Positions 1 through 64,000 of a stretch of DNA of 64,000 nt are shown here, piece by piece (within the stretch, counting starts at the first letter, position 1; every line of letters begins with the position of its first letter). This DNA comes from Eledone cirrhosa (Eukaryota): contig OZ024751.1 of the NCBI GenBank assembly GCA_964016885.1, positions 26,288,001 through 26,352,000 on the forward strand, in the 5' to 3' direction. A program made the position numbers and the translations under genes. The notes under the pieces were generated by a model that did not search any database, was not told where the DNA came from, and was given only the letters and a program-made list of their open reading frames with translations.

Positions 1-306
1 GGAGAAGGGATTGCACACTTTTTTCGGGGGTGTGTGCGACCCCCCAAACGCCCCCTCCCTATTGAGGACTTTATTGTTAATTTTATATTTGTTATTTGTT
101 TTCTTTACTCGCCTTTTTGTGTAAACTCCCCCCCATTGTACTTGTCCCACTTTTCGATGCCCTGGTGGCAAATAAAAAGAAACATATCTATCTATCTAAA
201 CATATCTATATATATATATATATAATGGAAAAATTTGAACAGGAACAAAACAGAGAGGCAGTACAACGAATGTTTATTAATTTCACGCTCTGGAGAGTGG
301 GGTGTT

Positions 307-363
<57 letters not shown>

Positions 364-407
364 AGATCAAAAGATGGTTAAAGGAGTTCCATATATTTTA
401 TTATGCG

Positions 408-492
<85 letters not shown>

Positions 493-641
493 TACACACA
501 CGATTAAAGTGTGTGTCACATACTGTTCCTTTGCAGTCATATATCGACATGTGTATATATATATATATTGTATATACACCATCACACACATCCACATTTT
601 TATGCTTTCACAAAAGATTATATACCCCTCTCTCTCTTACC

Positions 642-679
<38 letters not shown>

Positions 680-2561
680 TACCTATATAACGTATACATA
701 CATAAGCTGACAGTTACCTGTAACTACCAATATAAAGTATATACTCATACACAAACCGACAGTTATTATCCAGCGTGAACAAGTTCAAATGTATATAAGC
801 TATAACCAACAGGTGTTTCTCTAGTTAAACCGCTAGAAACAGTAGCCAAATCCCCCCTCACTGTCCCTCTTCATTGAAAATTGGAGACGTTGTAAGTGGA
901 TTTAATAAATGGAATACACCTGTCGTTTCCGACAATATTGGAACAACCTCTTCTATTTACCCCCTTTTGATACCAAACCCCCGGAAACCGACCTGGTCTT
1001 ACTATAGAAGACTGTTAGGTTTAAAATGTAGATACTTAAAAACCTTCCGCCATAATTTTATCTAAAAGCCTCTAAGTTCCAAATACCAGATTAATGGATA
1101 ACAAGTTATATTACTAAATTCCTCCAAATTTTTGATTATTTTCAAAATGATTTTAAAATCATAAGCAGAGTTTTTATATTGAGGGGAGGTGTGTGGCCTA
1201 GTGGTAAGGGTGTTGGACTTACGATCATGATGTCGTGGGTTCGATTCCTGTTGTGTTTTTGAACAAAACACTTTGTCAGTATAGTTGGGGTTTTAGCTGT
1301 GATGTCCCGGGGGAAAGTTTTGTACTCTCAGTCGAAACAGGGAGTCTGCCTCAAGCCTTATCACCACCAACAACAACAGTTTAGCCTTTGCATCAGAAAT
1401 ATGGCAATGAAATGACCACATATCTTTTCAAAAACCTTCCATGGTCAGGTTAAGCTTGTTGAAGATATCTGACGTATTATTTATGGTAGCCAAAAAATGA
1501 ATTTGGTTCCCTTTGAATATTATAGGGTCCCTGCCTGCAACTCCATCAGTCGCCTTTCTTTTAAGCTGCCATCAACATTTGTTTCAGACCGAGATCTGGT
1601 TAACCTCAGAAGCATAACTACACCCTAGACTTTATTTCCTCGTAACTTTCTTAATAATCAATAGTTATTAACATTTTATCGATACGTTTTCGAGTGTATA
1701 TTATGATTGATGAAAATGAACCCCCCACCAAAGCACACTTATTAGGGCTCCCTCGTCGACTAGTGTAATGAAACTGGTGAATCGGACGAGTTATTTTCTT
1801 TTTCTTCAAACGAGATCTTTGTCTCTGACTCTCGTTGAAGTTTATATCTAAATTACCTTATCACCACCAACAACAGTAACTCAGCCATAGACACGTGCTC
1901 TACCATCACCATTTATCCATACCTAATTATACCTGAACTACTTCACCCTACTTTCTCGTCTTTCCACCCCTCCACCTGTCTTTTCTTATCTCTTTTCCCT
2001 ATCTTTAATGCAATTATATGATAGGATATATATATATATATATATATGTGCTCTCATCCCCTTCCTTCGATATCAACAGGAAGTGCTTCTTTCCTTTCGC
2101 CCGTCCATCCGGTTTTAGAGGCGTTAACAGCTCTCATCACTACCGTCGTTACCAGCACCACCACACGTTACCACCACCACACGTTACCACCACCACACGT
2201 TACCACCACCACTATCACAATACGTTACCACCACCACCACCGCCACTACTTTTATCATTATCACCATCACACACCCTTATAGCCATGATACCACTTTAAA
2301 TAAATTATTCAACATATTCATAAACTAATGAAAGAACCTGATAACAACCAAATTAGCAATAATTTTTACTTGTATATATATATATATATATCGTTGTACA
2401 TGTGTATATATACTGTCGTAATGTCTATATACTGTTGTACATGTGTAGATACTGTCGTAATGTGACAATAAACTGTTAATTAGTGAAGAATTTTGAGGTA
2501 TTTACTAAATTTATAATTTCATTACTAAGACAGTAATTTAACATATGGTTCTTATATAAAA

Positions 2562-3204
2562 CTAGCTGGCCCCGTGCTGTCAAAAATGACGGCTAAATGT
2601 AATATCTATACATAATATAAAAAAGATGTTTGATACAACCACACCCCCTCCTTCCTCAGTCGACGTTATCACCTTTCCTTCCTCAGTCGACGTTATCACC
2701 CCTTCCTTCTTCAGTCGACGTTATCACCCTTCCTTCCTCAGTCGACGTTATCACCCTTCCTTCCTCAGTCGACGTTATCACCCCTCCCTTCCTCAGTCGA
2801 CGTTATCACCCTTCCTTCCTCAGTCGACGTTATCACCCCTTCCTTCCTCAGTCGACGTTATCACCCCTTCCTTCCTCAGTCGACGTTATCACCCCTTCCT
2901 TCCTCAGTCGACGTTATCACCCCTCCTTCCTCAGTCGACGTTATCAACCCTTCCTTCCTCAGTCGACGTTATCACCCTTCCTTCCTCAGTCGACGTTATC
3001 ACCCCTTCCTTCCTCAGTCGACGTAATCACCGCTTCCTTCCTCAGTCGACGTAATCACCCCTTCCTTCCTCAGTCGACGTTATCACCCCTTCCTTCCTCA
3101 GTCGACGTAATCACCCCTTCCTTCCTCAGTCGACGTTATCACCCCTTCCTTCCTCAGTCATCTCTACACGCTATGGACATACACACAGCTATTATATTAG
3201 TAGA
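2562..3204 (-). mobile_element. Non-autonomous Helitron (family A) with internal ~27-bp tandem array
   Basis: On the minus strand it starts TC(TACTAATATAA) and ends CTAG, between host A and T with no TSD; imperfect subterminal hairpin gctgtca-aaaa-tgacggc. Confidence 0.75.
2648..3160. repeat. ~27-bp minisatellite (cttccttcctcagtcgacgttatcacc)
   Basis: About 19 near-identical units inside the Helitron. Confidence 0.95.
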
Positions 3205-3433
3205 TTATGTTGGAAGATTCAAATTTAAACAGACTGATTATATTTCATAAAAACTAGGGATAGTCTTGACTGGGGATTCACAGCTACACTAAATGTATGT
3301 TTATTGTACATTAACATATTACATATGGCATTATATACCATTTTATTGTTTCTGAATCACGCTGTCTCGGTTTTATTGTTAATACAAATGTTTGTAAAGA
3401 CAGGGTATATATTCCACCTTTATTACACCATAT

Positions 3434-3515
<82 letters not shown>

Positions 3516-3972
3516 ATTACAAACACGCCCTTAACACATACACACCTTTATAAACATGCTCTCATACACATACACACATACACGCCCTCACACACATGCT
3601 CTCATACACACCGTTTCACACCCTTGCATGCACACACACACACATGCACACACACACACATGCACACACACACACATGCACACACACACACATGCACCCT
3701 TACAAACATACACGCCCTCACACACATACACAATCTCATACGCCTTCACATAACATTGCACACACATACATACATAGACACACATACATACATAGACACA
3801 CACACACACACACATACATAGACCCCCCATCCCATCCCCTCGGTGGGGGTAACATTTCCATGAAGCACTGTTCCCCCTCTCCCTCCCTGATAACATTTCA
3901 ATGTAGAAACTAATCCTATATCAAGATGACTGTCAAATGTTATTCCTGAAAACTATATGACCAGTTACACAT

Positions 3973-4960
3973 GGTGGTGGTGGTGGTGGAGGTGTGATTG
4001 CAGCGGTGATGGTGGTGGTGTGGTTGCAGCGGTGGTGGTGGTGTAGTGGTGGTGGTGGTGTGATTGCAGCGGTGATGGTGGTGGTGGTGGAGGTGTGATT
4101 GCAGTGGTGGTGGTGTAGTGGTGGTGGTGGTGTGATTGCAGCGGTGATGGTGGTGGTGGTGGAGGTGTGATTGCAGTGGTGGTGGTGGTGGAGGTGTGAT
4201 TGCAGCGGTGATGGTGGTGGTGTGATTGCAGCGGTGATGGTGGTGTGGTGGAGGTGTGATTGCAGTGGTGGTGGTGGTGGAGGTGTGATTGCAGCGGTAG
4301 TGTAGTGGTGGTGGTGGTGGTGTGATTGCAGCGGTGGTGGTGGTGGTGTGATTGCAGCGGTGATGGTGGTGGTGTGATTGCAGCGGTGATGGTGGTGGTG
4401 GTGGTGGAGGTGTGATTGCAGCGGTGATGGTGGTGGTGGTGGTGGAGGTGTGATTGCAGCGGTGATGGTGGTGGTGGTGGAGGTGTGATTGCAGTGGCGG
4501 TGGTGGTGGAGGTGTGATTGCAGCGGCGATGATGGCAGTAGTGTAGTGGTGGTGGGGGTGTGATTGCAGCGGTGATGATGGCGGTAGTGTAGTGGTGGTG
4601 GTGGTGGTGGAGGTGTGATTGCAGCGGTGATGATGGCGGTAGTGTAGTGTAGTGGTGGTGGGGGTGTGATTGCAGCGGTGATGATGGCGGTAGTGTAGTG
4701 GTGGTGGTGGTGTGATTGCAGCGGTGATGATGGCGGTAGTGTAGTGGTGGTGGTGGTGGTGTGATTGCAGTAGTGATAATAGTGATTGTAGTGGTGATGA
4801 TAGTGGTGGTGTTGGTGGTGATGGTGGTGGTGGTGTGATTGCAGTAGTGATAATAGTGTGGTTGCAGTGGTGATAATGATGGTGGTGGTAATACTGGTGT
4901 TGATGGTGATGGTGTTGATGGTGCTGATGGTGCTGGCAGTGATGCTAATGCTAGCTTGTG
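3973..4960. repeat. GTG-rich compound minisatellite
   Basis: Recurrent gtgtgattgcagcggtgatg separated by (GTG)n. Confidence 0.9.
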
Positions 4961-5218
4961 GTTGTGTAATGGCAGTGGTAGAATATAAGGATTTAATGAA
5001 AGATTAGCGTTCGGAACAAAAAAAAAAAAAATTTTTTATTCCATTTTAAATATTATCAAAGACTGAAGGGAAAGTAATTAAGTTAATTATATTTCTGTAT
5101 ATTTAATTAATGAGACAATATCATCACTAATACTTCAGCAAGTTAGGCTGAAGAATTTCAATAATGCTGAAACCTGTCCAGATTTATCTCTCATATTTCT
5201 CTATGACTGACAAGAAAT

Positions 5219-5253
<35 letters not shown>

Positions 5254-5544
5254 TAAGAAGTAAGAATGGCGCTGTGTTGTAAATATTATTTAGAAAACGT
5301 GAGAGAAACACAAGGACAATTCTTGCACATCAACTGTCTTCTGTGGATCACTGAAGTTTCAATCACATAAATATATACATATATATATATTATATAGGGG
5401 AAAATGAAGAAATCGACGAAAATGCAACTGGAGTCTTTTTGTATAAAAATATATTTATTTGGTTCCTTTACCGGTTTCGCAGTTCTTCTGCTTTTCAAAA
5501 TTAGATTTGAGATGGAGGCTTTGTGGTTTTTCTCACACATATAT

Positions 5545-5875
5545 ATTATCATCATTTTACGTCCGCTTTTCCCTGCTTGCAAGGGTGGGACGGGAACTGA
5601 TTCTGGCTTGATTTCTACAGCTGGATGCCCTTCCTAACACCAACCTCATTTACAGTGAGTGCTGGGTGCTTTTTTCCGTGGCACCTACACGACCACTTTA
5701 CAGTGGAATGATATGGACCCCAGTCCCTATCATCTCAATTTTACAGCTGAGTAAACTGGAGCAATGTGAAATAAAGTGTCTTGCTCAAGGAAACAACACA
5801 TCACCTGGTCTGAGAATTGAACTCACAACCTTTCGATTGCAAGGTCAATGCTCTAACCACTAAGCCATGTGCCTC
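5545..5875 (-). mobile_element. tRNA-derived SINE with RTE-like (GAT)n tail
   Basis: A box tggcttagtgg and B box gagttcaattc on the minus strand; near-identical to 25942-26270 and 51712-52050. Confidence 0.85.
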
Positions 5876-5891
5876 TCTCTCTCTCTCTCTA

Positions 5892-6062
5892 TAATAAGCA
5901 GCACAATATAATTATTCCATTACCCAAGGTTTCACAGAATTAGATGATTCTAACAGAAACGTCTAGTTCGTTCATCAGATATTTTATAACATAATTAAAT
6001 AGCTCTGTACTATACATTGAGCACTCTTCTCTCCTTTGCCTTTTCTACGGAAATACTTAACA
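5892..6062. mobile_element. Penelope-like pLTR remnant (family 4) with hammerhead core on minus strand 5921-5978
   Basis: Minus strand CTGATGA-ACGAACTAGA..TCTAATTCTGT-GAAACCTT; plus-strand tail ends at (TA)n; related to 45291-45495 and 17155-17220. Confidence 0.6.
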
Positions 6063-6086
6063 TATATATATATATATATATATATG

Positions 6087-6430
6087 AGAGACGGTTTTAT
6101 TTGTGCATCTTCATTTTATTACATAATTCTATTATATGTATTTCAAAGATGTCAGTGGTTGTATGATACCTCTTTGGCATGTTTTCACCATATAGTGTAA
6201 GGTGTATTTTCCTACCTATTGATATGTTACTGGTTTCTTGTGTTGTTTACATCGCTGACCAGTACCCATATGGAATTATGTGATAAAATGAAGATGTACG
6301 AATAAAACCGTCTCTCTTATTTATTATATTAAAACTCCGGTTGATACCTTACAGAGAAAATCCTAAGGAATACAAATCGTTGAGTGCTTTACGTCTGTTT
6401 GCAAAACCAACTTTCATCAACTGAATAATA
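6087..6430 (+). mobile_element. (TA)n-flanked element with ~45-bp inverted arm, Penelope-like architecture
   Basis: gagagacggttttatt..acataattc (6087-6130) is complementary to gaattatgt..aaaaccgtctctc (6273-6318); no clean ribozyme core. Confidence 0.45.
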
Positions 6431-6439
6431 TATATAATA

Positions 6440-7013
6440 CTAGCAGTGGTACACGGCGTTGCACAGGATAAGGTATTGTGAAATATATAACCACCTTAGC
6501 TAAGCTTAGTATTGCCACAACCACGGCTGGCAAAGAAGTAAGGGTCTGGTGGTACGCAAGTAAGCAACACTGTGGCTTAAAACGTGAGGAAGAAGTTGTG
6601 TGCACTTACCAACTGTTTGGGGAATGAGTGTGAGATTTGTCTTGAGCAAGGGTGGCAGAATAACCGGAGGCAGCAGACAGACAGACATACAGACTAATAT
6701 TATAAGGGCGCGTTCTGGACGCAGAGCGAATTGTAGGAAGTGACGTAATGCAGACATACAGACAGATATTATAAGGGCGTGACGTAATATGTATGTATCT
6801 ATCTAAAAAGAGAAAGACCAAGAATTATAGAGAGAGATCGCTAAATCGCCTAATGCGATTGAAATTTGAAATTTTTTTTGCTCATAACACTCCCTGAAAC
6901 ATAAGTATTACATGTGTAAAGTTTGAAAACAGTCAGTTTGGTGTTTCTCTAGTTTTAGGGATTCAAACTCACACACACACAGACAGACATCCTCAGTTTT
7001 ATATATATATAGA
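6440..7013 (-). mobile_element. Non-autonomous Helitron (family B)
   Basis: Minus strand TCTATATATA...CTAG termini, A|T target; terminal ~110 bp shared with 8933-9787. Confidence 0.75.
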
Positions 7014-7740
7014 TATATATCTCTCTCTCTCTATATATATATAGATATATATCTCTCTCTCTATATATATATATATATATCTATATATATGTAAATGATA
7101 AACAGAAATAACAACACAATCGGTACAGTATATGGAAGGTATTTATTAGCTTAACGCTTGATATAGCAGTCCTTATTTCTAGTTTTATGATATCAAATAC
7201 AATTATCCAGAATTTATATTTTAAATGTATATTTAGTTATTTTAGCAAATATATAAAAATAATTTAAAGTAGAGAAAATTAAGAAATGCTTTTTTTTTTC
7301 TTTTGAGAATAGTTATAAAAACTATATTTAGAATTTGTATTTAAATATTTTAACCAATAAATAAAAATAGTTTAAACTACAGAAAATCATTAAATACTTT
7401 CTTATTCCATAAAACAAACAATTATTAAGCCTTTATATTTAGAATTTCAATTTGTATCTTTCAGATTTTAGAAAAATATGAATGACTATTATTTTCATGT
7501 CTTCTCTGACTACATTTAGCTGTACACCTTTTCAGAATAACTGCTCAGGGCAAATATATAAATATAATTACAGGTTTTTAATTATAAGCCTTGCTGTGAA
7601 AACGATGAAGTGTAAACACACTTTTTATTATTCCCTCTCTACACAAAAACAAAATTTAAATAAATATAGGGGACCACTGGTCAAAGGATTCAGTCAAATC
7701 TCAGTATCTTTTGACACATTCTTCATTCAATTATATATTA

Positions 7741-7926
7741 CCATATTATACTTGAATATAAGCCAAAGAATATGTGACCAAAAAAATCAATGGTAAAATA
7801 AGGGAAGTGATATGCCATCTAAACAGTGTGTTGATTTGCTGCCTTGGCTTATAAATGGGGGTGAGTTTTGGGCCCATCTCTCAGACGTAAAATAGAGGAG
7901 TCGGCTTATATTCAAGTATAATACAG
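7741..7926. mobile_element. Tc1/pogo-type MITE
   Basis: TIRs ccatattatacttgaatataagcc / ggcttatattcaagtataatacag with TA on both sides; relative at 53564-54043. Confidence 0.7.
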
Positions 7927-8932
7927 TAGTTGGATGGCACCAGATTCTTCTAGTCACTTCTAGAAATGTCATGAGCAATCCCATAACTATTTGCTGAGAC
8001 ACAAATTCATTTGTGTCTCAAAGAACACATAAACCCCTACCACTACACCTATAATGAAGAATTATCAAAATATAATAAAGAAATAACAAAACATGGAATG
8101 GTAATTAAGAGAACTATTCATAGATGGCAGCACTTTAATTTGGAGGGGGAAAAGTATTTTATTTTTATTTATTTATTTATTTTTTTTAGAATTAATGTAA
8201 AATTAAATGAAGAATTTGTCAAAAGATGATGGAATTTGTACCAATTGTCAGAACAGTACTTCCCAACTTGAACTCTTTTAATAACATATTTTTAATGAAA
8301 TACATCACCACCACCACCACCATTGCAACCATCACCACCATTATCACCATCATCACCATCATCACCATCACCATTATCACCATCATCATCACCATCATCA
8401 CCATTATCACCATCATCATCATCATCACGATCATCACCATCACCATTGCAACCATCATCGTCATTTAATGTCTGCTTTCCCTGAGTCAGTACTGAAGCGA
8501 GGCTACTGACCTCCGGGATGGACCAGATGTTCATATCTCACTTATATACAGCCCCACGCTCTACCAGATACATTTTATCATGGTACCAGCACTACAGAGG
8601 TTGTCATGTCCTTGACACAGGTCCTACCAACAAAATACACCGTATTTCATTTAATTAATGAGGAAGTTGACTAAATTTATTTCTTGGCAGAATTGGTAGT
8701 GTCGGGGAACAGGCTTTGCAGCATAGAGTTGCGGCCCTCTACATTCTGAGTTCAAATCCCACCAAAGTTAGCTTTGTCTTTCATCGTAACGGGGTCAATA
8801 AAGCACCAGTAATACACTGGGGTTGATTTAATCGACTTTCCCTTCCCCTTCAAATTACTGGCCTTGTGCCTAAAGTAGAAATTATTAAGATGGTATTTGT
8901 AGCATAATGTAATACAAGGTTCTTATAACAAA

Positions 8933-9787
8933 CTAGCAGCAGGACCTGGCGTTGCACGGAGTAGGAAACGTGAAATAGCAACATGCATATGCAAAGATTG
9001 AGGAATGTAGCTGTGTATATTTTGAATTCCCTTATCTTATTCTCAGGGAATGATTGAGGAGCGACGTAGTGAATTGTGTGAAAACCATGTAGGGATGTAC
9101 GTTTAAGTAGGGATATTGAGATGACGAAATCAGCATGGCAACGCAGCTGCAACAGAAGGGGGTCATAGTGCAATTAGCACAAACGCTGGGCAGCACTGGT
9201 TGCACTGCGTTTACACAGCAACAAAGGTGCAACAAAAGGGGTCACCGCGGAATTGGCACAACTGCTGTCCGGCGTACTTTCGCAGGACGTTCATACTGCG
9301 GTGTAGGTGCAACAAAAGGGGTCTTAGTAGAAGTAGGACAGACATGAGTTTTACGGTGTCAATGACACGCCAACGTACACAGAGCTCGGATTTGCGCGTG
9401 ATGAAAGCACGAAGTGTCAACAGGGTGCCGACAAATTTTGAGGTCCTCCTTAGTGGTCATGTTTAAAAGTAAGTGTTGTGTCCTCTGTTAAATAAACCAA
9501 ATTTTTAACGAAATATTATACGCTACTTACAATGTTTAAGTAGTGTTTATATTGAAAATGAAAATGGCATGTAATGCCCAATGCTAATTCGTAAATTTCC
9601 TAGAAACCATTAAGTTATGCCTCAAAAAAACCCTAGGACAGAAAAAGTTAAATTCTTTTTTTAGCCCATTGCACTTCAAGCAATATAAGTAACGCATGTG
9701 TAAAGTTTGAAAAAAATCGGTTTGGTACTTCTCGAGTTTTAGGGATTTACACAGACAGACGGACATCCTCTGTTTTATATATATAGA
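8933..9787 (-). mobile_element. Non-autonomous Helitron (family B)
   Basis: ctagcagcaggacctggcgttgcacgg at one end and cagacagac..ttttatatatataga at the other; A|T insertion with no TSD. Confidence 0.78.
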
Positions 9788-10860
9788 TTATATTGGAAGA
9801 TTATAATGTAAATAGGAACTCTTTAAAATTGCTTCTTTTGTTTCAAAAGCCAGACGTAGTTTTTAGTAGGTTGCTATCAAAATGTGGTTTTTTAATACAA
9901 AACTGGCTCAGGTTCTATGATACATAGCTGTATACTTTAAAGTATTTATGTTTATCTAAAATCCTTCCTTCATAATGTTTATATAAGAATATTTGTTAAG
10001 TTTATAGGATATAAGATGACTAGTTAGGAAGTTGGTTAGTTGTTAAGTGTCATTGACATTGAATTATGTCCCAATAGTAGCCAAAATAATGACCTCTCTA
10101 TAGCCCTCCTTTATTTAACTCTTGTCATATAAAACACCCAAAACTGATCTTCATTCTGTAATACTAAACTGTTTATAGTGTTATATTTATCTAGAAACCT
10201 CTTATTATAATACAATGTAAGAACCTTTAAGTTATGTTCCAGCTTATTAATGAGGAAGTTATAATTCTAAGTCCTTCAAAATTAAGGTTAAAAGCAGTAG
10301 TGAGATTTGTCTGCTATTTCTAGCAGGTTGTGTTAGTACATAGACATCCACATTGGTTTGTCCAAATTTTTGATAATTTTCAAAATTATTTGAAAATAAT
10401 CCGTGTTAGTGTCTATCATTATACTAACAGAAGGGTTCTAAACACCAGTTTAATGGTGGTAGGTTACTAACAATATAATGGTAGGTTACTAACAATATAA
10501 TGGTAGGTTACTAACATTATAATGGTAGTTACTAACATTATAACAATAACTGTTAATTTCCACAATATAATAGTATTGTGTCATATACTTAGGTTTAAAC
10601 AATAACCTAGTTTCTAGATTATTGTAGGTGAAGTTTTAAGTAGAACACAGTTGTCCATCTCACCAGGGGTTAGGGTTCATTATAGTGGTGGTGATGGTGG
10701 TGGTACTGTTGTAGTGCTGTTGGTGGTACTGTTGTAGTTGGTAATGGTGGTGGTACTGTTGTAGTTTTTGGTGCTGGTGGAAGGGGACAAGTGATGACAA
10801 AATCAAAAGAGAGGGTGGAGTTCATTCCAAAATACTGAACTGTCTATGTTTTTGTCTCGT

Positions 10861-10885
<25 letters not shown>

Positions 10886-10891
<6 letters not shown>

Positions 10892-11357
10892 ATTAAATAA
10901 ATGGAAAACTATATTTATAAAACCATATTTATTTCATTATATATATTTCGGGGATATCATATTAACAATATGCTATGCCTTCATCAGACAAAATACAATA
11001 TAAACAGTTTTATAGATAAATATATTCGACATACCGTAATAACATCGACTTGCATTTGAAGAGGTTTACGCTAGAGGTTTACTGCTAGCGTAAACCTCTT
11101 CAAATGAAGTTGATGTTTATTACGGTATGTCGAATATATTTATCTATAAAACTGTTTATATTGTATTTTGTCTGATGAAGGCATAGCATATTGTTAATAT
11201 GATATCCCCGAAATATATATAATGAAATAAATATGGTTTTATAAATATAGTTTTCCATTTATTTAATATTGTAAATATACTCCAAATATTTGTCGAGTGC
11301 TTTTATATCAGTTATAAATATTTACTAGTTGTAACCCAACAATTTTAAATATAACTT

Positions 11358-11360
<3 letters not shown>
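10886..11360 (+). mobile_element. Penelope-like pLTR element (family 1) with ~190-bp inverted arm
   Basis: 10886-11273 is a near-perfect palindrome; (TA)n on both sides; contains a hammerhead motif. Confidence 0.75.
11164..11229 (+). ncRNA. Minimal hammerhead ribozyme motif (family 1)
   Basis: TATTTTGT-CTGATGA-long stem II-GAAATATATATA-ATGAAATA; stem I pairs with G-U wobbles; self-complementary stem III. Confidence 0.65.
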
Positions 11361-11401
<41 letters not shown>

Positions 11402-11727
11402 GAAAAAGAAGCTTTCACCGTATTTTTTTTTTTACTAAAGAAATTTTAGCCTGATAATGGGGTTAGAACCTTCAAAGAAATGGAAAAAGATGAGTATAAA
11501 CCCCAACTAATCTCACCTCCGACATGCTTGCAATTCACTTTTTTTTCTGAAAATGGAATGGGGGAGGGGCGAGAGATTTTACGTGAAAAACTTTATTACC
11601 AAATATTATTTGGTAATATTTGCAGAGTAGAAACTGGCTTTTTATAAGTATTATATATATATATATACACACACATTCTATTCTGGATTTGAAACTATTC
11701 TTCAGCAATGATGTCCTTGAGAACTGA

Positions 11728-11787
<60 letters not shown>

Positions 11788-12420
11788 GCATATATATACA
11801 CACACATATACATATACAAATATACACACATCTCCATGCATTAAGGGTTTGGAACTGTGCTGCAATAACAAAAATGTCCTTGAGAACACAGAATATATAT
11901 ACATGCACACACACATATATATATATATATATACACACAAATACATACATACATACCTACATGCACACACACATATATATATATATATACACACAAATAC
12001 ATACATACCTACATGCACACACACATATATATATATATACACAAATACATACATACCTACATGCACACACACACATATATATATATACACAAATACATAC
12101 ATACCTACATGCATACACACACAAACACACATGCACACACACACACATATATATATATACACATACATACATACCTACATGCATACACACACAAATACGC
12201 ACATACCTACATGCATACACACACATACACACACATACATACACACTGATATGTCACCTCACTTTATTCCTAATTAAACCTTCATCTTGTTGTTGCTGTT
12301 GCTGCTGCTGTTGTTGTTGTTGCTCACTCTGTGGACCTTGCGTTTCTAGAAGGAAATGGTTACTGGCCTTCACTTCATGATTGCTTTTGGTTTAACTTTC
12401 CAGTAAATGATTGTCATTAT

Positions 12421-13212
12421 CTCCACCACCACCACCACCACCATCACCAACAACAACCTCCACCACCACTACCACCACCACCACTACCATCACCAACAAC
12501 AACCTCCACCACCACCATCACCAACAACCTCCACCACCACCATCACCAACAACCTCCACCACCACCACCATCACCAACAACAACCTCCACCACCACCACC
12601 ACCATCATCACCAACAACAACCTCCATCACCACCACCACCACCACCAACAACCTCCACCACCATCACCACCACCACTACCACCACCACTACCACCAACAC
12701 CACCAACACCACCACCACCAACAACCTCCACCACCATCACCACCACCACTACCACCACCACTACCACCAACACCACCAACACCACTACCACCATCACCAC
12801 CACCACCACTACCACCAACACCACCAACACCACTACCACCACCAACACCACTACCACCAACACCACTACCACCACCAACACTACCACCACTACCACCAAC
12901 GCCACCACCACCACTACCACCACTACCATCACCACCACCACTACCACCACCATCACCACCACTACCATCACCACGACCACCACCATCAACACCACCACCA
13001 CCACTACCACCACCACTACTATCACCACCACCATCACCACCACCATCACCACTACTACCACCACTACCATCACCACCACCACTACCATCACCACCACCAC
13101 CACCACTACCACCACCACTACCATCACCACGACCACCACCATCAACACCACCACCACCACCACTACTATCACCACCACCATCACCATCACCACTACTACC
13201 ACCACCACCATC
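12421..13212. repeat. (CAC/CAA/TAC)n trinucleotide low-complexity tract
   Basis: Source of the poly-T/P/H pseudo-ORFs. Confidence 0.95.
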
Positions 13213-13447
13213 AGTTCCAAGTACAAGAATCAGTTTTCATGTGACATTTCAGAGGGACCAGGTCACAGACAGGGAGAAACACACATTCACACACGCACAC
13301 ACTCTTTCTCTCTCACACACACACACGCACACGCATTCACACACACACACACTATCTCTCTCTCTCTCTCTCTCTCTCTCTTTCACACACACACACATTC
13401 ACTCTCTCTCTCTTTCTCTCTCTCACACACACGCACACACATTCACA

Positions 13448-13506
<59 letters not shown>

Positions 13507-13956
13507 ACATATATTGCCACAGAGTTTTAATAAAACTTTGTCCTAATATTATCCACAGTTCAAATTATTGTTCTAAATGTGGTTACTATGGTGGTAACTA
13601 TGGGAGGGAAAGAGGAAGAGGTTTGTAGCTGTGTGTGTGTAGTTGTAGCTGTGTGTGTGGTTGTAGCTGTGTGTGCGTGTATGTAGTTGTAGCTGTGTGT
13701 GTGTGTGGTTGTAGCTGTGTGTGTGTAGTTGTAGCTGTGTGTGTGTGGTTGTAGCTGTGTGTGCGTGTATGTAGTTGTAGCTGTGTGTGTGTGTGGTTGT
13801 AGCTGTGTGTGTGTGTGTATGTGGCTTTATATGCTTTTGTAACTGTGTATTTGTGGTATTGTGCGTATGTGTGTTTTGTTCACTGTATGAGTGTGTGTGG
13901 TTCTGCATGTAAGTTTGCAATGTGTGTGTGTCTAAATTTGTATGCTTTTGTATCTT

Positions 13957-14030
<74 letters not shown>

Positions 14031-14534
14031 AGTCTAAGTGTGTGTGTGTGTTTGCTACACCATTGTAAAGTAAATACCAGTAAGTTCTCACCTGGCCAAG
14101 GTTGACCAAGTGTCAGCTTCTAGAAAGTTCCTCCGTCACCCATACAACAGTCTCTTCACACCACTGATGTTATCCAAAGGACTGATACCACTTGGTACCA
14201 GTGTCATGAGCCAAACATCTGTACAACTTAGTAGTAAAATTAACATACTAGGCATTCCCAAAGTAATTCTCAGGGAGATTCAGCATGGGACAGTGTATGA
14301 CAAAGCTGACTCATCAAATGACAATTAGTTTCTGTTGCTCCCAATTAGGTCGACCTAAGGTAACTCCTGGCTAAGATTCCTCGACAGTGGAATATATAAG
14401 CCCCAAATATTACAGGGAGACTTATAAAGAACCCTTAACCCTTAACATGTTCAATATACACTGTCAAGACAGACAGCCCACAACTTCATCAGAAGATAGG
14501 GCCATTTCCTTCTCAAATGTAGTTTCAGCCTCAA

Positions 14535-15056
14535 CCCTTTAGCATTCACATTACTCTATATATACTATTATATTTTCATGGTAAAGGCTTTACCACACAT
14601 TACTCTATATATACTATTATATTTTCATGGTAAAGGCTTTACCACACATAATTATCACAACTTTGAGATATTGATATTATTTATGTTGAGAATAATACCT
14701 TAAAGTTAGTGTGAGGGGCCAGATACAGCCGGTTTAAAAAGAAAGAGGTGAGAGAATTCTGGCCAGATACAGCCAGTTTGAACAGAAAGAGGTGAGAGAA
14801 TTCTGACCAGATACAGCCAGTTTGAACAGAAAGAGGTGAGAGAATTCTGACCAGATACAGCCAGTTTGAACAGAAAGAGGTGAGAGAATTCTGACCAGAT
14901 ACAGCCAGTTTGAACAGAAAGAGGTGAGAGAATTCTGGCCAGATACAGCCGGTTTGAACAGAAAGAGGTGAGAGAATTCTGGCCAGATACAGCCGGTTTG
15001 AACAGAAAGAGGTGAGAGAATTCTGGCCAGATACAGCCAGTTTAAATGCTAAAAGG
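14535..15056 (+). mobile_element. piggyBac-like MITE with internal 45-bp tandem array
   Basis: TIRs ccctttagcatt / aatgctaaaagg, TCAA/TTAA flanks; about 7 units of ccagatacagccagtttgaacagaaagaggtgagagaattctg. Confidence 0.75.
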
Positions 15057-15616
15057 TTAAACTTGATTCATCATCTCATTATCATCATTGTTTTTACGTC
15101 TGCTTTTCCATGCTTGCATGGATTATAGAATGAATACAGAGCCCCCCCTCCCCCGTCGCCACCATGGTGTGATTGTTTCACTGAAAACTATAAGGAACAT
15201 AAATGACCCCCAACCCAAACACCACTTCACCCCCACACACCCTCAAAGAATAAAAAAAAATCTAAAAATGGTAACTGTTCTTCCGGTGGTACTAAATCTA
15301 TGCCCACAGGATAGAACTTTGAAAAAGGAAATTACAGCAATGGTTGCTAACCAATGGTAACTAATGTTTGCCAGACATCAGCAGTCTCTACCACCTCACA
15401 GTCCTCTTCTCCCCACTCCACCACCTCACACTTCTCTTTAACCCACCTCCTCCTGCTCCTCCTCTCACCCTACTTTTTATTCCTTGTTACAAAAATGGTT
15501 TATTTCTCTCTTGTGGTACTGTATAACTAACTTCCTGCTAGATGCAGATATATATATATATATACACACACATACATATCTGTCTCTCTCTCTCTATATA
15601 TATACATACACACACA

Positions 15617-15656
<40 letters not shown>

Positions 15657-15790
15657 GAGAGAGAGAGAGATATGTATGTATGTATGTGTATGTATCTATA
15701 TATATATAGAGAGAGATATGTATGTGTGTGTATGTATGTATATATATATCTGTATCTATATATATAGAGAGAGAGATATGCATGTGTGTG

Positions 15791-15850
<60 letters not shown>

Positions 15851-16196
15851 GCTATACATACTCACATATCTATATATACAAACATTCATATTTTTAACGC
15901 ATGCCATTATGGAATAACGGATGTTTAAAAAATGGCATGTATATGTAAGTAGTGTGTGTGAGTGTGTATATACGTATATATGTGTGTGTGTATATACGTG
16001 TGTATATATACGTATATATATATATGTGTGTGTGTATACGTATATATATATATGTGTGTGTGTGTATACATATATATATGTGTGTGTGTGTATACGTATA
16101 TATATGTGTGTGTGTATATACGTGTGTATATATATGTGTGTGTGTGTGTATACGTGTGTATATATATATGTGTGTGTGTGTGTGTGTATACGTGTG

Positions 16197-16244
<48 letters not shown>

Positions 16245-16381
16245 GCATCTGTCATTTATCAGCATAACCCAGTTCTAACAGGTTTTACAAAACAGATTCT
16301 ATGAAAAGTGGGGTACCAGAGTATTACATATGGTGGTGGCAGTGGTGATGAGGGGAATCTGATGTTTATCACAAGCAGATG

Positions 16382-16435
<54 letters not shown>

Positions 16436-16593
16436 GGTGATGTCCTCACTGTGAAGGAGTGGGCGGGCCACATAGAGGACTTCTGCAGTCACTATTTCAT
16501 GAACAATTTACCCCTACACACCGTCTCTTGCTAAAGTTTTTCAGACTGTGGGTTTGTTTGTTTTAAATACTCATTTATAATATAGGCCCAGGC

Positions 16594-16970
16594 ATGGCTG
16601 TGTTGTTAGGATGGTTGTTATGGCTGTGTTGTTAGGATGGTTGTTATGGCTGTGTTGTTAGGATGGTTGTTATGGCTGTGTTGTTAAGATGGTTGTTATG
16701 GCTGTGTTGTTAAGATGGTTGTTATGGCTGTGTTGTTAGGATGGTTGTTATGGCTGTGTTGTCAGGATGGTTGTTATGGCTGTGTTGTTAGGATGGTTGT
16801 TATGGCTGTGTTGTTAGGATGGTTGTTATGGCTGTGTTGTTAGGATGGTTGTTATGGCTGTGTTGTTAGGATGGTTGTTATGGCTGTGTTGTTAGGATGG
16901 TTGTTATGGCTGTGTTGTTAGGATGGTTGTTATGGCTGTGTTGTTATGACTGTGTTGTTAGGATGGTTGT
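16594..16970. repeat. 26-bp minisatellite at a SINE head
   Basis: atggctgtgttgttaggatggttgtt x ~14, followed by a decayed SINE body. Confidence 0.9.
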
Positions 16971-17096
16971 TCTGCAATCTTGCAGCTTTAAATTCAATTC
17001 CATTGCATGGTACCTGACAAGTATCTTTTACTACAACCATAGTTTGACCAAATACCTTGGGTGGAATTTGGTAGACTGATATTGTGTCAAAGCCTG

Positions 17097-17157
<61 letters not shown>

Positions 17158-17844
17158 ATAAGCAACACAATATAATTATTTCATTACCAAAGGTTTCAAG
17201 AAGCTAGATGATTCTTGCAATGTACCATATATATTTTGAACTAAGGTTCTGTAGGTCTAGACAAATTTTACAAATAAAGCCAGCTAGCAAGAAAGCCAGT
17301 GGTTGGTAACAAGCAAAATGGTTGGATAACATCCATGAGCTTGGCTGGTTTTGCTTGAAGATCCAGTTGGATCAATTGAAGATTCTGATAGGACCCCACT
17401 GGAAGATGTGTTTAAGGACTCTCTCGCCACCTCCAGGAAGATGTGTTTAAGAACTCTGTCTTCCCCCCACCAGGAAGATGTGTTTAACCCTTTAGCCATA
17501 TCTGGCCAGAATTCTCTCACTTCTTTCTGTTCAAACCAGCCATAACCAGGTGCTCATACTTATGTTAAGGCATTGTTCTCAAAATAATTATCAAAATCTC
17601 GTAGATTCGATATTATGTGAGATAATTATGTAAGATAAAGCTATTACCACAAAAATCTAATAGTATATATAGAGTAATGTAAATGGTAAAGGGTTGAGGA
17701 CTTTGTCTCTTCTACCACCACCAGGAATAAGAGAACGAAGAAGATACAATTTCATCAGATAACTCTCATCTATGTAATGTAATTTGGTGATAAATCAACC
17801 AGGAAGTATTTGGTGTTGATTCTCCATTACCTGGTCTCTCTCAT

Positions 17845-17903
<59 letters not shown>

Positions 17904-18058
17904 CTCTGTTCTGTTATTCCTGGTGGAATATATATGTATATGTGTGTGTCTAAATATATATATATTTATATTTAAAAGGTAAACAGATATAACAACACAA
18001 TCGATACAGTATATGGAAGGTATATAATAGGTTAACGCTTGATATAATAGGAAGAGGG

Positions 18059-18094
18059 TCTTAACGTTTCGGATGCTAGTCCTTCATCAGAAGA
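18059..18094 (-). ncRNA. Minimal hammerhead motif (family 2)
   Basis: TCTT-CTGATGA-AGGACTAGCATCC-GAAACGTT-AAGA; the element 17975-18110 ends at a TA-rich tract. Confidence 0.65.
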
Positions 18095-18269
18095 AAGACT
18101 GGGAAATAAGATAGATTGAGGAGATACATAGGTATGTGTGCAGTGTCCACCTTGGCTAGTGTTGCTCAATGACCGAAAGAATTCAAATAATCGATTAATC
18201 AGAGCTATTTATCAAATTATAAATGCAAAGAAATAATAGACAAAAATATATCCATTTTTTCTTCAAAGT

Positions 18270-18770
18270 CCATCAAACATTTTAGCTATTAGATTGTAAA
18301 ACTATTGGAATTTTTCATCAAACATTTTAGCTATTATATTGTAAAACTATTGGAATTTTTCATCAAACATTTTAGCTGTAAAACTATTGGAATTTTCCAT
18401 CAAACATTTTAGCTATTAGATTGTAAAACTATTGGAATTTTTCATCAAACATTTTAGCTGTAAAACTATTGGAATTTTCCATCAAACATTTTAGCTATTA
18501 GATTGTAAAACTATTGGAACTTTTCATCAAACATTTAAGCTGAATAATTCAGAATTTTCCATCAAACTATTTAACTGTTAGATTGTAAAACTGTTGGAAT
18601 TTTTCATCAAACAATTTAGCTGTAAAACTATCGGAATTTTCCATCAAACTGTTAGATTATAAAACTACAGGAATTTCATGTTACATGTTAACTGTAAGAC
18701 TATAGGAATTTCCCATTACACATGTTAGCTGTTAGAGTGTAAGAGCTTTGGAATTTCTGTCATCAAACAA
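18270..18770. repeat. Degenerating 34/45-bp minisatellite
   Basis: catcaaacattttagct(attagatt)gtaaaactattggaattttt units. Confidence 0.9.
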
Positions 18771-20324
18771 GTTGGAATTGGCCCTTTATTCCATGCCTCT
18801 TCCCCTCCTTTCATCTCCTTTCTTTCACCAACCCCATCTTCAGCATCTCTTCCATCCCATCTACCACTATTATCAAGCTAATCTAAATTCTTCTCTATTC
18901 TATTCAGTGTAATATTTCTCCTCTCTGTCTCTTTGTCCTTTCTTTAGAACTCTTCCCTGCCATTACAAGCATTATAGCCCCCACCACCATTACCACCACA
19001 CCACGACCAGCACCACCATTACCATCTCACCACCACCACGACCAGCACCAGCACCATCGAGGCAACCTCACCACCACCACCACCACCACGACCAGCACCA
19101 CCACAACCACTATCACTACCTCCATCAAAGCAACCACTCCACCACCATCAACACAACCCCACCACCACCACTACCACTGTACTTAAATGAATGACATTTT
19201 TAAATGCGGCTCCTTCCTCCCTCCCTCTCCCCCTCTCTCCATCCTCCTCCTTCCTCCCTCTCCATCTCTCTCCTTCCTCCTTCCTCCCTCTCCATCTCTC
19301 TCCTTCCTCCCCTTCCTTGACTCCTACTCAACCCCACTCTTGTATCAACACCAATTTTCTAGACCCCCCCCCCTGATACTTAGGTCTTGTCTTTCCTCTC
19401 CCTCCTCCTCTCCTCACACTATTTCTCTCCCTCCTCCTCTCACACTATTTCTCTCCTCTCCTCCCTCTCTCCATCTCCCAGTATTTCTGTCTCTTACTAA
19501 TCCACTTGGAATGTCATCTGTGTACATGTGGCATTAGGTCATACAAGTGGTGGTGGTGGTATGATGGTGGTGTGATGGTGTGGTGGTGGTGGTGTTGATG
19601 TGATGGTGGTGGTGTTGGTGCTTGTGACATATGTAGAGGGGGTGTTCACCACCACCAATACTACCACCACCACCACCACCACCAATACTACCCAATGTCT
19701 TATACATTCTCTACTGGACTGAATCATCCAGACATTAAGACCTCCCTCTCTCTCTCCCTCTCTCTCCCCCCATCTCTCTCTCCCCCCATCTCTCTCTCCC
19801 CCTCTCTCTCTTCTGACATTCCAGTGAAACTTAATTCATTATAAAACAGACTCATGCATATATGTCTTTTTGCGTATATATATATATATATATATATAAT
19901 ACACATACACACATTCATGCATGAATGCACATACACACACATGTATATATAATTGTTTCTACGTTAGGCACAAGGCCAGCAAATACCCAGTGCATTACTG
20001 GTACTTTATTTTATCGACCCTGTATGCACATACATAACACACACACACACACGCACACGCACACACACGTGTAGATAGATAGATAGATATAATACACATG
20101 CTAGTTATCAGAGATGATGAAAAAGAAGACACAGACTCTTATAAGAAAAAATACATGGAAATGTTACTATGAAATGGTGGGGTGGGGGGTACCTCTACTG
20201 GAGCCAACAGAGGCACCATTGAAGTTTATAGTTGTACATTTGAAAGCATGATTGAGGATATGAAGGAAGGGAGTGGAACTATCAGGTATAGCCACTGAAA
20301 TGTTTAAAACATCTGTTAAATTAA

Positions 20325-20650
20325 CCCTTTAGCATTTACATTACTCTATGTGTACTATTGTATTTTCATGGAAAACACTTTAAATCTCACATCATTATTG
20401 TTTCTACTTTTGGCACAAGGCCAGCAAAATTACCCAGTGTATTACTGGTACTTTATTTTATCGACCCCGTAAGAGTGAAAGGCAAACAAATCTAACATAA
20501 TTATCTCACATAATCTCGAGTCTACGAGATTTTGATGTTATTGTTTATTTTAAGAAGGATATCTCAACATAAGTATGAGTTGCTGGTTACGGCCGGTTTC
20601 AAAAGGGGGAACAATTCTGGCCCGATACATCCTGTTTAAATGCTAAACGG
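20325..20650 (+). mobile_element. piggyBac-like MITE with nested SINE fragment
   Basis: TTAA on both sides; same TIRs as 45003-45223; SINE 3' piece at about 20395-20490. Confidence 0.75.
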
Positions 20651-20857
20651 TTAAGGCTGAATCTAGAAGGAAATGGCCCTTATCTTCTGATGAAGTTGTG
20701 GGGGCTTTCTGTCTTGACACAGTGTCTATTGGACATGTTATACGTGGTCTTATCTCTCTCCAGGTCTGAACATAGACAATTTCTTTCTGAGTGTGAGAGA
20801 AAATTATAAAGAATCAACCCCAGTATTGGACTGGTACTTTATTATTTATCAACCTTG

Positions 20858-21048
20858 GGCGGTGGATTGGCAGTATCGGTAGAGGGTCGGACGCCATGCT
20901 TTCCAGCATAGTTACGTCCCTTTACGATCTGAGTTCAAATCCCGCCGAGGTTGACTTTGCCTTTCATCCTTACGGGGTCGATAAAATAAAGTACCAGTAA
21001 TGCACTGGGTAATTGCTGACCTTGTGCCTAAAAGTAGAAACAATTATT
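20858..21048 (+). mobile_element. tRNA-derived SINE with Nin/Deu-like central domain (representative copy)
   Basis: gagttcaaatccc B box, then gcctttcatccttacggggtcgataaaataaagtaccag. Other copies near 8690, 28497, 28660, 32340, 33322(-), 43515(-), 54860, 58245, 59885 and 62360(-). Confidence 0.85.
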
Positions 21049-21465
21049 TATCAACCTTGGAAGGATGAAAGGCAAAGTTGACCTGGGTAAGATTTGAACC
21101 CAGAGTTTGGGGGTTTGGTATGAAAGGGCTAAAGACAGACTCCCTAACTCTGCTGAAAGAGCTAAGTTAGAAAGTGGGAGAGTTTAATATATTCATAGAA
21201 ATAACTCTGGACTTGTTAATTTACAAATGTTTTGTTAAATATTCATCACACTACTATCACCACTACTATTACCACCATCACTACCACCACCACCACCACC
21301 ACCACCACCACCACCACCACTACCACCACCACCTACCTTATCTAATCATCAAACCTCAATGGTTGTAAATATATGCATTTAGGCCACAGGATCCACCACC
21401 ACCCCTACCAATACTACTACTGCTACCAGCATCACCACTACTACTACTACTACTACTACTACCAG

Positions 21466-21501
<36 letters not shown>

Positions 21502-21532
21502 CAGCATCACTACCACTACTACTACTACTACT

Positions 21533-21578
<46 letters not shown>

Positions 21579-22045
21579 GCACCACTACTACTACTACTAC
21601 TACCACCTCCACCACCACTACTACTACCACCTCCACCACCACCACCACTACTACTACTGCTGCTGCTGCTACATTTTAAAAAGGCCTTGATAGAACTTAT
21701 TCCTGTTTGATACAGTGACTGTGTGTGTGTGTGTGTGTCACATTGCAAGAGAGTGTGTGTCACATTGCAAGAGAGTGTGTGTCACATTACAAGTGTGTGT
21801 GTGTCACATTTCAAGAGTGTGTGTGTCACATTTCAAGAGTGTGTGTGTCACATTGCAAGAGTGTGTGTGTGTGTCACATTGCAAGAGAGTGTGTGTGTGT
21901 CACATTGCAAGAGTGTGTGTGTGTCACATTGCAAGAGAGTTGTCAGCTTATAATGGCAACAGAAATGGACCTGTTATTTTTCTCTAAAGTATTTGTTCTG
22001 ATTCTGCCCCACCCGTCCCTTCAATCTTTCAAATTTCTCATTCTA

Positions 22046-22080
22046 TCTTCTGATGAAGGACTAGCGTCCGAAACTTAAGA
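22046..22080 (+). ncRNA. Minimal hammerhead motif (family 2)
   Basis: TCTT-CTGATGA-A-GGAC-TAGC-GTCC-GAAACTT-AAGA; element 21960-22170 with 3' end at a TA tract. Confidence 0.6.
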
Positions 22081-22246
22081 CTCTCTTCCTGCTATTTCAA
22101 GCGTTAGACTAATATATTCCTTCCATATACTGAACCGTTTGTGTTGTTATTTCTGTTTACATTTTACATACATATATATAAATATAATTTGTCAGCTTGT
22201 GTGTGTGTATGTGTATATATATATGTGTATATATAATTTGTCAGCT

Positions 22247-22277
<31 letters not shown>

Positions 22278-22573
22278 GTATATATAATTTGTCAGCTTGT
22301 GTGTGTGTGTATATATATATATATATGTATATATACACGCACACACACAAGCTGACAAATTACTGAGTAAAAATTGACTTTGACACAGAATCAATTGCAC
22401 TACTACTACCACCACTAATACTACTACTTTTGTTAGTCTATTACTAAGATAGTATTTAGGCCAGGAATTTCAATAGTCAATTAAGAAAACTGTATCCTTC
22501 AGTTTATTACAGGTGTGAAATAACTCTATAATCTCTGCACGAGAAGAACTTTACTTCACTTCATTTAAGCAAC

Positions 22574-22604
<31 letters not shown>

Positions 22605-22645
22605 TTATTTAAAACAACACAATCCAGTATTTATGCTGCACCCTG

Positions 22646-22677
<32 letters not shown>

Positions 22678-22778
22678 GGGTGCGGCATAAAAATATTTGC
22701 TCTACGGTTCTTATATATTTGATATATATTTATCCTTATCGAGCCCTCTTTGGATTTTAGTCTTCAAATTTATTATTA

Positions 22779-23184
<406 letters not shown>

Positions 23185-23762
23185 ATGTAGGCAGAGTTAT
23201 TAGAAATTCAGATAGAATATTTGACAGTATTTGTTTCAGCTCTCTCAGTTCAAATCCTGCCAAGATCGACTTTGCCTTTCATCCTTTCAAGGGCAATAAA
23301 ACCAAAAGTACCAGTTTAGTACTGGGGTCGATTCTCCCATTATCTTTCTCATATATCTTCTCTGAAACAACTGTACTATGTTTATCTGGAACAACTGTAC
23401 TGTCCTTCCCTGGAACAATTGACACGTCAGTATGTAGGGTACAGTACTCTACAAAGTACACAAGTAAGTCTGTTTACTCTGGAGTATATTTATAAATATG
23501 AAGTACAAGTCAAGAAGTTATAATTCACTTCGTTAAGTCATAGTTGCTGTTATATATATTTCAGTCTATACACACACATGCTATGGATATTGGTTGATGT
23601 GAGGTCATGGTAGAAAAACATTTAACCAAGGTATTGAGGAGTGAAATCAACCACACTCTGTGGTACCTTGGGCAAATGTTGTCTGCTGTAGCCCCAGACG
23701 AATCAAATCCTTGTGGTTGGAACTGTGTGTAGCCTCTCATATACATACATACCATATATATA

Positions 23763-24481
23763 CTTGGCGTGGCAATAAAGTCTTAAGAATAACCCTTTAA
23801 ATGAAAATGCACAACATTTATTTATTCTGCTAAACCAAAATATATTTATTCTGCTAAACATAATCTCCGTTGAATGCAAGAATGCAATAACATCTTTACA
23901 GTGCTTATGCAAAGCATTTAACTCCTTATGGAACCATTTTTTCGACAATTGTCGAAATCAGTGCAACGATTCGTCCACACCTGCTAATGAAACAAAAACA
24001 AATGTTCTTTGTTTGTTCCAGTAATATATGCAATGGAACGCAATGATTGTTTTGAATGAGTTGAACGTTGGCATGAATAGCGGTTGTGCAAGGATGGCCA
24101 GAAGGAGGAGCATCAATAAGTGATGATCTACTGCCATCTTTGAATTGTTTCATCCAATGATAAATGGTAGAATTTGCAGGAACGTTGTTAATTCCACTCT
24201 CCTTCAATTGTGTAATAATATTTGTTGCTGATTTGCCTCGTTTCCATTCAATAAAAACATATGCTCTAAACTTTTCTTGACTTAAATCCATTCGATGCAT
24301 GTATCATAAACTCACAAGAATGATATCGAAATAATTATGTATAGGCCTGTGACAAAATACAGCATACATGCACAATATCTCACGTGTACAACAAAGTTTA
24401 AATTCCAACTAATATTAACTACATCTACTGCTATATATGACGCACAGCCTACTATTGTAAAGACTTTATTGCCACGCCAAG
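23763..24481 (-). mobile_element. Internally deleted mariner transposon
   Basis: TIRs cttggcgtggcaataaagtctt / aagactttattgccacgccaag. ORF 23926-24300 has a mariner N-terminal HTH (IYHWMKQFKDGSRSSLIDAPPSGHP); no catalytic DD34D region seen. Confidence 0.85.
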
Positions 24482-24577
24482 AGATGTCACCATGAATGGA
24501 CCTGTTATCTTTATATAAAGACATTTTTTCCAATTCCACCCCGCCCGTCCCCTCAATCTATCTTATTTCTCATTCTT

Positions 24578-24613
24578 TCTTCTGATGAAGAACTAGCGTC
24601 CGAAACATTAAGA
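24578..24613 (+). ncRNA. Degenerate hammerhead motif (family 2)
   Basis: TCTT-CTGATGA-AGAACTAGCGTCC-GAAACATT-AAGA; element 24495-24705. Confidence 0.5.
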
Positions 24614-25236
24614 CCCTCTTCCTGCTATATCAAGCGTTAACCTAATATATCCCTTCTATATACTGTACCGATTGTGTTGTTATTTCTATTTACCTTTTAC
24701 ATACATATATATATATATACATATATATATACATACACACACACATTCACACACATACCTTATGTAGTCATAGATAAGTCACAATTTTTCCCCCCAAAAT
24801 GTGATTTATCAGTCATACATTGCTCTGGGCTTGAAATATAAAATATTGAAGCCAAAATATTATTTCCAGCTGAGTGGATGTGTAGACAGTGTGAAATAAC
24901 ATGCCATTTTGTCTGGGACTTGAACTCATCATCTTCCAATCATAAACCCAAGACTATACTTACTATGTTGTGCACCTTCACCACCCCACTCACACACATA
25001 CTTCTATGTCCTTATTATTAGCACTACTACTACTACTACTACTACTTATGTTCCACTATTTACCATTTTTAGTTACCTCTAAAGTAAAGAAAGGTTCTAG
25101 AGTGTCGGTTGCTTATATTTTATACATCTGTGTAAACACACACACACACACACACATACGCATATATGCATATGCATGCATACCTCAACGTATATATATA
25201 TAGAGAGAGATAGATACACACATGCATACTTCTACA

Positions 25237-25305
<69 letters not shown>

Positions 25306-25941
25306 GCCATAGATGTGGTCATGTGGTTAAGAAGTTCACTTCAGAATCACGTGGTTTCAAATGAACATTTCACCCCCTCCCCATCGTAGGTGCCCCCCTC
25401 CCATAAATAAAATATCAGACAGTGTTACAGTGCAATAAAACCATGTTTAATACAAGGTATGGGGTGGCATCTGGAAGAGAATCTAACTGTAGGAACACAT
25501 ACCAGATAAGACATTTAATCCAAACCATACATGCAGTGAAAAACAGATTTAAGAGCAATGTATGATGATGATATAACTACAGCCATCACTCGCAATCGAT
25601 GATGACTTGGTAAAGTGTACCATTGTTTTGTTACTGGTTTTATATGCAATTTGTGCACATGTTATCTGTTACCCCAGCCCCTTGATTTAGGAACCTCCAT
25701 AATGTGTGAGATAGAGGAGGGAAGGACAGAACCCTCATTGACAGGGTTGCTGGTGGAACCTCCATGATGTGACAGAGAGAGGGAGAGGCTGATGTTTTCT
25801 TTATCAACCTTGAAAGTAAGAAAAGCAAAGATGATCTCAGCAAGATTTGAATATTTGAATAATGCAGAGCACAAAAACAGGTCTCGTGTTCTAACAACCC
25901 TGCTACATCCACCTCGGTTAGATGTGTGTGCATATATATAT

Positions 25942-26270
25942 ATGGCTTAGTGGTTAGAGCATTGGCCTTGCAATCGAAAGGTTGTGAGTTCAATTCTCAG
26001 ACCGGGTGATGTGTTGTTTCCTTGAGCAAGACACTTTATTTCACATTGCTCCAGTTTACTCAGCTGTAGAAATGAGATAAGGACTGGGGTTCCTATCATT
26101 CCACTGCAAAGTGGTCGTGGAGGTGCCACGGCAAAAAAAGCACCCAGCACTCACTGTAAATGAGGTTGGTGTTAGGAAGGGCATCCAGCTGTAGAAATCA
26201 AGCCAGAATCAGTTCCCGTCCCACCCTTGCAAGCAGGGAAAAGAGGGCGTAAAATGAAATGATGATGATG
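25942..26270 (+). mobile_element. tRNA-derived SINE with RTE-like tail
   Basis: A/B boxes, ccttgagcaagacacttt core, gttggtgttaggaagggcatccagc segment, (GAT)n end. Confidence 0.85.
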
Positions 26271-26849
26271 CGTTTGTCTGGGTGAAGGCACATGTGCTAG
26301 TGGTTAGTATGTGTGTGAAGGCACAGGGCCTGTTGGACATATAATCATAAGGTATATCATTGTTCTTGAGCAAGACACTTCATTTCATATGATAGAAATG
26401 GGACCCCTGTCATGAGAACAGCCCAAAAAAGCACTTATGAGATGCAACCTCATAGTACCAGACACATACTACCAAAACTAGAAACAGACCTCTTCAAAGT
26501 CTTAGGTCCCCTACTAACTGGCTCAGTTGCCCTCTTCCTTCTCAACTTATCTGCTTATACTAACTCTACTCAGCTCATTTGTGACCCCTAAAGGATTAAA
26601 AAGGAAAGGAATACTACAAATCTTAGAAATTGGTTAAACAGGAATGAAGAATGCTTGAAGAGAAACAACTTAATATTTTGTCAAATCATATTTGAAGTGG
26701 CTGTGGGGTGGGGTGCTGGGGTTGTTTCAATTAATTTTTTTAAATTATTATTCAAGGGTGGGTTTAAAATTCCTTCAAGTAGTAAGATCATTATTTATCA
26801 TATATTTTAATATTTTGTAAAAATATTATATATATATATATATATATAG

Positions 26850-27090
26850 TTGAAAATTGCAAACTCGACTGTCACCACATATCATGAACCTGAAGATTGC
26901 GAAAGCATGAAAGTACTTGTTCAATTAACACTTAGAATTTAATATTCTATCATACTATTTCATTATAATACCATTATATATATTTTAAAGGATTGTAAAT
27001 AAAACGAGTAAATCAGACAAAGTTGGAATTCCTCTTATTAATATAATCTTCTATACACAATCATACACACCCGTGTATATTTACCTATCT
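26850..27090 (+). mobile_element. (TA)n-embedded hammerhead-bearing element (family 3)
   Basis: Bounded by TA repeats; second copy at 39800-40043 (-). Confidence 0.75.
26885..26923 (+). ncRNA. Minimal type I hammerhead ribozyme (family 3)
   Basis: TGAAC-CTGAAGA-TTGC-GAAA-GCAT-GAAAGTACTT-GTTCA: perfect 5-bp stem I, complete core, GNRA-capped stem II, palindromic stem III. Confidence 0.8.
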
Positions 27091-27093
27091 ATA

Positions 27094-27130
<37 letters not shown>

Positions 27131-27596
27131 GACAACAGAAGGCCATACTGGAAGATATGCTGTAAATTTTAATTTGGTGAAATCATTTCAATGGTTCAGC
27201 TCCATCATCTAATTATGACGCAAGACAAGACAGTCTCATCAGGTAACCTTTACAAAACAGGGTTAGGTAGAACCCATACTTATTGTAGAAGATAGGAAAA
27301 AGCGAATAGAAAGTTGAAAAATTGAAAAATGAAGAATAACAATTTTACTCTTAAAAACTGTTGTATTGTTTGCATTTTTTTCTTTTAACATTTGCTTTTC
27401 CCCACTTATAGAAGTATCCACCCTCCCCTTCACTGTTTATAGTTTGTCTTTGTAAAGCCCTTAATTTCACATTGTACGAGTATACTCAGCTAAAAATGAG
27501 TACAGGAGTAGCTGGGGGGGGGGGGGTTAAGTCTGCAATGGACTGGCATCCTATACAGGGGGGAATCTTGCATTGTTAATTGCTTAATGCCAAGGA

Positions 27597-28383
27597 AACT
27601 GGGATAAACACCGACCCAATGAGCCCTAGACTTAACTGGGATAAACACCGACCTAATGAGCCCTAGACTTAACTGGGATAAACAGCAACCTAATGAACCC
27701 TAGACTTAACTGGGATAAACACCGACCTAATGAGCCCTAGACTTAACTGGGATAAACACCGACCTAATGAGCCCTAGACTTAACTGGGATAAACACCGAC
27801 CTAATGAACCCCAGACAGACTTAACTGGGATAAACACCGACCTAATGAGCCCTAGACTTAACTGGGATAAACACCGACCTAATGAGCCCTAGACTTAACT
27901 GGGATAAACACCGACCTAATGAACCCTAGACTTAACTGGGATAAACACCGACCTAATGAACCCTAGACTTAACTGGGATAAACACCGACCTAATGAGCCC
28001 TCGACTTAACTGGGATAAACACCGACCTAATGAACCCTAGACTTAACTGGGATAAACAGCAACCTAATGAACCCCAGACAGACTTAACTGGGATAAACAC
28101 CGACCTAATGAACCCCAGGCTTAACTGGGATAAACACCGACCTAATGAGCCCTAGACTTAACTGGGATAAACACCGACCTAATGAACCCTAGGCTTAACT
28201 GGGATAAACACCGACCTAATGAACTCTAGACTTAACTGGGATAAACACCGACCTAATGAACCCTAGGCTTAACTGGGATAAACACCGACCTAATGAACCC
28301 TAGACTTAACTGGGATAAACACCGACCTAATGAGCCCTAGACTTAACTGGGATAAACACCGACCTAATGAACCCCAGGCTTAA
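27597..28383. repeat. 37-bp minisatellite at a SINE 3' end
   Basis: aactgggataaacaccgacctaatgagccctagactt x ~21. Confidence 0.95.
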
Positions 28384-28863
28384 GACAGATTTTAGATTTG
28401 TAATTTCCTGACATTTGTTGTCCTTTTGGTAAATAATTTATTATTAACCTGTCTTTCCAATATCCTCTTCAGTTGACACTCCTATTATTATTAACTGCCG
28501 AGGTTAACTTTGCCTTTCATCCTTACGGGGTCAATCAAATAAAATACCAGTAATGCACTGGGGTCGATTTAATTGACTTCCCCCTCTCCCCAAAACTGCT
28601 GGCCTTTTGCCTATAGTAGAAATCATTATCATTATCACTATTATTATTATTATTATTCGTCGGACACCTTGCTTTGCAGCATAGAGTTACGGCCCTTTAT
28701 GTTCTGAATTCAAATCCCGCCGAGATTAACTTTGCCTTTCATCCTTACGGGGTCAATAAAATAAAGTATCAGTAATGCACTGAGGTCAATTTAATCGACT
28801 TTCTCCCTCCCCTAAAATTGTTGGCCTTGTGCCTAAAGTAGAAACAATTATTATTATTATTAT

Positions 28864-28894
<31 letters not shown>

Positions 28895-29345
28895 CATACT
28901 TTTTCTCCCTTCAGTTATTTTCAGTATTTGCTGCCAAAGTAAACAGGCCCTCCTGTAGTCAGCTGGGCTCAACCACAAATGTGGGGTAGGGGGAGAGTAT
29001 TTCGTATTTACCTCTTGTATTTCTGGTATGTTCTACACCTTCTGCTCCATACCACCATTGCCCACCCCCATCACCACCATTGCCCAACCCCATCACTACC
29101 ATCAACATCACCACCAACATCTACAGCTCCATCACTTTATAAATACCACCCCACCCCCTCCTCCTCCTCTAGTACCCTCAGCTAAAGAACCTTCTGTCAT
29201 TCCTAACAAGAATGGAATTCTAAAACAGGGCCTCACTCACTCCGCATCAGCCCCTTATTTCCTTCTCCCCCACCTACTTACCCTATTCATTATTTTAGCC
29301 TTAATTTTACCCCCCTTCTTCTAGCTGACATATACAACACTACGG

Positions 29346-29376
<31 letters not shown>

Positions 29377-29714
29377 TACTACTACTACTACCACCACTAC
29401 TACTACCACCACTACTACTACCACCACCACTACTACTATTACTATGACTGCTGCTGCCACCACCGCCACTATTACCACTACCTCCACCACCACCACTACT
29501 ACTACCATCACTACTACTACCACCACCACTACTAACACTACTACTACCACCACCACTACTAACACTACTACTACCACCACTACTACTACTACTACTACAT
29601 AACACCCCCTTTTTTGTTGTCTTTGGTAATATCTGGTTTCATAGAAGAATCCCAACTAAACAGACTCTAGGGTTGGTATATGCTGACTTGGGTAGACAAA
29701 CCCTATATATATAT

Positions 29715-30115
29715 ACGATATTAACAAATGGAAACTATATTTATAAAACCATATTTATTTTATTATACATATTTCAAGGACACCACGTTAAATTGTGGTG
29801 TGCTTTCATCAGACAAAATATAATATAGATCAGTTTTATAAATAAATATTGACATACCCTTAAAAAATGCAACCATTACTGTTGGAAGCTCCCGGATATT
29901 TATGAAACTGATCTATATTATATTTTGTCTGATGAAAGCACACCACAATTTAACGTGGTGTCCTTGAAATATGTATAATAAAATAAATATGGTTTTATAA
30001 ATATAGTTTCCATTTGTTAATATCGTGTGTTTACTCCAAATACTTGTTGAGTGCTTTATATCAGTTATAAAAATATTTGCTTGTTGTATCCCAACAATTT
30101 AAATAGAACTTTTGC
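29715..30115 (+). mobile_element. Penelope-like pLTR element (family 1) with ~120-bp inverted arm; hammerhead motif at 29921-29985
   Basis: Arms 29715-29840 and 29900-30026; TATTTTGT-CTGATGA-stem II-GAAATATGTATA-ATAAAATA. Confidence 0.75.
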
Positions 30116-30190
30116 ATATATATATGCAAAAGTTCTATTTAAATTGTTGGGATACAACAAGCAAATATACAACATTGCATATATATTTGC

Positions 30191-30224
<34 letters not shown>

Positions 30225-30357
30225 CTGTCATCTTTTTACCTCATTCTCTTCATGCTGTTATAACTTGGACAACCCATGACAGTTCTAGACAAGAAGTATT
30301 TGGGTGTCACATCGTACATACATACCATTTTTGACATCATCACAGTTTTTATGTCTG

Positions 30358-30827
30358 TTTTTCCATCTTTCTTGCTCAAAATTTCGCTGGAGAACGAGTT
30401 CTTGTTAATAGAGAGGTGATAGTGAAGATAGGCTATCTTCACTACCAACTCTTTATCTTCACTACCAACTCTTTATCTTCACTACCAACTCTTTATCTTC
30501 ACTACCACCTCTCTATCTTCACTACCACCTCTTTATCTTCACTACCACCTCTTTATCTTCACTACCACCTCTCTATCTTCACTACCACCTCTCTATCTTC
30601 ACTACCACCTCTCTATCTTCACTACCACCTCTTTATCTTCACTACCACCTCTCTATCTTCTCTACCACCTCTCTATCTTCTCTACCACCTCTCTATCTTC
30701 TCTACCACCTCTCTATCTTCTCTACCACCTCTCTATCTTCTCTACCACCTCTCTTATCTTCACTACCACCTCTCTATTAACAAGAACTCGTTCTCCAGCC
30801 AAATTTTGAGCAAGAAAGATGGAAAAA
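30358..30827. repeat. ~75-bp inverted repeat enclosing a 21-bp tandem array
   Basis: ttccatctttcttgctcaaaattt..gtgaagatag versus ..aaattttgagcaagaaagatggaa; array of tatcttcactaccacctctct. Confidence 0.9.
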
Positions 30828-31081
30828 AACTTACTCCAACATTTGATTTTAATTTTTAGTTTTTAACTCCTATTAATTCTTTTTAATCTTTTTATTTCAA
30901 TACTCAACATTTGATAAGATGAATTTTAATAATACATGGAATACTTTATATACATAACATTTTTTTTAAAAGAATTCTCCCTCTCATTTTTTTCAATAAT
31001 GTCACTTTGACGAATCAAAGAAAGGATAAAAAAAGAAAAATAGACCCTAAAAGTTATTTTCCGTGCTATTTCCAACTTCAT

Positions 31082-31187
<106 letters not shown>

Positions 31188-32257
31188 GTGGATACAGTAT
31201 GGTTTGAATAGTTAGTTTACTTCCCAAACATTAGATCCCAGGTTCAACATCAAGGCATTACATCTTGTGCAAGTGTTATTTACCTCAGGTTGACCCATGT
31301 CTTATGAGTGAAATTTGGTAGATGGAAACTGTATGGAAGCCCGTCAGATGGTCCGTAGCTGTAATTTAAATGGCCAACCTTGTTATACACAGTCATGTTG
31401 AATCATTTGTCCACGCTAGCATGGGTTAGGCGGGTTGTTCTGTTGTGGACTATGCCAGGTCAGGTGACCATGTCTTAATCGGATCTCCCTGAGAAATATG
31501 TTAAGGGTGCATGTGTCTGTGGAATGCTCAGCCACTTGCACGTTAAATTAATAAGCAGGCTGTTTCATTTATTGAACCACTTGAATACTCAATGTTGAAA
31601 CTCATGGAAGACCATGTGAGTGTGTGTGTGTGTGAGTGTGTGTGTGTGTGTGTGTGTGATTAGTAACCTTATGTGTGTATGTATATGTGTGTGTGTGTGT
31701 GTGTGTGTGATTAGTAACCATATGTGTGTATGTATATGTGTGTGTGTGTGATTAGTAACCATATGTGTGTATGTATATATATGTGTGTGTGTGATTAGTA
31801 ACCATATGTGTGTATGTATATATATGTGTGTGTGTGATTAGTAACCATGTGTGTGTATGTATATATGTGTGTGTGTGATTAGTAACCATATGTGTGTATG
31901 TATATATGTGTGTGTGTGATTAGTAACCATATGTGTGTATGTATATATGTGTGTGTGTGATTAGTAACCATATGTGTGTATGTATATATGTGTGTGTGTG
32001 ATTAGTAACCATATGTGTGTATGTATATGTGTGTGTGTGTGTGTGATTAGTAACCATATGTGTGTGTGTGATTAGTAACCATGTGTGTGTGTGATTAGTA
32101 ACCGTGTGTATGTATATATATGTATGTGTGTGTGTGATTAGTAACCGTGTGTATGTATGTGTGTGTGTGATTAGTAACCGTATGTATGTATGTGTGTGTG
32201 TGATTAGTAACCGTATGTGTGTATGTATATATATATAAGTGTGTGTGTATGTATATA

Positions 32258-32318
<61 letters not shown>

Positions 32319-33612
32319 TTAGTGGTTATCAGAGCATCAAACAAATACTTAGCAGTATTTGTTAAGGCCTTTATATTCTGAGTTCAAATCCCGCCGAGGT
32401 TAACCTTGCCTTTCATCCTTACTGGGTCGGGTCGATAAAATAAAGTACCAGTAACACACTGGGGTTGATCTAATCAACTTTCTCCTCTCCCCCAAATTGT
32501 TGGCCTTGTGCCTATAGTAGAACCCATTGTTTAGATGTAAAGCCATAACTTCACCTGGAATCTGAAGGTTTACACATAATATTAATTACACTTTACCTTC
32601 TTTGAAGTACCCGGGGGGGGGGGGGGGGGGGGTGCCAGGATGTTATTTAACTACTGGGGGGGGGGGGGGGTAAATGTTGGTTTTATCAATTATGTCCAGA
32701 CTTGTCTTTCTGTCCACCAACACCGCCACCCAGTCAACCTGCCACTACCACTGCCACCACCACCACCACTGCCACTACCTCCACTGCCAGCACCACCACC
32801 ACCTCCACTGCCACCACCACCACTACAACCACTGCCACTGCCACTACCACCACCACCACCTCCACTGCCACCACCACCACTACAACCACTGCCACTACCA
32901 CCACCACTACCACCACCGCCACTGCCACTACCACCACCACTACCACCACTGCCACCACCACTACCACTACCACCACCACTACAACCACTGCCACTGCCAA
33001 CACCACCACTACAACCACCGCCGCCACCACCACCACTACAACCACCGCCACCACCACCACCACTACCACCACCACCACCACCACTACCACCACCACCGCC
33101 ACATTATTGTATATAATGTAGTATGAAGTGTTTCTGAGATATTTTCAAGAATGAACCAACACAGAACATGTCCTGTCATGGAACTCAACATTGAACAGAA
33201 TATTGCTGTTACTACTACTACTACTACTACTGCTACTACAACTGCTGCTGCTACTACTACTACTACTGGTGGTGGTGTAAAAGGAGGGGGGAGATATACG
33301 CCAATACTATTAATAATAAGGATTTCTACTATAGGCACAAGGCCAGCAATTTGAGGGGAGGGGAAAGTTTATTAAATCAACCCCAGTGTATTACTGGTAC
33401 TTTATTTTATCGACCCCCCCCCCCCCGTAAGGATGAAAGGCAAAGCTAACCTCGGTGGGATTTGAACTGAGAATGTAAAGAGCTGGAACAAATACTGCAA
33501 GGCATAGGATGTTATAAAACAAACATACATGTAGATATGTATACATATATAGGCACGTATCACACATACACACTTGTTTATACATACATACATACATACA
33601 TACATACATACA

Positions 33613-33645
<33 letters not shown>

Positions 33646-33884
33646 GTGTTGAAGACGTGTGGCTGAGTGGTTAGAGAATTGGATTCGCAATCGTAAGGTT
33701 GTGAGTTCGATTCCTGGACCAGGCGATGCGTTATGTCCTTGAGCAAGACACTTTATTTCACGCTGCTCCTTCTACCTGGAGTTGCGACCGATAGATAGTA
33801 TTAGCAATTGGAAAGACCAACGGAAACATTGTTCCCTCGGTCCGATTTGACGAAAGTCGATCGTTCCTATATATATATATATAT

Positions 33885-34057
33885 GCAGAGGTTATATTTA
33901 ATTTGTTGATACAACAAGCTTAAAAATATTTTTAGAACTGATATAAAGCACTCAACAAATTATTGGAGTAAATATACAATTTGCCTTGGTGGCCCTTGAA
34001 ATATGTATAATAAAATAAATATGGTTTTATAAATATAGTTTCCATTTGTTAATATAT

Positions 34058-34058
<1 letters not shown>
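33885..34058 (-). mobile_element. Truncated family 1 element
   Basis: Minus-strand 3' tail plus a plus-strand piece cttgaaatatgtataataaaataaatatgg; TA tracts on both sides. Confidence 0.6.
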
Positions 34059-34105
<47 letters not shown>

Positions 34106-34740
34106 CATACAATATATATATATATATCACCAATTCCACAGATCCTACACCACAGGTTACACTCTTAGGATATCCACGAGATTATACCCAGATTTTTCAC
34201 CATCCGTCCACACACTCACTGAAATACTATTCAGGAACACACACACAAACACAAACACTTACTCCATTTTCGCACACACGCAACCATACATTCCCACGTA
34301 TCCACACCACACAAAAACACACACACGTGCGTATCCTCACATTCACCCACTCTGCCGCCAGAATAGGCACGCTCCCTCTCCCCCACCCCTCCGACTCCTC
34401 TTCATCCACACACACACACGCACACACACTTACACCCCACCCTATGTACACACTGGTTTTCCTAATACCCGAGCATGAAACTCCGTTCTCCCCCAAACTC
34501 TCACACTCACATCCACGCATACACACACACCACCTTCCGCCCTCCCTGCTCGGACCCCCCAATTTCCTTTTCCCCTCTCCCTCCATCCACCCTCCACCAC
34601 CTCCACACCCTTTCACCACTTGTTTTCAACTTATTGTCCCACTTGTGTGTTATTTTTATTTTTATTTTTTCTCCTGCTATTTAGATGTTTCTCCACCACT
34701 TCCCCTGACACCATCTCGGAACTCCTCTCCTTCCCACCTT

Positions 34741-34776
34741 TCTCCTGATAAAGGGCTTATGCCCGAAACGTCGTAC
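34741..34776 (+). ncRNA. Hammerhead-like motif, mutated core
   Basis: CTGATAA-A-GGGC-TTAT-GCCC-GAAACGTC; G8 appears changed to A and stem I is poor; about 80 bp upstream of a TA tract. Confidence 0.45.
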
Positions 34777-36219
34777 CCCACTCCCAAGCTTGAGCCTAAT
34801 ACCTAACACCTTTCGTAACTGTACTCCTTGTTGTTTTAACTTTTCCAATATATATTTATATATATGGACACATATCACACATACAAATACACACATACAA
34901 ATACACACTCATACAAATACACACATACAAATACACACACATACAAATACACACTCATACAAATACACACATACAAATACACACTCATACAAATACACAC
35001 ATACAAATACACACTCATACAAATACACACTCATACAAATACACACTCATACAAATACACACACATACAAATACACACACATACAAATACACACACATAC
35101 AAATACACACACATACAAATACACACTCATACAAATACACACTCATACAAATACACACTCATACATATTACAGAGTGGTGGCTGAGTGAAATGAAAATAT
35201 GAGAGGAGGGGATACTGAAAGAATTCATAATCTTCCAAAAAATCCAACACCACCACCACTGTCTCTCTACCAACACCACCACCACCACTGTCTCTACCAC
35301 CACCAACACCACCACCACCACTGTCTCTCTACCAACACCACCACCACCACTCTACCACCACTGTGTCTCTACCAACATCACCACCACCACCACCGTCTCT
35401 ACCACCACCACCACCACCACCACCACCACCTCTACCACCACCACCACCACCATCAAACAGACCCTCCTATCTCCCCACTAAAACTGGTGAAGTAGAAATA
35501 TGAAATGAGGTCATATGTGGTGACATAGTTCTGGCAGTGGCCAGGCTGAGAGTGTAACTATATATATATGTGTGTGTGTGTGCGCGTATGAGACGTGTGT
35601 GTGTGCGTGAGACGTGTGTGTGTGCGTGAGACGTGTGTGAGTGTTTTACTGTGTTTTTTAGTTATTTTGAGCTCATTTATGACAATCCAGCTATGACCAT
35701 CTTCATGCTTAAGCTTTAAAGTTCTAATTTATGATGGGCATCTGCACAGTTTCTGTCTACCAAATTTCAAATGCCAAGGCTTTGATCAATCAAGATACTT
35801 GCCCAAGGTACCACTCATTATAATTCAATCCCAAATGACACAGTTGTGAAGTGACCTTACCAACATTGGACACTGTCATGTGTTGTCCAGACCACACTGG
35901 ACACTGCAGTGTCTAGTGTGGTCTGGACATGACATGGTGGTGTCCAGTGTGGTCTGGACATGACATGGTGGTGTCTAGTGTGGTCTGGACATGACATGGT
36001 GGTGTCCAGTGTGGTCTGGACATGACATGGTGGTGTCCAGTGTGGTCTGGACATGGCATGTGTGGTTTCAGGTATTAGACTGCGACCATATTGGAGCAAT
36101 GCTGTGAACATATTTCATTGATAATATTGACTCCAGTATGTCTTAGTCACATGCCCTCTTTTTGACAGGATTTCTATAGCCAGTTACCCACCCCTTTACT
36201 GGGCTCATTGTATCATGAC

Positions 36220-37495
36220 ACTAGCACTACCACATTACAGAGTGGACTGGGAGTATAATACACCTTCACTACCACTTTACAGAGTGGACTGGGAGTATTT
36301 TATTGTGACACCAGCACTACCACATTACAGTGTGTACTTGGAGTATTATACACCATCACTACCACTTTACAGAGTGGACTGGGAGTATAATACACCTTCA
36401 CTACCACTTTACAGAGTGGACTGGGAGTATTATACACCATCACTACCACTTTACAGAGTGTACTTGGAGTATTATACACCATCACTACCACTTTACAGAG
36501 AGTACTGGGAGTATTATACACAAGCACTACCACTTTACAGAGTGTACTGGGTGTTTTATACACAAGCACTACCACTTTACAGAGTGTACTGGGAGTATTA
36601 TACACCATCACTACCACTTTACAGAGTGTACTTGGAGTATTATACACCATCACTACCACTTTACAGAGTGTACTGGGAGTATTATACACCATCACTACCA
36701 CTTTACAGAGTGTACTGGGTGTTTTATACATAAGCACTACCACTTTACAGAGTGTACTGGGTGTTATACACAAGCACTACCACTTTACAGAGTGTACTTG
36801 GAGTATTATACACCATCACTACCACTTTACAGAGTGTACTGGGAGTATTATACACAAGCACTACCATTTTACAGAGTGTACTGGGTGTTTTATACACAAG
36901 CACTACCACTTTACAGAGTGTACTGGGAGTATTATACACAAGCACTACCACTTTACAGAGTGTACTGGGTGTTTTATACACAAGCACTACCACATTACAG
37001 AGTGTACTGGGAGTATTATACACCATCACTACCACTTTACAGAGTGTACTTGGAGTATTATACACCATCACTACCACTTTACAGAGTGTACTGGGAGTAT
37101 TATACACAAGCACTACCACTTTACAGAGTGTACTGGGTGTTTTATACACAAGCACTACCACTTTACAGAGTGTACTGGGAGTATTATACACAAGCACTAC
37201 CACTTTACAGAGTGTACTGGGTGTTTTATACACAAGCACTACCACATTACAGAGTGTACTGGGAGTATTATACACCAGCACTACCACTTTACAGAGTGTA
37301 CTGGGTGTTTTATACACAAGCACTACCACTTTACAGAGTGTACTGGGAGTATTATACACCAGCACTACCACTTTACAGAGTGTACTGGGTGTTTTATACA
37401 CAAGCACTACCACTTTACAGAGTGTACTGGGTGTTTTATACACAAGCACTACCACTTTACAGAGTGTACTGGGAGTATTATACACAAGCACCAGT
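36220..37495. repeat. 42-bp minisatellite
   Basis: caagcactaccactttacagagtgtactgggagtattataca x ~30. Confidence 0.97.
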
Positions 37496-37599
37496 CCTAT
37501 ATATATATATATATTCCTTCATTCATTTAGTCTAATACTGCTGTTATCAAATATATTGCGATTTTCATCCCATTTCTTTGATAAATGTTCATCCTACTT

Positions 37600-39675
37600 T
37601 ATATATACATACTGTGTAGCTATATATACATACTGTGTAGCTATATATACATACATGTGTGGCTATATATACATACATGTGTGGCTATATATACATACTA
37701 CTGTGTGGCTATATATACATACTACTGTGGCTATATATACATACATGTGTGGCTATATATACATACTACTGTGGCTATATATACATACTACTGTGTGGCT
37801 ATATATACATACTACTGTGGCTATATATACATACTACTGTGGCTATATATACATACATGTGTGGCTATATATACATACGACTGTGTGGCTATATATACAT
37901 ACTACTGTGGCTATATATACATACTACTGTGTGGCTATATATACATACATGTGTGGCTATATACATACTACTGTGGCTATATATACATACTACTGTGTGG
38001 CTATATATACATACTACTGTGTGGCTATATATACATACTACTGTGGCTATATATACATACTACTGTGGCTATATATACATACTACTGTGGCTATATATAC
38101 ATACATGTGTAGCTATATATACATACTACTGTGTGGCTATATATACATACTACTGTGGCTATATATACATACTACTGTAGCTATATATACATACTACTGT
38201 GGCTATATATACATACTACTGTGTAGCTATATATACATACTACTGTGTGGCTATATATACATACTACTGTGGCTATATATACATACTACTGTGTGGCTAT
38301 ATATACATACTACTGTGGCTATATATACATACTACTGTGTGGCTGTATATACATACTACTGTGTGGCTATATATACATACTACTGTGGCTATATATACAT
38401 ACTACTGTGGCTATATATACATACTACTGTGGCTATATATACATACTACTGTGGCTATATATACATACTACTGTGGCTATATATACATACTACTGTGTAG
38501 CTATATATACATACTACTGTGTGGCTATATATACATACTACTGTGTGGCTATATATACATACTACTGTGTAGCTATATATACATACGACTGTGGCTATAT
38601 ATACATACTACTGTAGCTATATATACATACTACTGTGTAGCTATATATACATACTACTGTGTGGCTATATATACATACTACTGTGGCTATATATACATAC
38701 TACTGTGGCTATATATACATACTACTGTGTGGCTATATATACATACTACTGTGTGGCTATATATACATACTACTGTGTGGCTATATATACATACTACTGT
38801 GGCTATATATACATACTACTGTGGCTATATATACATACTACTGTAGCTATATATACATACTACTGTAGCTATATATACATACTACTGTGGCTATATATAC
38901 ATACTACTGTGTGGCTATATATACATACTACTGTGTGGCTATATATACATACTACTGTGGCTATATATACATACTACTGTGTGGCTATATATACATACTA
39001 CTGTAGCTATATATACATACTACTGTGTGGCTATATATACATACTACTGAGGCTATATATACATACTACTGTGTGGCTATATATACATACTACTGTGGCT
39101 ATATATACATACTACTGTGGCTATATATACATACTACTGTAGCTATATATACATACTACTGTGGCTATATATACATACTACTGTGTGGCTATATATACAT
39201 ACTACTGTGTGGCTATATATACATACTACTGTGGCTATATATACATACTACTGTGGCTATATATACATACTACTGTGTGGCTATATATACATACTACTGT
39301 GTGGCTATATATACATACTACTGTAGCTATATATACATACTACTGTGGCTATATATACATACATGTGTAGCTATATATACATACTACTGTGTGGCTATAT
39401 ATACATACTACTGTGGCTATATATACATACTACTGTGGCTATATATACATACTACTGTGTAGCTATATATACATACTACTGTGTGGCTATATATACATAC
39501 TACTGTGGCTATATATACATACTACTGTAGCTATATATACATACTACTGTAGCTATATATACATACATGTGTGGGCTATATATACATACATGTGTGGGCT
39601 ATATATACATACATGTGTGGGCTATATATACATACATGTGTGGGCTATATATACATACATGTGTGGGCTATATAT
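37600..39675. repeat. 22/24-bp minisatellite, ~2 kb
   Basis: ggctatatatacatactactgt(gt) units. Confidence 0.97.
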
Positions 39676-39973
39676 ATATCTGTTTCTATAACGATATAAA
39701 ATGGCTATATTCCTCTATGTTCTAGAAATCTCTTCCGCTTGTTTATTCAGTCTTTTCATCTGTGTTAGGCAGAATATATATATATATATATATATATATA
39801 GATATAGATAGATAGATAAATATACACGGGTGTGTATGATTGTGTATAGAAGATTATATAAATAGAGGAATTCCAACTTTGTCTGATTTACTCGTTTTAT
39901 TTACAATCCTTTAAAATATATAATGGTATTATAATGAAATAGTATGGTAGAATATTAAATTCTAAGTGTTAAT

Positions 39974-40012
39974 TGAACAAGTACTTTCATGCTTCCGCAA
40001 TCTTCAGGTTCA
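39974..40012 (-). ncRNA. Minimal type I hammerhead ribozyme (family 3, copy 2)
   Basis: TGAAC-CTGAAGA-TTGC-GGAA-GCAT-GAAAGTACTT-GTTCA. Confidence 0.8.
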
Positions 40013-40959
40013 TAATATGTGGTGACAGTCAAGTTTGCAATTAGAAATGAGATGATAGGGACTGGGGTCCATATCATTCCACTGTAAAGTGGACGTGGCG
40101 GTCCCACGGCAAAAAAGCACCCAGCACTCACTGTAAATGAGGTTGGTGTTGGTGTTAGGAAGGGCATCCAGCTGTAGAAATCAAGCCAGAATCAGTTCCC
40201 ATCCCACCCTTGCTAGCAGGGAAAAAGCGGACATAAAATTAAATGATGAAATGATATATATATATGTATATGTGTGTATATTCCTAGTTTATGTAAAAAT
40301 ATATATAAACATTAAAAGGTAAATATAGACAAGCAAATCGTTTGTATCTGTTTTAACAATCGTTACTCCATACTTAGAAGGTAAATGGTTTGTTGGAACA
40401 ATTGTTTTAACATGGGTGGTCCCTTATTAAGAAGTGTGGAGTGAAGTATGATGTGTTTTGTTTAGTTCTGACTGTTAAACTCTAGTCTCTGTTATTCTAT
40501 AAACTATTGTTTTCCACACTAAACCAATGTATACAGTGTTGTAGCAGACGATAAAGATTGGTTGGCAAAGAAACCTATTTTGGAGGTGGACTGCATTGAA
40601 ATGAGATAAACATATATATTTCATCATATATGTATGTGTTTATATATATATGTGTGTGTATGTGTATATATATATCATGTGTATAAGTATATATATATAT
40701 CATGTGTATAAGTATATATATCATGTGTATAAGTATATATATATCATGTGTATAAGTATATACATATATATGTGTATATATATATATATATATATAAGTA
40801 TATATATATATATATATAAGTATATAAGTATATATATATATGTGTATATATATATATATATATATGTATCATGTGTATAAGTATATATATATGTATATAT
40901 ATCTATGTGTGTGTGTGTGTGTATAAGTATATATATATATATATGTGTATATATATATC

Positions 40960-40993
<34 letters not shown>

Positions 40994-41148
40994 TGTATAT
41001 GTATATATGTGTGTGTAAGTATATATATGTATGTGTATATATATATATATATATATCATGTGTGTGTGTGTATATAAGTATATATAATATATATGTATGT
41101 ATATATATATCATGTGTATATGTGTGTGTATGTGTGTAGTGTGTATAC

Positions 41149-41193
<45 letters not shown>

Positions 41194-41777
41194 CGTGTCT
41201 GTGATCTATATACACTGGTCATAGACACACACACACACACACACATATATACATACATATATATATATACACACAACAACACCACCAGCTCTCTCTCTTC
41301 AATTCTCCTCTCCCTCCTTCTATGCCTCTTTCTCTCTCTGTTTATGAAGGTACCCGGAAAAGGAACCCGTGCTCCGATTTACGCGAAACTTGTTTTATTC
41401 CATTTGTATTCCCATTTCAGGGTCAACCTTCTTTCGAAGTATATTCCCATTATGCGCCCTTTTGGCTGTATTACATTACAGAGAAGCAATAACAGAGTTT
41501 TAGTAGTATATAGAGAGATATATAGTAGTATATAGAGAGTATATAGACTGCTAAGATTTTCAAGTTTACAGATTTTTTTTTTCCCTCATCAATGAAGCTT
41601 ATATATAGCATGGGTTTTTATATGTCCACTTTTCCATGCTTGCATATATATATATTTCTTATTGGCAACATGACCCTCCCTAAGTATAACAATATATATA
41701 TATATATATATCATCGTCATTTAATATCCATTTTCCATGTTAGCATGGGTTATATATATATATATATATATATATAT

Positions 41778-41972
41778 AACGAAGGAAATGTGGTAAGGAA
41801 CCGAGTGGACCATAACGCACCAAAGTACTCAATACTTAGGGTAGTAGAGTGAGTAATAGGAACGAGTAGGACCCCGACGGCTGAGCTCAAGCCGTTTCGA
41901 CGGCAAATTCTGGACCAGAATTTGCCGTCGAAACGGCTTGAGCTCAGCCGTCGGGGTCCTACTCGTTCCTAT
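41778..41972 (-). mobile_element. (TA)n-embedded fold-back element (family 6)
   Basis: Perfect 58-bp arms around one base (41856-41972); other copies at 45754-45950 and 42005-42125. Confidence 0.75.
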
Positions 41973-42124
41973 ATATATATATATTGAGAGAGAGAGAAAA
42001 AAAGTATGACGGCTTGAGCTCTGCCGTCGGGGTCATATTTTCCCCTACTACCCACTCTACTACCCTAAGTACTGAGTACTCTGGTGCGTTATGATCCATC
42101 TGGTTCCTTACCTCAACTCCTTTG

Positions 42125-42160
<36 letters not shown>

Positions 42161-42359
42161 GTGTGTGTGTGTGTACATATACGTGTGTGTGTGTGTGTGT
42201 GTATGTACATATGTATATGTGCATATACGTGTGTGTGTGTATATATATATATATGTATATATATTATATATGTGTGTGTGTGTGTGTGTGTTTATAACCT
42301 TCAACCTCAAGAAACATGTTTGTTAAAATTCAATGTTTAATATTCTATTTTCTCTCCAG

Positions 42360-42402
42360 GTGCTGGTGAATCTGGGAAGAGTACAATTGTAAAACAGATG
42401 AA
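42360..42402 (+). CDS. GNAI: G-protein alpha(i) subunit, exon 2 (P-loop GAGESGKSTIVKQMK)
   Basis: tctctccag acceptor and gtaagt donor; 43 bp, the size of vertebrate GNAI exon 2; encodes the G1 box. Confidence 0.97.
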
Positions 42403-42512
42403 GTAAGTAATATATAATCTTCATATTTATCTCAAACCTTTCCATTATAATTTATATAAAAACCTTCACTATGGTCTGTACAAAGAACTCATTATGAGAA
42501 AGTTAGTATTGG

Positions 42513-42797
42513 ATGAGGTACCATGTGGTATCTGATGAGGTGCCATGTGGTATCTGGTGATGTGCCATATAACCTCTTGTGAGGTACCATGTAGCCTCTG
42601 GTGAGGTACCATATAGCCTCTGGTGAGGTACCATGTAGCATCTGGTGAGGTACCATGTAGCCTCTGGTGAGGTACCATGTAGCCTCTGGTGAGGTACCAT
42701 GTAGCCTCTGGTGAGGTACCATGTAGCCTCTGGTGAGGTACCATGTAGCCTCTGGTGAGGTACCATGTGGTATCTGGTGAAGTCCATGTAGTATCTG
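42513..42797. repeat. 27-bp minisatellite
   Basis: gaggtaccatgtagcctctggt-containing units. Confidence 0.85.
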
Positions 42798-43738
42798 TTT
42801 CAGCTCTGTGTATTCTGAGTTCCAATCATACTCCTTATCACTAAACCTTTCCAATCTGGCCAACCCCAGCTCTAGTTCTATATCACTAAACCAGCCATAT
42901 CTCTCACCTCTTTCTGGTCAAACCAGCTGTAACCAGCCACTCATACTGATGTTAACGTTTTGTTCTCAAAATAAATATCAAAACCTCATAGACTCAATAT
43001 GTGAGATAAAGCCTTTACCACGTAAATACAATAGTATATATAATGTGAATGTTAAAGGGTTAAACGGTTCCTAATTTAAATTCAAATCTTCCAACATAAT
43101 TTTATATAAGAACCATGTTAAGTTGTTACCCTAGTAAAGGAAGGATTAATAATTTTAGTACTCCCTCCCCCCCAAAAAAAATAATTAATTGAAATAAAGT
43201 ATATATTGGAAATACATTTGTAAAAGGATTAAATTAAAATCTTCCAACATATTTAAATCATATATTAAGTTACTAGCTTAGTAATGAATTAATTAATAAT
43301 TTTAGTAAGTCCCCTAAAATTCTTCATTAATTAATTGAAATAGATTGTATTTCATTAGAAATACTGCCACGGAAGGTTCAAAACCTCCTGTGATTACTTC
43401 TGAGCAGGTAACCTTGGTGAGCTTTGAACTCAGATTGTAAAGGGCCGTAACTCTGTGTCACAAAACCTGTCCAATGCTCTACCGCTTCAGCCAATCTACC
43501 ACCTACCTTATATATAATTGTTTCTACCTTAGGCACAAGGCCAGCAATTTGAAAGGGGGAGGGGAAAGTCGATTAAATCAACCTCAGTACATTACTGGTA
43601 CTTTATTTATCGACCTCGCAAGGGTGAAAGGCAAAGCTAAACTTGGCGGGATTTGAACTCAGAATGTAAAGGGCCGTAACTCTTACGCCACAAAGCAAGG
43701 TGTCTGACGCTCTACCGATCCTCCGCCCTCATGATCAA

Positions 43739-43779
43739 GGGACCGTATCGGATATTAAACTGATAAGAACATACTACAC
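43739..43779 (-). pseudogene. U2 snRNA fragment
   Basis: Minus strand GTGTAGTA--TGTTCTTATCAGTTTAATATCCGATACG matches U2 GUGUAGUAUCUGUUCUUAUCAGUUUAAUAUCUGAUACG (branch-point recognition sequence and stem IIa). Confidence 0.85.
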
Positions 43780-44421
43780 ATTATATGTTACTGATGTTAT
43801 TTAACCCCGGGTCAACCTCAATTGTACCAAACCATTCCAAGTGTGGCCTTCCCCAGGGGTTATATCTTGGTCTGCATCAACTGTTTTTGTTTTGCCACAT
43901 TGTTTAAGACAGTAGGGGGAGGGGGCTCATTTGAGAGAGTTATGGCTGTTATTTCTAGCAAAATGAATGACCACGTAGAAGTCCAGCTTTTATTTATTTA
44001 TTGTTAATTTGTTGCTGCCTTCCTCTAGGATTGAACTTGTGTCGACAATTATTTCACTGTCCTTTCTTTTGAAATGTCAGAGCAAGAATTCAATTGACTA
44101 ATAATTTTGCCATTATTAAACTGGTGCCATTTGACATTAAGGAGGGGGGTGGGGGTATGAGAAACACACACACACAGTCACACACTCACACACACACATA
44201 CATAATTTGCAATTCTCAGTTAATGTGTATGACAGATTGCTTCATATATATATATATATATCAGACAGTCCTATGCGAGCAAGACAACCACTCTTGCCTC
44301 AAGTGGGAAAACTCCCGTCCAAACCCATGCAAGCATGGAACACGGACGTTAAACGATGATGATGATGATGATGATGATGATTGTTATACTTTGGGAGGGT
44401 CATGTTGCCAATAAGAAACTA

Positions 44422-44750
44422 CTTTGTTCTGTCCTACGCCATCTTGTTTTTTTTGAAAAACAAGATGGCGTAGGACAGAACAAAGGAGAGGCACAAAAAC
44501 AAAGAAAAGAATCCCCAGTCACTGATGAGGTCACAGAATGTGTGACGAAAGAACTTTGACAATATATAAACAACCATCTGGTTGTGGAACCAACCAAGCA
44601 ACCGGAAATTTATAAATTTATTATAATAAATTGAAGTGAAAGCAACTGGTGCGTGTGTTTCTTATTGGCAACATGACCCTCCCAAAGTATAACAATATCG
44701 GTTTCAACACACGTTTTCACATAAAGAATGTTGCTAAACAAATTCAGAAA

Positions 44751-44752
<2 letters not shown>
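44422..44752 (+). mobile_element. Penelope-like pLTR element (family 5) with 5' hairpin
   Basis: ~30-bp inverted arms at 44422-44485, a hammerhead, and a 3' end at (TA)n; an internal piece recurs at 41655-41695. Confidence 0.65.
44518..44560 (+). ncRNA. Minimal hammerhead ribozyme (family 5)
   Basis: GTCA-CTGATGA-G-GTCACA-GAATG-TGTGAC-GAAAGAACTT-TGAC. Confidence 0.75.
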
Positions 44753-44798
<46 letters not shown>

Positions 44799-45002
44799 TA
44801 CTTCACCACCACCAATCCCACCACTGCCACACCATTCACCCTGGCAGCTCCCACTTTGTCACACCAATCTCTCTCCCTCACATGCCACATCCCCCTCTCT
44901 TTGCATCTTTCCTTCATTTTAGTCTGTCTTTATTCTACACTCTGAACTGTGTTATTTCTGATGAAGGACATATACCCGACACATTGACTAACTTTCTTTT
45001 AA

Positions 45003-45223
45003 CCCTTTAGCATTCACATTACTCTATATTTACTATTGTATTTTCATGGTAAAGGCTTTACCTCACATAATTATCTCCCATAATATCGAAGCTACGAGAT
45101 TTTGATATTATTTATTTTGAGAACAATATCTCAACATCAGTATGAGTGGCCGATTACGGCTGGTTTGAACAGAAAAAGGTGAGAGAATTCTGGCCAGATA
45201 CGGCCGGTTTAAATGCTAAAGGG
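45003..45223 (+). mobile_element. piggyBac-like MITE, intact
   Basis: TTAA-ccctttagcatt...aatgctaaaggg-TTAA. Partial copies near 17485, 42870, 45603, 52695 and 60525. Confidence 0.85.
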
Positions 45224-45290
45224 TTAAGCGTTAATTAACTGTCAATGCATCCTCTTGTATGCTTGTTTTTTATATATATATATATATATA

Positions 45291-45495
45291 TAGTTATGTA
45301 ATAAACATAAGACAATTATTCCATTTACCAAAGGTTTCATGAAGACAGACGAGCACGACACAGACATCTGAACTTCGTGAAACCTTTGGTAAATGGAATA
45401 ATTGTCTTATGTTGTTTATTACATAACTAAATAGCTCTGTAGCCTACATAGAGCACTCTCCTTTCCTTTACCTTTCCTACGGAAACACTTAATAT
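45291..45495 (+). mobile_element. Fold-back element (family 4)
   Basis: Inverted arms 45291-45345 and 45372-45429; tail homologous to 5990-6062. Confidence 0.7.
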
Positions 45496-45682
45496 ATGTG
45501 TGTGTGTGTGTGTGTGTGCCTGTTAGAATTGTTTTTTAATTAACTAATTTGTTGAATGAAAATATCTTTGTATGTGTGTGCATTTAATTGGGAGTGTGTT
45601 TCTAACCCTTTAGCATTTAAACCGGCCGTATCTGGCCAGAATTCTCTCACCTTTTTCTGGTCAAACCAGCCGTAATCGGCTA

Positions 45683-45753
<71 letters not shown>

Positions 45754-45758
<5 letters not shown>

Positions 45759-45944
45759 AACAAGTAAGACCCCGACGGCTGAGCTCAAGCCGTTTCGACG
45801 GCTAATTCCGTCCAGAATTAGCCGTCGAAACGGCTTGAGCTCAGCCGTCGGGGTCTTACTTGTTCCTATTACCCACTCTACTACCCTAAGTATTGAGTAC
45901 TTTGGTGCGTTATGGTCCACCTGGTTCCTTACCACATTTCCTTC

Positions 45945-45950
<6 letters not shown>
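45754..45950 (+). mobile_element. (TA)n-embedded fold-back element (family 6)
   Basis: Palindrome 45754-45869 followed by a unique tail ending at (TA)n. Confidence 0.75.
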
Positions 45951-45977
<27 letters not shown>

Positions 45978-46539
45978 CCATTGGTCTATCCATTGCTGAT
46001 ACTGTCAGTCACAACTCCTGATATAAGATGACTCCTTTAATGTAGGGACTATAGAAAAATACTGTAAAATGGCATTGGAATGATGTGGTGTTAGGATGTG
46101 TTAGTAACCCTGTGAAAAAGATGTAGAGAAGGCCCTTCAGTCACTTGAACGATATAACAACCACTTTATGCTGGTGCCATCACCAAATGCACCCAGTACA
46201 CTCTAAAGTTGTTAGCATTAAGAAGGGTATCCAGCTGTAGAAACCATGCTAAAAATGGAGCATATTGAGCAAGATGTGGCCCAATGAACTATCAAGGAGG
46301 ACACTTGCTCTTATTAAGTACTGTTTTGGTCTGTAACAAACAGTCGAACCCATGCTAGCAGGGAAAGTGGATGTTAAATGATGATTGAAACATCTCTGTA
46401 AGATTTAGTTCCTTCAGTCTTAGAGTTTTAAGTGAGGAAATAGCAGAAACAGTTTTGTTGACTTAAGAAAACATTTTAGAAATCCCAAAATCAAGGAATT
46501 AACAACTACTACTACTACTACTGTCATTACAACAACTAT

Positions 46540-46587
<48 letters not shown>

Positions 46588-47744
46588 AACAATAATAATA
46601 CACCCTAACATTTTTTAACTGTGACTATCTTATTCCACCCATTGAAGAATGTTCTAGTTGGGTTGTGGTGAGTGCTTGAGGTGGTCGTGTTGGTGGTGGG
46701 TATTTGAGGTGGTGGTGTTGGTAGAGATATCTGTGGTGTTGGTGGTGGGTGTTTGAGGTGGTGGTGTTGGTGGAGATAGCTGTAGCAGTGACAATGGTGG
46801 AGGTGGTGGTGACAGCTGGGGTGGTAGTGGCAACAAAGGGAACAGATTCCACACCCCCTCTATCTACAATACAAGAAAGTCTTTATATTTATCTACAAAT
46901 CTTTCAGGTGGTTTCTTTGAAAACAGTTAAATAACATCAACACACCACACCTCACCACACTACACTGTACCACACCACACCACTACACACCACACCTCCC
47001 AACACACTACACTATACTACTCCACACACACCACATCTCACTACACCACACACTACACTACACAACACCACATCACATCTCACCACACCACCTCTGTACT
47101 ACACACCTTACTACATCTCACTACAGCACACACTATACTACATCACACTACACTACACTACACGGCACTGCACTGCATTGCACCACACCCAAATATACCC
47201 TGCCTCCCCTCCACAGAAACACAAACTATTTTACACATCACCAAGCCTCTTACTATCACACTGCACCTGTGCACAACACCAACATTTATTGCATCTCACT
47301 GCACCACACCACACCACACACCTCACCACCTCTACACCACACCATACACCTCACCACACTACACCACACCACACCACCCCACTGCACCTCTCTACACCAC
47401 ATCACCACACCTCTCTACATCACACCACCCCACTGCACCTCTCTACACCACCACTCCACCACACCCCACTGCACCTCTCTACACCACCACTCCACCACAC
47501 CACACCCCACTGCACCTCTCTACACCACCACTCCACCACACTCCACTGCACCTCTCTACACCACCACACCTCTCTACACCACACCACCACACCACACCAC
47601 CTCTCCACCACACCACCACACCACTGTAATGACATTAATTCAAATGACAATAGACTGAAATAAAAACATGGAATTCCAGTTGTTTAAATAATCTGTTGAG
47701 AGGAAATGAGAAGATTTGGAGTGTGTGTGTGGGGGGGGGGGGTA

Positions 47745-48425
47745 GTAGTAATGGTGGTGGTGGTGGTGGTGTTGATGATAGCAGTAATGGTGGTGGTGGT
47801 GGTGGTGGTGTTGATGATAGCAGTAATGGTGGTGGTGGTGGTGTTGATGATAGCAGTAATGGTGGTGGTGGTGGTGGTGGTGTTGATGATAGCAGTAATG
47901 GTGGTGGTGGTGGTGGTGGTGTTGATGATAGCAGTAATGGTGGTGGTGGTGGTGGTGGTGTTGATGATAGCAGTAATGGTGGTGGTGGTGGTGGTGGTGT
48001 TGATGATAGCAGTAATGGTGGTGGTGGTGGTGTTGATGATAGCAGTAATGGTGGTGGTGGTGGTGGTGTTGATGATAGCAGTAATGGTGGTGGTGGTGGT
48101 GTTGATGATAGCAGTAATGGTGGTGGTGGTGGTGGTGTTGATGATAGCAGTAATGGTGGTGGTGGTGGTGTTGATGATAGCAGTAATGGTGGTGGTGGTG
48201 GTGTTGATGATAGCAGTAATGGTGGTGGTGGTGGTGGTGGTGTTGATGATAGCAGTAATGGTGGTGGTGGTGGTGTTGATGATAGCAGTAATGGTGGTGG
48301 TGGTGGTGGTGTTGATGATAGCAGTAATGGTGGTGGTGGTGGTGTTGATGATAGCAGTAATGGTGGTGGTGGTGGTGTTGATGATAGCAGTAATGGTGGT
48401 GGTGGTGGTGTTATGACATCAGTAA
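47745..48425. repeat. GGT-rich minisatellite (gttgatgatagcagtaat + (ggt)n)
   Basis: About 19 units with variable GGT number. Confidence 0.95.
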
Positions 48426-49614
48426 TGTGGCATCATCATCATCATCATAGTTGACATTGTTGTCATCATTGTGCGTAGTAACAAAGAAAGAGAGAAGGAA
48501 AGTGTGTATGTATATATGTTATATATATGTGTGTGTGTGTGTTATATATGTGTGTATGTAATATATATGTTATATGTGTATGTATATGTTATACATATGT
48601 GTATGTATGTATATGTTGTGTGTGTGTGTAGACTGGGTAGAGTGAAACTGCTTAGAAACCCATCAGATGAACTGTTCACTATCACACTTGGTCACCACTA
48701 AAACCCATCAGATGGATTGTTCCCTATCACACTTGGTCACCTCCAGTCTCCCTGAGAATTGTGTTATTGGTACATGTGCCTATGGAATGCTCAGCCACTT
48801 ATGTCATAAATAGGCTGCTCTGTTGATCAAACAACTGGAAGACTCATCATGAAAACATGGCCTAGAGGTTGGGGTGTTGGACTTAGGTTTGCAATGTCAT
48901 GGGTTCAATTGATGGACAGGTTTCTGCATTGTGTTCTTGAGCAAAATATCTTATTTTATATTGCTCCAGTACACTCAGCTGCAAATGAGTACCAGTAGTA
49001 TCTACGGGTTTAACACTGCAATGGACTGGTGTCCTGTCTAGGGAGAAGTCTGGTATTCTCTCAGTCACCGAGAAAACTGGGATAAGCATCAACCTCATGA
49101 ACCTCTGCTTTGGGACAGAAAGGAAAACAATGGACACTATTACCAGCATTTAGACCAGGTCTAACCAAAACAACTGCAATATAGCATATAACCCTGTTGT
49201 TCACAATGTTTTCACTACAAAAGACTTCTTTTATTTAACTCTTAACATCTTGTAATGATTTTGCAGAAAATATTTTAAAACAGTTTATTTTAATTCAAAT
49301 GTTTGTAGTATCTTTACTAATGGACAGATCATTTTTTAAATGTTTAGCGTTTGACTAAAGTTTTTAAATGTTTAATGTGATGTGAACCTGGTGTACAGCA
49401 TCAGTTGTCCATAGGAAAGTAGTGATTTGTCAATTGACAGACATACGATAGTCACTAAGGTGAGCACGCCTTGCTCAAGTTAGTGTAAATGTGTTTTCAC
49501 ATGCCAACAAGCTCAGACATTCATTCAGTTCTTTCAGAGTGTGTGAAATTTTATATTAAGCACTCTTAGCATTTATTTCTCCTCTGAAATATTTTTGTCT
49601 TCTTTCTATTCCAG

Positions 49615-49756
49615 AATTATCCATGAGAAAGGCTACACTCAAGAAGAATGTCTACAATACAAACCAGTTGTGTACAGCAATATTATGCAATCTATGATGG
49701 CTATTATTCGGGCTATGGGCTTGCTGAAAATTAATTTTGGTTCTTTAGAACGAGAG
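49615..49756 (+). CDS. GNAI: G-alpha(i) exon 3
   Basis: ttccag/gtaagt; 142 bp; [47 protein letters not shown]; phase matches exon 2. Confidence 0.97.
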
Positions 49757-49864
49757 GTAAGTTGATGAAATTGAACATAATCTGGGGCAGCAAATAGGCA
49801 GAATTGTTAGAGTATCCGACAAAATACTTTGATATTTCTTCCCTTAGCTTTTTTTACCATGAGT

Positions 49865-51320
49865 TCAAATCCTGCCTGAGTGTAGTGGGAGTGGACCACA
49901 CCAGTTGGAATGGTTATTCCATGTCTCAAATCCTGCCTGAGTGTAGCGGGAGTGGACCACACCAGTTGGAATGGTTATTCCATGTCTCAAATCCTGCCTG
50001 AGTGTAGCGGGAGTGGACCACACCAGTTGGAATGGTTATTCCATGTCTCAAATCCTGCCTGAGTGTAGTGGGAGTGGACCACACCAGTTGGAATGGTTAT
50101 TCCATGTCTCAAATCCTGCCTGAGTGTAGTGGGAGTGGACCACACCAGTTGGAATGGTTATTCCATGTCTCAAATCCTGCCTGAGTGTAGTGGGAGTGGA
50201 CCACACCAGTTGGAATGGTTATTCCATGTCTCAAATCCTGCCTCAGTGTAGTGGGAGTGGACCACACCAGTTGGAATGGTTATTCCATGTCTCAAATCCT
50301 GCCTGAGTGTAGTGGGAGTGGACCACACCAGTTGGAATGGTTATTCCATGTCTCAAATCCTGCCTGAGTGTAGTGGGAGTGGACCACACCAGTTGGAATG
50401 GTTATTCCATGTCTCAAATCCTGCCTGAGTGTAGCGGGAGTGGACCACACCAGTTGGAATGGTTATTCCATGTCTCAAATCCTGCCTCAGTGTAGTGGGA
50501 GTGGACCACACCAGTTGGAATGGTTATTCCATGTCTCAAATCCTGCCTGAGCGTAGCGGGAGTGGACCACACCAGTTGGAATGGTTATTCCATGTCTCAA
50601 ATCCTGCCTGAGTGTAGTGGGAGTGGACCACACCAGTTGGAATGGTTATTCCATGTCTCAAATCCTGCCTGAGTGTAGTGGGAGTGGACCACACCAGTTG
50701 GAATGGTTATTCCATGTCTCAAATCCTGCCTGAGTGTAGTGGGAGTGGACCACACCAGTTGGAATGGTTATTCCATGTCTCAAATCCTGCCTCAGTGTAG
50801 TGGGAGTGGACCACACCAGTTGGAATGGTTATTCCATGTCTCAAATCCTGCCTCAGTGTAGTGGGAGTGGACCACACCAGTTGGAATGGTTATTCCATGT
50901 CTCAAATCCTGCCTGAGTGTAGTGGGAGTGGACCACACCAGTTGGAATGGTTATTCCATGTCTCAAATCCTGCCTGAGTGTAGTGGGAGTGGACCACACC
51001 AGTTGGAATGGTTATTCCATGTCTCAAATCCTGCCTCAGTGTAGTGGGAGTGGACCACACCAGTTGGAATGGTTATTCCATGTCTCAAATCCTGCCTGAG
51101 TGTAGTGGGAGTGGACCACACCAGTTGGAATGGTTATTCCATGTCTCAAATCCTGCCTCAGTGTAGTGGGAGTGGACCACACCAGTTGGAATGGTTATTC
51201 CATGTCTCAAATCCTGCCTGAGTGTAGTGGGAGTGGACCACACCAGTTGGAATGGTTATTCCATGTCTCAAATCCTGCCTGAGTGTAGCGGGAGTGGACC
51301 ACACCAGTTGGAATGGTTAT
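49865..51320. repeat. 61-bp homogeneous tandem array
   Basis: tcaaatcctgcctgagtgtagtgggagtggaccacaccagttggaatggttattccatgtc x ~24. Confidence 0.98.
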
Positions 51321-51711
51321 TTCAACATGTCTCCTTTTCCATCCTCTGGAACGTTTTCTCCATTCTGTCTACTGGGACCATGAGGCAGCCAGCACATGGG
51401 TTCCCCCACACACCATCTGGGACCTCGTCATTAGGATAGCGATGTTATGAAGGTCCTCTTCAGAATAAAACTGTAGTTATGTTGGAATTAGTGCAGTAAG
51501 TTGCCATAGTTACAATAAATATAAAGATCCCATAACTCCTTCTGGAGTCGTATATGTATATGTCTCTCAGCTGGAACACATAATATAAATATATATATAT
51601 ATATATACATACATACACGTGTACATATACACAATGCTCCATTGTCACCACCATCATTACAGGGTATTGCCCTCATTTAATGGTAAAAAGAATGAGTGGA
51701 TATATATATGG

Positions 51712-52050
51712 AGGCACATGGCTTAGAGCATTGGCCTTGCAATCGAAAGGTTGTGAGTTCAATTCTCAGACCGGGTGATGTGTTGTTTCCTTGAGCAAGA
51801 CACTTTATTTCACATTGCTCCAGTTTACTCAGCTGTAGAAATGAGATGATAGGGACTGGGGTCCATATCATTCCACTGCAAAGTGGTCGTGTAGGTGCCA
51901 CGGAATAAAAGCACCCAGCACTCACTGTAAATGAGGTTGGTGTTAGGAAGGGCATCCAGCTGTAGAAATCAAGCCAGAATCAGTTGCTGTCCCACCCTTG
52001 CAAGCAGGGAAAAGCGGACGTATGATGATGATGATGATGATGATGATGAT
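51712..52050 (+). mobile_element. tRNA-derived SINE with RTE-like tail
   Basis: Near-identical to 25942-26270. Confidence 0.85.
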
Positions 52051-52923
52051 ATATTACTAACCCATGCTAGCATGGAAAATGGATGTTAAACAATGATGAT
52101 GATATATATATATATTTAAGTTATTTTGATCAGCTTATTGTCAAACTGGTGGTTCTGGAAGGCACATCATAATGCAACGAATTACTAAAGCACTCAACAT
52201 TACAGCATATCATCCAGTACAGCCTTCTGCCCCAAATACAAACAATGGGTGCACAAGAGATGTAGTGGGATCTCAGCAGCATCATCATCATTGCCATCAC
52301 CATCACCATCCCCACCATTATCACCACCATCATCATGTTTACCCTAACCCTGTCAACAATGTTTCATGTGATGTGTCATTACTGTGTCTCTAATTAGTGT
52401 CTTTCTAGGTTAATTACTGGAACACATCTTACTCAGCATAGTAACAGATGAATGGCCTTACTAATGCCATCCATAGTTACAGATTATACTGGGTATATAT
52501 CATTGTGGCACCTGCATCAGAGAGGTTGCCATGTCCTTCACACAAAGAGTCCCCTATACCCTTTGTGACATGATTTCTCTGGCTGGATGCCCTCCCTATC
52601 ATCAACCATTTTACAGAGTGTACTAGGTGTATTTTATTGTGGTACCAACATTAGACAGGTGGTCATGCCACTGATGTAGTAGAAGAGCCCTGTAGCATTT
52701 AAACCGGCCATATCCAGCCACTCATACTGATGTTAAGGTATTGTTCTCAAAATAAATAATATCAAAATCTCATAGATTCAATATTATGTGAGATAAAGCC
52801 TTTAACACGAAACTACAATTGTAAATATAGAGTAATGTAAATGCTAAAAGGTTAAATGTTTATGAAAGAGTTAAATTAAAAATCTTAATTGCATTTTTTG
52901 TATTTTTTTTTACTTTTCTCCAG

Positions 52924-53081
52924 AATGACGCCAAAACCCTTTTTGAAATTTCCCAAAATTCTGATGAATGTGACATGACACCTGAATTATCTGCCCTTTA
53001 CATGCGACTCTGGAGTGACCCTGGTGTAATGTCGTGTGTGGCTCGATCTCGGGAGTATCAGCTCAATGATTCAGCTCAATA
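52924..53081 (+). CDS. GNAI: G-alpha(i) exon 4 (helical domain)
   Basis: ctccag/gtaagt; 158 bp; NDAKTLFEISQNSDECDMTPELSALYMRLWSDPGVMSCVARSREYQLNDSAQY. Confidence 0.96.
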
Positions 53082-53563
53082 GTAAGTTAACCCTAAAGCT
53101 CTCTATATACCTATCCCACTTCTGCAACCTTTTCATTTGACATTTTTCTGTTTTGTTTCATTTGTTCTGTCTTCATTACTGTAATTGGTAAAGTAATCTA
53201 TGATACATTTTAAAAAGATATATATAAACTGCATTACGGCGATATGTATTTTAATAATTGTTTCTACTTTAGGCACAAGGCCAGCAATTACCCAGTGCAT
53301 TACTGGTACTTTATTTTATCGACCCTGTAATGTATTTTAATAATGTGTTCAGAAAAAATAAAAAGGACACAGTTTCACAGTCCTTCAATCATTATATAGT
53401 AGATGGTTTACTTTGCCTTTCATCCTTACGGGGTCGATAAAATAAAGTACCAGTAATGCACTGGGTAATTGCTGGCCTTGTGCCTAACGTAGAAACAATT
53501 ATATAGTAGATGGTATTAAGATAACAAAATATTCATACATAAAGTCTTGTAGGAAGGTTTTTA

Positions 53564-54043
53564 CCATATATTTACTTCTATGTAAACCGAGAAATATGTG
53601 ATAAAAAAAATTTATGATATGGGAGTCGGCTTATATTCAAGGTCAATATTTGTCCGATTTTCAACCCAACTTCAAATTCTATGTAAATGAGTTGCTAAAA
53701 TATTTTTACTTTGGAAGCAAATATTACCTGACTTTTGTTTTGAAGGTAAATATTTCACGGGTTTCATTTTCTTATTTTGTTATGTTTTGAATGAATTTGG
53801 CCTTCAAAACAATGATAAATCAGTAAGATGTCATTATGTAATGGAGTTCTGAAACAATATACTCCAAATGACACTTTAAACATTTTAAATATCAAAATAT
53901 TAAAACTTCATAAATATATTCTTCACTCATGAGAATTTCTAAAGCACACACCATCTAAACATTGTTGGTTTATACAGGGTTTAGATCTTTGTCCATCTCT
54001 CACACATAAAATAGACAGTCAGCTTATATTTGAGTATATACAG
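53564..54043. mobile_element. Tc1/pogo-type MITE, decayed
   Basis: Ends resemble those of 7741-7926 (gcttatatttgagtatatacag-ta). Confidence 0.55.
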
Positions 54044-55611
54044 TATATATCTCAGGGAAGCAGAGGGGATGAGTTTATAACAAAAACGTTAAAATAGAGA
54101 GCTTTGGGTCAGACTTTAGGCCAGTTTCAGGCAGTTTACTATCAAAAGGGTTAAAGTTTTGTTATATTTCTAATGAAAAGCATTGAATATGGGTTTTAAA
54201 TAATTGTAAGATTGGAGGGATTTACCTAATATAGCTGGGGTTTGAAGGGGAACGAAGGTTCTAACATAAAATTACCATGGAAGATTTCTAGATAAATATA
54301 AACATTTTAAAAACAAGCAGTTTGTGTGTGTGTCAGTCTGTATGGGTGTGTGTATGTGTGTCAGTCAGTCTATATGTGTGTGTGTCAGGCTGTAGGTATG
54401 TGTGTGTGTCAGTCTGTATGCGTGTGTGTCAGTCTATACGTGTGTGTGTGTGTGTGTGTGAATATATTTAGTTAAAGTAACGTTGGTAGCTGTTATATAA
54501 GCCATGAGACTGGCAGGGAGTATTCTAGTTGTAAGTCTATATATGGCTACAGGTTTCTATGTATGTCTGTGTGTCCACGTGTATGAACATATGTGTGAAT
54601 TGTATACATGTATGTATATATATATGTGGGAGTGGCAATGTCACAGATTGCCTTACACCAAATGTATACAACACAAACACACACATACATGCAAACTTGT
54701 ACACACACACAGACAAGCTTGTATACATACATACACAGACATCTACATGATGGGCAGGTCACCACCACCTAGTTTAATAAAAACATCAGTTTTATCTGAA
54801 TTTAGGTTGAGTTAGAATTGGGATAGTCTGAATAGGGTGGCTCTTGTTGGCTCCTTGGCAGCAGCGGTAGAGGGTCGGACGCCATGCTTTGACGCAAAGA
54901 GTTACGGCCCTTTACGATCTGAATTCAAATCCCGTCGAGGTTAACTTTGCCTTTAATCCTTACGGGGTCGATAAAATAAAGTACCAGTAATGCACTGAGT
55001 AATTGCTGGCCTTGTGCCAAAAGTAGAAACAATTATATATATATATATGTGTGTATACATGTGGCTGTATATATATATATATGTGTGTAAAAGTATGTCA
55101 GTATGTAACCCACGCCACCACCATCACTACTACCACCACCACCACTATTACCACCACCACCACTATTACCACCACTACCACCACTTACCACCACCACCAC
55201 TACCATTACTACCACTACCACTACTACTATTACCATCACCACCACTACCATCACTGGGTGAAGCTGGTAGGTCAGATGAGGGTAGTTGGGAGGCAAGCCA
55301 GATGTGAGGGTGGGGGTGATTGGTAATATCGATGGATTGTCACACAATATGCTTTGCGACGTTTAATTACAACTTTCCACATTCTGAGTTCAAACCCCAC
55401 CAAGGTCAATTTTGCATTTCATCTTTCTGGGGTCAATATGAGGTCCCAGTTTAAGTATTAGGAGCAATAGAACTGACTTTCCTTTTCCCCCAAAATTGTT
55501 GACCTCATGGGCAGAAAGATTTATTTTAGTCATTTACGTTGGAACAACTACATTTCATATTTTGTCCATGTTTGTGAAGTGAAGCTGTTAAGATATTTCT
55601 GTATTTTCCAG

Positions 55612-55740
55612 TTACCTAAACGCCTTGGAGAGAATCTCCCAACCTAACTACATACCAAATATTCAGGATGTTTTACGGACTAGAGTGAAAACAACTGGAA
55701 TTGTAGAGACACATTTTACATTTAAGGAACTACGTTTCAA
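55612..55740 (+). CDS. GNAI: G-alpha(i) exon 5 (switch I)
   Basis: ttccag/gtaagt; 129 bp; [43 protein letters not shown]. Confidence 0.97.
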
Positions 55741-56069
55741 GTAAGTCTTTCTCTTCTTTCACCCTTATCTAGATCATTGGGGCCTTAATCATTGAAGGCC
55801 TACTGAGAATGCTTGCTGTTGCTTAACGAGCTACAGTTCGGGGGCAGGTCTCCCTGCTACAGTTAGGGACCACGTCTCCCTGCCTCAGTTAGGGACCAAA
55901 TTTGATAAGGTCATCAATATACAAAGAAATAAAAGAATGTTTTACAGCCAGATGGTATCAACCCTTTTCGTCACTTCTTACAACATGCAGAGATACAATG
56001 TACCTATTCTAAAAGCTCTCTCTCTCTCTCTCTGTCCCTCACTCTCACTGCCACTATCTATCTCTCCAG

Positions 56070-56199
56070 AATGTTCGATGTTGGAGGTCAAAGATCCGAG
56101 AGGAAGAAGTGGATCCACTGTTTTGAAGGAGTCACAGCTATAATATTTATTGTGGCCATGAGTGAATATGACTTGATGTTGGCTGAGGACCAAGAAATG
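56070..56199 (+). CDS. GNAI: G-alpha(i) exon 6 (DVGGQ, switch II)
   Basis: ctccag/gtgagt; 130 bp; [43 protein letters not shown]. Confidence 0.98.
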
Positions 56200-56720
56200 G
56201 TGAGTTTATCACATAACACACTGTGACATGACACTACAACTCACAACACAATGAAGCTACAACTCTATTACACACAATACACAACACTATAACTATATAA
56301 CTCACAACATATGAGACATAACACTCTTATAGTATTATCTGACAGGATTTCACATGTTAAGGACCCACAACTGTGGAGTTTATATCAGACATTGTGTTGA
56401 CAACTTTCAATGGCTCTGTTTAAATAAATTTTCTTTTATTATATCAAATATTTTAACATCTCTGGTAGGACATTTCTTTTTAGATGTTATTTCAGTGAAG
56501 TATTATAATAGGAAATAATAGTAATAACATGTGAGGAATGTGTTGTTCCCACCTACTTCCACCTCCTCCACACCCTTGCTGTTAATGTCCTCAGTAAATC
56601 ATTCATTTAATAACATTAAAAAAACAAGGGATGAGTCCATGTGGAAAATCATATATACATACATATATATATACACACACACGCACGCGTGTATATATAT
56701 ATATACATACACACGCACGC

Positions 56721-56759
<39 letters not shown>

Positions 56760-56774
56760 CATACACACGCACGC

Positions 56775-56823
<49 letters not shown>

Positions 56824-56838
56824 CATACACACGCACGC

Positions 56839-56881
<43 letters not shown>

Positions 56882-56896
56882 CATACACACGCACGC

Positions 56897-56934
<38 letters not shown>

Positions 56935-56936
56935 GC

Positions 56937-56972
<36 letters not shown>

Positions 56973-57002
56973 GCGTGTATATATATATATATATATATAC
57001 GC

Positions 57003-57041
<39 letters not shown>

Positions 57042-57731
57042 CGCGTGTATATATATAAAGATATAAATGGACCAAAGAAAGATTAGTATCATCTGGAAGA
57101 GACACCATCCCTCAACTTTCTCTCTTTCGACAATAAAATACATTCTGTTGAAGCAACTACATGGTGGAACAGACATTTAAACATTAAACACACACATATA
57201 CATATATACACACACACACACTATTAGGTTTGCTTAATATTTATCATTTATTTCATGGTGTCAACATTTTCATTGTACTCTTTATGACTTGGTGTCTGTC
57301 ACAGTTGTACTGTAGTCCCTGTCACAGTTGTACTGTAGTCAATGACAATATTGACATGACAAATTAAATGTTAAATGCGTTTTAACTGTTAACCTTCTGC
57401 ACCAGCTGTAACTGTATTGTAAAGACATTAAGAGACACAAGACACTATGACACCATCATATTACTCTCTAAAATGCTCGGTTAGCATTGTCATATTGAAA
57501 AGATTCCAGACTAATACTACAAGTCAAGTTTTCACAACTATCTGTCCACTAGTGAAGATACTTTAAACATTTGAATTAAATCTTTTCTGCTAGATTATTA
57601 CAGGCTTGAGTGGGGTTAATGGTGAAAATGACTGTAATAGTTAAATAATTAATGTTACATTTGAATTGAAAATTGATTTTAACTTCTTTTTTAAATTATT
57701 AATTTTTCTCTGCTCTTCTCCTTGAAACCAG

Positions 57732-57885
57732 AACCGAATGATGGAAAGTATGAAATTATTTGATTCAATCTGTAACAATAAATGGTTTCTGGAAACTTCT
57801 ATTATGCTCTTCCTAAACAAGAAAGATTTATTTGAAGAAAAAATCAGAAACTCTCCCCTCACAAGTTGCTTCCCGGAGTACGAAG
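57732..57885 (+). CDS. GNAI: G-alpha(i) exon 7 (NKKD)
   Basis: accag/gtaaat; 154 bp; [51 protein letters not shown]. Confidence 0.98.
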
Positions 57886-58713
57886 GTAAATATTGTCTTC
57901 CTTCTGTAACTAATTGTATTTTGTAATTTACTATGGTGAGTCTTTGATAGTTTAGTCTTGTATTTGTTTACATTTATTTTGGCAATGGATAGGGTTATGT
58001 AAGAATATATATCTTTCCCCACACCTGCCGTCAGCCAATCTCTATATAACCTCTCCTTGTCCCCTTCCCCTGACACCTGTGGATTGGTAGAACATTGGGC
58101 CACATTCTTCACGGCCTAGTTACATCCCTTTACATTCCGAGTTCAAATTCTACCAAGATTAGCTTTCATCCTTACCGTACCAGTAACACACTAAGGTCGA
58201 TTTAATTGACTTAACTCTTCCTTTCAAGAAACTATTATTATAAAGTTCAAATCCCGCCGAGGTTAACTTTGCCTTTCATCCTTTTGGGGTCGATAAAATA
58301 AAGTACCAGTAATACACTGAGTAATTGCTGGCCTTGTGCCAAAAGTAGAAACAATTATTATAAAGATAGGGGATTATCAGAATCGTGTTGGACAAGATGC
58401 TTTGCAGCATCTGTACCAGATCTTTACATTCTGAGCTCTTTAATCTTTACAGGGTCAATAAAATAAAGTACCAGTATCACACTGGGGTAGATTTAATTGA
58501 CTTATTCCTTCCCTTCAAATTGCTGATCTTTTGCCTAAATCAGAAACAATATTTAGGCCAGAATAAGTAGAGCACCAAACAAATACTAAGTGTTTCAGTT
58601 CTTTATATTCTGGGTTCAAATCTTGCCAAAAATCAACTGTCTCCAAATTGCTGGCCTTGTGCCTAAATTAGAAACAATTATCATTGTTTATCATCTTCTA
58701 ATATCTCCACCAG

Positions 58714-58904
58714 GTGGCAACAACTATGAAGAGTCTGCGGCTTATATACAACTCCAGTTTGAAAACTTAAACAAAAGAAAAGATGTGAAAGAGATTTACA
58801 CACACTTCACCTGTGCCACAGATACTAACAATGTGCAGTTTGTCTTTGATGTGGTCACTGATGTTATAATCAAGAATAATCTTAAAGACTGTGGTCTCTT
58901 TTAA
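58714..58904 (+). CDS. GNAI: G-alpha(i) exon 8, last coding exon
   Basis: caccag acceptor; 191 bp to TAA; contains TCAT and ends [11 protein letters not shown], the Gi C-terminus with the pertussis-toxin cysteine. Exons 2-8 plus a standard 118-bp exon 1 would give 354 aa. Confidence 0.98.
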
Positions 58905-60149
58905 GGTTAGTATCAAACATGTTATCTTTAAAGCAATTTTTAAATCTATTCTCTTTTACTGCTTTCTCTATATATACACACATACGCGTGTGATGACAAT
59001 GAAAAGTTCCATCACACACCCCAATATAGAATTCAGAATATTGCTGGACCTTATGATCACAATCCAAATACTCAAAGCCTCACCTCTCTCCCCATGTTCT
59101 TGTAACACTTTTGAAAAGAGTTATTTTTGCTAAAATATACCGGGTTAAACCAGCTTTCTTTTAAGTTACAATACTTCTCCAACTTATTTCTGAGATGGTC
59201 GTTGGGATAGAGTCCTCAAACACTCCTTCCAGCTGGATCCCTAAGACCAGCCAAGCTCATGGATGTTATCCAACCATCTTGCTTGGAGTCTACTGCCGCT
59301 TGTAAAATCTTTCCTGAGACATTCTAACCACATGCCCGTGGTATCGGAGCTGTGAAAACTCTACCTGGAGTGACTCTCTGGTCTCCGAGTTACACACTCT
59401 ATTGAGTAACATTACTCCAAATACCCTTCGAAGGAACCCCATTTTGGCTGCTTTTATTCATTATCTTTCGGTCATTACCCAAGATTAACAGAAAAACCAC
59501 GCTTTGAATTGGGTGGTTTTTCTGCTAGTATGTGTAGTGTGTATATTGATATTATACGCAGGTATATATGCATGTAGATATGATAAATCAAATAAAATCG
59601 TAATTGACAATATAAACAGAAATTGAAGAGAGACTGTGTTACACTGTCTTCTGTAACGTAATCCATGATACATTAAAAGACGATATTATATATAAACTGC
59701 ATTAGGAGAAAATTAGTGACGGAAATATATGAATGTTTATTTAAGCGATCGCCAACCGGAAGTGTTGACATTTGAAAATTTTAAAGAAGTGACTCTATAA
59801 ATAAATAAAATATTTAATGAACAGCCACAAAATTTAGTAGATAAATTATGTAATATTCATTCATTATTTATTCAAAGTAATGATTGTGGATTGGCAGTAT
59901 CGGTAGAGGGTCGGACGCCATGCTTTGCAGCATAGTTATGTCCCTTTGCGATCTGAGTTCAAATCCTGCCGAGGTTGACTTTATTTTATCGACCCCGTAA
60001 GGCTGAAAGGCAAAGTACCAGTAATGCACTGGGTAATTGCTGGCCTTGTGCCTAAAGTAGAAACAATTATTTATTCAAAGTAATCCAACTTATTTTACTA
60101 ATGGGATAAAAAATTATAAACTATACAGTCCTGCGCTTCTTACTTTATT

Positions 60150-60500
60150 ATAGTTTAGATTCATGTCCATGGGTAAGGGTTGGCACAAATTGAAGATAGA
60201 GAGTTTGGCTTTTATGCCTACCTCCCTTCTGATTACTGAACACGGACCACAGATACTTGAACTTCTCCACAAGCCTCTCAGTTTTTGCAGCACTTGGCAT
60301 CAAACCTATCAAGTGCAAATTATCTGTTCAGATAAATAACATCATGCCGACTGATCTTACACCTGCCAGTCGTGATACCACTTCCAACCCTGCCTTGCAT
60401 GTCAATCCTGTTCATGTAAATAATGAATAGGAGAGGTGACTGTACACACCCTTGGCTGAGTTCGACTCCCACATTGAATGGTTTCCATTCAGCACCATTT
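60150..60500 (-). mobile_element. Decayed LINE (RTE-like) reverse-transcriptase fragment
   Basis: Minus-strand translation KPFNVGVELSQGCVQSPLLFIIYMNRI resembles the RT motif GVRQGCVLSPLLF; a C-terminal-like piece ARWLDNIHELGW lies near 59245-59285. Confidence 0.7.
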
Positions 60501-61379
60501 AGTTGGTTGTATTATATATTTGGTATTTAAACTGGCCAGAATTCTCTCACTTCTTTCTATTCAAATTGGCTACTCATAGTGATAAGGTATAAATATTAAA
60601 ATACAACAGTAAATATAGAGTTATGTAAATGTTAAAGGGTCAGGGGTTTTGCATTTTGTTCTCAGTTATTTCCTGTTCTGTTTTTCAGTTGGTGTCCGTT
60701 GCTAAGTATTTGTCCAGCCTGGTTTCTATAAGTAACCCATGGATACTACCACCACAATTACTTCTGCTGCTATTACATAGAGAAAGAGGACTTAAGAACT
60801 TTTCTACAAACACACAAATGTGTGTTTGTGTGTATATATATATACACACACACAAATATATATTTTGCTTTTTTTTTTTCCTTACCAGTTAAAACATCCA
60901 ACATAAGACATTGTATCATCATCATCATCATCATCATCACTTTTTGTCGCACTCATCTTTTTTTTTTTATCATCTAAAACCCCCCAAAAAAGACAAAAGG
61001 GAAACCACCAACAATTTCACTGTGCTCCTCCTTTCTGCTGTTCCTTTAATTTGAATTGCCTCTGAATGACTTTAATATTATTATTATTTTTAAATGATAT
61101 AAACCCTCCATGCCCCCGTATTACTGCGTTTGTCTTTGTACTGTCCCTCCTCTCCCCAATGTCTTGGGTCCGTGTGGCCAATAAAACAAATTATTATTAT
61201 TATTATTGTTGTTATTATTTTATTGCATTATTGAGCATATATATATATCACACACACACATTAATATTATTATATTTTAGTTACATATAAATATTTCGTA
61301 GAAAACAATAATAATTTCAATATTTTGCATATTTTTGTTTGTGTTTGTACCAAGACACAGCAATTAACGGTTTCTGATT

Positions 61380-61470
61380 TTATATCTTTGAAACTTCCTG
61401 CCATTTGTATGTTCCAGAATAAACATAGTCAAAAGATTTAGCAAGGACATCATATTCGGGAGGACCACGA
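61380..61470 (-). CDS. G6PD: G6PD last coding exon
   Basis: ttttccag acceptor; 91 bp; SRGPPEYDVLAKSFDYVYSGTYKWQEVSKI*. Confidence 0.96.
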
Positions 61471-61674
61471 CTGGAAAAAAAAAAAAATACAATAAATACA
61501 CCTTCACAACCCTTTATATGGGGTTCTAAACTAAATCAATATTTAATCAGAGTTCCACATAACTCCCAAATTCTTCCATTTATAGAGGGTTTTTTAGGTG
61601 TATGATGGCATCAACACTAAACAAGTTATGTCCTTCATTGAAAAATCTCTTTATAAAATGTTGGGTTATCTCAC

Positions 61675-61844
61675 CTGCCAAATATATATCGAAGTGGCTT
61701 GATTTTCGATGAATCAATCTCGTCAAGTAAAGGTGTAAAGATGCGCCAAGCTTCATATAATTCATCAGAACGTACAAAGTTCATCTGAGAACCAGCGAAG
61801 ACATCAATAAGGAGACGTTCGTAGGCATCGGGAAACTTGGCATC
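61675..61844 (-). CDS. G6PD: G6PD penultimate coding exon
   Basis: tttcag/gtgaga; 170 bp; [56 protein letters not shown]. Confidence 0.97.
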
Positions 61845-62617
61845 CTGAAATTAGAACAAAATAAAAACCCACTCATATATATATATACATCCATTTCACA
61901 TACAACATTTGCAGTGTACCTCACTGGTTCATAGTATGGTACCACTGGAATGTCTTTCATTGATAATGGCAGTGACCATCATAGTGATATTAAATGATAC
62001 AAGTGTTAAGGCCATTCCTCCACTCCCTCCTAAAATAGGGTTTAGCCTTGCTAGAACAATGACAGGCTCTGTACTTTGTTGCAAAGGACCCCAGGCTAAG
62101 TTTTATACCCAGATGACCTTGCTCTTTCCAGCCCTATTAGTTGCCTTTTCCAACATGCAGGGATACATCATCATCATCATTGTTTTTACGTCCACTCTTC
62201 CATGCTAGCATGGGTTGGCTGGGATAATTCGAGACATTTTACAGTTGGATGTCCATGTCCCTCCTAAAGATAACTTGCCTCACATGTAGGAGGAATAAAG
62301 TGTAACTATTCTAAACTGGATACACAGCTGTAGTCGGATAAGAACCACAATAAAGAATGGTTTCTGATTTAGGCACAAGGCCAGCAATTTTGGGGGAGTG
62401 GGAAAGTAGATTAAATCGACCCTAGTGCGTGACTGGTACTTTATTTTATCGACCATGTAAGGATGAAAGGCAAAGCTGACCTTGGCACAATTTGAAATCA
62501 GAACGTAACGGGCCATAACTCCACGCTGCAAAGTATGTTGTCTGGTGCTCTACTAAGACAGAAATTCAGTAAAAAGTATAAGCAAAACCTTCAAATAACA
62601 AAAGTTTGTCAACTGAC

Positions 62618-62826
62618 CATAAATCTATTTTCAAAGGTTAAGTCAAGTTCACTCTCTTCACAGTTAAACGACATTCCAGGTAGTTTGGTCATCACCTTCA
62701 TATAGATGGCTTCTTTTGGCTGCACACGGAACACAAGTTCATTCCTCTTAATTTTACCAGGGGTGAAGATGTCAGATGGAACAGATTTAAACTGGATCCG
62801 GATCTCAGCTTTACGTTCATTGAGAG
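62618..62826 (-). CDS. G6PD: G6PD internal exon
   Basis: ttccag/gtcagt; 209 bp; [70 protein letters not shown]. Confidence 0.96.
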
Positions 62827-63096
62827 CTGGAATAAAGGGAGGGTAGGATGTGTGAGAATAGGGGTGGAGATTGAGGGAGAAGAGACTGGATGAAGATGGA
62901 GTGGGAGTATAGTCAGGGTGGAGATGAGGCTGAATGTGTGAAGGTTAACACTGAGAAAAGAAGCAGATCCTGACAAATATTTCATTTTTTTTTATGAGTT
63001 ACTGACCCCTACAAATATTAACTACAGCCCCACACATCATGAACTACTTACCTTTCCAACAATACAGACATCTTAATGAAACACTGAACTGCTTAC

Positions 63097-63186
63097 CTTT
63101 ACCACACCTGAGGATAAAAGGTACACCTTTCCAACGTTTATTCTCTACAAATAATACAGCAGCAGCAAATGTGGGAGTCACAGAAT
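63097..63186 (-). CDS. G6PD: Glucose-6-phosphate dehydrogenase, internal exon
   Basis: attatag acceptor and gtaagc donor; 90 bp; (D)[29 protein letters not shown]. Upstream exons were not seen in the window. Confidence 0.93.
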
Positions 63187-64000
63187 CTATAATAATAATA
63201 ACAATAATAATAACAACTGCATCTAATTTCAGCAAAAGAAAAATTTAGGGTAAGTGTAAAGTTGATTAAATCAATCCAGTATTTCACTGTCGTTTTAACT
63301 TCAGAAGCATGAAAGAGACAAAGATGACCTTGATGGCATTTGAACTCAGGAAATACCAATAACAATCTGTTCAACACTTTCACTAAGCTGTCACCACTGA
63401 CACCATACATACATACGTAGTGAACAGATTGTTATCGGTATATCCTGAGTTCAAATGCCATCAAGGTATGTATGTACGTACATACATAGATAGATAGATA
63501 GATACACATACAAAGCAGGCTACTAAATTTCACTCTGAAGTGACTTCTTTAAAAGAACTAAAACTTTGTAAAACTTAGTCATTTTTTACCGAAAGTGGAA
63601 TGGAAAGTAAACAAATAATTGAAACAGTCTGAACAGAGAAAATCCAAAGGTCAAATATATCACAAAATGGTTTTAAAATAATTATTGGAAAATAGTTAAG
63701 ATAGATAATTCTTGTATAAATAATTCCAAGGAAAATAACTCTTACATAACTTATTCTAAGGGAGATAACTTATCGTTGAATTTCAATTTACTTTTAAAAA
63801 TCTCTGGATATCATTATGCATAAAGTTGCCCCTAATTTTATTATGGAAAAGCAGTTATTTTAATGTGTTTGTGTTTAAATTTAAAACCTTCCGTTATCAT
63901 TATAAGTAAAAATATTCTCTTAAGTTCAAAGCGCCAGCTTAATAATAAGAAAAATATATTACTAAATTAATTAAAAATTATAATATATTTTTTATTTATG

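Follow-up and report, generated by a model that had tools for sequence, protein, structure and literature searches.

Within the 64,000-nt window of the Eledone cirrhosa genome analyzed here, two insertions, of Helitron families A and B, interrupt two copies of one dispersed host repeat, which is also present in the window as an uninterrupted copy (Table 1). Both inserts are canonical non-autonomous Helitrons (HLE1) on the minus strand: they read 5'-TCTA...CTAG-3', with the expected 5' TC and 3' CTRR termini, and lie between A and T without target duplication, the rejoined flanks being equal to the empty site. Removal of 2562-3204 and 8933-9787 restores both junctions as they had been given in a sequence-only reading of the same DNA, and the uninterrupted 32-mer of that reading is found on the minus strand at 43116-43085 with 0 mismatches (site 43100|43099). 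The two inserts had also been called unrelated, and blastn of insert B against the window indeed gives no match in insert A; the second host-like copy placed nearby exists at 43223-43377 (-), with the main site lost. Host copy 1, once rejoined, shows 86% identity to the host profile over 118 nt, and 11 host pieces are recovered from the window by profile search. The dispersed repeat that splits host copy 2 (8713-8887) is presumably SINE-like.

Table 1. Coordinates of the host repeat copies, Helitrons, and associated features in the window
Feature	Position	Strand	Remarks
Host MITE copy 1, before insert (consensus ~48-137)	2476..2561	+	matched to host profile by nhmmer and blastn
Target motif of insert A, TTAT-N5-A on + (= ^T-N5-ATAA 3' of Helitron CTAG end)	2552..2561	-	also in empty copy
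Non-autonomous Helitron, family A, 643 bp	2562..3204	-	5' TCTACTAATATAAT; 3' palindrome + CTAG
28-bp minisatellite, 18.7 units, within Helitron A	2642..3159		no strand
Host MITE copy 1, after insert	3205..3274	+	
Third Helitron, family C, ends related to B	6440..~7013	-	TA-rich DNA, outside host MITE; 5' boundary approximate
Host MITE copy 2, 5' piece (consensus 24-87)	8627..8681	+	
Abundant dispersed repeat splitting host copy 2	8713..8887		no strand; >20 blastn matches in window
Host MITE copy 2, before insert B	8894..8932	+	motif TTAT-N5-A at 8923-8932
Non-autonomous Helitron, family B, 855 bp	8933..9787	-	5' TCTATATATATAAAAC; 3' decayed hairpin + CTAG
Host MITE copy 2, after insert B (to consensus ~234)	9788..9883	+	
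Empty host MITE copy	43061..43231	-	uninterrupted site between 43100 and 43099
Adjoining host MITE copy	43223..43377	-	main site deleted

The host repeat, initially regarded as unclassified, is an old piggyBac-type MITE (a miniature inverted-repeat transposable element) of ~240 bp with tens of thousands of copies. Elements of this type have TTAA ends, short inverted repeats that begin with CCC, and no coding capacity. The host likewise has TTAA at the start and at the end of its consensus, terminal inverted repeats inside the TTAA that start with CCCTTT (CCCTTT...AAAGGG), and no coding capacity, and it was matched to no named family. Among 22 old full-length copies, the strict TTAA pattern is retained at the 5' end in 13, at the 3' end in 12, and at both in 8. 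Activity of piggyBac and Helitron elements is described, in the text consulted, for Octopus vulgaris (PMC13282606).

Eight copies of family A share the exact 20-nt terminus, the single one at the host site being the window's own, and 170 copies fit the terminus pattern of family B. The core 8-mer of the family A minisatellite unit occurs 0 to 26 times per copy in nine family A copies. The 3' ends of window copies A and B fold no better than shuffled sequences (z of -0.77 and +0.99); a stem of 6 to 7 bp (-4 to -7 kcal/mol) 10 to 15 nt before the 3' end is seen in the commonest ends of families B, C, and D, as well as in one end from family A. A search with PF14214 gave 150 scored matches among 3,704 candidates, and a 1,718-amino-acid Rep+PIF1 frame was found at one locus (L404). 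Among five RepHel loci examined, one (L407) carries family D ends and none has ends matching A or B.

In the usual description, Helitrons insert at AT and show little further specificity. Genome-wide, the exact empty 30-mer of the host site occurs 754 times (reversed control, 0) and the left flank followed by CTAG 32 times (control, 1), both above chance. An insert is present in 28 of these 32 matches, the 3' ends being of no fewer than 10 kinds; empty sites number 4,588, and the inserts seen all share one orientation. Approximately 15 of the 30 same-orientation junction matches examined represent the 5' end of a Helitron on the host, and neither of the two opposite-orientation matches lies inside it. 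Two filled sites within one 64-kb window are expected in ~0.2-4 of 46,810 windows, and the pairing observed here therefore needs no special cause. The elements in the window are ordinary, and what they expose is a sharper Helitron target rule.

Common to the families is a spaced motif on the 3' side of the Helitron, A^T-N5-ATAA. We observe it in 535 of 2,148 family C ends, as against 0.8% of AT sites in the background. Within the 3' flank, the information is highest from +7 to +11 (0.4-0.7 bit; n = 61, noise 0.03); in the 5' flank it does not exceed 0.19 bit beyond -3 (n = 28, noise 0.07). When the spacer is varied (TTAT-Nk-A in the flank), family C shows 14 ends at N4 (0.65%) and 171 at N6, the background frequencies, from a 1-Mb sample that overrepresents the four largest contigs (72/100 pieces, 54% of the genome), being 1.55% at N4, 0.81% at N5, and 1.25% at N6. 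Family F (n = 703) has 113 ends at N5 and 68 at N6, exact counts that overturned an impression, gained from four flanks, that this family prefers N6. Family D (n = 646) has 76 ends at N4 (12%) and 46 at N5. For family B, inspection by eye of 100 listed flanks from the 170 copies gave 1 at N4, 17 at N5, and 8 at N6, and the few family A flanks (n = 6) comprise 1 at N5, 2 at N6, and 1 at N7; all such counts are to be read with the later mutation and microsatellite growth of old insertions in mind. In families C, F, and B, just 16 to 25% of ends carry the exact N5 motif and many lie in (TA)n; the window's third Helitron, situated between inserts A and B, is without the motif. The motif is thus a preference and not a rule.

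Such a spaced pattern could be a matter of DNA shape or easy melting, with an A/T tract one turn long beside the nick, as opposed to base reading by the transposase. The favored letters are all A or T, (TA)n arrays are heavily used, and melting of AT-rich DNA is proposed in the text of PMC4778049 as the source of the single-stranded substrate. However, family C enrichment over background is 31 at N5 and 6 at N6 and falls with a one-base shift to 0.4 at N4, the same register in which family D reaches 7.6 (chi-square P = 1e-67). Were the pattern set by the DNA alone, it would not vary by family, and we consider this explanation unlikely.

The consensus of the host repeat contains 28 ATs per strand (56 oriented ATs), and only two of these, at 92 and 137, are motif sites, both on the same strand. 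The main site (137) is filled in 19 of 4,607 copies (0.41%) and the predicted second site (92) in 4 of 1,324 (0.30%; Fisher P = 0.8), compared with 0.21% of motif sites genome-wide. Nine matches fall near site 92, six at that base, one at an N6 variant, and none at three neighboring ATs, the other two not being elements; one filled copy of this site bears TTAC instead of TTAT. Near site 137, 11 of 14 matches are at that base and none at either of the ATs lying 5 and 7 bases upstream. Relative to an average AT, the excess at the host site is ~75-fold, and there is strong reason to infer that the motif explains most of it (~40 of the ~75-fold). A two-fold residual excess is left, with 19 filled main sites seen and 9.8 expected from the genome-wide motif rate (P = 0.006).

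Tx1L elements insert repeatedly at one base of the multicopy Tx1D, and most of their copies are found at that target. Dada elements (PMC3706591) likewise recur at a single base of their multicopy target, with most copies there, whereas in Eledone well under 1% of Helitron copies lie at the host site. The Helitrons might similarly be steered to the MITE as such, whether by a longer stretch of its sequence, by chromatin, or by a protein bound to it. In favor of this, no fewer than 10 kinds of 3' end share the same base, and the main site is filled ~2 times as often as the average TTAT-W5-AT site. Against it, the site is present in 0 of 100 listed flanks for each of families B, C, and F and in 1 of 8 for family A; family C has 1 copy at the exact host flank with 0.53 expected from the motif alone; and host sites account for 0 of 30 motif-flanked ends examined, among which other repeats recur. 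We regard steering by the MITE as unlikely. The sequence-only reading had proposed a strong target preference or hotspot in the repeat. Independent insertions at one base and in one orientation, at the excess given above, are upheld, but the repeat itself as the target is not supported: nearly all copies of these Helitron families are located elsewhere, the site exemplifies a spaced motif found genome-wide, the repeat's second motif site is filled at a similar rate, and other repeats give the same multifamily, same-base pattern.

A composite made up of flanks and insert and copied as a unit, which had been named as one finding that would undo the proposed hotspot, fits the junctions' identical position and the near identity of the 30-base flanks. 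It is very improbable, since the inserts come from unrelated families and the filled hosts form no clade: a tree built from 19 filled hosts, rejoined, and 11 empty ones, with strong support on only 2 of 27 inner branches, has 9 label changes (shuffled mean, 9.1). Identity between filled hosts is at most 90%, the two in the window being 74% alike, and the outer flanks of 21 loci give only 4 short pairwise matches. The insertions at the shared host base were, we infer with strong support, independent. Equally hard to credit is an origin of the motif within the elements, by 3' read-through or a grown microsatellite, for which one can cite that Helitrons can carry 3' flanking DNA (as stated in text of PMC4778049) and that TA arrays adjoin many 3' ends; thousands of empty hosts hold the motif letter for letter, and filled sites differ freely from one another in the five spacer bases. 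The motif is present in empty hosts and therefore belongs to the target.

The shared site, in the reading that we favor and regard as likely, reflects independent landings guided by the one-sided motif A^T-N5-ATAA, with RepHel probably reading this motif on the target strand immediately beyond the A^T cut. Two further steps are plausible but, taken jointly, fall a little short of probable: during integration the enzyme may nick the target at A^T, and it may hold the T-starting target strand like its own 5' end (T-C-T-A...ATAA). Holding of this kind would give a one-sided preference, a fixed orientation, and a register of its own (N4, N5, or N6) for each transposase. The corresponding box in the element's own 5' end lies three bases out of register in families B, C, and D (positions 10-13 or 9-12 versus 7-10 or 6-9), and none was established for family F. 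A fixed mapping from 5' end to target box, which fits B, C, and D with this offset and is not established for F, was not retained beyond a hypothesis.

As described in the portions consulted of PMC4778049, PMC5876387, and PMC11417382, canonical HLE1 Helitrons (Helraiser/Helibat1) are alike in their 5' TC and 3' hairpin plus CTAG, in A/T insertion without duplication and head-to-tail tandems, and in an AT-rich preference strongest on the 3' side; for Helraiser de novo sites, this bias is mainly on the 3' side (PMC4778049). Their text descriptions differ in giving only AT-rich DNA within ~20 bp, and the Helraiser logo (Fig. 5a) may show more; against these descriptions, the Eledone Helitrons have a phased ATAA box at +7 to +10 with family-specific spacing that fixes base and orientation in a repeat. 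De novo insertions of wheat Xuan-Feng Helitrons are likewise at AT (logos from 49 and 86 sites), but the text, the part compared here, gives the AT dinucleotide alone (PMC13286980). The HUH transposons IS91 and IS200/IS605 share HUH chemistry, the lack of duplication, and insertion in a defined orientation to one side of a short target; the accounts in PMC5876387 and PMC10288648 differ in describing a contiguous short target and site specificity, whereas here eukaryotic RepHel Helitrons show a motif, spaced five bases from the cut, that at most a quarter of copies use. In the parts of the Helitron target literature consulted, we found no spaced motif, only descriptions of AT with an AT-rich 3' side.

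The host MITE acts as a natural reporter, its thousands of empty copies displaying the preinsertion sequence. The motif explains orientation-fixed, same-base recurrences, and these matter for the use of Helitron presence/absence as homoplasy-free markers and for nested elements that are read as composites. Target capture is the least understood step of Helitron transposition, and a phased, one-sided, family-specific motif would make it directly testable with single-base shifts. More tentatively, and with doubt prevailing, Helitron transposases could be sequence-reading integrases, in which a short box at an enzyme-specific fixed distance 3' of the A^T nick is read by the surface that binds their own 5' end. 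If this is true, target choice, orientation, stacking on the starts of other Helitrons, and same-base repeat hotspots would follow from one rule, which would be predictable from the 5' end and tunable.

Excision of either Helitron that interrupts the host repeat, one of family A and one of family B, recreates the uninterrupted sequence of an empty copy on the minus strand, exactly at the coordinates proposed in the sequence-only reading. Read on the minus strand, both start with TCTA and finish with CTAG, and each is inserted between an A and a T with no duplication of the target; they are canonical Helitrons by the definition in the available text of PMC11417382. The window is G000:C11:26288001-26352000, and its repeats seem to resemble those of octopuses.

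Features of the window, and one Helitron locus elsewhere in the genome
Feature	Position	Strand	Remarks
Family A Helitron	2562-3204	-	In host MITE
Family C Helitron	6440-~7013		Between A and B, in TA-rich DNA outside the host MITE
SINE-like repeat	8713-8887		
Family B Helitron	8933-9787	-	In host MITE
Minisatellite array	27597-28383		37-bp unit; long
Minisatellite array	36210-37491		42-bp unit; long
Minisatellite array	37600-39676		22/46-bp units; long
Uninterrupted host sequence	43116-43085	-	
Minisatellite array	49800-51330		61-bp unit; long
Decayed Helitron-like 3' end, fourth in window	~59480-59620		Long palindrome; family as in L014, L021 and L022
L404, apparently an intact autonomous Helitron	G000:C2:315524001-315534000		5' TCTA at 803, 3' CTAG at 7502

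Genome-wide, the empty 30-mer has 754 exact copies, and the 15-base left flank is followed by T at 4,588 matches (control, 52) versus CTAG at 32. Among 30 of the latter loci examined, 26 carry an insert (two being one tandem duplicate), with the right junction within 1.5 kb at 13, and 4 are host variants; the remaining two matches are Helitron ends as well. The 3' ends of inserts at this main site, consensus position 137, form 10 single-linkage groups, and family A is also found at this base in L243, a further host copy that is unrelated. The single orientation seen in the window also holds, since the right junction gives 35 matches in that orientation (control, 1) versus 2 in the opposite one (control, 2), neither in the host. 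Inspection by eye assigns about 15 of 30 examined right-junction matches to Helitron 5' ends in the host, 10 of them with a left junction located by script, and the others are host variants or chance.

Before CTAG, the plus-strand flank reads TTAT, five free bases, and A, that is, A^T-N5-ATAA 3' of the element. Both inserts in the host show this N5 motif, and it is absent at the family C copy in the window. Exact ends number 2,148 for family C, 703 for F, 646 for D, 170 for B, and 8 for A, counts that leave out copies whose flank has C at -15. The flanks are not random AT sites: in family C, spacers N4, N5, and N6 occur 14, 535, and 171 times, representing 0.4-, 31-, and 6-fold the background at AT sites (1.55%, 0.81%, and 1.25%). 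Family F displays N5 at 113 ends (20-fold) and N6 at 68 (8-fold), and family D displays N4 at 76 (7.6-fold) and N5 at 46 (8.8-fold), with spacing differing between C and D (p=1e-67). Counted by eye in 100 listed family B flanks, N4, N5, and N6 number 1, 17, and 8; six family A flanks include one N5, two N6, and one N7. With microsatellites and tandems excluded, the information profile peaks on one side only, at +7 to +11 of the 3' flank (n=61), the 5' flank beyond -3 being close to noise (n=28). Many copies are located in (TA)n, which also supplies ATA at the motif positions.

Alignment of empty copies yields a 240-nt host consensus with the ends TTAA-CCCTTT and AAAGGG-TTAA, which we take to be the signature of a piggyBac-type MITE. 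The 5' pattern is retained by 13 of 22 full-length copies and the 3' pattern by 12, with 8 copies retaining the two together. These copies match the consensus at a median identity of 81%, and pairs of family C inserts mostly share 80-93% identity, figures compatible with, but no proof of, a host older than these inserts. A profile search of genome samples taken at even spacing and totaling 1 Mb finds 17 host matches, 12 of which span the main site; the window has 11. Two filled host sites per window are expected in 0.2-4 windows across the genome (64 kb of 3.0 Gb).

Each strand of the consensus contains 28 ATs; the only motif sites, 92 and 137, share a strand. From the consensus, use of site 92 was predicted ahead of the search. 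Of nine matches near it, six lie exactly there, one at an N6 variant, and none at the three neighboring ATs; two are non-elements. Site 137 itself accounts for 11 of the 14 matches in its vicinity; another falls two bases further on in a host variant and the last two are not in the host, with no match at either of the ATs that lie 5 and 7 bases upstream. When only CTAGC(A/T)G ends are counted, site 137 is filled in 19/4,607 copies (0.41%, CI 0.25-0.64) and site 92 in 4/1,324 (0.30%, CI 0.08-0.77), compared with ~2,406 of 1.13 million genomic TTAT-W5-AT sites (0.21%) and ~0.005% of average ATs (from at least 12 ends per Mb). The main site is thus ~75-fold above average, the motif supplying ~40-fold; the two-fold residue (p=0.006) could reflect site age, finer sequence preference, or chromatin. 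Two host copies (L003, L004) have an internal tandem duplication of ~130 bp, the box of the second unit lying one base nearer the AT (N4). In three independent host copies (window, L018, L022), the tail of the SINE-like repeat lies 35-45 bases ahead of the main site; there is perhaps a second hotspot near host position 90.

The proposed hotspot stands as same-base recurrence but not as targeting of the repeat itself. A dedicated target is rejected, as host sites are absent from the first 100 listed flanks of families C, B, F, and D each (for family C, the first 162 Mb of contig C1), and family C occupies the exact host flank once, with 0.53 copies expected from the motif. Same-base insertion by several families also occurs in other repeats. 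Duplication of flanks and insert as one composite is rejected because the inserts either have no relationship or are of unequal length; filled hosts are at most 90% identical to one another (74% for the window's two), and in a tree built from 11 empty hosts and 19 filled ones rejoined across the insert, the filled label switches 9 times versus 9.1 for shuffles. That tree is weakly supported (2 of 27 inner branches starred) and leaves out two of the 21 filled loci for their doubtful right junctions. The observation is real, the elements are ordinary, and repeat-specific targeting is absent.

Elsewhere, three Helitron families share one base of another dispersed repeat, ending TTTATATATAA (L295, L301, L306), and the family F lists contain this 10-base flank end again. 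Same-base pairs of different families (L305/L314, L090/L231) occupy other repeats, one resembling a Helitron 5' end. At four loci (L052, L126, L320, L226), a Helitron 3' end is followed by a 3-base spacer, TAA at three, and another Helitron's 5' end, which puts ATA at +7 to +9; these could be motif-guided insertions or mobilized dimers. For about 15 of the 100 family D ends listed, a 5' end of the same family follows exactly, head to tail (L332-L346); three chimeras join a family D 3' end to another family's 5' end (L012, L037, L292). Dissimilar head-to-tail Helitrons are described in PMC2267711, and piggyBac, MITE, and Helitron activity in Octopus vulgaris in PMC13282606, as far as their available text goes.

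In the model set out in the accessible part of PMC4778049, transposase tyrosines nick the single-stranded target and the circle before strand transfer. On this model, the transposase may grip the target strand from T onward like the Helitron's own 5' end, which would account for one-sidedness, orientation, and family-specific register. Element 5' ends of families A, B, C, and D start with T after an A and contain, at 9-13, a box reading ATAA or TTAA. We rate such holding at slightly below even chances, given a three-base offset between box positions and missing family F data. Genes for RepHel, the Helitron transposase, are abundant (150 scored among 3,704 candidates); one of five loci examined has a Rep domain between family D ends and, in its own 3' flank, ATAA in the N4 position. 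The 1,718-aa frame of L404 encodes STPR repeats and predicted Rep and PIF1 domains. On contigs C16, C19, C20, and C27, near-identical RepHel matches form clusters in which they repeat about every 100-200 kb, which suggests large segmental arrays.

In its available text, PMC4778049 describes the Helitron target as AT with an AT-rich bias within ~20 bp that is most marked on the element's 3' side; the text seen of PMC13286980, PMC11417382, PMC6544945, PMC4588551, and PMC3789558 gives AT only, that of PMC12001565 adds nothing further on target sequence, and passages of PMC5876387 and PMC10288648 set site-specific IS91 and IS608 against Helitron AT targeting. A spaced, family-specific Helitron target motif is not described in the text passages of the literature searched, and its novelty is not certain. 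The main gain is a sharper rule for Helitrons: a phased, one-sided target motif with spacing set by family.

What the first reader, a model, noticed from the sequence alone, without database searches (positions are those of the whole stretch)
41856..41972. Perfect 117-bp GC-rich palindrome whose arms co-vary between copies
Seen: 58-bp perfect arms around A41914. The copy at 45754-45869 differs (gaacAagtaAgacc vs gaacGagtaGgacc; ggcTaattc vs ggcAaattc), and every difference is mirrored in both arms. Both copies share a central hairpin followed by GAAAC and a single-copy tail ending at (TA)n. Inference: the second arm is templated from each copy at insertion, again centred on what may be a hammerhead stem II. 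The two copies flank exon 2 in opposite orientation.
Basis: partly seen in the sequence, partly recalled or inferred. Interest (0 to 1): 0.7.

Follow-up and report, generated by a model that had tools for sequence, protein, structure and literature searches.

The report
Double-primed Penelope stump with variant hammerhead
The palindrome is real and is one of tens of thousands of short head-to-head pieces of a Penelope-type jumping gene, likely made when both ends of a DNA cut copied the same RNA, and a small class of sister copies stops exactly at the predicted cut site of the element's unusual hammerhead RNA motif, which likely records that motif cutting in the living animal.

Summary
The 117-bp palindrome is real: 58-bp arms around A41914; the sister copy has 55-bp arms. 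It is neither a MITE nor a hammerhead stem II. It is a 5'-truncated, head-to-head insertion of the end repeat of a Hydra-clade Penelope-like retroelement in (TA)n, with at least 27,720 copies. The parent carries a type I hammerhead motif with a U3-A8 core, not CUGANGA. The palindrome centre lies in its loop II, where both arms stop (likely the RNA 5' end).

The arms share subfamily alleles (88 of 92), but later mutations are one-sided. Centres differ (54 types in 63). One arm always starts at site 1 and the other at site 2, 78 nt on, and the tail-less arm can hold kilobases the tailed arm lacks. This favours two reverse transcripts of one RNA over DNA fold-back.

About 200 sister insertions stop exactly at the predicted GUC|G cut site (2 loci one base off), biased to U3-A8 subfamilies: likely fossil evidence of cleavage in vivo.

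The architecture, the two start sites and U3-A8 are in print, and this scan noted the same readings before on other DNA, also in this genome. No RNA data.

The parts
41779..41855 (-). Copy 1 tail: stretch between start site 1 and start site 2 of the parent's end repeat; abuts (TA)n at 41751-41778
   Evidence: in the parent this stretch runs on into the ORF
41856..41915 (-). Copy 1 tailed arm: 3' half of the hammerhead motif (end of loop II, 3' strand of stem II, GAAAC, stem III, GUC, stem I 3' strand) up to site 1
41915..41972 (+). Copy 1 tail-less inverted arm; ends at site 1 in (TA)n; shares one C with the other arm at the junction, which makes the centre look perfect
   Evidence: junction classes
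41996..42124 (+).
   Evidence: 88% to copy 2
42360..42402 (+). 43-bp G-protein alpha exon (GAGESGKSTIVKQMK), host context only
45754..45808 (-). Copy 2 tail-less inverted arm, starting in (TA)n at 45686-45756
45810..45866 (+). Copy 2 tailed arm; one extra C at 45809; predicted ribozyme cut between 45849 and 45850 in the parent RNA (the copy itself lacks the 5' core)
45867..45946 (+). Copy 2 tail from site 1 to site 2, followed by (TA)n at 45947-45975

Best explanation
The palindrome is a short head-to-head insertion of the end repeat of a Hydra-clade Penelope-like retroelement in a (TA)n tract, likely made when both cut target strands primed reverse transcription on the same element RNA at two fixed internal sites 78 nt apart and the two copies, which would both have run off the RNA's 5' end, were joined end to end. 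Shown: identity with the parent's repeat, two fixed outer ends, variable centres clustered at TTTAGTCC in loop II, shared source alleles, no later homogenisation. Inferred: double priming on RNA; the 5' end at TTTAGTCC being the transcription start; joining by microhomology or a few untemplated bases. A minor class (about 2%) stops at the predicted hammerhead cut, so cleaved RNA was likely also used as template. The copies in this window lack the 5' core, are predicted to be dead as ribozymes, and are likely neutral intron passengers.
For: Arm plus tail runs directly into a PLE ORF in 29 of 30 loci found with the ORF start (read by eye). Long copies are repeat-ORF-repeat with RT and GIY-YIG motifs. 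Of 17 long elements with a visible 3' end, 13 end at site 1 and 3 at site 2 (20 fetched), so site 1 is a start point in its own right. Head-to-head pairs combine one site-1 and one site-2 end in 52 of 57 short pairs from arm-only searches and 18 of 20 long pairs. In 13 long pairs with a located junction, the tail-less arm is longer by over 100 nt in 6 (e.g. 1449 vs 150, 1664 vs 214, 3295 vs 496), the tailed arm in 5, equal in 2. In 92 position-ordered copies, 63 have the inverted arm; 60 of 92 tailed arms and 48 of 63 inverted arms end 50-62 nt from site 1; junctions are 27 overlaps, 6 blunt, 30 inserts. Arms share the allele in 88 of 92 copies against 0.29 expected at random; rare two-source chimeras exist (L159; L361). 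In vitro, a Poseidon PLE extends both target strands and starts at two internal RNA sites that bound the tail (PMC11167929). Cut-site class: 96 blunt matches, 355 matches with 1-6 nt inserts, 39-40 of the first 57 loci non-native (hand count), against 2 loci one base off.
Against: No RNA run holds the family, so neither the RNA 5' end nor cleavage was seen. The cap-G test was inconclusive: before AGTCC, T 68, C 21, G 14, A 2 of 105. Unequal arms could also come from deletions at the centre after insertion. Some junctions look like short snap-back synthesis (L165, L142), so fold-back chemistry is present at least at the joint. Four of 57 short pairs scored site1+site1 or site2+site2. Blunt cut-site junctions can also arise through a CG microhomology, and in the insert class the depletion of the mismatched-core subfamily is not significant (13 of 40 vs 40 of 83, p = 0.12). 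In Anolis no reads ended at the cut site and cleavage was not needed in vitro.
Confidence: 0.72

Rival explanations
1. Single cDNA fold-back: one cDNA from site 2 snaps back at its 3' end, copies itself, and the endonuclease opens or ends the second strand at site 1; unequal arms come from later deletion.
For: Explains allele sharing; 3 mirrored non-subfamily changes against about 0.15 expected by double hits (my arithmetic); short snap-back inserts at some junctions; centres favour self-complementary words (AATT, TCGA, AGCT).
Against: The inverted arm is at least 5 nt longer than the tailed arm in 12 of 63 short copies and holds up to 2.8 kb absent from it in long pairs; chimeric arms from two subfamilies; 19 of 63 copies have both arms reaching the RNA end, often with unrelated inserts; site 1 is the usual 3' end of whole elements.
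Confidence: 0.2
2. A fixed palindromic non-autonomous element (MITE, or a SINE-like master with a built-in hairpin) that is copied whole.
For: Near-identical 191-nt copies on many contigs; (TA)n on both sides; some junctions recur.
Against: Ends are not inverted repeats of each other; 54 centre types in 63 copies; the same junction recurs in different subfamilies (L149, L169, L229); sizes form a continuum from about 115 bp to 5.6 kb; the sequence is the end repeat of a PLE.
Confidence: 0.04
3. The arms are kept alike after insertion by gene conversion or strand switching, or by selection for a hairpin RNA acting on the G-alpha exon.
For: Both window copies have no mismatch between arms; they lie in opposite orientation around an exon.
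Against: One-arm changes accumulate at 1.9% per base, like the tail (1.7% non-recurrent, 2.4% in all); copy 1's rare allele is one-sided in 19 of 20 loci scored with a second arm over the site. With over 27,000 copies, flanking an exon is ordinary.
Confidence: 0.04

Closest known systems
Hydra clade of C-terminal EN+ Penelope-like elements, nearest listed Hydra-1_Obim (Craig et al. 2021, PMC8557442; passages, section 11, supplement searches)
   Same: RW-R/K and DKT motifs, CxCx5C linker before GIY-YIG, ORF region under 3 kb, (TA)n target.
   Different: A different family: its diagnostic words are absent from the supplement. Hydra-1_Obim has a canonical CTGAAGA core and no pLTR on record; this family has pLTRs and a U3-A8 core with long stem II, 35-40-nt loop II and a full stem III.
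PLE insertion units with an inverted 5'-truncated copy and a one-sided tail (PMC8557442 section 6 passages; PMC2377424 passages)
   Same: Inverted repeat next to a truncated copy, tail at one end only, microsatellite target.
   Different: Tail is 78 nt, not 30-40; most insertions are under 200 bp; the inverted arm can be the longer one.
Internal initiation by Poseidon of Anolis (Frangieh et al. 2024, PMC11167929; parts 1-2 of 4 read)
   Same: Two fixed start sites bound the tail; both target strands are extended.
   Different: Here both start sites carry TAT/TTAT that match the (TA)n target, whereas PAc starts without homology; here genomic copies end at the predicted ribozyme cut, which was not seen in Anolis reads.
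U3-A8 minimal hammerheads of Schistosoma Cercyon PLEs (Cervera and De la Pena 2014, PMC4209133; parts 1-2 of 4 read)
   Same: Same core covariation, extra bases at the 5' end of stem II, palindromic loop III.
   Different: Not minimal: stem III has 5-6 bp and the hammerhead fold is within 0-2.7 kcal/mol of the best fold.
L1 twin priming (recalled, not read here)
   Same: Second target strand primes internally on the RNA.
   Different: In L1 the inverted part is an upstream segment; here both primers copy the same segment, giving a palindrome plus tail.

Membership tests
EN+ Penelope-like element (parent) | Single ORF region with RT and C-terminal GIY-YIG endonuclease | tested here: met
   YRDD, FLDV, VIY..YIG motifs in order in broken copies; homologs carry PF01541, PF26215; atlas hits include RVT_1 clusters. 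Direct Pfam scans gave no hit.
EN+ Penelope-like element (parent) | pLTRs in tandem or inverted arrangement | tested here: met
EN+ Penelope-like element (parent) | One-sided tail between two fixed ends | tested here: met
   52 of 57 short and 18 of 20 long pairs; length 78 nt
Hydra clade | RWK-type motif, DKT, CxCX5C linker | tested here: met
   against section 11
Hydra clade | CCHH motif absent from the endonuclease | tested here: inconclusive
   Not evident by eye in five translated broken copies; no alignment to reference ENs was run
Hydra clade | Placement in the RT tree | not tested
   No reference set on the script machine; likeness to the printed Hydra alignment read by eye
Hydra clade | Canonical hammerhead core | tested here: not met
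   Position 8 is A in 4,629 matches and another base in 60
Type I hammerhead ribozyme (parent repeat) | Three stems around the core, GAAA, NUH triplet, 3-8 pair | tested here: met
   U3-A8 in about 69 of the first 100 matches, C3.A8 mismatch in 31 (hand count); position 7 takes all four bases. Rfam gave no hammerhead hit
Type I hammerhead ribozyme (parent repeat) | Self-cleavage | not testable with these tools
   Indirect only: copies ending at the predicted site
Type I hammerhead ribozyme (window copies) | 5' core and 5' strand of stem I present | tested here: not met
   Both are lost upstream of the centre
MITE | Terminal inverted repeats and uniform internal structure | tested here: not met
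MITE | Fixed-length target site duplication | tested here: inconclusive
   Both flanks are (TA)n; no empty site seen
Non-LTR retrozyme | Tandem monomers with complete hammerheads | tested here: not met
   Dispersed single units lacking the core; definition from search listing and passages

The most novel reading that the evidence does not exclude
Tens of thousands of these insertions are a fossil record of the Penelope reaction in vivo: one RNA is primed by both target strands at two fixed sites, and the meeting point maps the RNA's 5' end. That end is mostly a start in loop II and, in a few hundred cases, exactly the cut made by a natural U3-A8 hammerhead, most often in the subfamilies whose core pair is intact. 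This would be in vivo evidence that a PLE ribozyme cuts and that its cut product is retrotransposed.
Probability: 0.62. Interest if true: 0.62.

Novelty: new member of a known kind. Interest (0 to 1): 0.4.

Why it matters
How PLEs make their inverted copies and what their hammerheads do are stated as open in PMC8557442 and PMC11167929. This family gives counts that separate double priming from fold-back and a base-precise mark of ribozyme cleavage with a built-in natural control (U3-A8 against C3.A8 subfamilies), so a cheap cleavage assay and 5'-end sequencing could settle both. The window's own palindrome is an ordinary dead copy. Such stubs are easily mistaken for MITEs or miRNA hairpins by annotation tools (Rfam sub-threshold miRNA hits).

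Tried and rejected
Canonical CTGANGA upstream: 21 and 20 genome matches; on reading, junction products, chimeras with other families, arm mutations or unrelated repeats. Neptune assignment: my first guess, dropped after the motif comparison with Hydra. Rfam: no hammerhead family in the rows shown for the window or in four long copies. Pfam: nothing significant for 7 ORF pieces. Expression, small RNAs, A-to-I: no RNA holder listed; the 3 mirrored non-subfamily changes are not A>G in sense. Empty insertion site: none seen in four contig sets swamped by the repeat, which says nothing either way. Cap-G signature: inconclusive. A spliced form restoring CUGAAGA: only about ten such junctions genome-wide, most explained by the inverted arm. 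Armless copies starting at the cut site directly after (TA)n: 7 matches, too few to use. The Fisher value printed is wrong (key slip) and was redone; one search had a faulty pattern, redone. Literature searches for twin priming in PLEs or for truncation at the cut site listed no paper making these claims; subscription papers and bioRxiv supplements were not visible.

Full report
Observation. The stretch 41856-41972 has 58 perfectly paired bases on each side of A41914 and 56% GC; the sister copy at 45754-45869 has 55-bp arms around CGTCCA. Both fold far better than 200 shuffles each (z = -20 and -23). Each copy has a 78-nt tail on one side and (TA)n on both. A third, shorter copy at 41996-42124 was missed. 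The copies lie in introns of a G-alpha gene around the 43-bp exon 42360-42402; later exons are at about 49616-58900. The host looks like an octopus (my inference from repeat content and the nearest published family; 3.0 Gb).

Abundance. The unit gave 2,138 first-look candidates, 5 copies in 200 kb of unselected DNA, 12,748 exact matches to a 30-mer of the young subfamilies, 22,278 to an arm 30-mer and 27,720 to a tail 32-mer. The reversed-pattern controls of these three exact searches gave 0.

Parent. One locus showed arm and tail running into an open frame. Searching with that frame gave 30 loci; in 29 (by eye) the tail end abuts the ORF leader. Twenty were extended to 9 kb: most read end repeat, about 3 kb with broken ORF, end repeat. 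[quoted passage not shown] Pfam itself gave no hit. These motifs match the Hydra clade as described in section 11 of PMC8557442; the family is not Hydra-1_Obim. No tree was built.

Ribozyme. No native CTGANGA precedes the hairpin. Long copies read ACCCC-UUGANAA-G..CGGCUAUU-[loop II]-UAGCCG-UC-GAAA-CGGCU-[loop III]-GCCG-UC-GGGGU, a type I hammerhead motif with U3-A8. Position 8 is A in 4,629 matches and other in 60; position 7 takes all four bases. The hammerhead fold is within 0-2.7 kcal/mol of the best fold in five real copies. U3-A8 is in print for Schistosoma PLEs (PMC4209133). So the palindrome centre is the end of loop II, and the 'central hairpin' is produced by the inversion. The window copies lack the 5' core.

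How the second arm is made. I read 92 of the first 100 position-ordered matches. Sixty-three have the inverted arm, starting at site 1 next to (TA)n. Tailed arms end 52-62 nt from site 1 in 60 of 92, inverted arms 50-62 nt in 48 of 63; there are 54 different centres, with 27 overlaps, 6 blunt joints and 30 inserts. The palindrome is therefore built at each insertion. The inverted arm is longer in 21, shorter in 30, equal in 12. Of 17 long elements with a visible 3' end, 13 end at site 1, 3 at site 2, 1 elsewhere. Head-to-head pairs join one site-1 and one site-2 end in 52 of 57 short pairs from loci picked by arm-only patterns and in 18 of 20 long pairs (one complex, one untyped). In the 13 long pairs whose junction was located (5 with 200-900 unassigned bases left out), the tail-less arm is longer in 6, by up to 2.8 kb, the tailed arm in 5, equal in 2. 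A cDNA folding on itself cannot supply sequence it lacks unless large deletions followed. Two primed copies of one RNA explain all of this and match the in vitro behaviour of an Anolis PLE, which extends both strands and starts at two internal sites that bound the tail (PMC11167929).

Co-variation. Among 134 palindromic copies of 218 collected, 92 had a common allele in both arms; 88 agreed, against 0.29 expected at random (the set includes similarity-picked loci). In 57 position-ordered copies (1,344 paired sites) there were 50 one-arm changes and 8 mirrored, 5 of them subfamily alleles; the one-arm rate (1.9%) equals the tail rate (1.7-2.4%). Copy 1's rare variant has 73 matches at 71 loci and is mirrored at 2; of 29 loci read, 1 was mirrored, 19 had the common base in the other arm, 9 were scored as having no second arm there. 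An independent contig set also shows the common base at over 99% of depth. Mirrored differences are thus source alleles copied twice, not continuing repair. Chimeras with arms from two subfamilies are rare (L159; 2 of 96).

Cut-site class. Ninety-six matches join both arms bluntly at the predicted cut; 20 were fetched and all are separate (TA)n-flanked insertions. A CG microhomology could give the same joint, so I looked for inserts: 355 matches, and in the first 57 loci 40 have non-native inserts, mostly A or T, with both arms ending at the cut in 39 (hand count). The same search one base further gave 2 loci. By hand count, the subfamily whose long copies often have a C3.A8 mismatch (9 of 14) makes up 13 of 96 blunt cases against 40 of 83 in a control junction class and 46 of 92 in the census (p = 5e-7 and 6e-8); one U3-A8 subfamily makes up 58 of 96 against 16 of 83 (p = 3e-8). 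In the insert class that enrichment holds (19 of 40, p = 0.002) but the depletion does not (13 of 40, p = 0.12), and the second U3-A8 subfamily keeps about its usual share. This is indirect evidence of cleavage in vivo, in about 2% of insertions.

Limits. No RNA run was listed, so start site, cleavage, editing and effects on the exon are untested. The cap-G test was inconclusive. The census comes from the first 47 Mb of one contig and from exact-match patterns, which favour young copies. Deletions after insertion cannot be excluded for single cases.

Standing. The architecture (PMC8557442, passages), the two start sites (PMC11167929) and U3-A8 (PMC4209133) are published. An octopus repeat annotation (PMC13282606, passages), a retrozyme preprint (10.64898/2026.07.22.740005, passages) and a Penelope promoter study (PMC2377424, passages) do not describe this family in the passages seen. 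Seven searches listed no paper on double priming or cut-site truncation in PLEs. Earlier notes of this scan reached the same readings on other DNA, including this genome. I had reached double priming before reading them; they prompted the check for Hydra rather than Neptune and the cap test, and they are not independent support. Verdict: a real but ordinary copy of a new Hydra family; the family's statistics make two open mechanistic questions testable. Interest 0.4.

Noticed in passing
window 10960-11230 and 29780-30000: Two palindromes of another family with a complete CTGATGA..GAAA motif on each strand, same head-to-head layout.
   Followed up: no
window 44422-44560: 26-bp-arm hairpin followed by a CTGATGA hammerhead motif of a third family; a chimera of that family with ours, joined at a shared CAGAAT, is in L034.
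   Followed up: partly
window 18030-18110 (-), 22020-22110 (+), 24560-24640 (+): Three copies of a small canonical hammerhead-like repeat.
   Followed up: no
window 42360-58900: G-alpha gene of the Gi type (C-terminal KDCGLF; class recalled); exon 1 not found in the window.
   Followed up: partly
window 49743-51445 and 36210-37491: 61-bp tandem array at about 99% identity, just after the exon at about 49616, and a 42-bp array.
   Followed up: no
L196 (-) hammerhead region: In the subfamily most enriched at the cut site, the stem I bulge (CUGGU) is complementary to loop II (ACCAG): a possible activating pseudoknot; seen by eye.
   Followed up: no
L148, L180, L224, L228 junctions: Long A or T runs at the arm ends next to TTTAGTCC, suggesting reiterative copying at the RNA end.
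   Followed up: no
G000:C1, first 100 rows: 25 minus-then-plus pairs of the hammerhead core 0.1-5.4 kb apart, 24 sharing the same variant (hand count): long palindromic insertions are common in this family.
   Followed up: yes
window 1187-1259 (+): Weak tRNA match (32 bits), perhaps a SINE head.
   Followed up: no
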